In this document: positions 1 to 64,000 of the stretch, in pieces | Position numbering within the stretch: position 1 is the first letter of the stretch | Layout of the letters: each line of letters opens with the position of its first letter | Assembly (NCBI RefSeq): GCF_035084215.1 | Contig: NC_090363.1 | Span: 6,696,001-6,760,000, forward strand | Length of the DNA stretch: 64,000 bases | Direction: 5' to 3' | Source: Heptranchias perlo | Taxonomy: Eukaryota | The notes under the pieces: model-generated | Told to the model about the DNA's origin: nothing | Database searches by the model: none | What the model saw: the letters and a program-made list of their open reading frames with translations, nothing else | Translations under genes and position numbers: made by a program

Positions 1-1619
1 CTTCTGACTCAGAGGCGAGATGTACTATTGAGCCATGGCTGACACTTTGGATGGGTCACATTTTATTGCTTTATTTATTAATCGATTGAGAAATTTGGGT
101 GGAGGCCCTAAGCTCAGTGTGCAAACACACCACCGCAGTAGGGAAGGGCAGGAGATAAGGTGAGTTAAATCAAGAAGTAGTGGTTAGGTGACACAAAGTT
201 TGGGTGTTAAAAAACCCAAAGGTTGAAGGGGGGAGGAACAATAGTTTCGAACTCACACAGAATGTACAGCACAGAAACAGGCCATTCGGCCCAACAGCTC
301 TATGCCAGTGTTTATGCTCCAAACGTGCCTCCCTCCCACCCTTCTTCATCTCACCCTATCAGCAAATCCTTCTATTCCTTTCTCCCTCATGTGTTTATCC
401 AGCTTCCCCTTCAATGCATCTGTGCTATTCGCCTCAACTACTCCTTGTGGTAACGAGTTCCACATTCTCACCTCTCTCTGGGAAAAAAAGTTTCTCCTGA
501 ATTCCTTAATGGATTTATTAGTGACTATCTTATATTTATGACCTCTAGTTCTGGACTCCCTCCCTTGTCTAATGTATTAAACCCCTTCATTATCTTAAAG
601 ACCTCGATCAGGTCACCCCTCAGTCTTCTCTTTTCTAGAGAAAAGAGCCCCAATCTGTTCAATCTTTGCTGCTAAGTGTAACCTCTCAGTTCTGATATCA
701 TCCTAATAAATCTTTTTGCACCTTCTCCAGTGCCTTTTTATAATATGGAGACCAGAACTGTTCACAGTACTCCAAGTGTAAGCTTCTGGGAATGAATGAA
801 TTAGATTTGGAGGGAGTGCGATGGACCTTGATCTTGACCCAGCAAGGGTGGCAGAGAAAGGGAGCGCCTGCTTTAGGCAGAATGGCTGTTTCCCTTTCAG
901 CACCCCATCGTGGTGCTTTTTGCGATCTGGCGCGGTGGGCGCGCCTGGGCGAGGCACAGGTCGTGCGCCCGCTGTTTCCCAAAATCCACTCCCTTGCAAC
1001 TGCCACTTCATAAAGTAGGGGGGTGGGTGGGTGGGTACCACATTGCACAGTCATAGGGACATAGGATCAGGAGGAGGCCATTCAGCTGCTTGAGTCTGTT
1101 CCGCCGTTCAATTAGACCATCTGTATCCTGTATCCTAACTCCATTCACCCGCCTTGGTTCCCTAATCCTTAATACCCTTGCCTCACAATCACTGTTTTGA
1201 CATTTTCAATTGACCCCCAGCCTCAACAGCTTTTTGGGGGAGAGCGTTCCAGATTTCCACTCCCCTTTGCGTGAGGCATCTCTTGTGTGTCCTTAGCAAT
1301 GAACCTATCGGAGAAAGAAAGACAGAATTTGCATTCATATAGCGCCTTTCACGACCTCAGGACTATCTTATATTTATGGCCTCTAGTTTTGGACTCCCCC
1401 ACAAGTGCAAACATGTTCTCCACGTCTATGCTATCAAACCCTTTCATAATTTTAACGACCTCTATCACATCACCCCTCAGCCTTCTCTTTTCTTGAGATC
1501 AGACCCCCAGCCTGTTCAATCTTTCCTGATAGGCATAATCTCTCAGTTCTGGCGTCATCCCTGTAAATGTACTCTCTTGGTTTACTTTCAGTGTTGCTAT
1601 TTTCAGCTGGCGGATAAAA

Positions 1620-3650
1620 CATGTGGGAGTTGTCTGCCACGCAGTGAGTGTGCTAAATCTGAGCTGCACTCAATTGTTGTGTGCTGCAACTGGAAACCAG
1701 TTAGGAAGGCAAAGCCAGCTGACGACTCGTCGGATTCGCTGTAGTTTTGGGGGTTACTTGCCTGAGAAAAGCCATTTTGTTCAGCCTGCAGATCCTTTTA
1801 GCAGGGACTCAAGAAAGAGTGCAGTCACTGTCAGAGGTGCCGTCATTCGGATGAGACGTTAAATTGAGGCCCCCGTCTGCCCTCTCAGCTGGACGCGAAA
1901 GATTCCACGGCCACTATTTCGAAGAAGGGGGGCTGTCCTGTCCAACAATTATCCCTCAACATCACCAAAAACGGATGATCTGATCATTATCCCATTGCTG
2001 TTTGTGGGATCTTGCTGTGCACAAATTGGCTGCCGCGTTTCCCACATTGCAACAGTGACTTCAAAAAGTACTTGATTGGCTGTAAAGCGCTTTGGGACGT
2101 CCTGAGGTGGTGAAAGGTGCTATATAAATGCAAGGCTTTCTTTCTGTTAAAATGGACAGATAGGAAATGTCCATTCAAGCTCAGGAGTGGGAAGGCCCGA
2201 GTTTAGGACGCCAGCTTTCTTGCCACTGCCTCTCCCTTAACACCTGTTTCATCGGCGGGAGATGTGAACGGGATCGCGCCAACGATGGTTCCTATAGCAA
2301 CACAGACGGGGCCCCCCCTCCTCAAATATTTAACCTGCTGCCTCATCAACCGATGAGCATTCACGGCCCATTTCTCAGGCTGCAGCAATGCTCCTCATGC
2401 CTGGTAACATGAGGCTTACGAGAGCTGTGTCAAAACTGCCCCCTCTTGCACGATTGCCAGACTGACAGAAAGAACTTGCATTTATATAGCGCCTTTCACG
2501 ACCTCAGGACGTCCGAAAGCGCTTCGCAGCCAATCAAGTACTTTTATTCGAAGTGTAGACACCGTTGTAACGTAGGGAGACGCAATCTGCGCACAGCAAG
2601 ATCCCACAAACAGCAAACCTGACCGGATCATCCGTCCTTTTAGTGATGTTGGTTTTGAAGGATTTAATATTGGCCGGGCTACCCAAGGAGAACTCCCCTG
2701 TTCTTCTTTGGAATAGTAACCAAGGGACCTTTTACGTCCACTTGAGAGGGGCGGCAGGGGGAGGTTGGAGGAAGGTCTCAGTTTTTAAGCCGGGTGGAGA
2801 GAGAGAGAGAGAAAATGAGGGAGAGAAAAAATTTTATTAGCTGTAACTGAGGTTCATATCCAGCTGCGTATTGGCACATTCTGACACAAATGTTTTTGTA
2901 ACACGACAGGAAGTAGGCCTCACAGGAGTAACGCTGCCTCAGAATGAGGTAATCCACTGCAATGCTTAAAATTAAAGCATGATGTAAGGCAGCAAGGTTA
3001 ATGTTGGAAACGAGCAGGAAATTCAAGTATTGCAGGTCCCCTGAAGGATCTTAGTAACTACCCTCAGCAGTCACACTGTATCCTTGTGCTGAGGTACTGT
3101 GGAAAATCCAAACCTTTAACCCAGAGAGCAGGCGAAGCACAAAGTGCCCATTCACTCTCATCTGCGCCTGAGAATGTGAGGGGAATGACTTTCCTCGTAT
3201 CAACCGCGCGCTCACAGTTACAATGTCAATAACATTTAGTCAACAAGATCACTGAGGGGTTTCTGGTGTGATGTTGGATGGAACATGTGGGAGCTGTCTC
3301 CCACACAGCGAGAGTGCTAAATCTGAGCTGCACTCAATTGTTGTGGGCTGCAACTGGAAACCAGTTAGGAAGGCAAAGCCAGCTGGTGACTCGTCTGATT
3401 TGCTGTAGATTTGGGAGTTACTTGCCTGAGAAAAGCCATTTTGATCTGCCTGCAGGGACTCAAGAAAGAGTGCAGTACTGAGGGAGTGCTGCACTGTCAG
3501 AGGTGCCGTCTTTCGGATGAGACGTTAAACCGTCCGCCCTCTCAGCTGGACGTGAAAGATTCCACGGCCACTATTTCGAAGGAGAGGGGTTGTCCTGTCC
3601 AGCATTTATCCCTCAACAACACCAGAACAGATTAACGGGTCATTATCTCT
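1620..3650 (+). repeat. Local duplication, 1620-1990 versus 3283-3650
   Basis: Both copies contain ACATGTGGGAG...TGCTAAATCTGAGCTGCACTCAATTGTTG...GAGAAAAGCCATTTTG followed by the same SINE junction. Confidence 0.85.
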
Positions 3651-5289
3651 CAGTGGATGTACGTCAGGTATTTAAGACGATTAAAGGATTTGATAGGGTA
3701 GATAGAGAGAAACTATTTCCTCAGGGGAGAGGGTCCAGAACAAGGGGGCATAACCTTAAAATTAGAGCTGGGACATTCAGGGGTGATGTCAGGAAGCGTT
3801 TCTTCACACAAAGGGAAGTGGAAATCTAGAACTGTCTCCCCCCAAAAATTGTTGAGGCTGGGGGATCATTTGAAAATTTCAGTACTGAGATTGATAGATT
3901 TCTGTTAGGCAAAGGGTTACTGAACCAAGGCGGGTAGATAGAGTTAAGGTACAGATCAGCCATGATCTAGTTGAATGGCAGAACAGGCTCGAGGGGCTGA
4001 ATGGCCTATTCCTATTCCTATATTCCAATGGTCCTACGTCACAACAGGAGTAATGGACATGTACAGGAACTGACACTGAGACACAAGGGCCTGTCCAGCG
4101 TTGGTTGGGAGTCAAGTGTTTGCTTTTACCCTGCAGACAGTTGCCTCTGTACAGGAATGACAGTGCGACCCCTATGACCTGTACAGGGTCAGACAAGAGT
4201 GAGTTATTTTCTTTCATTTAATATATTCTGTACAAATGTACAAGAGCTGATCCTGCGACACACAAGACCAGCACCAGATGGGAGTGAATTGTCCCCTTGT
4301 ATTTACAGTAGATCCGTATCCTTCCCCCTCCCCCCAGCAGAATAATAAATTTTTGTACAAACCTCGTCTTTCTTTATAAATGGCTATTGCATACTTGCGA
4401 TGATTTATCAGCTATGCAGAATGAAGAGAATGAGGTAGGTTTTCATTGTTAGGGCCTGGGTGCTTAGCATTGCCTGGGTGCAGCCCAGAAAGGAAAATCT
4501 AGTAGGAAGGTTTGTATGCTGGTTATGTAATCCTTTTGATCCTCCTTCCATTGAAAGTAATGGAAGGAAACTGCCTAAGGATATGTAGGAGGCGTGTGAT
4601 TTACTTTTCATGAGTTTTCATTCTGAACTTTTCCCAAGGTGATACTTAATATCCAGGCTGCCCAGACCAAACTCTACCCCAATGGTTAATTGATATGAAT
4701 CTTGTTCCTTCTTGTCCCTGCCCATTATTCTCTGGGAGTATCCCATTATTCTCTGTGTGGTTTGTGTTCAGTAGTTAAACGGAACTCTGTATTGAGCTAA
4801 CTGAGCTGACCTATATGGGCTGCCAGTTCTCCGACGCCTCGATTTTAAATCCCTCCATGGCCTCACCCCCCCCCTCCCTATCCCTGTAGTCCTCCTCCAG
4901 TCCATTCTGGTAAATCTCCTCTGCACCCTCTCCAAGGGGAATATTTAAACTATGAAGGCAATGGGAGCTACTCTCCAGCCTAGTGCAGTGCTCGGAGCTA
5001 GCGGGATGGGCTCAGTTGCTATTTGCCCCCTGGTTTCTTTGTGTTTCCAACTTTCTCCCCTTCTCCTCCTGAAGGGAATGATTCATTCTGGGGTTTGGTT
5101 GAGCGACATCAGGAAAACTCCCACCCATTACCTCACCCAGGTTTGAGCCCAGGCAAAGATCGGGATATTCTTACAGATGGTGGGCGCATAGAGCCCCCTC
5201 CTGCTCCCGTCTTTGTCTGATGCTCTGTAGGGGTCGCCAAACAGTAGGTAGAAACTGGGGCCCGAACCAGGGCTGGGCTAACGATACAG

Positions 5290-6560
5290 AAAAGCTTTGA
5301 TTGGAGACCGGTCGCCAGTGATGTCCCACAGGGATCGACGTTGGAAACTTTGCTCTTTACTATTTTCATTAATGATCTAGATGTAGGTGTTGGGGGCACG
5401 ACCTGCAAGTTTGCAGATGAGACAAGGATGTGTGCAAGAGTCAGGACTGTAGATGATGCTCGACTACGACAAGCGGATTTAAACGTGCTGGGGGATTGGG
5501 CCCGTCACTGTCAAATTACATTTAACTTAAGAATGTGTGAGTAGCGAGCTAGGGTGTATTTACAGGACAATTAATGATAAAACAAAGTGTACTATTTTGT
5601 CCTTGTACAAGAATAGTTAGGTCTCAGTTAGAATACTGTGTCCAGTCCTGGTCTCCTCACATAGTGGGTGATATTGAGGCTTGGGAAAGGGTGCAGAGGA
5701 GGGCCACAAGATTAACTCCCAGTTTAAAGCATCTTAGTTACCAAGATAGACTCAAAGAGCTGGCTCTGTATACTTTAGAGAAGCATAGACCTAGGGATGA
5801 TTTGATCGAGGTTTATAAGATGCAGCTGTACCACCCAGTCCCAGAGGGGGAAAGGACAGTGTCTGACCCACAGCAGCCCGCTTGATTGGCACCCCATCCA
5901 CCGCCCTAAACATTCACTCCCTTCACCACTGGCGCACCGTGGCTGCAGTGTGTACCATCCACAGGATGCACTGCAGCAACTCGCCAAGGCTTCTTCGACA
6001 GCACCTCCCAAACCCGCGACCTCTACCACCTAGAAGGACAAGGGCAGCAGGCACATGGGAACAACACCACCTGCACGTTCCCCTCCAAGTCACACATCAT
6101 CCCGACTTGGAAATATATCGCCGTTCCTTCATCGTCGCTGGGTCAAAATCCTGGAACTCCCTTCCTAACAGCACTGTGGGAGAACCGTCACCACACGGAC
6201 TGCAGCGGTTCAAGAAGGCGGCTCACCACCACCTTCTCAAGGGCAATTAGGGATGGGCAATAAATGCCAGCCTTGCCAGCGACGCCCACATCCCACGAAC
6301 AAATAAAAACAAATAAGATGATGAAGGGACTTGATGGTGCTTGTGTAGACAGTTAGTTTCAACTAGCTAGGTTAGGGAGGACCAGCAGTCACAATCTCCG
6401 GTTCTGTAAAGGCAGAATTAGATGGATGTTAGGCGGCTCTTCTTTTCCCAGAGAATAGTGGGCCTGTGGAACAGGCTGCCGGCTCGTGCGGTGAATGCTG
6501 ATTCGCTGAATTCCTTCAAGCGAGAGCTGGACCTGTTTCTGACCGGGGCGGAGATCACCT
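5290..6560 (+). mobile_element. Old CR1 fragment with a nested non-LTR insertion at 5823-6312
   Basis: FINDLD...KFADET and LEYCVQSWSP motifs. ATAAGATG is duplicated at 5815 and 6313. Confidence 0.8.
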
Positions 6561-7356
6561 CGTACAGGAGGTGGGTGCCTTAATGTTAATCAGGGCCAGG
6601 GTGGTCTCCTGATCTAGCTTCAATCGCCGAAGGGGATCGGAGAGGAATTTTCCAGAATTCACCCCCCCCCCATCACCTAATTGGCCTGGGTTTTAAACAG
6701 TTTTTTTTGCCTCTCCCAGAAGATGGGGTGAGGAGCGCGTATAATGTGATGCACAAGACATAATTGTGTGGGACAGGCTGAATGGACCAGAAGATCGTAT
6801 CCTGACCGTCATGTGTATGGTATGCTCGACTTCTAAACTCCCCAGGAAACAAGAGCAACTAAGATGTGACAAAAGCAGCTCCCAGTAAGTTGGCCTTAAT
6901 CCTTTTATTTTGATTGTCAAAAATGATCTGTCCGGAACTCCTCCTGAAAAAAATACATCGCCGTGAATAAAATTACCTTGAGTGATACAGAATAGGTGCA
7001 GCAGGGTTGACAGTCGTCGCTGGATGTAGGCACCGTTATCAAGTATTGAGATTTCTACATTGAGGCCATTTCGTTTGAATGAAATCGGCGTTCCACCCGA
7101 TCCCGTCAGTTTCGCCTCAGGCGGGATTGGTTAAGATTACCCCGCTTATGTCTGTATGATTTTGTCACATTTTTGTATCAATTTTCTTTCATTCTAAACT
7201 CCTTTGTTTCCTGGATTTTAAAATTCTCATCCTTGTTTTCAAATCCTTCCACGTTCTTGCCCCTCCCCATCTCTGTAACCTTCTCCAGCCCGACAACCCG
7301 CCGAGATCTCTGCGCTCCTCTGCGTTGAGTAATAAACTATAAATATATGAAGAGGA

Positions 7357-7859
7357 ACTGGGTGGTGCAGTGGGTCAGATACTGTCCTTTCCCCCTCTGG
7401 GACTGGGTGGTACAGTGGGTCAGACACTGTCCTTTCCCCCTCTGGGACTGGGTGGTGCAGTGGGTCAGACACTGTCCTTTCCCCCTCTGGGACTGGGTGG
7501 TGCAGTGGGTCAGACACTGTCCTTTCCCCCTCTGGGACTGGGTGGTACAGTGGGTCAGACACTGTCCTTTCCCCCTCTGGGACTGGGTGGTGCAGTGGGT
7601 CAGACACTGTCCTTTCCCCCTCTGGGACTGGGTGGTGCAGTGGGTCAGACACTGTCCTTTCCCCCTCTGGGACTGGGTGGTACAGTGGGTCAGACACTGT
7701 CCTTTCCCCCTCTGGGGCTGGGTGGTGCAGTGGGTCAGACACTGTCCTTTCCCCCTCTGGGACTGGGTGGTACAGTGGGTCAGACACTGTCCTTTCCCCC
7801 TCTGGGACTGGGTGGTACAGTGGGTCAGACACTGTCCTCTTCCCCCTCTGGGACTGGGA
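7357..7859. repeat. 45-bp minisatellite, about 11 copies
   Basis: Unit GACTGGGTGGTRCAGTGGGTCAGACACTGTCCTTTCCCCCTCTGG. It produces 15-aa periodic spurious ORFs. Confidence 0.97.
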
Positions 7860-10229
7860 TGATCTACCCCAGGTCACTGAAATGGAAAGTGTCCCCTTCC
7901 CCAGATCGCACCCTGATGAGCACAAATGAGAAAGTAAAAGTGGAATCAAAGCACTTGTTGGGGGGAGGGGGTGGAGATTTGGACTTTTTGCACTAGTATA
8001 TAAAACGGGTGCTAGCTATGGAATAATCAAGGGAATTAAAAATGGGGAGAGATGTAAAACAGGCTGCCGATTTGCTATCAGCTGGTTTATACTATCTCAC
8101 CCAGTCAAGATCCACCCCGAGGTGTTTCTCAATCATTCTACGTCAAACATGTTGGTCCTGGAACAAAGACAGGAAATGCTGGAACCACTCAGCAGGTTAG
8201 TCAGCCTCTGTGGAGTGACCCACATGAGCGAATTTTTCAGGTGTGCGACCTTTCGGTTTGCAGCACCTGCCTGAAAGGGCGGTGGAAGCAGATTCAATGG
8301 TAACTTTCAAAAGGGAATTGGATGAAGACTTGAAGGGGAAAAATTTGCAGGGCTATGGGGAAAGGGCAGGGGGGAGTGTGGGACTAACTGGATAGCTCTT
8401 TCAAAGAGCCGGCACGGGCCACGATGGGCCGAATGGCCTCCTTCTGTGCTCTATGATTCCATGAAACATCCAGGACTGCATCCAACCAGAGTTGGACACT
8501 CTAGAATGGGTCCTAATTCTTGGAATATTTACGCACCGGTTGGAGCATTGAAGGACGATCTCCGTCCGTTGTCCAAGCTCAGGGTGAATCATGCTGTGAG
8601 GGTTATCACTTGTACAGTGTCTCAGATGCCGGTGGGAAGCACCCGACTGAGAACATGAGCTGCCCGCCAAGGCGTCATAGTAGGGATGCGTGGGAGGAAG
8701 AGTCAGCAAGATGGTCTCCGCATTGCGATTGCCCTCTGCTCATCTTACGCACGAGTTGCACAGATGTGACGGGGCGGTGAGCATTCTCTGCTGATAACAG
8801 CACGAAGCAAATCTAGACCTACGCAAGCTGGCTTATCACCGGGCTTTCGGACTGGCTGGTGACAGGCGGTCCCGGCAGGCCAATCTGATTTCTCAGGTGT
8901 GGGATGTGGAGGAGCGTCCGCATACAGAGAGGAATCCTGGCTAGAAGCCTGGTTAAAAACTCTTTCTCTCTCTCTCTCTCTGTGCTGGAAGGAGGAAGCC
9001 AGGTTTCTTTGGCCATGCAGCTGGCGCGGGTTACAGAGGAGAGACAGGCAGGATTGTGTGGATTCCTGCCAGCAAGCTCTGTTCGCTGTGCATTGTAGAG
9101 AATTCACTTACCCAGTTCCCTTCTCTGTATCGCATTGCTAGGACTGTAATGTATCCTAGAGTCAACCTCAAGAATGCTGCTGGTTACTCACAGCAGCATC
9201 TCAAGGAGAAATCTTCCTCCAGTTGCTGTGTGTTAGTGACATTGTAGACAAAACGAGAGCAACAACTTGCATTTATATGGCGCCTTTAATGTGGTAAAAC
9301 GTCCCAAGGCGCTTCACGGGAGCGTTATCAAACAAAATTTTACACCGAGCCACATAAGGAGTCATAAGGACGGGAGAGGTAGGTTTTAAGGAGCGTCTTA
9401 AAGGGGGAGCGAGAGGTGGAGAGGTGTAGTGAGGGAATTCCAGAGCTTAGGGCCCAGGCAGCTAAAGGCACGGCCGCCAATGGTGGAGCGATTAAAATCG
9501 AGGATGTGCAAGATGCCAGAATTGGAGGAACGCAGAGATCTCGGCGGATAGATGTCTCCTGATCATTAGTGCTGTCAATATTGTAAGAAAGTTCTGAAAG
9601 AACAGGTTTGCTATTTTGGTTTGTAAAGTTTGCCAATTAGTGTGTCTGGTGCGGCATCCAACATTACAGAGAGGGGTTTAACAACCTGTCCCATTCTAAT
9701 CCTGCGGTGACACCCTGTCCTGTTCAAGTCCTGTAGGTGTAGCTTCGGCAACACTAGATTAGCCGCATGCTGTAATTTGAGTAGAAAATGCCTTACACAC
9801 ACTCACCCACTATGGGTAAATGTACTTCACATGTTTATTTTTATCTAACAAACATCTACCACAGACTCCCACCTTCCACCCTCCGTAAACTTGAGCTCAC
9901 CCAAAACTGCTGCCCGTATCCTAACTCGCACCAAGTCCCGTTCACCCATCACCCCCTGTGCTCGCTGACCTACATTGGCTCCCGGTCAGGCAAAGCCTCG
10001 ATTTTAAAATTCTCATCCTTGTTTTCAAATCCCTCCATGGCCTCGCCCCCTCCCTATCTCTGTGACCTGCTACAGCCCTACAAACTTCCGAGATCTCTGC
10101 GTTCCTCCAACTCTGGCCTCTTGCGCATCCCCGATTTTCCCCGACCATCATTATGAGGGAGGCAGTACCAATTGATTGAAAACAGGATAATTTAGTATTT
10201 ATATTGATAAAGGATGACAAAAAAAAGCA

Positions 10230-11005
10230 ACTACAGGAAACTACAGACTCATCAGTCTGATATCCAGTCCGTGTAAAATGATGGAATTGATTATCAAGAG
10301 TAAGCTTTAGAATTATCTGAAATATAATAACTTAGTTAACAGCAGTCAGCATGGACTCATGACGGGAAGATTCTACCTGAGAAATCTCCTCAACTTATTT
10401 GAGGAGTGACATCCCAAGAGGACTGTAATCAGCCCTATGACGTGATGAATCTCAACTTCCACAAGGTTCTTGACAAAGTTCCACATGAAAGGCTTTTAAC
10501 TAAACTCAAAGCTATGGAGATCTGGGGTAAACCCTGGTAATGGATGAGAAACAGACTGAAGGGTAGGAAACAATGAGTACTCATTGGAGGTGTTATGTCT
10601 TAGCGAGGGATGGGAGTACTGAGTGGGGGTACCTCAGGGCTCAGTGCTGGGGCCACTACTGTTTCTAATTGGCATGAATGACCTGGATTCAGAAACACAA
10701 TGCAAAGTGATCAAATTTACAGATGATGCCAGGTTAGGCGGAGCAGTAGAATTGGAGGAAGCAGCTCAGAGATTACAAAACGAGTTGGATGAAATAGGTA
10801 TGTGGGCGGAACAATGGGAGACAGAATTGAGTGCAAGTGTAAAGTGATTACACACAGGAAGGGAAATTAGGTCACCTGCATACTCCATGAATGGTATTGA
10901 AATAGCTAAGACTGAAGCTGAACCAGATCTAGGAACCTTAGTAGACTCAACGCTAAATATGTCCGACCAATGCAAATCAGCAATCAACAAAGCTAATAGG
11001 ATGTC
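10230..11005 (+). mobile_element. Old CR1 RT fragment
   Basis: GVPQGSVLGPLLF...KFTDDARL motifs with many in-frame stops. Confidence 0.75.
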
Positions 11006-11007
11006 TA

Positions 11008-11603
11008 ATTTCCGTCTCCACCCCTGCCTCAGCTCATCTGCTGCTGAAACCCTCATCCATGCCTTTTTTACCTCTAGACTCGACTGTTCCAGTTCTCTCC
11101 TGGCCGGCCCCCCACCTTCCACCCAAAACCCTGCTGCCTGTTTCCTAAATCGCACTAAGTCCCGTTCATCCATCACCCCCTGACCTACATCAGCTCCCGG
11201 TCCTGCAACACCTCAGTTTTAAAATTCTCATCCATGTGTTCAAATTGTTCCATGGCCTCGCCCCCTCTCCCTATCTCGGTAACCACCTCCAGCCCTGCAA
11301 CCCTCCGAGATCTCTGTGTTCCTCCAATTCTGGCCTCTTGCGCATCCCCGATTTTAATCGCTCCACACTGGCGGCCGTGCCTACAGCCGCCTGGGCCCTA
11401 AGCTCTGGAATTCCCTCCCTAAACCTCTCCGCCTTTCCGCTCCTTAAAACCTACCTCTTTAACCAAGCTTTTGGTCACCTGTCCTAATATTTCCTTATGT
11501 GGCTCGGTGTCAAATTTTGTTTGATAATCGCTCCTGTGATGCACCCTGGGGATGTTTTACTGCGTTAAAGGCGCGATATAAATGCAAGTTGCTGTTGTTG
11601 TTG
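11008..11603 (+). mobile_element. L2-clade LINE 3' fragment
   Basis: ETLIHAFFTSRLD motif and a ...AAATGCAAGTTGCTGTTG tail. Related pieces lie at 9260-9545(-), 9870-10140, 25105-25560(-) and 47960-48290(-). Confidence 0.7.
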
Positions 11604-11887
11604 TGTGAGCCTAGAACGTTCCGAGGCGCTGCAGCACTGACGGGTCTACGCACGCCGCAAGAGGCTAATTGGAAGATCGTGGGCGCGGTGCCGCCACTTC
11701 CTGCTCAGGTGGAGAAAGCGCAGGGAACGTGCCCGCCATTCACGCCTGCTGCGTGCGAGGCTCAGACAGTGGTCCTGGGCCTTTGATGTATCATCAAACT
11801 ATACCACCAAGGAGAGTTTTCAGAGCCTCGCCTGATCTTATTCTGACCTGATATGCATACAGGCAACTGTCAGCAACCTGCCCGCAG

Positions 11888-12360
11888 CACATGCACACAT
11901 ACAAAGATACACATATACAAAGATACACGCACACACATACAAATATACACATATACAAAGATACACACATATACAATGACACACACATACACAAAGATAC
12001 ACGCACACACATACAAAGATACACACATGCAAAGATACACATACACAGAGGTACACACACATACAAAGATACACACATATTCATACAAAGATACACATAC
12101 ACAAAGATACACACACACACACACACAGATACACACACATATACAAAGATATACACACATACAAAGATACACACATATTCATACAAAGATATACACACAA
12201 AGATACACACACACACACACAAAGATACACACACATATACAAAGATACACACACACATACAAAGATACACACAGATACAAAGATACACACATACACACAT
12301 AAAATGATATACATACACACATGTACACACACATGCATATATATAGATACCAACACACAG
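11888..12360. repeat. Degenerate CA-rich low-complexity repeat (ACAAAGATACACAC...)
   Basis: Recurrent CAAAGATAC separated by (AC)n/(AT) runs. Confidence 0.9.
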
Positions 12361-12417
12361 AACATTGCCATCCTCGCTGCTAATGCTCTTTGTCCTTCTA
12401 AAAGCTAAAAAGACAAC

Positions 12418-14416
12418 GTGTCACTACTGGATTAGAACAGGACAGAGTGTCACTACAGGATTGGAACAGGACAGAGTGTCACTACAGGATTAGAACAGGA
12501 CAGAGTGTCACTACAGGATTAGAACAGGACAGAGTGTCACTACAGGATTAGAACAGGACAGAGTGTCACTACAGGATTAGAACAGGACAGAGTGTCACTA
12601 CAGGATTAGAACAGGACAGAGTATCACTACAGGATTAGAACAGGACAGAGTATCACTACAGGATTAGAACAGGACAGAGTGTAATTACAGGATTAGAACA
12701 GGACAGAGTATCACTACAGGATTAGAACAGGACAGAGTGTAATTACAGGATTAGAACAGGACAGAGTGTAATTACAGGATTAGAACAGGACAGAGTGTAA
12801 TTACAGGATTAGAACAGGACAGAGTGTAATTACAGGATTAGAACAGGACAGAGTGTCACTACAGGATTAGAACAGGACAGAGTGTCACTACAGGATTAGA
12901 ACAGGACAGAGTGTAATTACAGGATTAGAACAGGACAGAGTGTCACTACAGGATTAGAACAGGACAGAGTGTCACTACAGGATTAGAACAGGACAGAGTG
13001 TCACTACAGGATTAGAACGGGACAGAGTGTCACTACAGGATTAGAACAGGACAGAGTGTCACTACAGGATTAGAACAGGACAGAGTGTCACTACAGGATT
13101 AGAACAGGACAGAGTGTCACTACAGGATTAGAACAGGACAGAGTATCACTACAGGATTAGAACAGGACAGAGTATCACTACAGGATTAGAACAGGACAGA
13201 GTGTAATTACAGGATTAGAACAGGACAGAGTATCACTACAGGATTAGAACAGGACAGAGTGTAATTACAGGATTAGAACAGGACAGAGTGTAATTACAGG
13301 ATTAGAACAGGACAGAGTGTAATTACAGGATTAGAACAGGACAGAGTGTAATTACAGGATTAGAACAGGACAGAGTGTCACTACAGGATTAGAACAGGAC
13401 AGAGTGTCACTACAGGATTAGAACAGGACAGAGTGTCACTACAGGATTAGAACAGGACAGAGTGTAATTACAGGATTAGAACAGGACAGAGTGTCACTAC
13501 AGGATTAGAACAGGACAGAGTGTCACTACAGGATTAGAACAGGACAGAGTGTCACTACAGGATTAGAACAGGACAGAGTGTCACTACAGGATTAGAACAG
13601 GACAGAGTGTAATTACAGGATTAGAACAGGACAGAGTGTAATTACAGGATTAGAACAGGACAGAGTGTAATTACAGGATTAGAACAGGACAGAGTGTAAT
13701 TACAGGATTAGAACAGGACAGAGTGTAATTACAGGATTAGAACAGGACAGAGTGTCACTACAGGATTAGAACAGGACAGAGTGTAATTACAGGATTAGAA
13801 CAGGACAGAGTGTCACTACAGGATTAGAACAGGACAGAGTGTAATTACAGGATTAGAACAGGACAGAGTGTAATTACAGGATTAGAACAGGACAGAGTGT
13901 AATTACAGGATTAGAACAGGACAGAGTATCACTACAGGATTAGAACAGGACAGAGTGTCACTACAGGATTAGAACAGGACAGAGTGTAATTACAGGATTA
14001 GAACAGGACAGAGTATCACTACAGGATTAGAACAGGACAGAGTGTCACTACAGGATTAGAACAGGACAGAGTGTCACTACAGGATTAGAACAGGACAGAG
14101 TGTAATTACAGGATTAGAACAGGACAGAGTGTAATTACAGGATTAGAACAGGACAGAGTGTAATTACAGGATTAGAACAGGACAGAGTGTCACTACAGGA
14201 TTAGAACAGGACAGAGTGTAATTACAGGATTAGAACAGGACAGAGTGTCACTACAGGATTAGAACAGGACAGAGTGTAATTACAGGATTAGAACAGGACA
14301 GAGTGTAATTACAGGATTAGAACAGGACAGAGTGTAATTACAGGATTAGAACAGGACAGAGTGTAATTACAGGATTAGAACAGGACAGAGTGTCACTACA
14401 GGATTAGAACAGGACA
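12418..14416. repeat. 29-bp minisatellite, about 69 copies
   Basis: Unit GTGTCACTACAGGATTAGAACAGGACAGA, with variants GTATCACT and GTGTAATT. Confidence 0.98.
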
Positions 14417-15361
14417 ATTGGAACTTTCAAGCCTGAGATAAATAAATTTTTCTTGGATAAGGGTATCAAGGGATATGAACCGACAGCAGGTAAATGGAGT
14501 TGAGGTACAAATCAGCCATTTAGAAATCCAAGTATCTTACATCCATTGCATTTCCGTTATCTACTCTTCCTGTTACTTCTTCAAAGAATTGCATAAGGTC
14601 AGTCAAGCGTGACCTTCCCTTTTGAAATCAGTGCTGACTGTGCTTTATTATATTTTCAGCTACTGGATGTTTTACCATTACATTTTTCAGTAAGAATTCC
14701 ATTATCTTTCCTACCAGCGACGTTAAGCCGACTGGTCTATAGTCCCCTGGATTTGTTCTAGCTTCCTTTTCAAATATAGGAATAACATTATCTGTCTGCC
14801 AGTCCTCTGGGACTATTCCCTTTTCTAATGAATTTTTATATAATGGTGCCTCTTCCTTTAGTTTGCACGGATGCAATCCTCCAGACCAGGGGGTTTTATC
14901 CTCTCTAAGTTTGACTGGTTTGTCAATTATCCCCCCCAGACTCATTTTCTACCTTATCTGCTTCAAATTTCCTGCAGTTTTTTGGTTTGGTCCAACTTTT
15001 ATTTCTCGAGATTTCCTGTTGATGTTTCGTTTTCACAGTTGCTTCCCTGTGATAACTTTTTTTTTTGATTGCTTTCTTTTATTTGTGTGTTTTAGGCTCC
15101 CCTTTTATAAGAAGGGGAGAGTGGGGGGGGGTTAGGGTGTGTTCATGCGCAGAAAACCAATAAACCCAAAATAAGCGTCAAATTAAAATGTTATGATATC
15201 CGCTCAGGATGCACTCCAGTCCCACCGGTCGAGGGAAGCCTCAAGCGTACTGGCAGAAACCGCGTGCTCCCTCTCCAGGGCCAGCCGGTGCGCGGAGAAT
15301 GCCCCGGGAGAGAGGCGGACAGTCGGAGCAACCGCGTGGTCCAGTGGATAGTGATACCTTT

Positions 15362-15484
15362 GCCTGAGGAAGGAGAAAATCTCCGAAAGCTTGTGAATTT
15401 AAAATAAAATTGCTGGACTATAACTTGGTGTTGTAAAATTGTTTACAATTGTCAACCCCAGTCCATCACCGGCATCTCCACATC
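15362..15484 (+). mobile_element. Penelope-like element terminal fragment with a hammerhead motif
   Basis: CTGAGGA-hairpin-GAAAGCTT...AATAAA...GGACTATAACTTGGTGTTG, flanked by an ATACCTTT direct repeat (15354, 15485). Confidence 0.7.
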
Positions 15485-15552
15485 ATACCTTTTCCTAACA
15501 GAGGGTGCTGGTAATTTTCCTCTCTCCCACTGTGCATTTAGCCCAAGTATTT

Positions 15553-15747
15553 GGAAATTTTCCTGCCACGTCCTCATTTCCCTTTCACACCCTCCCCCCC
15601 CCACCTCAGTGGCCAACCTCTGAGCCAATAGCAGCGGAGCGGGCCCTTCTGACCAATCGCAGCGGGAGGGATGGAACCCGTGGCATTGTGACGTAGGTGA
15701 GAGCCGTCCAATGGCAAAGGGAGGGCGGGGCCAGGCTAGGGCATAAA
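15553..15747 (+). promoter_or_regulatory. IER3 copy 1 promoter
   Basis: kB-like GGAAATTTTCC at 15553, CCAAT at 15625, 15653 and 15708, CRE-like TGACGTA at 15689, GC box at 15723, CATAAA at 15742. Confidence 0.65.
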
Positions 15748-15795
15748 GGGAGCGCGGGATGGCGACTTGTCATTCATTCACAAATTTGCAACACC

Positions 15796-16002
15796 ATGGA
15801 TGTAATTTACACTACAAGCGCTATGTCCTTCAGCAGGGGTTGCGATCTGAGCCAGCGGGCTAGCTCGGAGCGGCGGACCACCGGATTCATCGGCCGCAAG
15901 CCTACAATGCCCCAGATCTTCACTTTCGAGCCGATCCGGGAAAATAAGAGACCCAACCGACGCAAGAGAAGATCCCTTAAAGTTCTCTATCCACCCCACC
16001 AG
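15796..16002 (+). CDS. ier3: IER3/IEX-1-like copy 1, exon 1 (gene 15796-16414, 165 aa)
   Basis: Kozak ACACCATGG at 15796. Encodes MDVIYTTSAMSFSRGC...PQIFTFEPI...RKRRSLKVLYPPHQ, matching the human IER3 motifs EIFTFDPL and RKRSRRVLYP. Donor CAG|GTACAA at 16002/3, phase 0. A second Met at 15823 (MSFSRGC) aligns with human MCHSRSC. Confidence 0.88.
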
Positions 16003-16123
16003 GTACAAATCTGCCAATGTTGCTGCAAAAACTAGTTCACGTTGATTATATTTCAAACTTTTTATAAAGCAATATCTCTCTCTCGTTTTTAACATGCTCC
16101 ATCTATCTTCTCTCTCTCTCCAG

Positions 16124-16414
16124 GTGAGGAGGTCCCTTCCTACCGAGAAGGACATGGCCAAGAGGCTGCTCCTGTTTTTAATCTCCGTTGTCCTCATCCA
16201 GGTGTACGGCGCCGTGGAAGACGAGCTCAGCCTCTCCTCTCCGGACCTGAGCGCTGCGACGCAAGTCTCGGCGTCTAGCCCGGCCCCTTCGGGCTTCTCC
16301 GCCACCGCCGTGCTCCTCGACACGTCCCCGGGAGCTGAAGCCAACTGCACCCAACAGCCTGCAGGAGGGGACTCGCTACAGGCGACCGGAGTCGTCCGAT
16401 CCTGCAGGATGTGA
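16124..16414 (+). CDS. ier3: IER3-like copy 1, exon 2
   Basis: Polypyrimidine tract plus CAG acceptor at 16121-16123 (121-nt intron). Encodes VRRSLPTEKDMAKRLLLFLISVVLIQVYGAVEDE, compared with human [33 protein letters not shown] (hydrophobic segment). Stop TGA ends at 16414. Confidence 0.9.
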   Translation: MRRSLPTEKDMAKRLLLFLISVVLIQVYGAVEDELSLSSPDLSAATQVSASSPAPSGFSATAVLLDTSPGAEANCTQQPAGGDSLQATGVVRSCRM

Positions 16415-17030
16415 ACTGCGAAATGATTAAATCGTCTATTTATTTAATTTTTTGGTCCCCCCCCCCTCCCCCGGGGGAAGGGTGAGAACTGTCTCCAGCA
16501 TAAACTGACCAGAGCTCAAAACACTGTTATTGCCTATAACAAGTGGACGGAAATATGATGAACACAGCAGTGAAGTCTGACTCTAAATTTCCAGAGACTT
16601 AAAGGGGTGGGAGCTGAAGTGTTTTCAGCTTCAGTGAAAGACATATTTTTCCAGTTGTAGTAATATGTAAAACTACTGTATTCTGCCGTGGATTCCCCAA
16701 TACCAATGACCTTACATGCAATATTGCTGCTTCGTTCGTAGTGGTTGTTACTAATATATGTGGGGAGCTTATTTAAGGTTTATCTATTTTATTTATCATA
16801 TTTATGGAAGTGTTTAATTTATACTATTTAATATGTAGAGGACTTATTTTCGAAGTAAGTCTTCCTTTTACACAGTCTGTGTCGAAGATCTCACCTTGCA
16901 GTGGGACTTGAAAACTCACTTTGTAACAAAGTCTGAGGTTGTTAGTGGATCAGCCAGTCGTTGCAATGCAGGGTGTCTCATCCATTTGATGCTAGTATGT
17001 TCTGTGAACAATTATTTGGTGAAATAAAAA
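16415..17030 (+). promoter_or_regulatory. IER3 copy 1 3' UTR with AU-rich elements, CDE hairpin and poly(A) signal
   Basis: Repeated TATTTA motifs (16437-16446, 16769-16831), TGTTC-TGT-GAACA hairpin at 16998-17010, AATAAA at 17023. Confidence 0.7.
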
Positions 17031-17368
17031 CATTTAAAAAATAAAAAAAACTAACCTTGAAAGAAAACTCTGATGGTGTTTTTCTATCTCCTGTGGCCAA
17101 ATAACATCTCGTGTTTCTAGCTTAGAGTTGGCGTCTTCCATTTAAAAAAAAACCCTTACTTTATATTTGAGTACTGCTAAGTCATAGGGGGTGAAATTGG
17201 ACATGGGCGGGGGATGCAAACAGGCAGAATTGCTTTAGCTGCCTGTTACACCACACAGCCAATATTCAGTGCTTTTGAAGTCCCTTTCTTATCTTCCTTT
17301 CTTGCACCCTTCTCTGATTTGCCCCAATCTTCCTTCACCAGCTCTCGTAGACAAACTCCCCAGACCAT

Positions 17369-17606
17369 GGGGGTGATTATAACCCCCAAGAACGGGTGGG
17401 TTGGGGGCGTGCGGGACTTGAAAATAATTGGGGGTTTTTTGGGTTGCAACTGCAAAATTTTCAAACTTTGAATTCCCAGTGGGAAGCCTGTCCTTTTACA
17501 CGCCCAAGTTGAACCCAGAAATAAAGCCGGGTTGCGGTCGCGACCCCAAAAAACAACTATTTTCAACTCCCACCTGCCCGTTCTTGGGGTTTGAAATCAC
17601 CCCCCC
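17369..17606. mobile_element. MITE-like element with long terminal inverted repeats
   Basis: GGGGGTGATTATAACCCCCAAGAACGGG at one end and CCCGTTCTTGGGGTTTGAAATCACCCCCC at the other. Confidence 0.8.
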
Positions 17607-20600
17607 ATGTGTTTGCTTGTTTTCTTGGCTTCATAGGAAATCTGTAGCCTGACCTCTGACCCATGCCTGGCCTGGGGGGTTGGCCATCAGGGCTGCCAAT
17701 TATTATTCACTATCATACTAGGTTACAGCACAGAAGGCGGCCATTCGGCCCATTGTGCTTGTTATGTCTTTTTGAAAGAGCTATCCAATCAGTCCCATAG
17801 CTCTGTATATTTTCCCCTTGAAGTATTAATCTAATTCCCTTTTGAATGTTACTATTGAATCTGCTTCCACTACCGTTTCAGGCAGCGCATTCCAGATCAT
17901 AACCGCTCTGCATTAAAAAAATGTTTCCTCATCGCCTCTGGTTCTTTTGCCAATCAATTTAAATCTGTGTCCACTGGTTACCGACCCTTCTGCCACTGGA
18001 AACTGTTTCTCCTTATTTGAACACCTCTATCAAATCTCCTCTTAACCTTCTCTGCTCTAAGGAGAACAGGTCCAGTCTCTCCACATAACCGAAATCCCTT
18101 ATCCCTGGTATCATTCTAGTAAATCTCCTCTGCACCCTCTAAGGCCTTGACATCCTTCCTAAAGTGCAGTGCCCAGAATCGAACATAATACTCCAGCTGA
18201 GGCCAAACCAGTGTTTTATAAAGGCTTGGCATAAATTCCTTGCTTTTTACTCTATGCCTCTATTAATAAAGCCCAGAATCCCGTGTGCTTTTTTAACAGC
18301 CTTCTCAACTGTTCCTGCCACCTTCGAAGATTTGTGTACATACACCCCCAGATCTCTCTGTTCCTGATCCCCTTTAAAATTGTACCATTGCCTCTCTTCA
18401 TTCTTCCTACCAAAATGTATCACTTCACACCTTGCGTTAAATTTCGTCTGCCACGTGTCTGCCCATTTCACCAGTCTGTCTATGTCCTCCTGAAGTCTGT
18501 TACTATCCTCCACATTGGCTACCACTTCTCCCTGGTTGGAGGAGGGCGGGGGTGGAGGGGTCCCTGGGAACTATCTCCTGCAGTTCGCAAATGAATAGCA
18601 CATTCCAATCCCTAATGTCCAAATGTTTGCTGGAATGTACTTCAACAAATCTCGGTTGTTTCAAACAATCTGGAATTATCTCGCTGTAACATACATCCTC
18701 CCACCTCATTTTAGGCCGCTGTGGGGAGATTTCAACCCCTTGTGAGCTAAACTTAATAGTAACATATTAATTACAATCATACCAATATTCTGACACTGCA
18801 AAATACTTAAGAATCCTGATACGTGACAACGCACAAGGTCATAGCTGAGCTTGTAAGGCGAGGCGTTACCCATCCATTGGACATAAGTAATCATAACCAT
18901 GACAAAGGTAACGTATCAGTGCAGATTATTGCCAAATGCTTAACCGTCGTTTGACCGGTGTGACTGCATTTCTCAGGCTATTCAAATCACCGGGGACAAA
19001 TGTTTGAGGGTTGGTGAAGCAATGGTTCATACCAAGTCAGGACACTTGCTAATATAATCCGCAAGCACCGCGGGCAAGTCCCATTGATACACCTGTATGC
19101 TATGCGAAATATTTAAGGAGAATTTCTTTTAAAGTACCGTTGACTCATGTATGAGGCTCAGGCACCTGTGTGAGTTATGTGGCACCGTCAAGTGACTCAT
19201 TTAAAACAGCGAACAGTCTGAACGCATTCAAAGTCAGTCGACCACATTAAGTATAATGTAAAAGCAAGATTTGCACCTTCAAGGTCGGTATGCCTGTATT
19301 TTCCTCAACGATGCAGGTTTGAGAAAAGTTAAAAATATTTTTAAAACACGAGGTAATCCACAATTGCCAGCCCTGTGTAAAAATAATCTGCTCTGAGGGA
19401 GAGATAAAGGACTATACCTTTATATGGCACCTTATCATGTCTGTCTCCTTTAAATGGATTAGATCATGAGGACAGGTTGCACAGACTAGGCTTGTATTCC
19501 CTTGAGTATAGAGGTTTAAGGGGTGATCTAATTGAGGTGTTTAAGATAATTAAAGGAGATCATGGGGTAGATAGAGAGAGAAACTGTTTCCTCTGATGGG
19601 GGAGTCCATAACAAGGGGGCATAACCTTAAAATTAGAGCTAGGCCATTCAGGGGTGATGGCAACGAAACTATCAGTGGGGGAGCGTAACAGGCAGCAGAT
19701 TCGATACTGTCTGTCTTGCACTACCAAGACGAATTTCTAACCCCAAGATCTTGCCAACAGTCCTCCATGCTCCGAGCTCTCTGGTTTCAATCTGTCCTTC
19801 AGGAAGTACAAGTCCCTATGAGGGGGGGCCTGATTGAGGTAGCACGGAGGAGAGCAGTGCGGTTGTCAGCAGCACCCCTCGTGACCGATGGGCCGATTCC
19901 CAAAAGCCCTGGCTGAAGGGGGCTGATTTGACGTGTGCGCTGCCCCTCTGGCAACTGAAGACTCCCACTCCTCTGATTTCCTCAACACTGCATGGTCCTC
20001 TGGCCCCCGGACGAGGGAAGGAAAGTCAACAGTCGAAGGTAAGTGTGACTGGAGACAACGTGATCATCTGTTCGAAAGCTAATCTCTGTGCACCGGACAT
20101 TTAGTTTGCATTTAAGGGGTTGAACATGATTGAACGGAGTTAGTATTTGTGGTTAATCCAAAGGAGCCAACAGTTCCAAGAGATGTTGATTCAGTGGATC
20201 ACGCTGGAGAATTTCCAAAAACCCTAAGACCCCACTGACTGTTTGTACTTTTCTATTATGTTTCCTACTTTTTGTTTGCTCAGCAAGGTGAAGGATGTTA
20301 GTATTGAGGAATAGAGCACTTTCCATTACAGGGAACACTGTCAGCATCAATCACTCTGGGGTCAGGTATAGCACGCTTAGATACAGAGTTTGGATCCCTT
20401 TACACTATCCCATCAAACACTGCCAGGTCAGGTACAGGATAAATATGGAGAAACTATTTCCTCTGGTGTGGGGAATCAAGAACAAGGGGACATAATCTTA
20501 AAAGTAGAGTGAAATCAGGAAGCACATCTCCACACAAATGGGTAGTGGAAATCTGGAATTACCTCCCTCAACAGGCTGTGGATGCTGGGACAATTGGAGC

Positions 20601-23410
20601 TTTCAAGACTGAGATTGATAGATTTTTATTAGGTAAGGGTATCAAAGGATATGGAGTACAGGCAGGTACATGGAGTTGAGGTATAAATCAACCATGATCT
20701 AATTGAATGTCAGAGCAGACTCCAGGGGCTGAATAGGAACAGGAGGAGACCAATGTGGGCATGTTACTACAGTACAGGTTAGATGCAGAGTAATGGATCA
20801 TACTATTGTGAGATGTGCAATGGCTTGATTTCAATTACATTCCTTTCTTAACAGAAAGTCAAATATGGAAAACTCTGCAGGCTCCAAAACCAATAGCTTA
20901 TGAATGCTTAATGTGATTGTCTGACATTCTCCTCGCTCTGCTGCTTTAGCAGAGGTGTTAAAACCATCTATTTTAAACTGGTTAATGCCTCCACTAAAAT
21001 AGCAGACAGTGAAATTCCAAATGACCATATTAAGTGTCCGCACACTGGAATCCCAGGGGACAGTCTCTTCCATCCTCACTTTAGTTAAATTAAGTCATGT
21101 AAAATTCTGCTTAGTTGTTCGTGATTCTACCTTGCTAACATAAAGCTTTTCTTTTTTTGCTGTCTCGTGGGAACAAAGTTAATGCTCAAAGCAATGATTA
21201 TTTATTAGCCAAATGCAAGAATCCAGAATGATAGCACCAGGAGGCCTACATAACAGATGCGTGGGCACGTGCGCATGTGTGTGAGAGAAAAATCCAAATA
21301 TGGACATTTTTGTGTTGTTAGTGTTTTGTATATATTATACAATGACACACTAAAGCCTAGAAATAACTACAGGCATTATTATTGGACAAATGTTTAATAT
21401 GTTCCAACAACATTCGCATTTCTGCTAATTTAAAAGAAGCGCTCAAATATTTCTAGGCTGTGGTGATTAATGTTAACTGGATTTTGTTCTGAATGTTAAG
21501 ACAACAGATCAGAACAGCTCTCTTTGCCGAAGCTTCTTTAACATGAGTTTTAATCAGGTTCAGGACAAATTGCTGTTGTTTTCTCCAATGTAAGTGGCCA
21601 TTGAAATTGATAATCAGTGCTTTTATGTTGCTGTTTCAGTTTTGGTAAATAGCAGCTGCCCAGTGCTATCCGTATTTATATTTCCACGTGGTGCAATTCT
21701 CCACTGGATTGCGGCTCGCAAATCCGGTGACGGTTTACAAGGCTTGTGTGTCTCCACCGCCACTGGGAGTGTCAGCCGAGATTTTGTGCTCAAGTCTCTG
21801 GAGTGGGGGTTGAACCCACGACCTTGTGACTCAGAGGCGAGAGTGTGGTCACAATCGCGTAACACATTCATACTCATTCCCCTGTCCGCTATTTTAGCAG
21901 ATAGCACGCGTAAAAGGCCAGGAAAAGAACAACTGGTCTGTCCAGACGGGCACCATTAAGGCGTGATTCCCCCTCCCCCAGTTATGAATCTCCTGGGAGA
22001 GGCAAAAGAACGGAAAGAAAAATTTTAGACCAATTTAGTGAGAAGCTCTGGTAAATTCCACTCTGACCCTGAGGGTGATCTTGCAAAGCTCCAGGAGACC
22101 GCAGTCCATTGTATTCCTGTCATCTTCCCTTTCTACACCACAACAGTCTGTAAAGAGATGAAAAAGGACAGGGAATATCAGCATTAATGCATTTGAAATA
22201 AATGAGTCAATGCCTACATTAAAGTAGGAGGCAGAGGAAGGTCAAATGACGAAGTTATGTGTTCATCTGCTAATATGTATAACCTTGAAATTATACACTT
22301 AAAAGCTTTGCTGCCTTCAAAGGAATGTCGGGGCAAAGTTGGCAGTAGGACAAAACGGGTGATAGCGAACTGGCAGCCCATTTTATACCCTGCCTGGCTT
22401 TCTTTTCATTGACTTCGATGGGAAGGAAAATCGGGCAGGGTCTAAAACAGGCTGGGCCTGATGGGCCGAACGGCCTCCTTCTGTGCCGTAAATTCCTACG
22501 ATTTCTCGGCTGCCGCTTTGCTATGGCCCGTTTTTTTTTAAAACTGACCAGGACAAATTTCACCCTCAGCATCTTGCAGCGGTGGAAGGTGGGGAGCTGT
22601 TCGAGGGATTGTGGGGTAGAAATTCGTGTTGGGCGCGAGCGCTAAACGGCCGCCCGCGGGGCGTATAACGGGCGGCCGGTACCACACCGCCTGTTCTGCG
22701 TTAGCGCCCAAAGTGAATTTCTGCCCCTGTGTGTCTTAAACTGGCAAGATGGCTTTTTCTGTCACAGAAAAGGCTGTCCAAGCAGATTGACCTTTGACTT
22801 TCTATACTCCAAGTACGCAAATATTACCGTCTGCTCTGAAGTACTTGGAATCAGGTTACTGCAGTTGTGGCTTATTCCTTATGCTTCACTAATGTTTAAT
22901 TTGCAAATAATTATCACTGTCGTTTCACCTTGTACTAGTCTGGTCCTGCATTCGGTATTTCCTCTTTCCAAGTAGACTGAAGGAGTGGTGGAAATCTTAA
23001 GTAAAGTGCTGGCTGAGCTCAGTTGTGAATGATCTTACCTCTGAGTCAGAAGGTTACGGGTCTAATCCACACCAACGCAGCACCCCCTTAGTCTAGATTA
23101 TGTGCTCAAGCCTTGGAGCAGGGCTCGATCCCCACAACCTTCTAACTCAGGGGTGCGAGTGCTGAGGGAATACGTCGAATTACATCGAATGTACAGCACA
23201 GAATCAGGCCATTCGGCCCAACTGGTCCATGCCGGTGTTTATACTCCACATGAGCCTCCTCCCACCCTACTTCATCGAACGCTATCAACATAACCCTCTA
23301 TTCTTTTCTTCCTCCTGTGTTTATCCAGCTTTCCCTTAATGCTATTCGCCTCAACCATTCCCTGTGGTAGCGAGTTCCACATTCTAACCACTCTTTGGGT
23401 AAATACGTTT

Positions 23411-23863
23411 AGAATCATAGAAGTTTACAACATGGAAACAGGCCCTTCGGCCCAACATGTCCATGTCGCCCAGTTTATACCACTAAGCTAGTCTCAGTTG
23501 CCTGCACTTGGCCCATATCCCTCTATACCCATCTTACCCATGTAACTGTCCAAATGCTTTTTAAAAGACAAAATTGTACCCGCCTCTACTACTGCCTCTG
23601 GCATCTCGTTCCAGACACTCACCACCCTTTGAGTGAAAAAATAGCCCCTCTGGACCCTTTTGTATCTCTCCCCTCTCTCCTGAAATCTATGCCCCCTCGA
23701 TATAGACTCCCCTACCTTTGGGAAAAGATTTTGACTATCTACCTTATCTATGCCCCTCATTATTTTATAGACTTCTATAAAATCACCCCTAAACCTCCTA
23801 CTCTCCAGGGAAAAAAGTCTCAGTCTATCCAACCTCTCCCTATAAGTCAAACCATCAAGTCCT
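23411..23863 (-). mobile_element. CR1 3' fragment, same subfamily as 61288-62433
   Basis: Near-identical translation (TYRERLDRL...KHLDSYMGKMG). It interrupts an older LINE 3' fragment. Confidence 0.85.
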
Positions 23864-25729
23864 GAGATTGGATTTATTAGTGACTATCTTTTATTTATGG
23901 CCCCTAGTTTTGGTCTCCCCCATAAGTGGAAATATTTTCTCTACCCCATCAAACCCATTCATAACCTTAAATAACTCTATCAGGTCACCGTCAGTCTTCT
24001 CTTTTCTAGTCTGCAGGTTAGACGTGGCCCTATTCTGGTGATTCAGGCCGAAATTAAAGATCCCTTGAAACTATTTGAAGGAGAGCAGGGAGTTCTCGCG
24101 GTGTCTTCAATAACATTTCCCCTCAGCAGCTGTTTGTGCGCAAAATATAATGAAAAGCAAGAAGCTATAAAGCTAAAGAAAAAAAATCATGAAAAGTTTT
24201 GATAGAGTAAATAAGGAGAAACTGTTTTACACTGGCAGGAGGGTCGGTAACCAGAGGCAAGATGAGGAGACATTCTTTTACGCGGCGAACTGACGCGATC
24301 TGGAAATCGCTGCCTGAAAGGGCGGTGGGAGCAGATTCAATAGTAACTTTCAAAAGGGACTTGGATAAATACTTGAAGGGGAAAAATTTACGGAGCTATG
24401 GGGAAAGGGCAGGTGTGTGAGAGTAATTGGGTAGCTCTTTCAAAGAGCCGGCATAGGCATGATGGGCCGAATGGCCTTGTTCTGTGCTGTATCATTCTGT
24501 GATTACATTAATTTGCAATTTTTCCTTCTTTACCAAATACCTCTGCAGCAGTACATTAACTTTCCTAAGTTGTTCTGTTTAAATTCCAGCCTTCAATTCA
24601 AAACCTCCTTACAAGCCTGAATGCGTGTACAATTCATTCTGCAGTTGTTTTTGGAATCTTGTCTTAGAAATTATACAAAATGCATCTGGAATGCGCTACA
24701 AAACACAAATAAAAATTCCAACATTTCAAAGTGTCCCTGTAAATGTTTCCACTTCAAGGATTTACGCAAGTCCCCCTTTGAAAGTTACTATTGAATCTGC
24801 TTCTACCGCCATTTCAGGCAGTGCATTCCAGATCATAACAACACGCTGCGTTAAAAAAAAATGTCTCTCCATCTCACTTCTGGTTACCAACCCTTCTGCC
24901 ACTGGAAAAAGTTTCTCCTTATCTACTCTATCAAAAAGCACTTCCATTTATAAAGTGCCTTATCATCGTCCGCAGGATTTCTCAGTAATAGGCTGCTGGT
25001 GATTGGAGAATGAGGGGTGGTCTGACCGAGGGGTGATCTGATCCCACCATGCACCCTCCGTAAACTTGAGCTCAGCTGAAAACTCTGCTGTTGGTATCCT
25101 ACTTCGCACCAAGGCGCTTCATAGGAGCGGTTATCAAATGAAATTTGACACCGAGCCACATAAGCAGATCTAGGAAAGCTTAGTCAAAGAGATAGGTTTT
25201 AAGGAGCATCTTAAAGGAGGAGAGAGAGGTAGAGATGCAGGAAGGTTTATGGAGGGAATTTCAGAGCTTAGGGCTTCGGCAACTGAAGGCACGGTCGCCA
25301 ATGATGGAGCGTTGGGGATGCGCAAGAGGCCAGAATTGGAGGAGCGCAGAGATCTCAGATGGTTGTAGGGCTGGAGGAGGTTACAGAGATAGGGAGAGGG
25401 TGAGGCCATGGATGCATTCGAAAAAAAAAGGGTAAAAATTTTAAAATCGAGGCGTTGCCGGACCGGGAGCCAATGTAGGTCAGTGAGCACAGGGGCTGAT
25501 GAGTGAATGGGACTTGGTGTGAATTAGGATACGGGCAGCAGAGTTATGGATGAGCTCAAATTATTAGTAATTAGAAGGTGATGCAATGCCCATGAAAGAG
25601 GGAGTGACAGAATTACAGATTTCTCTCCCTGATTACAGGTGATGGAATCAGTCTCACAACAAACCCATCTGCTCCTCTTCAATCTTCTGTACACCAGTGG
25701 GAGTTGTTATAAGCTGAATAGCCCAGTAG

Positions 25730-25915
25730 TGAAGGGGAGAATACTAGAGCTTGGTCTTCAGTTGCTTCCAAGCCTTTATTCGCAGAGCTCCACATTACAC
25801 ACCCCACACCCTAGATAAGCTCTTTTATATATGGATGCACGCGAGCCCCAGTTGATAGACACCACCTGAATACAATTAACACTAATTGATATAAATCACA
25901 TGGATACAATTAACA
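25730..25915 (-). mobile_element. Possible solo LTR
   Basis: TG...CA ends, minus-strand TATA-like and AATAAA motifs, and an imperfect 4-bp flanking repeat (GTAG/GGAG). Confidence 0.3.
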
Positions 25916-26411
25916 GGAGTGACCCCGGTCTTATGCTGTGAGTGACCGACCAATTGCCAATCATCCTTCTTTCGGGAGAGTGCCACTAGTAAGTTTCAAA
26001 TTGACCCTCCTAAATTTAAAAAAAAACTTACATTGCAGGAATTATTTAGAAGAATGTAAAAAAACCACTGCAGCGAAAAGCAAAACTATTTGCTCCTGCA
26101 ATAAAAACTTCTGCGAAGGACCAATTGGACAGAACCTCCTTGATCCACACACGCTGGCTGAGCTGGTGAGCATTTCCAACATTAGAACCATAGAATCTTA
26201 CAGCACAGAAGGGGGGCCATTCGGCCCATCGTGCCTGTGCCAGCTCTTTGAAAGGTCTATCCAATTAGTCCCTCTCCCCCTGCTCTTTCCCCATGGCTCT
26301 TACATGCTCTGTTTTTATTTCAGATTTGCAGCATTTTGCTTTTTGTCCCACTGGGCTCCAAATCCAAGTGAATTTTTGCACCCCAAAAAAACTCACCCAA
26401 CTCAGGTTTAG

Positions 26412-26551
26412 CCAATCAACGCACAGGGGAGGCGGGGCTCGGTGTCATCTGCCATTTGCTGGCAGGGAGAAGGCGGGGCATTCGATGATTGACGTCCCCG
26501 CTAACCAATCACCAGCTCGCTGGCGTCCGCCAATCACCCAGGTGTATAAAA
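26412..26551 (+). promoter_or_regulatory. IER3 copy 2 promoter
   Basis: CCAAT at 26412, 26505 and 26530, GC boxes, CRE-like TGACGTC at 26490, TATAAAA at 26545. Confidence 0.7.
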
Positions 26552-26633
26552 GGAGTCGGTGCCGCAGTGATGTCTTCATATCCCTGACCAGCGAGTTTGA
26601 AGGCGGTTCCCAGTGCAGTGGCCCGAGAGACCG

Positions 26634-26813
26634 ATGTATTCTGCAGTCGCCCCCATCAGTCTGCCGCTCCCCCGCTCAACGGGGAAGCTTTACAGCCTCG
26701 ACAGCCGGAGGCACACCGAACCCGAGGTCTTCACCTTCGAGCCGATCCCAGAGCCCAAACACGGGTACAGACCCAAGAAGCGGCCACTTAAAGTCCTTTA
26801 TCCAATTCACCGA
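26634..26813 (+). CDS. ier3: IER3-like copy 2, exon 1 (gene 26634-28543, about 200 aa)
   Basis: ATG at 26634 lies downstream of TATAAAA. Encodes MYSAVAP...EPEVFTFEPIPEPKHGYRPKKRPLKVLYPIHR. Donor CGA|GTAAGG at 26813/4, phase 0. Confidence 0.85.
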
Positions 26814-26864
26814 GTAAGGATCCTGCTGCTTTAGTGCAGAGGCTAGAGAAATATAGTTTAGATT

Positions 26865-27882
26865 TGTTGTTGATTCTAGAGAAATAATTTAGTTTGATTT
26901 TGATTCTGGAGAAATTTAATTTGATTTTGATTCTGGAGAATCATAATTTAGTTTGATTTTGATTCTGGAGAAACATAATTTAGTTTGATTTTGATTCTGG
27001 AGAAATTTAATTTGATTTTGATTCTGGAGAATCATAATTTAGTTTGATTTTGATTCTGGAGAAACATAATTTAGTTTGATTTTTGATTCTGGAGAATCAT
27101 AATTTAGTTTGATTTTTGATTCTGGAGAATCATAATTTAGTTTGATTTTGATTCTGGAGAATCATAATTTAGTTTGATTTTGATTCTGGAGAATCATAAT
27201 TTAGTTTGATTTTGATTCTGGAGAATCATAATTTAGTTTGATTTTGATTCTGGAGAATCATAATTTAGTTTGATTTTGATTCTGGAGAATCATAATTTAG
27301 TTTGATTTTGATTCTGGAGAATCATAATTTAGTTTGATTTTAGTTTCTGGAGAATCATAATTTAGGTTGATTTTGATTCTGGAGAAACATAATTTAGGTT
27401 GATTTTTGATTCTGGAAAATCATAATTTAGGTTGATTTTTGATTCTGGAAAATCATAATTTAGGTTGATTTTTGATTCTGGAGAATCATAATTTAGGTTG
27501 ATTTTTGATTCTGGAGAATCATAATTTAGGTTGATTTTTGATTCTGGAAAATCATAATTTAGGTTGATTTTTGATTCTGGAGAAACATAATTTAGGTTGA
27601 TTTTTGATTCTGGAAAATCATAATTTAGGTTGATTTTTGATTCTGGAGAAACATAATTTAGGTTGATTTTTGATTCTGGAAAATCATAATTTAGGTTGAT
27701 TTTTGATTCTGGAAAATCATAATTTAGGTTGATTTTTGATTCTGGAAAATCATAATTTAGGTTGATTTTTGATTCTGGAAAATCATAATTTAGGTTGATT
27801 TTTGATTCTGGAGAATCATAATTTAGGTTGATTTTTGATTCTGGAGAATCATAATTTAGGTTGATTTTTGATTCTGGAGAAA
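26865..27882. repeat. About 32-34-bp AT-rich minisatellite in the intron of IER3 copy 2
   Basis: Unit GATTCTGGAGAATCATAATTTAG(T/G)TTGATTTT(T), about 30 copies. Confidence 0.95.
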
Positions 27883-27886
27883 TACA

Positions 27887-28001
27887 CTGGGTAATTTTAA
27901 CCTAACTTGCCAGGCGGGAATCCCACAGGATTAAGTGGAAAGCTGGTTTTACACCCTGCCCAATATTACTCTCCGGGCAGGTTAGGTTAAAAGTGTCCCA
28001 G
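27887..28001. mobile_element. MITE-like element in the IER3 copy 2 intron
   Basis: TIRs CTGGGTAATTTTAACCTAAC and GTTAGGTTAAAAGTGTCCCAG. A longer relative lies at 48445-48635 and a half copy at 62723-62815. Confidence 0.75.
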
Positions 28002-28120
28002 TAGTTTTAGGTTGGTTGTGATTTGGAAATAACAAACTCCTGTAGAAATCCAGTGTTTGAAGATTGCTGCCAAGGATCGCCCGTTAACCAGATTTTTATC
28101 TTGTATTTTTGGTTCCGCAG

Positions 28121-28543
28121 CCTCGGAGGGCCCTCCCTGCCAAGAAGGACATGACCAAGAGGCTGTTCCTGCTTCTCGTTTCCATCGTTGCCTTCCAGGT
28201 GTACAGCGCCACGGAGCAGTGTGAAGATGAGCCGAGTCTGGTCTCCGAGGGAATGGAGCCAGAAATGAGGAGTGAACTCGCCCATCCTATTGAGGCATTT
28301 TGGATGTCTGATTCTGCTGCCCTCCCGGCTCCTGCCTCCCCGCGAGGAGAACGGGCCAATTCCACGTTGTTTCTATCCGACGTCCACCTCACACAGACGC
28401 TCGAGGGGCGGATTTTCAACTTAACTGAAGTCTGTGGGCATTTAGAAATCGGGCGGTTTCTGTGCGGGGCGATCATGACGCCTGCTTTACATTCGGTCGG
28501 TAAGTTGAAAGTCTCCCCCCACCTGTGCGAAAGCAGCGATTGA
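28121..28543 (+). CDS. ier3: IER3-like copy 2, exon 2
   Basis: Acceptor tttttggttccgcag ends at 28120 (1307-nt intron). Encodes PRRALPAKKDMTKRLFLLLVSIVAFQVYSATEQCEDE..., homologous to exon 2 of the other copies but with a longer C-terminus. Confidence 0.85.
   Translation, partial: PRRALPAKKDMTKRLFLLLVSIVAFQVYSATEQCEDEPSLVSEGMEPEMRSELAHPIEAFWMSDSAALPAPASPRGERANSTLFLSDVHLTQTLEGRIFNLTEVCGHLEIGRFLCGAIMTPALHSVGKLKVSPHLCESSD
28405..28519. mobile_element. MITE-like inverted repeat inside IER3 copy 2 exon 2
   Basis: GGGGCGGATTTTCAACTTA at one end and TAAGTTGAAAGTCTCCCCC at the other. Confidence 0.6.
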
Positions 28544-29179
28544 GCGCTGGGGTTTGGATCGAGCGGCTCATTCTACCGAGCATGCGTCACCGCAGTTTTC
28601 TGAGCGGTTTACAACCCCGAGCGGCTCCTCACTTGGGCTCGTTGACGCCCAGGAGCGATGAGGGCCTCAAGACATGAAGGAGAACTGAGTTTTCAAACAA
28701 TTCGCAGAACAAAAATGCTCCAGGACTGCATGTCGAGATTGTAAAATAGGGCCGAATATATTGTCTTCTGCAGTTAGTGTTGAATTGCCAACAAATGAAG
28801 AATTTTATTGAATGGAAATTGCTAGTATTTGCATTCTGATTGCTAGCAAATGTGTAGGTTATTTAATTTATTCATATTTGGAATATTTTTGCCTTGAAAT
28901 ATTTCAAGTTATTTATTCTTGTGACTCGTCGTGTAATATTTTGTCCGATTTACTTTTAGGTGGGGGTGTTTTTCCAGAATTTTGGTTATATGGGGTGAGA
29001 TCAACTGTCAGGGAACCCATGCTATTTAAGATGATCTAACACTCTATTGATAATGGATAATCAGGAAACTTCAGGTTTGCATTGACAAACCGCTTGGGAA
29101 GGAACTAAATATATAAGGGGATAGATTAGCATCTTCACTACCTGGGTGGTAATCTGTTACAGCACTGACTTCATGTCCA

Positions 29180-29560
29180 CCTTGGCTCAATCAGCAGCAC
29201 TCTTGCCTCTGAATCAGAAGGTTGTGGATTCAAGTCCCACCGCAGGCACAAAATCTAGGCCTGACGCTCCAGTGCTGCACTGTTGGGGAGAGCCATCTTT
29301 CACATGAGACATTAGACCGAGGCCCCGTCTGCCCCCTCGGGTGTACGTAAAAGATCCAAAGGCACTATTTTGAAGAGCAGGAGAGTTTCCCCCCCCCCCC
29401 CCCCCCCCCCGGTCTCCTGGCCAATGTTTTTCCCTCAACCAACATCACTAAAACAGATTATCTGGTCATTATGTTTGTGGGATCTTGCTGTGCGCAAATT
29501 GGCGGCCGGGTCTCCTACATCATAAGTGACTATACTTCAAAAGCATTTCATTGGTTGTTA
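29180..29560 (+). mobile_element. tRNA-derived SINE with a Deu-like core
   Basis: tRNA-like head (TGGCTCA...GGATTCAAGTCCCAC) and core ATGAGAC..TA.ACCGAGGCCCCGTCTGCCC. Other copies lie at 1825-2145, 2468-2790(-), 31505-32050, 34020-34195(-), 37190-37395 and 49180-49330(-). Confidence 0.7.
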
Positions 29561-32500
29561 CATAGTCCACAATATAGAAACAGGCCATTCGGCCCAACTT
29601 GTCGATGTCGGTGTTTATGCTCCACACGAGCCTTCCACCCCTTTTCATCTCACTCTATCAGCATATCCTTCTATTCCTTTCTCCATGTGCTTATCTAACT
29701 TTCCCTTAATTGCAGAAGGGGATGTCCTGAGGTCATGAAAGGTGCCATATAAATGCAAGTTATTTCCTTTCTTTCTTTAATAGAGCCATGGAGAGGAAAC
29801 GAGGCAAAGGGATGAGGGAGGGTTCCATATAGAGTAGATGTTCCCCACCACCAGGCAATGAAGATGAAAATCTGTTGCAACATTTTAAGTAAATGCCTAC
29901 AGCTGCCTTCAAAGTATTTATGGTAAAACGGGCTGCTGTAACCTCTGACCATGAAACTAGGTGCAGCCATGGGTGAAGCTGCGTTCTACCTTGAGGTCTC
30001 TCCTTAGATGCAAACTGGAGGGTTCATGGTGTCAGAAGTGTGCTGCCTGCAGAACCGCAGTTTGCGGAGGCTGAGGTTCTGGGTTTTAATGGGACTAGCC
30101 CTAACTCTGAACTTTAGTGCTCCGATGGAGATAATTGTGGAATTTTTCATAATTTCATGTTAATTTATCAAAATGATTTAATTTATTGTCATATTTAAAT
30201 GTATTTATTTTTCGATGGCCTCTTTATTGTATTTGAAATCTTTGTATTTAAATTTTGGAGTTAATGTATTTGACAGATGTGATGGCCAAGGGCAGGAATT
30301 ACCCTTGGTGAAGTTCATCTCTAAATGCTTAAGGTGCTTGTACTATATTTCTGCGTGCACAACCTTTAAACCTGGCTTTAACATGCCTATTTTAAAAATG
30401 TCTTAAATGTTTCCCTACAGTGACTGCACTTTAAAAGTGCTTAATTGACTGAAGCGCCTTGGTACGTCCTGAGGTTGTGAGAGGTTGCTATATAAATGCT
30501 GCTTTCTTTCATACACAGGGGTGCAGTACAAGCACATGGAGCATTCCTGCATGAACTTTCCAAATTTCATCCTACCTCCCGCCCATCCCCATCTCATCTC
30601 CCTGCTGCAGCTTACTTGAGAAAGTTCAGCAGCCCGAGGGATTGGGGTGGGACTAGCCAGTCTCATCACTTCACGATCTGAATGATCAACAGGTTTGACA
30701 CTGGTGTTGCCTGTGTGGAGTTAAGGGGTTGGAGATCGAAATATTTGATTTGAAGTCGTGCCTTTTCACATGGTTTGTTATGTTATCAAGTGGCTTAACG
30801 TCAAGACAGAATGTTGTGATGCAATAAAAACTCTTATTTATTAAAGTAGCCGTAATAGTTATTCATTGGATGCATTTTTGCTGGGAGATTTCCTCTTTTT
30901 AAACACAAAACAACTTATGAAGCCAGTGTGAGTCATAACGTGAACTCTCTTGGGGCCATTAGCCCGAAGATTGTTTACTTGATTGAGCAGATGACCACGC
31001 ATTGAACAACCCAAATGGCTAGGAAAACATCCCATAATCCAGCACAGATGCCCCTCGTCTAGACCACAAAACTCTCACCAAAGCGAACGATTCAAACCCA
31101 TTTTTTTATTAAGAGAAAGCTGGAAATCTGACATTGAAAACCATGCTGGAAATACACAGCGGTGTCGAAAATCGCCTTGGTCGATAACACAAAATGGGCA
31201 GGATTGCATTGGCCGCCTATTATTCTCCCCGCTCTTTATTCAGATCCATTGCGGTCAGCGGAATTGAGTATCAGGCTGGACATACCTGAGGGAAGGTTTT
31301 CTGCTTCTGTGCTCCCCTTTAAAATGAGCAGGTGAAAAATCATAAGCCGGGGAGTATGGATTCAGATCAGCCATGGTCTAATTGAATGGTGGAACAGGCT
31401 TGAGGGGCTGAATGGCCTGTTCTTGTGTTCCTGTGTAATAAGTGACCAGCACCATAACTCAACATCAGGTGTGAATGTATCAAATGATACATGATCTAAC
31501 CCTGGTGCCATGGCTCAGTGGTAGCTCTCTTGCTCTGCATCAGAAGGTTGTAGGTTCAAGTCCCACTCCAGATACTTAAGATAAGAACGTAAGAAATAGG
31601 AGCAGGAGTTGGCCATATGGCCCCTCAAGCCTGCTCTGCCATTTAATAAGATCCTGGTTGCCCTTTGCCCTCAGACTTTCCTGTCTGATCCCCGATTCCC
31701 TTGAGCACATAATCTAGGCTGACGCTCCCTGTGCAGTAATGAGGGAGTGCTGCACTGTCAGAGGTGCCGTCCTTTGGATGAGACGTTCAATTGTCTGCCC
31801 TCACAGGTAAAAGATCCCGTGGCATTTTTTCGAAGACGAGCAGGGGAGTTCTCGCTGGTGTCCTGGCCAATACTTATCCCTCAATCAACATCACTAATCT
31901 GGTCATTATCACATTGATGTTTGTGGGATCCTGCTGTGTGCAAATTGGTTGCTGTGTTTCCTACATTACAACAGTGTCTACACTTCAAAAGTATTTAATT
32001 GGCTGTAAAGTGATTTGGGACATCCAGAGGACATGAAAAGTGCAAGTCTTTTTCTCATGGTGGTGAATAACTCCTACTGGGTGGCAGGGGGCTAAAACAG
32101 AAAGTCCAGAGGCTGCTAAATAATTCTCACAAATAAAACACGTTCCACACACCTGCAACCCCCTCAACATCACATCAGTCTCGTATGGAGTCCGACTGAT
32201 TTGGTTACAAAGATTGCCACTGAATCTGCTTCATGAAATGGGTCCTCAGCTCATCTGCTAAATGATTTGTTTTGACTGGGAGGCAGGAAATCAATGGCAA
32301 AGATCACAGGTTTTCAGCAAAAATGGACAGATCACAGAATGCAATTCCCCAAAAACATTGGCACAAATCCAAAGCAATAAAACTAGAATTACGCTCAGTC
32401 ACAGTGGGCCAGACCGTAAAGAAACATCATAAAATGTCTTTTAATAATAACATTTACATAGATAATTCCTTATTACCTTGCCAAAACATCCTAAAGTACT

Positions 32501-33489
32501 TCAGGAAATGAAGTACTTTGAAGTGTGCTGCCTGTTATGGGGGCAAATATAGTAGCTAATTTTTGCACAGCAAGATCCCACATTCAGTAATGATAACCAG
32601 TTAATCAGGAGTGTGGTGGAATACTCTCCACTTGCCCCGATGGCTGCAGCTGCAGCAACACTCAAAAAGCTCAACACTCAGGACAAAGCAGCCCATCCAC
32701 CACCCTAAACATTCACTCCCTTCACCATCGGCGCACCGTGGCTGCAGTTTGTACTATCTACAGGGCACACTGCAACAACTCGCCAAGGCTTCTTCGGCAG
32801 CCACCTCCCAAACCCACGACCTTTTAGAAGGACAAGGGCAGCAGGTACATGGGAACAACACCACCTCCAAGTTCCCCTCCAAGTCACACACCATCCCCAC
32901 TTGGAACTCGCGACCTCTACCACCTAGAAGGACAAGGGCAGCAGGCACATGGGAACACCACCACATGCATGTTCCCCTCCAAGTCACACACCATCCCGAC
33001 TTGGAAATATATCGCCGTTCCTTCATCGCCGCTGGGTCAAAATCCTGGAACTCCCTACCTAACAGCGCTGTGGGAGAACCTTCACCACACGGACTGCAGC
33101 GGTTCAAGAAGGCGGCTCATCACCACCTTCTCAAGGGCAATTAGGGATGGGCAATAAATGCCGGCCTCGCCAGCGACGCCCATACCCCCAGAATGACTGT
33201 TTAAAAATCTATTTTTTGGGGGGAAGGAGTGGGGGGGGGGGGAATGCTGCTTGAGGGAGCAATCTTGGACATTATCCAATTTCTGCCCTTCCAATAGTGA
33301 CACGGGTTCCATAGAAAATCAGGCAAAGGGGAATATTCAGGTTTAGCGTCTCACCCAAAGGACTGATTCAGTCGGTCCTTTGGTTCCAAAGTGCGTTCGT
33401 TTGTGTAACGTGGACAGTTTCAAATGAATAGGATACGAACGAGATGAGAATGCGGGGCTCCTGTCTCCTCTTGACCAAACCCCGTGAGT

Positions 33490-33750
33490 GGGACATTTTC
33501 TACGAATTTTACGTTTCGGAAATTTCATCTGCGTCCAGACACCAATCCAATCCGGCCAATCGGGTAACTGAAATGGGGTGGGACTTCTCATGGGTACCAA
33601 TGAAAGTGCAAGGATACCATCAGCCCCGGGTAGGGGGCTGGACCTGTCCAACCCACCAGGAATGGTACAAAGAGGGGAGGAAGCGGCGGAGGAGCGAGCA
33701 CATCTGAGGCTTGGGGCAGGGTCGACGCTCACCTGTGTGGCTTAAAATCC
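33490..33750 (+). promoter_or_regulatory. IER3 copy 3 promoter
   Basis: kB-like GGGACATTTTC at about 33490 and GGAAATTTC at about 33518, clustered CCAAT boxes at 33542-33600. No canonical TATA box. Confidence 0.5.
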
Positions 33751-33782
33751 TGCTTCGTTCCCCCTGGTTAAACGATACCATC

Positions 33783-33938
33783 ATGTGTCTGGCGAGAACC
33801 TGCGTCGGTTCCACCGGCTTCCCCGGCCACTCCAGCCGGAGTCAGCCTTTGGTTTTCACCTTCGAGTCCATCCCGGAGCGCGTACCCAAAATCCGAGTCA
33901 AGAAGCGATCTCGGCGAGTCCTCTATCCCCCTCATCAG
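33783..33938 (+). CDS. ier3: IER3-like copy 3, exon 1 (gene 33783-34685, 148 aa)
   Basis: Encodes MCLARTCVG...VFTFESIPERVPKIRVKKRSRRVLYPPHQ, the closest of the three to human MCHSRSC...KRSRRVLYP. Donor CAG|GTACAT at 33938/9, phase 0. Confidence 0.9.
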
Positions 33939-34394
33939 GTACATGTCTTGCCCATTTTAACAAAGAAAGAGCTTTCATATATATATATATATAGGGGTAT
34001 ATATATATATAGAGAGAGAGAGCCTTTCAGGACGTCCCAACGCGATTTACAGCCAATTAAGTATTTTTTTTTGAAGAGCAGTCACTGTTGTAATGGGGCG
34101 GCCAATTTGCGCACAGCAAGATCCCACAAGCTGCAAGAATGACCAGATCGTCTGTTCTTAACGGTGTTGGTTGAGGATAAATATTGGCCCAGGATAAACA
34201 GTTGGCTATTCAGAAAACTCTTTTTTTGCAATTAAAGTTGTATCCCACTATAATTATTAAATGACATTTCCAAAATTAGATGTATATTTTAGGGAATTTT
34301 ATTGGTTATAAGAGTAGCTTTAGTCATTACAATTATATCAGTGTGGATCTCTCGTTTTTAACATGCTCTATCTATCTTCTCTCTCTCTCTCCAG

Positions 34395-34685
34395 GTGAGA
34401 AGGTCCCTTCCTACCGAGAAGGACATGGCCAAGAGGCTGCTCCTGTTTTTAATCTCCGTTGTCCTCATCCAGGTGTACGGCGCCGTGGAAGACGAGCTCA
34501 GCCTCTCCTCTCCGGACCTGAGCGCTGCGACGCAAGTCTCGGCGTCTAGCCCGGCCCCTTCGGGCTTCTCCGCCTCCGCCGTGCTCCTCGACACGTCCCC
34601 GGGAGCTGAAGCCAACTGCACCCAACAGCCTGCAGGAGGGGACTCGCTACAGGCGACCGGAGTCGTCCGATCCTGCAGGATGTGA
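34395..34685 (+). CDS. ier3: IER3-like copy 3, exon 2
   Basis: (CT)n-CCAG acceptor ends at 34394 (456-nt intron). The 291-nt coding part differs from copy 1 exon 2 at only 2 positions by eye. Confidence 0.9.
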   Translation: MRRSLPTEKDMAKRLLLFLISVVLIQVYGAVEDELSLSSPDLSAATQVSASSPAPSGFSASAVLLDTSPGAEANCTQQPAGGDSLQATGVVRSCRM

Positions 34686-35300
34686 ACTGCGAAATGGTTC
34701 AATCGTCGATTATTTGTTTTTTTTGTCCCGGGGGGAATCGGTCGAATTTTCTCCAGAGACATTATTAGCGGGTACACATTCCGTGTGACTACTGAGGGAC
34801 CCATCAGTGAAAGACTGAAGCATGTTTTCTACACGTCAGTATTGTGTGTGTGCTGAAGACCCGTTGAAAGCGAACTTGGGACTCGTATCTGAAACCAAAA
34901 GTTGATGTAACGCGTTTGGCGTCTTGCATTCCTTGAGAAATTCAGGACTTTAAATCTATCTGAGTCCAATACTGGTGTTACTTCAGTTAATGTGTTATTT
35001 TGTTTGAGCTAACTAAATGCACTAACAGTTTGCACAAAACGTTTATAATTTAAATATTTATATATTGCATGTTTATTTATACTGTATATGGATGTATTTA
35101 TGTCTTGATTTGTACAAATATGTCTGAACTTACTGGGTAAGTTCCATGTTGATAATCTCCCCCGTTGGGTAGAGCTAGAAAATTCACTTGTACCAAAGTC
35201 TGGGGTTTTTTGGATCAGCCATCCATGTCAATACATGTTTGTCTTTTCTGTACCATTTGTTATGTTCTAGGAACAAAGATTTGCAGCGATTTAAAATAAA
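34686..35300 (+). promoter_or_regulatory. IER3 copy 3 3' UTR with AU-rich elements and poly(A) signal
   Basis: ATTTA cluster at 35045-35102, hairpin TGTTC-TAG-GAACA at 35263-35275, AATAAA at 35295. Confidence 0.65.
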
Positions 35301-49176: not shown

Positions 49177-49964
49177 TCTAATGTAGGAAACAGGCCAGCC
49201 AATTTGCGCACAGCAAGATCCCACAAACAGCAATGAGATAAATGACCAGATGATCTGTTTTATTGATGTGGGTTGAGGGATAAATATTGGCCCAGGACAC
49301 CGAGGAGAACTCCCCTTGCTCTTCTTCGAAATGTTAAGGCAGCCTCTGAGCAAGCGCAATTGCAGGAAACTCGCGTACGGAGCTCGGTGACTTGGAGGCG
49401 GGGCCAGTTTCACGGGCGGCGTTGCGTCCGGGACCGATTGACGGGCGTAAAAGACCGAGGAGATTTGGGGCGAGTTGCACTTACGCCCGTAACTCGCTCA
49501 TGCCTAAAATTCCGCGATCTTTTAAGCAGCGTAATTGGATCGCACCCAGGACGCACAAAATTCAAGGCCAAACATAGATTTATTAAAATTAAGTTCTTAC
49601 AGTTCAAGAAACACTTAACATTCATTCTCCCAATCACTGTATGTCTTCAGTCCAAACTGATTCCTTTGCTGTCACCCAGTGGCTTCAAGCTGCCTGACTC
49701 ACTGTTAAAAAGCACTGAGCTAATGAGTTCGGAGCTAAAGTCAAGCAGGCAGATTACAATCGTAAGGCTAGATCACTGCTCCACCTACTGATGTAACTGG
49801 TACTGCAGGTAAACGTCGAAGGAGAGAACTTAAATTTATATAGCGCCTTTCACAACCTCAGGACGTCCCAAAGCGCTTTACAGCCAATTAACTATTCTCT
49901 TGAAGTGTAATCATTGTTTTACTGTAGGGAAATGCAGCAGTTAAATTGTGCACAGCAAGGTCCC

Positions 49965-50585
49965 GCTGAGTATATGCTGCAGTTATATAAGGTATTGGTG
50001 AGACCGCACCTGGAATACTGCATACAGTTTTGGTCTCCATACTTAAGAAAAGACATACTTGCTCTCGAGGCAGTACAAAGAAGGTTCACTCGGTTAATCC
50101 CGGGGATGAGGGGGTGGACATATGAGGAGAGGTTGAGTAGATTGGGACTCTACTCATTGGAGTTCAGAAGAATGAGAGGCGATCTTATTGAAACATATAA
50201 GATTGTGAAGGGGCTTGATCGGGTGGATGCGGTAAGGATGTTCCCAAGGATGGGTGAAACTAGAACTAGGGGGCATAATCTTAGAATAAGGGGCTGCTCT
50301 TTCAAAACTGAGATGAGGAGAAACTTCTTCACTCAGAGGGTAGTAGGTCTGTGGAATTTGCTGCCCCAGGAAGCTGTGGAAGCTACATCATTAAATACAT
50401 TTAAAACAGAAATAGACAGTTTCCTAGAAGTAAAGGGAATTAGGGGTTACGGGGAGCGGGCAGGAAATTGGACATGAATTTAGATTTGAGATTAGGATCA
50501 GATCAGCCATGATCTTATTGAATGGCGGAGCAGGCTCGAGGGGCCGATTGGCCTATTCCTGCTCCTATTTCTTATGTTCTTATGT
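49965..50585 (+). mobile_element. Young CR1 3' fragment inserted in a SINE
   Basis: MLQLYKVLVRPHLEYCIQFW ORF and a (TTCTTATG)n tail. The host SINE resumes at the duplicated GTCCC. Confidence 0.85.
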
Positions 50586-51394
50586 CCCACAAACAGCAAT
50601 GAGAGAAATAACCATATAAGATGTTTTTAGGTGTTGTTTAATGGATAATTATTGGCCAGGACACAGGGGGGATCTCCCCTGCTTTCCTTTGATGTAGTGC
50701 TGTGGGATCTCTTACATCTACCTGAGAGGGCAGACAGGCCCTTGGTTTAACGTCTCATCCGAAAGCTGGTTTGCTTTGGCTGATTTGGGTGTCCGTGTAC
50801 ACAAATCATTACGACCTAGTGGACAGGTGCAAAAAGTACTCAAAAAGGCTGATGGAACGCTGGCCTTTATCTCAAGAGGGCTGGAATTAAAAAGTGAGGA
50901 AACGATGGTCAGACCCCCCTCTGGAGCACTGCGTTCAATTTTGGGCACCGAACCTCATTAAAGATATCTCGGCCTCGGAGGGGAGGGGGGTGCAGCGCAG
51001 ATTCACCAGACTGATACCGGGGCTTAAAGGGTTAAATTATGAGGAGACGTTGCATAAACTTGGTTATTATTCCCTCAACTATAGGAGATTGAGCGGAGAT
51101 CTGATCGAGGTGTTTAAAATGGCATTCGATAGGGTAGAATCAAGAACAAGGGGGACAATCGTAACATTAGAGCTAAACCTTTCAGCAGTGAAATCAGGAA
51201 GCACTTTTTCACACAAGGGCCCAGGAATGAGTTTAGGCCGGATTTGATGCCCCGAATGGGTGCAGGGAACGAAGACGGATTTGGAGCCCGAGGATCGTGA
51301 CAATTAAGGTCCTCGGGCCACATCTACGTAATCGCGGTGAGCCACTGCCACCTCCACCCATCTGAAGAATTCAATTCAGGGCAGCCTGCCTCGC

Positions 51395-52162
51395 TTCAAT
51401 ATAGATAAGTGTGAGGGGGTGCATTTTGGTAAGAAGAGTAAAGAGGCCACGTACTCATTGGAAAATAAGATTCACAAATCATTAAAAGTAGTAATGCAGG
51501 TTAACAAGGCCACAAAAAAGGCAAACCAAGCACTGGGGTTCATTTCTAGAGAAAAGGAATTCAAAAGCTGAGAAGTTATGTTAAACTTATATTGAACCTT
51601 GGTTCGACCACATTGTGCACAGTTCTGGTCTCCGTATTACAAAAAAGGATATAGAGGCACTGGAGAAGGTGCAAAAAAGATTTACAAGGACGATACCAGA
51701 ACTGAGAGGTTATAATGATCAGGAAAGATTGAACACGTTTGTGCTGTTTTTTCTAGAGGAGAGAAGGCTGAGAGGTGACCTAATAGAGGTCTTTATAATT
51801 ATGAAAGGGTTCGATAGGGTAGTCCTAGAAAAGATGTTTCCTCTTGTGGGGGCATCCAAAGCTAGGGGCCATAAATATAAGATAGTCACCAATAAATCCA
51901 ATAAGGAATTCAGCAGAAACTTCTTCTTAACTCAGAGAGTGGTGAGAATGTGGAACTCGCTACCACATGCAGTAGTTGAGGCAAATAGCATAGATGCCTT
52001 TAAGGGGCAGCTAGATAAACACATGAGGGAGAAAGGAATGAAAGAATATGTTGATAAGGTGAGACAAAGTAAATAGAGTGGGAGGAGGCTCATGTAGAGC
52101 AGACACACCGTCATAGACTGGTTGGGCCAAATGGCCTGTTTATGTGCTGTAAATTCTATGTA
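51395..52162 (+). mobile_element. CR1 3' fragment
   Basis: KDIEALEKVQKRFTR...TQRVVRMWNSLP motifs. Confidence 0.8.
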
Positions 52163-52506
52163 ACTGAACTATACTATGGTGCCAAGTTTATTTCCTGTTA
52201 CAGTTGATCTAAATACCCCTGGTCTACAGGGGGAAGAATCGGGCAGGTTCCCACTGCTGATCAGTGTGCCCTACTGGAACGTGTGTGTGTGTGTGAAGTA
52301 GGAGTCGGCTGTGATGCCCCAATAGTCGAATATTCTGGTGACACTATGGTCAAGGCTGGCTCATGAGAGTGGCCAGTTGGCTGAGGCACCAGAGTTCTGC
52401 TCCACGCCCATGGAGCTATATTTGGGCTCCAATCAGTGCCGTTGGGTGAAAGAAATAGGAAAAAATTGGCGGCAAGAAAGGCTGAAGTTAACAAATTAAT
52501 TCTCAA

Positions 52507-53201
<695 letters not shown>

Positions 53202-53240
53202 AAATCACCGCCTCGACCCACAGCAACACGCACACAAAAC

Positions 53241-53280
53241 GGCTCTTTTCAGAGCCACCACACCCGACACAGAAAGGGCG
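53241..53280 (+). terminator. Histone 3' stem-loop and purine-rich downstream element (U7 site)
   Basis: GGCTCTTTTCAGAGCC at 53241-53256, then AGAAAGGG at about 53271-53278. Confidence 0.95.
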
Positions 53281-53699
53281 GCAATTGCTGGGGAACAATT
53301 CATTTGGGTGAAAACTAGTCTCTCAATTTATAAAATGGCGAATTAAATAGGTTTCAGTCTAATATCACAATAGTTAATACAAACTCGAGGAACGACACCT
53401 GATCTTTCGATTTTACAGCCTTCTGGCCACAACTTTAAAACATTTGGTTCATAACCATCCCAACTATTTTCTCGGTCAGCAGGCGCTGGTAATGGTTCTG
53501 TCACCGTTTACACCTGGACCCATCTTGGTTTTCAGACTTGCCCCATTACCATCCCCTTTTTGCTACGGACCATTGTCCCTTTTTGTCATTTAATCACTCA
53601 CTCCTGCCCTCACAGACCTTTCCCTTTCATAATTTCCCTGGCTCTGCAGTTGCTCAAAAACTGTTTAATCTCTTAAATTCTTCCAGGTCGCCAACCTTC

Positions 53700-55043
53700 C
53701 ATCAAGGCTCAATCGTCAGCAAAGTCATGGAAGGTGTCGTCGACAGTGCTATCAAGCGGCACTTACTCACCAATAACCTGCTCACCGATGCTCAGTTTGG
53801 GTTCCGCCAGGACCACTCGGCTCCAGACTTCATTACAGCCTTGGTCCAAACATGGACAAAAGAGCTGAATTCCAGAGGTGAGGTGAGAGTGACTGCCCTT
53901 GACATCAGGGCAGCATTTGACCAAGTGTGGCACCAAGGAGCTCGAGTAAAATTGAAGTCAATGGGAATCAGGGGGAAAACTCTTCAGTGGCTGGAGTCAT
54001 ACCTAGCACAAAGGAAGATGGAAGTGGTTGTTGGAGGCCAATCATCTCAGCCCCAGGACATTGCTGCAGGAGTTCCTCAGGGCAGTGTCCGAGGCCCAAC
54101 CATCTTCAGCTGCTTCATCAATGACCTTCCCTCCATCATAAGGTCAGAAATGGGGATGTTTGCTGATGATTGCACAGTGTTCAGTTCCATTCGCAACCCC
54201 TCAAATAATGAAGCAGTCCGTGCCCGCATGCAGCAAGACCTGGACAACATCCAGGCTTGGGCTGATAAGTGGCAAGTAACATTCGTGCCAGGCAATGACA
54301 TCTCCAACAAGAGAGAGTCTAACCAACTCCCCTTGACATTCAACGGCATTATCATCGCCGAATCCCCCACCATCAACATCCTGGGGGTCACCATTGACCA
54401 GAAACTTAACTGGACCAGCCATATAAATACAGTGGCTACAAGAGCAGGTCAGAGGCTGGGTATTCTGCGGCGAGTGACTCACCTCCTGACTCCCCAAAGC
54501 CTTTCCAGGCACAGGTCAGGAGTCTGATGGAATACTCTCCACTTGCCTGGACGAGTGCAGCTCCAACAACACTCAAGAAGCTCGACACCATCCAGGACAA
54601 AGCAGTCCGCTTGATTGGCACCCCATCCACCACCCTAAACATTCACTCCCTTCACCACCGGCGCACCGTGGCTGCAGTGTGTACCATCCACAGGATGCAC
54701 TGCAGCAACTCGCCAAGGCTTCTTCGACAGCACCTCCCAAACCCACGACCTCTACCACCTCGAAGGACAAGAACAGCAGGCACATGGGAACAACACCACC
54801 TGCACGTTCCCCTCCAAGTCACACACCATCCCGACTTGGAAATATATCGGCCGTTCCTTCATCGTCACTGGGTCAAAATCCTGGAACTCCCTTCATAACA
54901 GCACTGTGGGAGAACCTTCACCACACGGACTGCAGTGGTTCAAGAAGGCAGCTCACCACCACCTTCTCAAGGGCAATTAGGGATGGGCAATAAATGCCGG
55001 CCTTGCCAGCGACACCCACGTCCCATGAACGAATAATAAAAAA
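53700..55043 (+). mobile_element. Non-LTR retrotransposon (CR1/L2 clade) RT fragment
   Basis: QFGFR, ALDIRAAFD, VPQGSVRGP and MFADD motifs, with a ...CCCATGAACGAATAATAAAAA tail. Shorter copies lie at 5872-6312, 32610-33205, 40472-41070(-), 58482-59050(-) and 62845-63175. Confidence 0.88.
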
Positions 55044-55044
55044 T

Positions 55045-56312
55045 ATCAGGGACAGTCCGCATGGATTTGTTAAGGGAAGGCCGTGTCTAACTAAATTGAT
55101 TGAATTTTTCTAGGAGGTAACTGGGAGGGTCGATGAGGGTAAAGTGTTTGATGCACTTTACATGGATTTTGTCAAGGTCCCATATGGCACAGGTCAAAAA
55201 AGTGAAAGGCCATGGGATCCAAGGGAAAGTGGCAAATTAGATACAAAAATGGGTCAGTGGCAGGAAGCAAAGGCTAATGATCGGGTGTTTTTGTGAGGAA
55301 GGCTGTTTCCAGTGGGGTTCCGCAGGGCTCAGTACTAGGTCCCTTACTTTTTGTGGTATATATTAATGCTTCAGACTTAAATGTAGGGAGCATGATTAAG
55401 AAGTTTACAGATGATACAAAAATTGGCCATGTCGTTGATAGGAGGATAGCTGTGGACTGCAGGAAGACTGCAACGGACTGGTCAGGTGGGCAGAAAAGTG
55501 GCAAATGCAATTCAATCTGGAGAAGTGTGAGGTAATGCATTTGGGGAGGGCAAACAAGGCAAGGGAATACACAATAAATGGGAGGATACTGAGAGATGTA
55601 GACGAACAGAGGGACCTTGGAGTGCATAGCCACCGATCCCTGAAGGTAGCAGCACAGGTAGATAAAGTGGTTAAGAAGGCAGATGGGCTACCTTCCTTAG
55701 CCGAGGGGATGGAATATAAGACCAGGGAGGTTACGCTAGAACTGTATAAAACACTAGTTCGGTCACAGCTTGAGTACTGTGTACAGTTCTGGTCACATTA
55801 CAGGAAGGATGTGATTGCACTAGAGAGGGTACAGAGGAGATTTACGAAGATGTTGCCAGGACTGGAGAATTGTAGCTATGGGGAAGATTGGATAGGATAG
55901 GCTGGGGTTGTTTTCTTTAGAACACAGGAGGCTGAGGGGAGATTTAATTGAGGTGTATAAAATTGAGGTGCCTCGATAGTGAATAGGAAGGACCTATTTC
56001 TCTTAGCAGAGAGGTCAATAACCAGGGGGCATAGATTTAAAGTGATTGGTAGAAGGATTAGAGGGGAGCTGAGGAGAATTTTTTTCACTCAGTGGATGGT
56101 GGGGGTCTGGAACTCACTGAATCAAAGGGTGGTAGAGGCAGAAACCCTCAACACATTTAAAAGGTACTTGGATGTGCACCTGAAGTGAAATAACCTGCAA
56201 GGCTACGGACCAAGTGCCGGAAAATGGGATTAGGCCTGATGGCTCTTTTTCGGCCGGCAGAGACACGATGGGCCGAACGGCCTCCTTCTGTGCTGTAAAT
56301 TTCTATGATTCT
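55045..56312 (+). mobile_element. Degenerate CR1 LINE
   Basis: GVPQGSVLGPLLF, KFTDDTK and LEYCVQFW motifs with frameshifts, and a TTCTATGA tail. Confidence 0.85.
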
Positions 56313-56496
56313 ATGACCTGAAATGTTGACTCTGTTTCTCTCTCTCCGCAGATGCTGCCCTGACCCGTTGAGTGTTTTCCAGCATTTTCTGTACAATGAA
56401 ATGAACCAGTCACTTCATCCCCTGGTCTGGACGCGTGCTATCCCTTACTGGGAGTTTGCTATGGCTGGGCCGTTTGTTGCCCTTTTCACACAAATA

Positions 56497-56960
56497 CATA
56501 TAGGAACAGGAGTAGGCCATTCAGCCCCTCGTGCCTGCTCCGCCATTTGATAAGATCATGGCTGATCTGTGATCTAACTCCATATACCTGCCTTTGGCCC
56601 ATATCCCTTAATACCTTTGGTTGCCAAAAAGCTATCTATCTCACATTTAAATTTAGCAATTGAGCTAGTATCAATTGCCGTTTGCGGAAGAGAGTTCCAA
56701 ACTTCTACCACCCTTTGTGTGTAGAAATGTTTTCTAATCTCGCTCCTGAAAGGTCTGGCTCTAATTTTTAGACTGTGCCCCCTACTCCTAGAATCCCCAA
56801 CCAGCGGAAATAGTTTCTCTCCATCCACCCTGTCCGTTCCCCTTAATATCTTATAAACTTCGACCAGATCTACCCCTTAACCTTCGAAACTCCAGAGAAT
56901 ACAACCCCGATTTGTGTGACCTCTCCTCGTAACTTAACCCTTGAAGTCCGGGTATCATCA
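56497..56960 (-). mobile_element. CR1 3' fragment directly upstream of H2B
   Basis: KLFPLVGDSRSRGHSLKIR...FYTQRVVEVWNSL, same subfamily as 45316-46085. Confidence 0.85.
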
Positions 56961-57015
56961 TTCCAGTAAACACTCCCTCCAATGCCTTTTTTGATCCAAA
57001 GCGGATGACCTCTCA

Positions 57016-57194
57016 TTGGTCCACGTTGAATCCCATTTGCCCCGTCTATTGATGGATTTTGAGCCACCTTGAGATTGCAGCTGCTGAGCCCAACCTCCAA
57101 TCACGTGAGCCTCCGCCCGACCCCCCCCGCCGGTAGCCAATGGGGAAAGCGGCGCCCCCCCTGATCCCTCATTAGCATATCGGGTCTATATAAA
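57016..57194 (+). promoter_or_regulatory. H2B promoter
   Basis: TATATAAA at 57187, octamer-like ATTAGCAT at 57171 (canonical H2B box is ATTTGCAT), CCAAT at about 57097 and 57138, reverse ATTGG at about 57016. Confidence 0.75.
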
Positions 57195-57252
57195 GCGCCG
57201 CTGCCTGCAGCCGCCCGCTGGCAGAAGTCTTGGGGCGGCGATAGTCGGAGCG

Positions 57253-57630
57253 ATGCCGGAGAGCGCGACCAAGGTCATCGCCAAGAAAGGCGCCAAGAAA
57301 GCGGCCTCCAAGTCCCACCACAAGGGCGACAAGAAGCGGAGGAAGGCCCGCAAGGAGAGCTACGGCATCTACGTCTACAAGGTGCTGAAGCAGGTGCACC
57401 CGGACACGGGCATCTCCTCCAAGGCCATGAGCATCATGAACTCGTTCGTCAACGACGTCTTCGACCGCATCGCCTGCGAGGCTTCCCGCCTGGCCCACTA
57501 CAGCCGGCGGCACACCATGTCCTCCCGGGAGATCCAGACCGCCGTCCGCCTCCTGGTGCCCGGCGAGCTGGCCAAGCACGCCGTGTCCGAGGGCACCAAG
57601 GCGGTCACCAAGTACACCAGCTCCAAGTGA
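57253..57630 (+). CDS. H2B: Histone H2B, divergent variant
   Basis: 125-aa ORF with [26 protein letters not shown]...[26 protein letters not shown] and octamer-like box upstream, stem-loop downstream. Confidence 0.97.
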
Positions 57631-57705
57631 AGGCAGTCAAACCCCCCCCTCCCCCCGCCCGCCCCCCCCCCCCCCCAAATACCTCCCCAAACCCCACCAA
57701 ACAAC

Positions 57706-57749
57706 GGCTCTTTTCAGAGCCAAACACCACCCTCTCCAGCAGAGAGCTG
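57706..57749 (+). terminator. Histone 3' stem-loop and downstream element of H2B
   Basis: GGCTCTTTTCAGAGCC at 57706-57721, AGAGAGCTG at 57741-57749. Confidence 0.95.
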
Positions 57750-59633
57750 TTTCCAAGCTGATTAGTTTATCCTTTATTTTAAAAAAACATTTCGGGTGCG
57801 TTTTGATTACAATTTTTGGTGCTATTCGTCTTTCTTCCCCATTATCTGAAAATAAATATTAATTAAAATTTGCCAAGTTGGCAACTGGATGGTAAAAGGG
57901 TGAAAAAAAAAATTGCCCAGCCAGTAGTTGTGATCTTGAATGCACTGCCGCTGAAAGGGTGCTGGATAAATGGTCTAAAATGGAGTAATGTGTCTGACTC
58001 CGGGCGCCACGCTTTAGGAAGGATGTCAAGTCCTCGGAGAGGGTGCAGAGGGGATTCGACAGGACGGTACCAGGGATGAGGGTTTTTCAGTTACGTGGAT
58101 AGATTGGAGAAGCTGGGGTTTGTTCTCCTTCGGGCAGGGAAGGTGAAGGGGAGATTTGATAGAACATGAGAACTAGGAGCTGTGCGGCCCCTCGAGCCTG
58201 CTCCGCCATTCAGTCAGATCATGGCTGATCTTCAACCTCAACTCCACTTTCCCGCCCCTTAATTCCCCAAATCTCTCGATTCCCTTAGTGTCCAAAAATC
58301 TATCGATCTCAGTCTTGAATATACTCGACAACTGAGCATCCACAGCCCTCTGCGGTAGAAAATTCCAAAGATTCACCATCCTCTAAGTGAAGAAATTCCT
58401 CATCTCAGTCCTAAATGTCTGACCCTTTATCCTGAGACTATGACCCCTTGTTCTGGACTCTCCAACCAAGGGAAACAGCCTTTTTTTATTCGTTCATGGG
58501 ATGTGGGCGTCGCTGGCGAGGCCAGCATTTATTGCCCATCCCTAATTGCCCTTGAGAAGGTGGTGGTGAGCCGCCTTCTTGAGCCGCTGCAGTCCGTGTG
58601 GTGAAGGTTCTCCCACAGTGCTGTTAGGAAGGGAGTTCCAGGATTTTGACCCAGTGACGATGAAGGAACGGCCGATATATTTCCAAATCGGGATGGTGTG
58701 TGACTTGGAGGGGAACGTGCAGGTGGTGTTGTTCCCATGTGCCTGCTGCTCTTGTCCTTCTAGGTGGTAGAGGACGTGGGTTTGGGAGGTGCTGTTGAAG
58801 AAGCCTTGGCGAGTTGCTGCAGTGCATCCTGTGGATGGTACACACTGCAGCCACGGTGCGCCGGTGGTGAAGGGAGTGAATGTTTAGGGTGGTGGATGGG
58901 GTGCCAATCAAGCGGGCTGCTTTGTCCTGGATGGTGTCGAGCTTCTTGAGTGTTGTTGGAGCTGCACTCATCCAGGCAAGTGGAGGGTATTCCATCACAC
59001 TCCTGACTTGTGCCTTGTAGATGGTGGAAAGGCTTTGGGGAGTCAGGAGGTGATGCCTCTCAGTATCTTTCCCCATAGCTGGATTGTTTTGGGTAGTGAG
59101 TTATGAAGCAGATTCAATAACTTTCCCTTTTGCAAGTCATTATTGAATCTGCTTCATAACTCAGTCCAAAAAAATTCTCATCTCGCCACTTCTGCCAATT
59201 ATTTTAAATCTAGGTCCACTGGTTAACAACCCTTCCATCACTGGAAAGAGTTTCACTATTTACTGTCAAAACCCTTCATAACTTGGAACACCTCTGAAAT
59301 CTCCCCTTAAACTTCTCTGCTGTAAAAACCATCCCAGCTTCTCCACACCAACTAAAGTCACTCATCCCTGGTACCTTTCTGGAAAATCTCTTTCAGACTC
59401 TAAAAGGACAGAACATCTTTCTCAAGTGTGGTGCCCAGATTTTAATACAATACTCTCGCTGAATTATAACCATTGGTTATTTGCAAACCAGTTATTAATA
59501 CCAGGTGATGAGCCACCTCTTTGACCAAACTTTTGATCACCTGTCCTAACTCATGTGGCGTTAAAATAGTTTTGATAGTCGCTCCGGGGATGTTATTCCG
59601 AATTAAAAAGGGACACTGGATCGATGCAAGCGG

Positions 59634-59674
59634 TTTCTCTTTCTGTGTCGGGTGTGGTGGCTCTGAAAAGAGCC
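59634..59674 (-). terminator. Histone 3' stem-loop and downstream element of the second H3
   Basis: The reverse complement of 59659-59674 is GGCTCTTTTCAGAGCC. AGAAAGAGAAA follows on the minus strand. Confidence 0.95.
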
Positions 59675-59713
59675 GTTTTGTGTGCGTGTTGCTGTGGGTC
59701 GCGGCGGTGATTT

Positions 59714-60420
<707 letters not shown>

Positions 60421-61287
60421 TGAGAATTAATTTGTTAACTTCAGCCTTTCCTCCTGTCACTTTTTCGAGTTCTTCTTTCAAAGGCCCTGATTGGGGCCGA
60501 GATACACCATCTATGGGTGTTTCTTTGGTCACTCTCATGTGCCACTCTAAACCATGGTGTCACTAGCATATTTGGCCGTGGGGGGCATCACAGCCCCAGG
60601 GCCGTTAATCATAGAATCGTAATGCACAGAAAGTGGCAATTAGAACATAAGAAATAGGAGCAGGAGTCGGCCATACGGCCCCTCGATTCTGCTCCGCCCG
60701 ATCCCCATATCCCTTGATTCCCTTAGAGTCCAAAAATCTATAGTCAAAGACTGAGCATCCACAGCCCTCTGGGGTAGAGAATTCCAGAGATTCTGAGTAA
60801 ACTCTTCCGAGTGAAGAAATTCCTCCTCATCCTGGTCTTAAATGTCCGACCCCTCGTCCTGAGACTGCGACCCCTTGTTCTAGACTCGGCCAGGGGAAAC
60901 AGCCTCTCAGTATCGACCATTGCCGGCTCCTTGAGAGAGAGAGCCAATTGTGTAGTCGACACACACCATCCAGCAGGGCTCACTGAACGGTGATCAGGAT
61001 TCGTTCCCTCTGTAGACCAGGGGCACTTCGGCCACCTGTAGAGCCATTGCGACCAGCCTTACTGAGATCAGAGGACTCAGCACCAACCAGTAAATAAACA
61101 TGCCAGCTTCTGGTCCGAATGGCTCGGTTAGAACTCACTGAATAAATATAAAATAATGTAGACTTGAAGCTTTAAAATGGGAATAAGTAAGGTTCACTTT
61201 TTGCAACCTCTAACAAAATAAAAGCAACTGTTTAAATACAGCAGCACATTTCTGATGTAAGAATGGTGCTCTAATGGGGCATTAACC

Positions 61288-62433
61288 TTGTTACATAAGG
61301 TTAAATCTCATGGGATCCAAGGTGAGGTAGCCAATTGGATACAAAATTGGCTTGACGACAGAAGACAGAGGGTGGTTGTAGAGGGTTGTTTTTCAAACTG
61401 GATGCCTGTGTCCAGCGGTGTGCCTCAGGGATCGGTGCTGGGTCCGCTGTTATTTGTTATTTATATTAATGATTTGGATGAGAATTTAGGAGGCATGGTT
61501 AGTAAGTTTGCAGATGACACCAAGATTGGTGGCATTGTGGACAGTGAAGAAGGTTATCTGGGATTGCAACGGGATCTTGATCAATTGGGCCAGTGGGCCG
61601 ATGAATGGCAGATGGAGTTTAATTTAGATAAATGTGAGGTGATGCATTTTGGTAGATCGAATCGGGCCAGGACCTACTCCGTTAATGGTAGGGCGTTGGG
61701 GAGAGTTATAGAACAAAGAGATCTGGGAGTACAGATTCATAGCTCCTTGAAAGTGGAGTCACAGGTGGATAGGGTGGTGAAGAAGGCATTCGGCATGCTT
61801 GGTTTCATTGGTCAGAACATTGAATGCAGGAGTTGGGATGTCTTGTTGAAGTTGTACAGGGCATTGGTGAGGCCACACTTGGAGTACTGTGTACAGTTCT
61901 GGTCACCCTATTATAGAAAGGATATTATTAAACTAGAAAGAGTGCAGAAAAGATTTACTAGGATGCTACCGGGACTTGATGGTTTGACTTACAGGGAGAG
62001 GTTAGACAGACTGGGACTTTTTTCCCTGGAGAGTAGGAGGTTTAGGGGTAATCTTATAGAAGTCTATAAAATAATGAGGGGCATAGATAAGGTCGATAGT
62101 CAAAATCTTTTCCCAAAGGTAGGGGAGTCTATAACGAGGGGGCACAGATTTAAGGTGAGAGGGGAGAGATACAAAAGGGTCCAGAGGGGCAATTTTTTTC
62201 ACTCAAAGGGTGGTGAGTGTCTGGAACGAGCTGCCAGAGGCAGTAGTAGAGGCGGGTACAATTTTGTCTTTTAAAAAGCATTTGGACAGTTACATGGGTA
62301 AGATGGGTATAGAGGGATATGGGCCAAGTGCAGGCAATTGGGACTAGCTTAGTGATATAAACTGGGCGACATGGACATGTTGGGCCGAAGGGCCTGTTTC
62401 CATGTTGTAAACTTCTATGATTCTATGATTCTA
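61288..62433 (+). mobile_element. 5'-truncated CR1 LINE (RT C-terminal region)
   Basis: VPQGSVLGPLLF...KFADDTK...LEYCVQFWSP motifs, a frameshift near 62200 and a (TTCTATGA)n 3' tail. Confidence 0.92.
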
Positions 62434-64000
62434 TACGGGGGTAGATTGTCAAATTCAGCACCGGGGTGGAGGCTTATCGAAAAATTGGGTGCAAACTGCT
62501 TCACCACTTTCCTTCCATTTATTTCAGTGGACAGAAAAATGTGAACATCCTGTGCCCAATTTTGCGATTAGGGCCTCTGCCCTGCCAAGACGTTACATTC
62601 CTGTACAGATGTGGAAAATCTATCGCACATAGTTCATTTGGGATCTCCTGCACCAAACAGACTTTCAACTGTCAATCAGTCACTCCCAACTCTAAGTGCT
62701 ACGCATTGTCTGGCTGACACCATGGGGAGTAATTTTAACCTAACTCGCCAGGCGGGAAACCCACAGGATGGGGTGGAGTGCCGGCTTTGCACCCCGCCCG
62801 ATATCGCTCTCCGTTGGCTTTGCTCCCTCCACTACGGACGCACCATGGCTGCACTGCAGCAACTCGCCAAGGCTTCTTCAACAGCTCCTCCCAAACCCGC
62901 GACCTCCACCACCTAGAAGGACAAGGGCAGCAGCTGCATGGGAACATCGTCTCCTCCAGGTCCCTCTCCTAGTCACACACCACCCCGACTTGGACGTATA
63001 TCGGCCGTTCCTTCACCGTCGCTGAGTCAAAATCCTGGAACTCCCCACCTAACAGCACTGTGGGAGTATTGTCACCACACACGGACTGCAGTGGTTCAAG
63101 AAGAAGGCCCACCACCACCTTCTCAAGGGCAACTAGGGATGGGCAATAAATTCTGGCCTTGCTATCCCGAGAATGAGTTTTAAGAAAAGCAATGGTTGAG
63201 TGTACTTTATGCAGTGCTTGATTGAGTGTGGTACCAAGGAGTCCAAACAAAACTGGGGTCAGTAGGAGTCAGGGGGAAACCCTCCATTAGTTGAGACATA
63301 GCCTAAGTACCTTTATAATGAGGAGATTTATGTCCCTATTTTGCCTCTCCACCTTTCCAGCCCAGAAAGGGAACAATTTAAACTGTGGACTCTCATTCCT
63401 TCAGATAGTAAATTGTTGTTAGAGTTTTTTAAAATTTTAAATTAACATTTTTTTTCTTACTTTCCCTTTCTCCTTTTTCTCTCTCTCTCTCTTAATCCAA
63501 TCTTTCTCTCTCTTTATTTCTCTTTCCGTACCAGATTTGACTCTAATTCACCCCGTTTCCTTCTCTGTCGTTCCTCTGTTTCTTTCTCAATCCAGTGGTT
63601 GGGGAGATAGACCGTTGGTCCCGCAGTTCAGCGAGGTTCCGGATGCCCCCGCTGCCCTCACCCCGCCGTTATCAGCTCGCGCCTCCAGCAAGTCACGGCG
63701 CAAAAATCCTTCGAGCCGACGGGCGAGAGAAAAAGTCTAACTGACGGGGAGTGGCATGAGATGCCCCCCAACTCCAGCAAAATCTGGGCCAACGTAGCTA
63801 AATTAGATTGTAAATGATGCTGTATACCGTGACAGGTAAAGGTGGGCTCTGGTCTTGTCTAAACCAACTCAATAAAATGTAACGGTCGACACTTAACATG
63901 TGTATCATCTGGGCGCTGCGAAACGAGGGTGAAACTCAATTGGGTCAGGGACTCAAAACAGGTGATAATGGGACAGCCGCCTGTTATACACCCTTCTCGA

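Follow-up and report, generated by a model that had tools for sequence, protein, structure and literature searches.

An old IER3-type gene cluster of sharks and rays with recent exon-2 gene conversion and a probable torsin-4A-related membrane module

Three small genes lie in tandem within a 64-kb stretch of DNA from the shark Heptranchias perlo (the window, i.e. the whole stretch that was analysed), and they raise the question of how old this array of IER3 (IEX-1) paralogues is, why its first exons have diverged so strongly and why two of its members share a second exon. All three are two-exon genes on the same strand, with open reading frames and GT-AG introns of phase 0 placed three codons past a VLYP motif (Table 1), as the original prediction had it, and their products of 165 (c1), 200 (c2) and 148 (c3) amino acids are exactly the Heptranchias perlo RefSeq proteins XP_067829807.1, XP_067829808.1 and XP_067829809.1, which are named 'IEX-1-like'. 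Their assignment to the IER3 family was upheld by these names, by profile matches to IEX-1 of turtle (E 3e-10) and teleosts (E 2e-9) and by the ESM Atlas, where the top three clusters for c1 were all IEX-1 (scores 0.90-0.92); the Atlas structure rows, for which the query was a low-confidence model, all had TM < 0.4. A six-frame HMM search of the 64-kb window detected only the six exons (E 2e-14 to 4e-11; next match E 1.6) and no fourth IER3-type copy. Pfam offered no family for the six exons or the whole proteins (one weak match fell below the cut-off). Pfam includes an IER domain model for IER2, IER5 and IER5L, which was not found in the six exons at E <= 1 or in the three whole proteins at E <= 0.01. 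A PDB sequence search gave two chance-level matches only (E 0.23 and 0.86), and Rfam detected only a histone stem-loop. The first exons, said to align only at the FTFE(P/S)I and basic-VLYP motifs, are indeed dominated by those blocks, but a few further positions are also invariant.

Table 1. Features of the three IER3-type genes (c1-c3) in the window
Feature	Position	Strand	Details
c1 proximal promoter	15625..15747	+	CCAAT x3, TGACGT (15689), GC box (15723), CATAAA (15742); motif matches only
c1 exon 1, coding	15796..16002	+	69 codons; FTF motif, basic stretch, VLYP; start of RefSeq XP_067829807.1
c1 intron	16003..16123	+	121 nt, GT-AG, phase 0
c1 exon 2, coding	16124..16414	+	transmembrane segment, acidic Ser/Pro-rich tail, N-x-T sequon
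c1 3' UTR	16415..17045	+	AU-rich motifs; AATAAA at 17023 and 17040; X5 and X6 contigs cover to ~17000
c2 proximal promoter	26412..26551	+	CCAAT x3, 2 GC boxes, TGACGT (26490), TATAAAA (26545); motif matches only
c2 exon 1, coding	26634..26813	+	60 codons
c2 intron	26814..28120	+	1307 nt, GT-AG, phase 0; mostly 33-bp tandem array, 26846-27882, ~32 copies
c2 exon 2, coding	28121..28543	+	transmembrane segment, longer tail, two sequons; 100% match to RefSeq XP_067829808.1
c3 proximal promoter	33542..33601	+	CCAAT x4
c3 exon 1, coding	33783..33938	+	52 codons; RefSeq XP_067829809.1
c3 intron	33939..34394	+	456 nt, GT-AG, phase 0; final ~47 nt inside converted tract
c3 exon 2, coding	34395..34685	+	near-identical to c1 exon 2
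c3 3' UTR	34686..35300	+	AU-rich motifs; AATAAA at 35295
Converted tract	16079..16459 (c1) / 34348-34729 (c3)	+	polypyrimidine tract, whole coding exon 2, first 3' UTR bases

On sawfish chromosome 34 (MHC) the gene order is DDR-like, H3 (+), H2B (-), H3 (-), three IEX-1-like genes (-), torsin-4A-like (+), IEX-1-like (+) and flotillin-1-like, an array that the supplement to Verissimo et al. 2023 (PMC10751288) lists one gene per row; the main text of that paper contains no occurrence of IER or IEX. The window is the mirror image of the three-gene and H3-H2B-H3 part of this layout, and its H3 and H2B frames agree in length with those of sawfish (411 and 378 nt). The position between FLOT1 and DDR1 holds for the sawfish cluster, which in this respect is like the FLOT1-IER3-DDR1 neighbourhood tabulated for the human MHC class I region in PMC1309616; the window matches it in the three-gene order and the H3-H2B-H3 triplet only. 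We infer that the shark MHC framework region contains an IER3/IEX-1 cluster and that the window covers its downstream part. The same array does not appear to be standard across jawed vertebrates, an outcome that the original prediction had weighed: the reedfish chromosome 1 table shows flot1 followed directly by gnl1, a zinc-finger gene and ddr1, and lists no IER3-named gene. Taken alone, the array is a modest finding, since annotations of it exist and a published supplement shows it; the RefSeq and sawfish-supplement annotations of these proteins consist of automatic names only. In the supplement, the genes next to catshark ier3 and to elephant-shark c8g/exd3 bear only LOC numbers.

A tree of the first exons of 39 proteins resolved four types, c1 (99/97), c3 (100/99), c2 (92/92) and a fourth, c4 (86/95), which lies on the same chromosome as the window but outside it, each clade comprising both sharks and rays (alignments of 58-83 columns underlie the trees, and in that of exon 1 the point where c1 and c3 meet is flagged for long branches). 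Over the last 40 residues of exon 1, c1 of Heptranchias and c1 of sawfish are 85% identical, vs ~50% for c1 and c3 within one species. With four types each monophyletic across sharks and rays, and the same layout in sawfish, the array is old and not species-specific, with orthology across both groups, and the cluster has at least four members, unlike the single human gene. The predicted age of the expansion and the divergence of its N-termini, with copy-specific first exons each forming a clade of their own, thus hold. The proposed lineage-specific expansion to three copies needs rewording: it belongs not to one species but at best to sharks plus rays, and it produced at least four members. 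In a mixed tree with bony vertebrates, a single clade was not rejected either for c1-c3 (AU p 0.40) or for c1-c4 (AU p 0.30), and the specificity of the expansion to sharks and rays is unproven because the backbone of this tree lacks resolution.

Separate trees for each exon, as had been proposed, gave different groupings: exon 1 groups by type, whereas exon 2 pairs Heptranchias c1 with c3 (100/98), the c1 and c3 types never being monophyletic (0% of 200 bootstrap trees). Exon 2 of these two genes has been recently homogenised by gene conversion, probably in the direction c1 to c3, a feature that the original prediction did not contain. The tract is 96.9% identical over 383 nt (289/291 nt in coding exon 2, but 7/30 beyond the tract), and the coding differences are one silent change and one Thr/Ser exchange, with a further difference in the length of a CT repeat. 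Monophyly of c3 was rejected for exon 2 (p-AU 0.014), but this rejection was lost once Heptranchias c3 was removed (p 0.27; 0.32 also without Heterodontus), so that the test gives no proof of earlier or recurrent conversion. Heterodontus offers a second case that is no more than suggestive, and no recent tract was found in four of six species pairs (Cetorhinus 76%, Scyliorhinus torazame 56%, Pristis 44% and Mustelus 36%). Two further candidates were rejected: a third case in lamniform sharks, where a 35-residue match proved to be between two species and the longest run within Cetorhinus was 15, and a conversion in the shark stem, which the exon-2 tree suggested and the AU test did not support. 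Exon-limited concerted evolution is known in tandem families such as the opsin, globin and protocadherin clusters, which likewise show short homogenised tracts between old tandem paralogues with diverged flanks; unlike those cases, the shark tract comprises one whole coding exon plus the splice acceptor and skips the middle copy.

The RNA evidence consists of assembled contigs from one sample, the RNA label of its four RNA-like runs being guessed and none being on record as RNA, so that expression levels, tissues and stimuli are not readable from it. The c1 gene is spliced: a joint skipping the intron occurs in runs X5 and X7, two of the three RNA-like runs examined, and is absent from DNA run X1 (X7 also has a c1 contig that retains the intron). 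For c2, a 1449-nt X7 contig spans 26589-26813 and ends at the exon 1 donor, and for c3 the proportion of words found in the four RNA-like runs was 0.64-0.72, against an expected 0.68 if c3 mRNA is present in spliced form and 0.17 if only the shared tract is present; these two genes also appear to be spliced. The scenario in which only one copy is expressed or spliced was therefore not borne out, directly for c1 and by inference for c2 and c3. The first exon of c2 is uncovered in X5, X6 and even X1, and that of c1 in X6, but such coverage holes are not taken as silence.

Promoter motifs had been predicted at each gene; c1 and c2 carry several kinds, but c3 has CCAAT alone, with no TATA, GC box or TGACGT found. 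Among 260-bp bins of the window, three or more CCAAT motifs occur in 5/245 and four or more in 2/245. Pairwise alignments among the three promoters gave chance-level scores only (19-22). As to the inducing signals, which by the original prediction may have diversified between copies, an exact kappaB consensus is absent near all three copies, with one-mismatch sites at each. The AU-rich 3' regions were found at all three genes as predicted and, as motif matches, fit immediate-early transcription. A gapped remnant likeness is retained between c1 16775-17019 and c3 35038-35284; at c2, no AATAAA or ATTAAA was found within 1.25 kb.

The predicted transmembrane segments reach a peak mean hydropathy over 17 residues of 2.55 in c1, 2.02 in c2 and 2.55 in c3, and net charge is positive before and negative after this segment in all 10 of the proteins checked, pointing to a single-pass, type II topology. 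An N-glycosylation sequon follows the helix in all three window proteins and in 33/39 shark and ray proteins, being absent from six of the 12 c3 proteins. All three first exons encode a putative nuclear-localisation-like basic stretch before VLYP and contain many Ser/Thr residues but no Ser/Thr-Pro site, the corresponding site in human IER3 being proline-directed. IER3 is reported in cytoplasm, nucleus and mitochondria. The shark proteins are thus small and, like mammalian IER3/IEX-1/gly96 as described in PMC12025315, have a putative transmembrane segment, a glycosylation site and a basic, nuclear-localisation stretch. They differ from mammalian IER3 in the lack of Ser/Thr-Pro in their first exons, the lack of an exact kappaB consensus near their genes and the exon-2 conversion between copies. 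By analogy with the mammalian protein, their expression might be rapidly inducible and they might exert feedback on ERK/PP2A and NF-kB.

Torsin-4A (TOR4A) shares with IER3 an N-terminal module in which the FTF motif, basic stretch, VLYP, KR, transmembrane segment and a Gln follow one another, the charges that flank the helix being asymmetric in the same way. An hhalign comparison of the IER3 module with the torsin-4A N-terminal anchor gave 98.2% and E 4.8e-14 over 73 aligned columns, with FTF, VLYP, KR and Q in register. Against a profile built from three Pfam-confirmed torsins, 94/95 IER3-like proteins reached at least 20 bits (median 40; c1-c3 of the window, 37-46 bits), vs 26/1900 controls shuffled locally such that basic and hydrophobic blocks were kept (median 5.7, maximum 29). 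Torsin-4A-like and IER3 genes are adjacent on MHC paralogon 9 of reedfish, and in the sawfish MHC a torsin-4A-like gene, identified by name only, adjoins the IEX-1-like genes; a 180-amino-acid whale-shark protein of IER3 type carries the NCBI name 'torsin-4A-like'. Unlike torsin-4A, the window proteins (P0001-P0003) lack the Torsin AAA+ domain (PF06309), which Pfam detected in P0077, P0087 and P0094, and have a short low-complexity tail after the helix instead. The IER3 module is almost certainly homologous to the torsin-4A membrane anchor, and IER3 proteins are therefore most readily understood as relatives of torsin-4A that lack the AAA+ domain, a relationship outside the original prediction. 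In the literature searched we found no torsin link, orthology groups or conversion, and no TOR4A passage in the torsin reviews consulted.

Convergence on a hydrophobic helix preceded by a basic stretch might create such a likeness without common descent, the module being short and compositionally biased; moreover, the torsin sequences were first found with the IER3 profile (E 8e-7 to 4e-4), and in the ESM Atlas the torsin-4A segment had no usable match and c1 retrieved no torsin cluster. However, the excess over shuffled controls, the motifs in register and the neighbouring genes in reedfish make it very improbable. Even less credible is an assembly or polishing artefact as the source of the c1/c3 exon-2 identity. 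The identical stretch is short and sharp-edged, the DNA runs may be the sample behind the window, and the c3 flanks were not directly matched to contigs; but the copies differ at two coding sites and in CT-repeat length, DNA contigs assembled from reads fork where the tract ends (they break at 16138 and 16396, as the graph of a two-copy tract should), and 0.86-0.89 of c3 words are present in the DNA runs. In addition, the shared exon-2 RNA contig is about twice as deep as the c1 3' UTR contig (310 vs 158 in X5, 301 vs 154 in X6), and one contig of X6 links the shared exon to 226 letters other than c1.

A more serious competitor, though one we still consider unlikely, holds that the array was ancestral to jawed vertebrates, with bony lineages retaining different members, so that mammalian IER3 and fish ier3 would be hidden paralogues and no shark-and-ray expansion would have occurred. 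Turtles have a second IER3-like type, reedfish ier3 lies on paralogon 9 rather than next to flot1/ddr1, and the mixed tree weakly places c2 and c4 alongside the coelacanth protein (87/91) and the teleost group (84/77), apart from c1+c3 (98/86); yet the AU tests cited above reject neither single clade, a quick 100-row tree unites c1-c3 with one sturgeon protein (SH 85), and the gene tables examined contain no bony-vertebrate array of three or four. Somewhat less likely again is that c1 and c3 are functionally redundant dosage copies whose first exons and promoters drift without signal-specific roles. The homogenised exon 2 would suit such copies, as would c3 being the faster-evolving type in rays and the similar contig depth of c1 and c3 in X5 and X6 (contig depth being a poor measure of expression), but the copy-specific first exons have been separate since before the shark-ray split and are closer between species than between copies, and the conversion ends at the intron and the 3' UTR.

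The explanation we prefer, and regard as probable when taken as a whole, is that the window holds the downstream part of a shark-and-ray IER3 cluster that arose by tandem duplication before the split of these groups, underwent exon-2 conversion and encodes a torsin-4A-related module. Tandem duplication ahead of the shark-ray split would have built the cluster, each gene encoding a small, putatively single-pass membrane protein. Exon 1 would supply an N-terminus facing cytosol or nucleus, with the FTF motif and basic stretch, and exon 2 the membrane-spanning part, followed by a tail of low conservation that in most cases carries a glycosylation sequon. The retention of distinct first exons and promoters would fit a division of expression and of N-terminal partners. 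Because exon 2 of c3 has been homogenised with that of c1, the two proteins are two different 'heads' on one anchor and tail, a natural experiment in which little besides promoter, N-terminus and 3' UTR differs. The torsin-4A homology supplies an origin for IER3, a much-studied human stress gene without a Pfam family or solved relative; it picks residues worth mutating (FTF, VLYP, KR and the Gln after the helix), predicts the type II topology and opens a simple way to test for partners shared with TOR4A. On a speculative and rather unlikely functional reading, IER3 would be a rapidly inducible free torsin-4A anchor that competes for, or recruits, shared partners at ER or nuclear-envelope membranes, in which case sharks and rays would have four N-terminal variants of this anchor, two sharing one anchor via gene conversion.

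As to how the homology arose, IER3 may be a tandem partial duplicate of a torsin-4 gene, without the AAA+ part, that predates the genome duplication behind MHC paralogons 6 and 9, a proposal to which we give slightly under an even chance; the reverse, a torsin gaining an IER3-like head, is also possible. Under partial duplication, reedfish paralogon 9, and perhaps the MHC of sharks and rays, would still carry the TOR4A-IER3 pair; mammals would have retained the two genes on different paralogons. An early zebrafish survey tabulates IER5 as the MHC-paralogon relative of IER3 (PMC1309616); our results suggest that the true relative is TOR4A, not IER5.

The three genes of the IER3/IEX-1 family that the original prediction had placed in the window (c1, c2 and c3) were re-found, and the array is confirmed, each gene carrying a GT-AG, phase-0 intron three codons 3' of the VLYP motif. 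All three are already annotated. A six-frame profile search of the window returned their six exons and no others, the remainder being mostly retrotransposon fragments and tandem repeats, together with histone genes (52.8–60.1 kb). By motif matches, the promoters of c1 and c2 contain a TATA-like box, a GC box and TGACGT, and that of c3 contains CCAAT only; such matches do not demonstrate that the copies respond to different signals. Around 33855–33872, c3 exon 1 encodes FTFES in Heptranchias, with Pro at that position in the other c3 proteins shown. The two window H3 genes are identical at 409/411 positions and lie within a 983-bp inverted repeat (91.7%).

Table. Genes and minisatellites in the window.
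Feature	Position	Strand	Description
Minisatellite	12418–14416		29-bp unit x69, upstream of c1
c1	15796–16002 + 16124–16414	+	165 aa
c2	26634–26813 + 28121–28543	+	200 aa
Minisatellite	26846–27882		33-bp unit x32, occupies most of the c2 intron
c3	33783–33938 + 34395–34685	+	148 aa
H3	52791–53201	+	replication-type, 3' stem-loop
H2B	57253–57630	+	replication-type, 3' stem-loop
H3	59714–60124	-	replication-type, 3' stem-loop

A profile of five shark proteins, run against 1.84 billion representatives, gave 90 matches, of which five looked like torsins on inspection (E 8e-7 to 4e-4); Pfam Torsin directly follows the matched module (the FTF-basic-VLYP-transmembrane core) in three of these five, and one, from egret, is named torsin-4A. 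In the reverse search, a profile of the three Pfam-Torsin proteins scored at least 20 bits in 94 of 95 IER3-like proteins (i.e. 111 minus five torsin-type rows and 11 in which the pattern missed the module), with a median of 40 bits, and 46, 37 and 43 bits in the window proteins. After shuffling in 6-residue blocks, 26 of 1900 control sequences reached at least 20 bits (median 5.7; maximum 29), and a profile of all five torsin-like proteins gave the same reverse result. Profile–profile comparison (98.2%, E 4.8e-14, 73 columns) placed FTF, VLYP, KR, the helix and the Gln after the helix in register. We hold it very probable that the IER3 module is homologous to the N-terminal module of torsin-4A (TOR4A, an AAA+ ATPase), with ancestry running in either direction. 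Human TOR4A is located near NRARP and EXD3 on 9q34. Synteny agrees with the link: for reedfish chromosome 9, marked there as MHC paralogon 9, the supplementary tables of Verissimo et al. (2023; PMC10751288) list ier3 immediately after a torsin-4A-like gene of the same orientation, with nrarp/exd3 on one side of the pair and c8g/grin1a on the other. A second, divergent IER3-like type (P0096, P0075, P0091, P0095, P0108 and relatives, one named from box turtle) may be this paralogon-9 copy.

This homology would be unexpected to specialists and is directly testable. No IER3–torsin relationship was found by full-text literature searches, and subscription journals, InterPro/PANTHER pages, bioRxiv and other supplements may hold one. 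Among the matched papers, the four that contain TOR4A together with IER3 deal with expression or cancer, and the two that contain torsin together with IEX-1 review lamin A/C and emerin. Among torsin papers, PMC4999309 and bioRxiv 10.1101/2025.11.07.687155 simply list TOR4A in the parts available, and PMC7175109 and PMC5425593 do not mention it.

Net charge is positive before and negative after the hydrophobic segment in all ten proteins checked (IER3-type and torsin), and a sequon lies downstream of the segment in 33/39 shark and ray proteins. Charges and sequons would fit a signal anchor that leaves the N-terminus on the cytosolic or nucleoplasmic side and places the tail in the lumen; exon 1 would supply the surface for interactions, and exon 2 would encode the anchor. 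Glycosylated and unglycosylated forms of human IER3 are mentioned in PMC3660565. In mammals, NF-kB is reported to target IER3 directly, and IER3 to exert negative feedback on NF-kB and ERK via PP2A-B56 and mitochondrial IF1 (PMC6404175; PMC3660565), roles that could serve only as a comparison for the shark proteins.

Name-bearing searches and the profile search yielded four first-exon types (c1–c4), assigned by motif ahead of the trees. An exon-1 tree (39 proteins of sharks and rays; 58 columns) set each type apart by one branch (supports: c1, 99/97; c3, 100/99; c2, 92/92; c4, 86/95), and each contained both sharks and rays, three rows being without a species name. Within a species, different types occur on equal-sized contigs (for example c1, c3 and c4 in both Mustelus and Cetorhinus, the c2–c4 set in Hemiscyllium, and c1 with c3 in Pristis), and a fourth Heptranchias gene (XP_067829805.1, 180 aa) lies outside the window on an equal-sized contig. 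Two c4-type proteins share a contig in each of Hypanus (P0041/P0118), Hemiscyllium (P0112/P0124) and Stegostoma (P0115/P0070), and some species may therefore have a cluster of five genes. Among the search matches, none bore the name of a chimaera.

According to the PMC10751288 supplement, the sawfish MHC chromosome carries DDR-like, mannose-receptor-like, H3(+), H2B(-) and H3(-) genes and, onward, three IEX-1-like(-), torsin-4A-like(+), IEX-1-like(+) and flotillin-1-like genes, a mirror image of the window in order and strand. The order H3, H2B, H3 is preserved in the sawfish; the first-listed H3 (411 nt) and H2B (378 nt) have the same lengths as the window frames, and the distal IEX-1-like copy is the compact one, as is c1. 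The sawfish torsin-4A-like row is weaker evidence for the torsin link, because a whale-shark protein of c4 type (180 aa) bears the same NCBI name and c4-type proteins occur in pairs in three species. In the same supplement, the table for reedfish chromosome 1 includes tubulin beta, flot1, gnl1, a zinc-finger gene and ddr1 but names no IER3 gene; as annotation can be missing, this does not prove absence. P0063, a 522-aa model, fuses a teleost-type IER3 to DDR1/2 discoidin domains; it is probably a merged gene call, which implies that ier3 adjoins a ddr gene in that fish.

As a tandem expansion, the c1–c3 array is old, annotated and unexceptional. The interpretation in the original prediction is partly supported: the age it proposed stands on the exon-1 tree and the sawfish layout; its lineage-specific part was neither shown nor rejected by a mixed tree with other vertebrates (49 rows; three of 52 dropped because the pattern missed the module), in which AU tests of a shark-and-ray clade gave p-AU 0.40 and 0.30 and the backbone stayed open. 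Neither IER nor IEX occurs in the main text of PMC10751288. Full-text literature searches returned no paper on shark IER3 paralogues; in PMC1309616 the zebrafish paralogue tabulated for IER3 is ier5, and that survey did not detect IER3 itself.

Exon-limited gene conversion within the array is a new detail. Positions 16079–16459 of c1 and 34348–34729 of c3 match at 96.9%, with coding exon 2 identical at 289/291 positions (one silent difference and one Thr/Ser), and identity directly beyond the tract is 7/30. First exons and promoters lack this near-identity, and in the 3' UTRs just a gapped remnant likeness is left, as in old duplicates. For exon 2, none of 200 bootstrap trees (0%) had c1 and c3 monophyletic; the Heptranchias c1 and c3 paired (100/98), and c2 and c4 remained intact. 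Monophyly of c3 was rejected when every row was included (p 0.014); it was no longer rejected once Heptranchias c3 was dropped (p 0.27), or this and Heterodontus c3 together (p 0.32). Identity of c1 and c3 over the first 50 exon-2 residues was 100, 92, 76, 56, 44 and 36% in the six species with both. The Heterodontus pair shares an identical run of 41 residues (at most 17 in cross-species pairs), which is suggestive, at the protein level only, of a second conversion case. At its start the tract has the linker type of c1 (most c1 proteins read SLPTEKD, and the other c3 proteins have KKKD-, KKD- or TD-type linkers), making c1 the likelier donor.

A run search with c3 found eight runs of one sample (four DNA, four guessed RNA), and contigs from one DNA run (X1) and three RNA-like runs (X5, X6 and X7) were placed on 15400–26840. 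One X1 contig ends at 16138 and another starts at 16396; the end predicted from the window letters is 16159, or 16138 if the second copy has the silent-site letter of c1. These ends support a real two-copy tract and hint at a c3 allele still closer to c1 than that of the window. A c1 allele with a different CT-repeat length would also break the X1 contig, but the ends of the X5 and X6 contigs likewise point to a two-copy tract.

Values for several unique intergenic bins are close to zero in X5–X7 versus 58–78 in X1, which fits RNA. Splicing of c1 was shown by its joint (121 nt, GT-AG), found in both X5 and X7 but absent from X6 and X1. We infer splicing of c2 and c3. A 1449-nt X7 contig covers 26589–26813 and ends at the c2 donor, and its remaining 1224 letters would extend to 29344 if they run from exon 2 onward. 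A 531-nt X6 contig joins 226 letters fitting nothing on 15400–26840 to the shared c1/c3 exon 2, its match beginning at 16121, a start predicted with c3 exon 1 in front but not with c1 exon 1 or with either intron. The RNA-like runs contain 0.64–0.72 of c3 words (expected: 0.68 for spliced c3 mRNA versus 0.17 if only the c1-shared tract is present). As contigs of one sample, these data inform on joints, not on levels, tissues or stimuli. With all introns in phase 0, potential cross-gene splicing would preserve the frame; on 15400–26840 no joint of this kind was visible.

At the exon-2 start of c1 (16121–16129) and c3 (34392–34400), CAG|GTGAG places a donor-like sequence directly after the acceptor. 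A 486-nt X7 contig (depth 4.5) joins 26589–26397 to 22147–21855 on the minus strand across a GTGAGT...polypyrimidine-AG intron, and resembles a spliced antisense transcript that starts from the c2 promoter; an antisense RNA is also described for human IER3 (PMC12619710). Another X7 contig (15976–16149) crosses the c1 intron at a depth of 456 versus 4157 for the joint and reflects either intron retention or pre-mRNA; a stop at 16035 ends its read-through frame ahead of the membrane segment.

What the first reader, a model, noticed from the sequence alone, without database searches (positions are those of the whole stretch)
16075..34716. Exon-limited homogenisation: copies 1 and 3 share a near-identical exon 2
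Seen: the 291-nt coding parts of exon 2 (16124-16414 and 34395-34685) differ at only two sites (AGG/AGA silent, ACC/TCC T to S). Identity extends about 45 nt into the intron and decays about 30 nt past the stop. Exon 1, most of the intron and most of the UTR are strongly diverged, and the intervening copy 2 is not affected. Inference: recent or ongoing gene conversion or exon shuffling over 18 kb gives proteins with variable N-termini on a constant hydrophobic-segment/C-terminal module.
Basis: partly seen in the sequence, partly recalled or inferred. Interest (0 to 1): 0.8.

Follow-up and report, generated by a model that had tools for sequence, protein, structure and literature searches.

The report
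Shark IER3 paralogs share converted exon
Two very old neighbouring copies of a shark stress-response gene (IER3-like) differ everywhere except in one exon that is 99% identical, most likely because that exon was recently copied from one gene onto the other; this is a clean new example of a known process.

Summary
Observation confirmed. The window holds three tandem two-exon IER3/IEX-1-like genes of a shark; a fourth, inverted copy lies about 86 kb upstream. Copies 1 and 3 share a 347-nt tract (45 nt intron, 291 nt coding exon 2, 11 nt UTR) with 3 mismatches and one microsatellite indel, while exon 1 is saturated at silent sites. Exon-1 trees put copies 1, 2 and 3 in separate groups that each contain sharks and rays, so the genes are ancient. 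It is not an assembly artefact: read-derived contigs fork into and out of one exon-2 contig of about double depth, and both genes are spliced. It is not constraint: a related organism's copy-1 ortholog differs at 22 of 291 sites, mostly amino-acid changing. Best explanation: recent non-allelic gene conversion, probably copy 1 to copy 3, confined to the only block still alike. A separate 41-residue tract in horn shark and a weaker one in lamniform sharks suggest recurrence; two rays and the catshark/houndshark pairs show none. The 'variable head on constant module' design is not supported. Known process, with a shark precedent (sparc-L/scpp); this locus was not found in print.

The parts
15796..16002 (+). 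Copy 1 (type A) exon 1 coding part, 69 codons: FTFEP motif, basic stretch, VLYP
   Evidence: the spliced 165-aa product is on record as XP_067829807.1
16003..16123 (+). Copy 1 intron, 121 nt, GT..AG
   Evidence: joint skipping 121 nt in contigs of runs X5, X9, X12
16124..16414 (+). Copy 1 exon 2 coding part: hydrophobic segment (residues about 15-33), Ser/Thr/Pro-rich stalk, one NCT sequon
16079..16425 (+). Homogenised tract, copy 1 side (347 nt; likely donor)
   Evidence: direction
16426..16499 (+). Decay zone after the tract (82% then 68% identity to copy 3), possibly the remnant of an older, longer tract
16771..17046 (+). Distal 3' UTR of copy 1 with ATTTA motifs and AATAAA at 17023 and 17040; 74% alike to the distal UTR of copy 3
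   Evidence: an RNA-type contig ends at 17021
26634..26813 (+). Copy 2 (type B) exon 1 coding part, not converted
   Evidence: product on record as XP_067829808.1
28121..28543 (+). Copy 2 exon 2 coding part, not converted (79% over 86 nt to copies 1 and 3)
33783..33938 (+). Copy 3 (type C) exon 1 coding part, 52 codons
   Evidence: spliced 148-aa product on record as XP_067829809.1
33939..34394 (+). Copy 3 intron, 456 nt, GT..AG, with a (TA)n run and an interspersed repeat at about 34027-34194
   Evidence: joint skipping 456 nt in run X7
34395..34685 (+). Copy 3 exon 2 coding part, 289 of 291 identical to copy 1
34348..34696 (+). Homogenised tract, copy 3 side (likely recipient)
   Evidence: direction
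35036..35313 (+). Distal 3' UTR of copy 3 with ATTTA motifs and AATAAA at 35295

Best explanation
Copies 1 and 3 are ancient IER3-like paralogs whose exon 2, with a little intron and UTR, was most likely made near-identical by recent DNA-level non-allelic gene conversion, probably from copy 1 onto copy 3. Shown: the sharp 347-nt island, the old age of the two genes (exon-1 ortholog groups spanning sharks and rays), a far larger exon-2 distance to a related organism's ortholog than to the paralog, and splicing of both genes. Inferred: conversion needs a homologous template, and exon 2 is the only long block that is still alike (exon 1 is saturated, the introns differ in length and repeat content, the promoters do not align), so each event renews the identity that permits the next. 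Inferred: the replacement is tolerated because the part after the hydrophobic segment is weakly constrained. Copy 2 lies in between but is too diverged to serve as a template. Inferred age: a few million years, at most about 35 My. The same exon was likely converted separately in horn shark and perhaps in lamniform sharks.
For: 2 of 291 paralog differences against 22 of 291 (plus 9 inserted bases) to organism B's copy-1 ortholog, Fisher p=2.5e-5. Species-specific residues (L19, I20, G29, T46 and others of exon 2) are shared by both paralogs and absent from organism B. Exon-1 tree of 30 rows: types A, B, C each form one group (support 64/93, 99/96, 100/99); exon-2 tree joins the two genes of this species at 100/99; AU test rejects type C as one clade in exon 2, p=2e-58. 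The tract includes 45 nt of intron and 11 nt of UTR and then decays in steps. Direction: the first 53 residues of the shared exon are closer to type A than to type C in 7 of 7 other species with both genes (77/75, 72/64, 66/49, 64/51, 66/43, 53/43, 53/44 percent). Recurrence: Heterodontus A and C share a 41-residue identical run (49 of 53 in the first block, 19 of 46 after it) that reaches into the variable stalk, while no between-species A-C run among the 8 species exceeds 17; Cetorhinus A and Carcharodon C share 36 identical residues. Precedent in sharks: PMC9122587.
Against: Copy 3 of organism B was not seen in any of 4 runs laid, so there is no DNA-level within-species pair outside this species; all other species were compared as proteins only. 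Without this species' copy 3 the AU test does not clearly reject type C as one exon-2 clade (p=0.25; p=0.041 when Heterodontus C is also removed), so deeper or repeated conversion rests on run lengths. The run-length permutation is inflated by the conserved hydrophobic segment: of 80 A-C pairs, 4 reach p=0.0002 and one of these (Scyliorhinus A with Carcharodon C) is not lineage-matched. 5 of 8 species pairs show no tract. One event or many cannot be told apart from a single genome. Exon-2 codon 43 (S here, D in organism B and Pristiophorus type A, S in shark type C) hints at some flow in the opposite direction.
Confidence: 0.9

Rival explanations
1. Assembly or polishing artefact: reads of one exon 2 were written over the other.
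For: Two short near-identical segments 18 kb apart are the kind of place where polishing can err; the DNA runs may be the source of the assembly and are held only as contigs.
Against: In DNA run X3 a single 317-nt exon-2 contig (depth 77) has two entries (copy-1 intron, depth 31.5; copy-3 intron, depth 48.1) and a copy-3 UTR exit (depth 38), and no diverged exon 2 at 80% or more likeness was laid. RNA-type run X5 forks from exon 2 into both UTRs; run X7 joins copy-3 exon 1 to exon 2 and shows both letters at 34575.
Confidence: 0.02
2. Extreme purifying selection keeps exon 2 unchanged in both genes.
For: The hydrophobic segment is the best conserved part of the family.
Against: Silent sites, intron and UTR bases are shared too; the ortholog in organism B differs in 20 codons, 16 of them amino-acid changing (6 of the 16 lie beside insertions and are alignment-dependent); orthologs in other sharks are only 64-77% identical in the first 53 residues.
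Confidence: 0.01
3. Copy 3 is a young chimera made by exon shuffling or unequal crossing-over: a copy of copy 1's exon 2 joined to another first exon.
For: The end product looks the same; a double crossover or a one-off duplicative insertion that replaced the old exon cannot be excluded from one genome.
Against: Type C genes with their own homologous exon 2 exist in sharks and rays; both flanks of the tract (intron, mid-UTR) are copy-3 specific; copy 2 between them is intact; no displaced old exon 2 was found in 264 kb around the cluster or genome-wide.
Confidence: 0.05
4. The exon was overwritten through an RNA or cDNA template of copy 1.
For: The island is nearly exon-sized, the genes are transcribed and the region is rich in retroelement sequence.
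Against: 44 of 45 intron bases before the splice acceptor are shared, which a spliced template cannot supply; exon 1 and most of the UTR, also present in the mRNA, are untouched.
Confidence: 0.02

Closest known systems
Shark sparc-L / scpp non-allelic gene conversion (PMC9122587; section 7 and matching passages read)
   Same: Tandem paralogs dating from the elasmobranch ancestor; conversion limited to particular exons; converted parts group by species in sharks, unconverted parts by ortholog; rays show no conversion.
   Different: There the tracts cover 5' exons and group by species across the sharks sampled; here it is the last exon, it is complete in one species, partial in one or two lineages and absent in catsharks and houndshark, and it skips an intervening paralog.
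Regional conversion in clustered protocadherin variable exons (PMC1852091; matching passages read)
   Same: Divergent 5' part on a 3' part homogenised to over 99% among neighbouring paralogs, lineage-specific.
   Different: Protocadherins have many paralogs and shared constant exons; here two stand-alone genes each keep their own exon-2 copy, and a rise in GC3 is not clearly shown (0.77 against 0.65 and 0.75 in unconverted copies).
IER3 / IEX-1 (immediate early response 3)
   Same: Database names for all three products; features listed for IER3 orthologs in PMC12025315 (one passage read): putative transmembrane segment, glycosylation site, basic nuclear localisation stretch; homologs in coelacanth, gecko, turtle and teleosts are recovered.
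   Different: Four paralogs on one contig here, with types A-D in other sharks and rays; bony vertebrates are recalled to have a single gene (not tested). No Pfam model matches.

Membership tests
Non-allelic (interlocus) gene conversion tract | Local paralog identity far above the rest of the gene, silent and non-coding sites included | tested here: met
   pS 0.013 against 0.72-0.75 in exon 1; intron 44 of 45, UTR 11 of 11
Non-allelic (interlocus) gene conversion tract | Paralogs within a species closer than orthologs between species in the tract, orthologous grouping outside it | tested here: met
   2 against 22 of 291; exon-1 against exon-2 trees; AU p=2e-58
Non-allelic (interlocus) gene conversion tract | Duplication much older than the tract | tested here: met
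   Types A, B, C each include shark and ray proteins
Non-allelic (interlocus) gene conversion tract | Non-reciprocal transfer without change of copy number | tested here: inconclusive
   Direction A to C favoured in 7 of 7 comparisons; flanks and copy 2 intact; no population or pedigree data
Non-allelic (interlocus) gene conversion tract | GC bias in the converted tract | tested here: inconclusive
   15 sites GC here and AT in organism B against 6 the other way, binomial p=0.078; GC3 0.77 against 0.65 and 0.75
Recurrent concerted evolution across sharks | Species- or lineage-specific pairing of A and C exon 2 in several lineages | tested here: inconclusive
   Clear in 2 of 8 species pairs (runs of 60 and 41 residues), weak in 1 (15; 36 across two lamniforms), absent in 5; proteins only; AU p=0.25 without this species' copy 3
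IER3/IEX-1 family | Sequence homology to named IER3 proteins of bony vertebrates | tested here: met
   E=2.2e-9 to a gecko IEX-1, 4.1e-7 to coelacanth IEX-1; turtle 2.5e-13 with the profile
IER3/IEX-1 family | Hydrophobic segment, glycosylation sequon, basic stretch | tested here: met
   19-mer mean hydropathy 1.9, NCT sequon; basic stretches in exon 1; features as listed in PMC12025315
IER3/IEX-1 family | Immediate-early induction by stress or growth factors | not testable with these tools
   Only contigs were laid; ATTTA motifs in the UTRs are suggestive only
Variable-first-exon / constant-exon clusters (protocadherin, UGT1A type) | Several first exons spliced to one shared constant exon | tested here: not met
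   Each first exon is spliced to its own adjacent exon 2 (121-nt and 456-nt joints) and each has its own UTR; long-range splicing was not tested

The most novel reading that the evidence does not exclude
Exon 2 of the type A and type C IER3-like genes is a standing exchange site in sharks: two paralogs older than the shark-ray split have re-synchronised their membrane segment and stalk independently in several shark orders, never in rays, are still exchanging in living populations (one of the two differences appears to segregate in the sequenced animal), and selection keeps the exchange because the two proteins need a matching membrane module under different promoters and cytosolic heads. With sparc-L/scpp this would point to a shark-wide tendency, owed to slow sequence change, for very old paralogs to stay convertible.
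Probability: 0.15. Interest if true: 0.6.

Novelty: new member of a known kind. Interest (0 to 1): 0.35.

Why it matters
It is a compact, well-bounded case of conversion between paralogs that split before sharks and rays did, with an unconverted paralog in between as a built-in control, so tract length, direction and recurrence can be measured across shark genomes. It also warns that whole-protein trees and short-read mapping will mis-assign these genes. The four-paralog IER3-like cluster of sharks and rays was not found described in the searches run. The process itself is textbook and a near-identical pattern is published for another shark locus, so a specialist would find it neat, not surprising.

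Tried and rejected
Pfam gives no family for the four products or exons tested. No run holding the stretch is on record as RNA; the runs treated as RNA are guesses, supported only by their spliced joints. Copy 3 of organism B had no cover in runs X10 and X11, and no second exon-2 contig appeared in X9 and X12: no evidence either way. MHC linkage: none of 43 MHC class I matches lies on the cluster's contig, a flotillin search found nothing (uninformative for split exons), and PMC10751288 has no occurrence of IER, TOR4 or FLOT1 in its main text (its supplements were not read and may list the locus); left open. Promoters of copies 1 and 3 do not align (score 19). GC-biased conversion: not significant. 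Literature: searches for IER3+shark (3 papers, none on this), IER3+cartilaginous+MHC, IER3+paralogs+duplication, IEX-1+elasmobranch (0) and Heptranchias perlo+gene conversion found no description of this cluster; only listings were seen for these. Rows dropped before trees: Scyliorhinus torazame C and Rhincodon C (predicted C-termini looked mis-modelled), also Hemiscyllium C (long branch); type D and bony-vertebrate rows were left out of both. Structure and complex prediction were not run: they do not bear on the claim.

Full report
What is there. They are the second exons of two genes in a tandem of three on the + strand: copy 1 (15796-16002 and 16124-16414), copy 2 (26634-26813 and 28121-28543) and copy 3 (33783-33938 and 34395-34685), all with GT..AG introns in phase 0 and open frames. 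The three products are on record as 'radiation-inducible immediate-early gene IEX-1-like' of Heptranchias perlo, XP_067829807.1.808.1 and .809.1. A fourth, inverted paralog lies about 86 kb before the window. No further copy or loose exon-2 fragment was found in 264 kb around the cluster, and the 381-nt tract has exactly two matches in the genome. Homology to named IER3 proteins of gecko, coelacanth and turtle is significant; the hydrophobic segment, NCT sequon and basic stretch fit the features listed for IER3 in PMC12025315 (one passage read).

Shape of the island. Between copies 1 and 3 the identity is 44 of 45 in the last intron bases (plus a 2-nt (CT)n indel), 289 of 291 in the coding exon and 11 of 11 after the stop: 347 nt with 3 mismatches. 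It then falls to 82% over 34 nt, 68% over the next 28-40 nt, and chance level in mid-UTR (z=1.7); the distal UTRs align again at 74% (z=11.6). The rest of the intron is at chance level. Exon 1 is saturated at silent sites (pS 0.72-0.75) against pS 0.013 in exon 2; all other pairs of the four copies have exon-2 pS of 0.58-0.66.

Artefact test. In DNA run X3, which may be the source of the assembly but reflects reads and not its consensus, exon 2 is one 317-nt contig (16109-16425) at depth 77, entered by a copy-1 intron contig (31.5) and a copy-3 intron contig (48.1) and left by a copy-3 UTR contig (38); no diverged exon 2 was laid at 80% likeness; the copy-1 UTR had no cover in that run. Run X5 shows the 121-nt joint and forks into both UTRs. 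Run X7 shows the 456-nt joint of copy 3 and both letters at 34575, the copy-3 letter at roughly the depth of the copy-3 exon-1 and UTR contigs (contig depths are a weak measure). One detail is inferred from contig coordinates: the copy-3 intron contig of X3 runs to 16138 with one mismatch and 12 extra letters, and shares the 30 letters 16109-16138 with the copy-1 path, so it carries G, the copy-1 letter, at the silent site. If X3 is the assembled animal, copy 3 is heterozygous there (or the assembly has a one-base error), and only one coding difference may be fixed.

Constraint test. Runs X9 and X12 of a different organism (B) hold a spliced copy-1 ortholog: 6 differences in 200 nt of exon 1 (X9), 22 listed differences plus 9 inserted bases in the exon-2 coding part, and 69 in exon 2 plus UTR together. 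Of 20 changed exon-2 codons 16 change the residue; 6 of these lie beside the insertions and depend on the alignment. So exon 2 drifts between organisms at about the rate of the UTR, while the paralogs differ by 0.7% (Fisher p=2.5e-5). With the rate quoted in PMC9122587 (Ks about 0.2 per 100 My), pS 0.013 gives about 6 My, with an upper bound near 35 My from the 95% interval 0.0003-0.07; this is a rough inference.

Age of the genes and direction. Searches returned type A, B, C and D proteins from sharks and rays. Split at the exon junction, exon 1 gives three ortholog groups, each with sharks and rays, while exon 2 joins the two genes of this species at 100/99 (30 rows, 2 type-C rows dropped). 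Holding type C together in exon 2 is rejected (p=2e-58), but not once this species' copy 3 is removed (p=0.25; 0.041 with Heterodontus C also removed) (29, 28 and 27 rows). The shared exon is closer to type A than to type C in 7 of 7 other species with both genes, and begins and ends like type A, so copy 1 is the likely donor. Codon 43 hints at some reverse flow.

Recurrence. In 8 species with both genes the longest identical A-C run in exon 2 is 60 (this species), 41 (Heterodontus), 15 (Cetorhinus), 10 and 7 (two Scyliorhinus), 4 (Mustelus), 4 and 6 (two rays). The Heterodontus run extends into the variable stalk and differs from the sequence here (75-77%), so it is best read as a separate event. 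Cetorhinus A and Carcharodon C, both lamniforms (recalled taxonomy), share 36 residues. A permutation over variable columns gives p=0.0002 for 4 of 80 A-C pairs, three lineage-matched and one not, so the test is partly driven by the conserved hydrophobic segment. Recurrence is therefore likely for Heterodontus, suggestive for lamniforms and not seen elsewhere.

How it most likely works. From established knowledge of recombination, conversion copies sequence from a homologous template and needs a stretch of high identity. Exon 2 is the only such stretch left: exon 1 is saturated and gapped, promoters do not align, and the introns differ in length and repeat content. The conserved hydrophobic segment anchors homology, each conversion restores it, and the weakly constrained stalk tolerates replacement (inferred). 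The stepped decay after the stop fits older, longer tracts (inferred). Shared intron bases point to a DNA template. Copy 2 is nearer but only 79% alike over 86 nt. Whether selection favours the shared exon is untested; neutrality is the simpler reading, as 5 of 8 species do without it.

Comparison and verdict. The same pattern is published for shark sparc-L and scpp: exon-limited conversion in sharks, none in rays (PMC9122587, section 7 read), and regional homogenisation for fugu protocadherins (PMC1852091, passages read). Earlier AI notes of this scan report similar islands at other loci, which I did not check and count only as a sign that the pattern is not rare. Five searches found no description of this cluster or tract; papers outside the open library and unread supplements may hold one. 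Verdict: real, well supported, a new member of a known kind.

Noticed in passing
G000:C42:6609350-6610816 (minus strand; L009:1246-2711): Fourth IER3-like paralog (type D), intact, inverted, about 86 kb before the window; orthologs in sawshark, bamboo shark and an electric ray. Its VRKYLP..KKD motif is the one closest to the coelacanth protein.
   Followed up: partly
L017:7968-9380 (minus strand): A 471-aa single open frame with torsin domains (PF06309, PF21376) between copy 4 and the window; resembles an intronless torsin-4A-type gene (name recalled), which may help place the cluster among MHC paralogous regions.
   Followed up: no
window 57253-57630: Histone H2B-like open frame with several unusual substitutions near the N-terminus.
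   Followed up: no
L025:2076-7218 (minus strand): Three C-type lectin domain exons about 2 kb apart, each domain in a single exon, just after the window.
   Followed up: no
window 26843-27883: About 1 kb tandem repeat of a roughly 32-33 nt unit fills most of the copy-2 intron; a 29-nt unit array lies at 12412-14416, 1.4 kb before copy 1.
   Followed up: no
window 16124-16222, 28121-28219 and L009 exon 2: The first 33 codons of exon 2 have lower silent divergence among all four copies (pS 0.32-0.52) than the exon-1 cores (0.51-0.80): either older conversions across the cluster or codon-level constraint.
   Followed up: partly
window 34697-34720: In the post-stop decay zone copy 3 matches organism B's copy-1 ortholog at 16429 where copy 1 of this species differs, and run X3 shows an allele in this zone of copy 3 that differs from run X5 and the assembly.
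   Followed up: partly
window 16771-17046 and 35036-35313: Distal 3' UTRs rich in ATTTA keep 74% identity between copies 1 and 3 in spite of an unalignable mid-UTR: conserved mRNA-decay elements or an old conversion tract.
   Followed up: partly
proteins P0070, P0082, P0083 and P0022, P0061, P0062: Hemitrygon has three near-identical type-C entries on one contig length, suggesting a further recent expansion in stingrays; Mobula has three isoforms.
   Followed up: no
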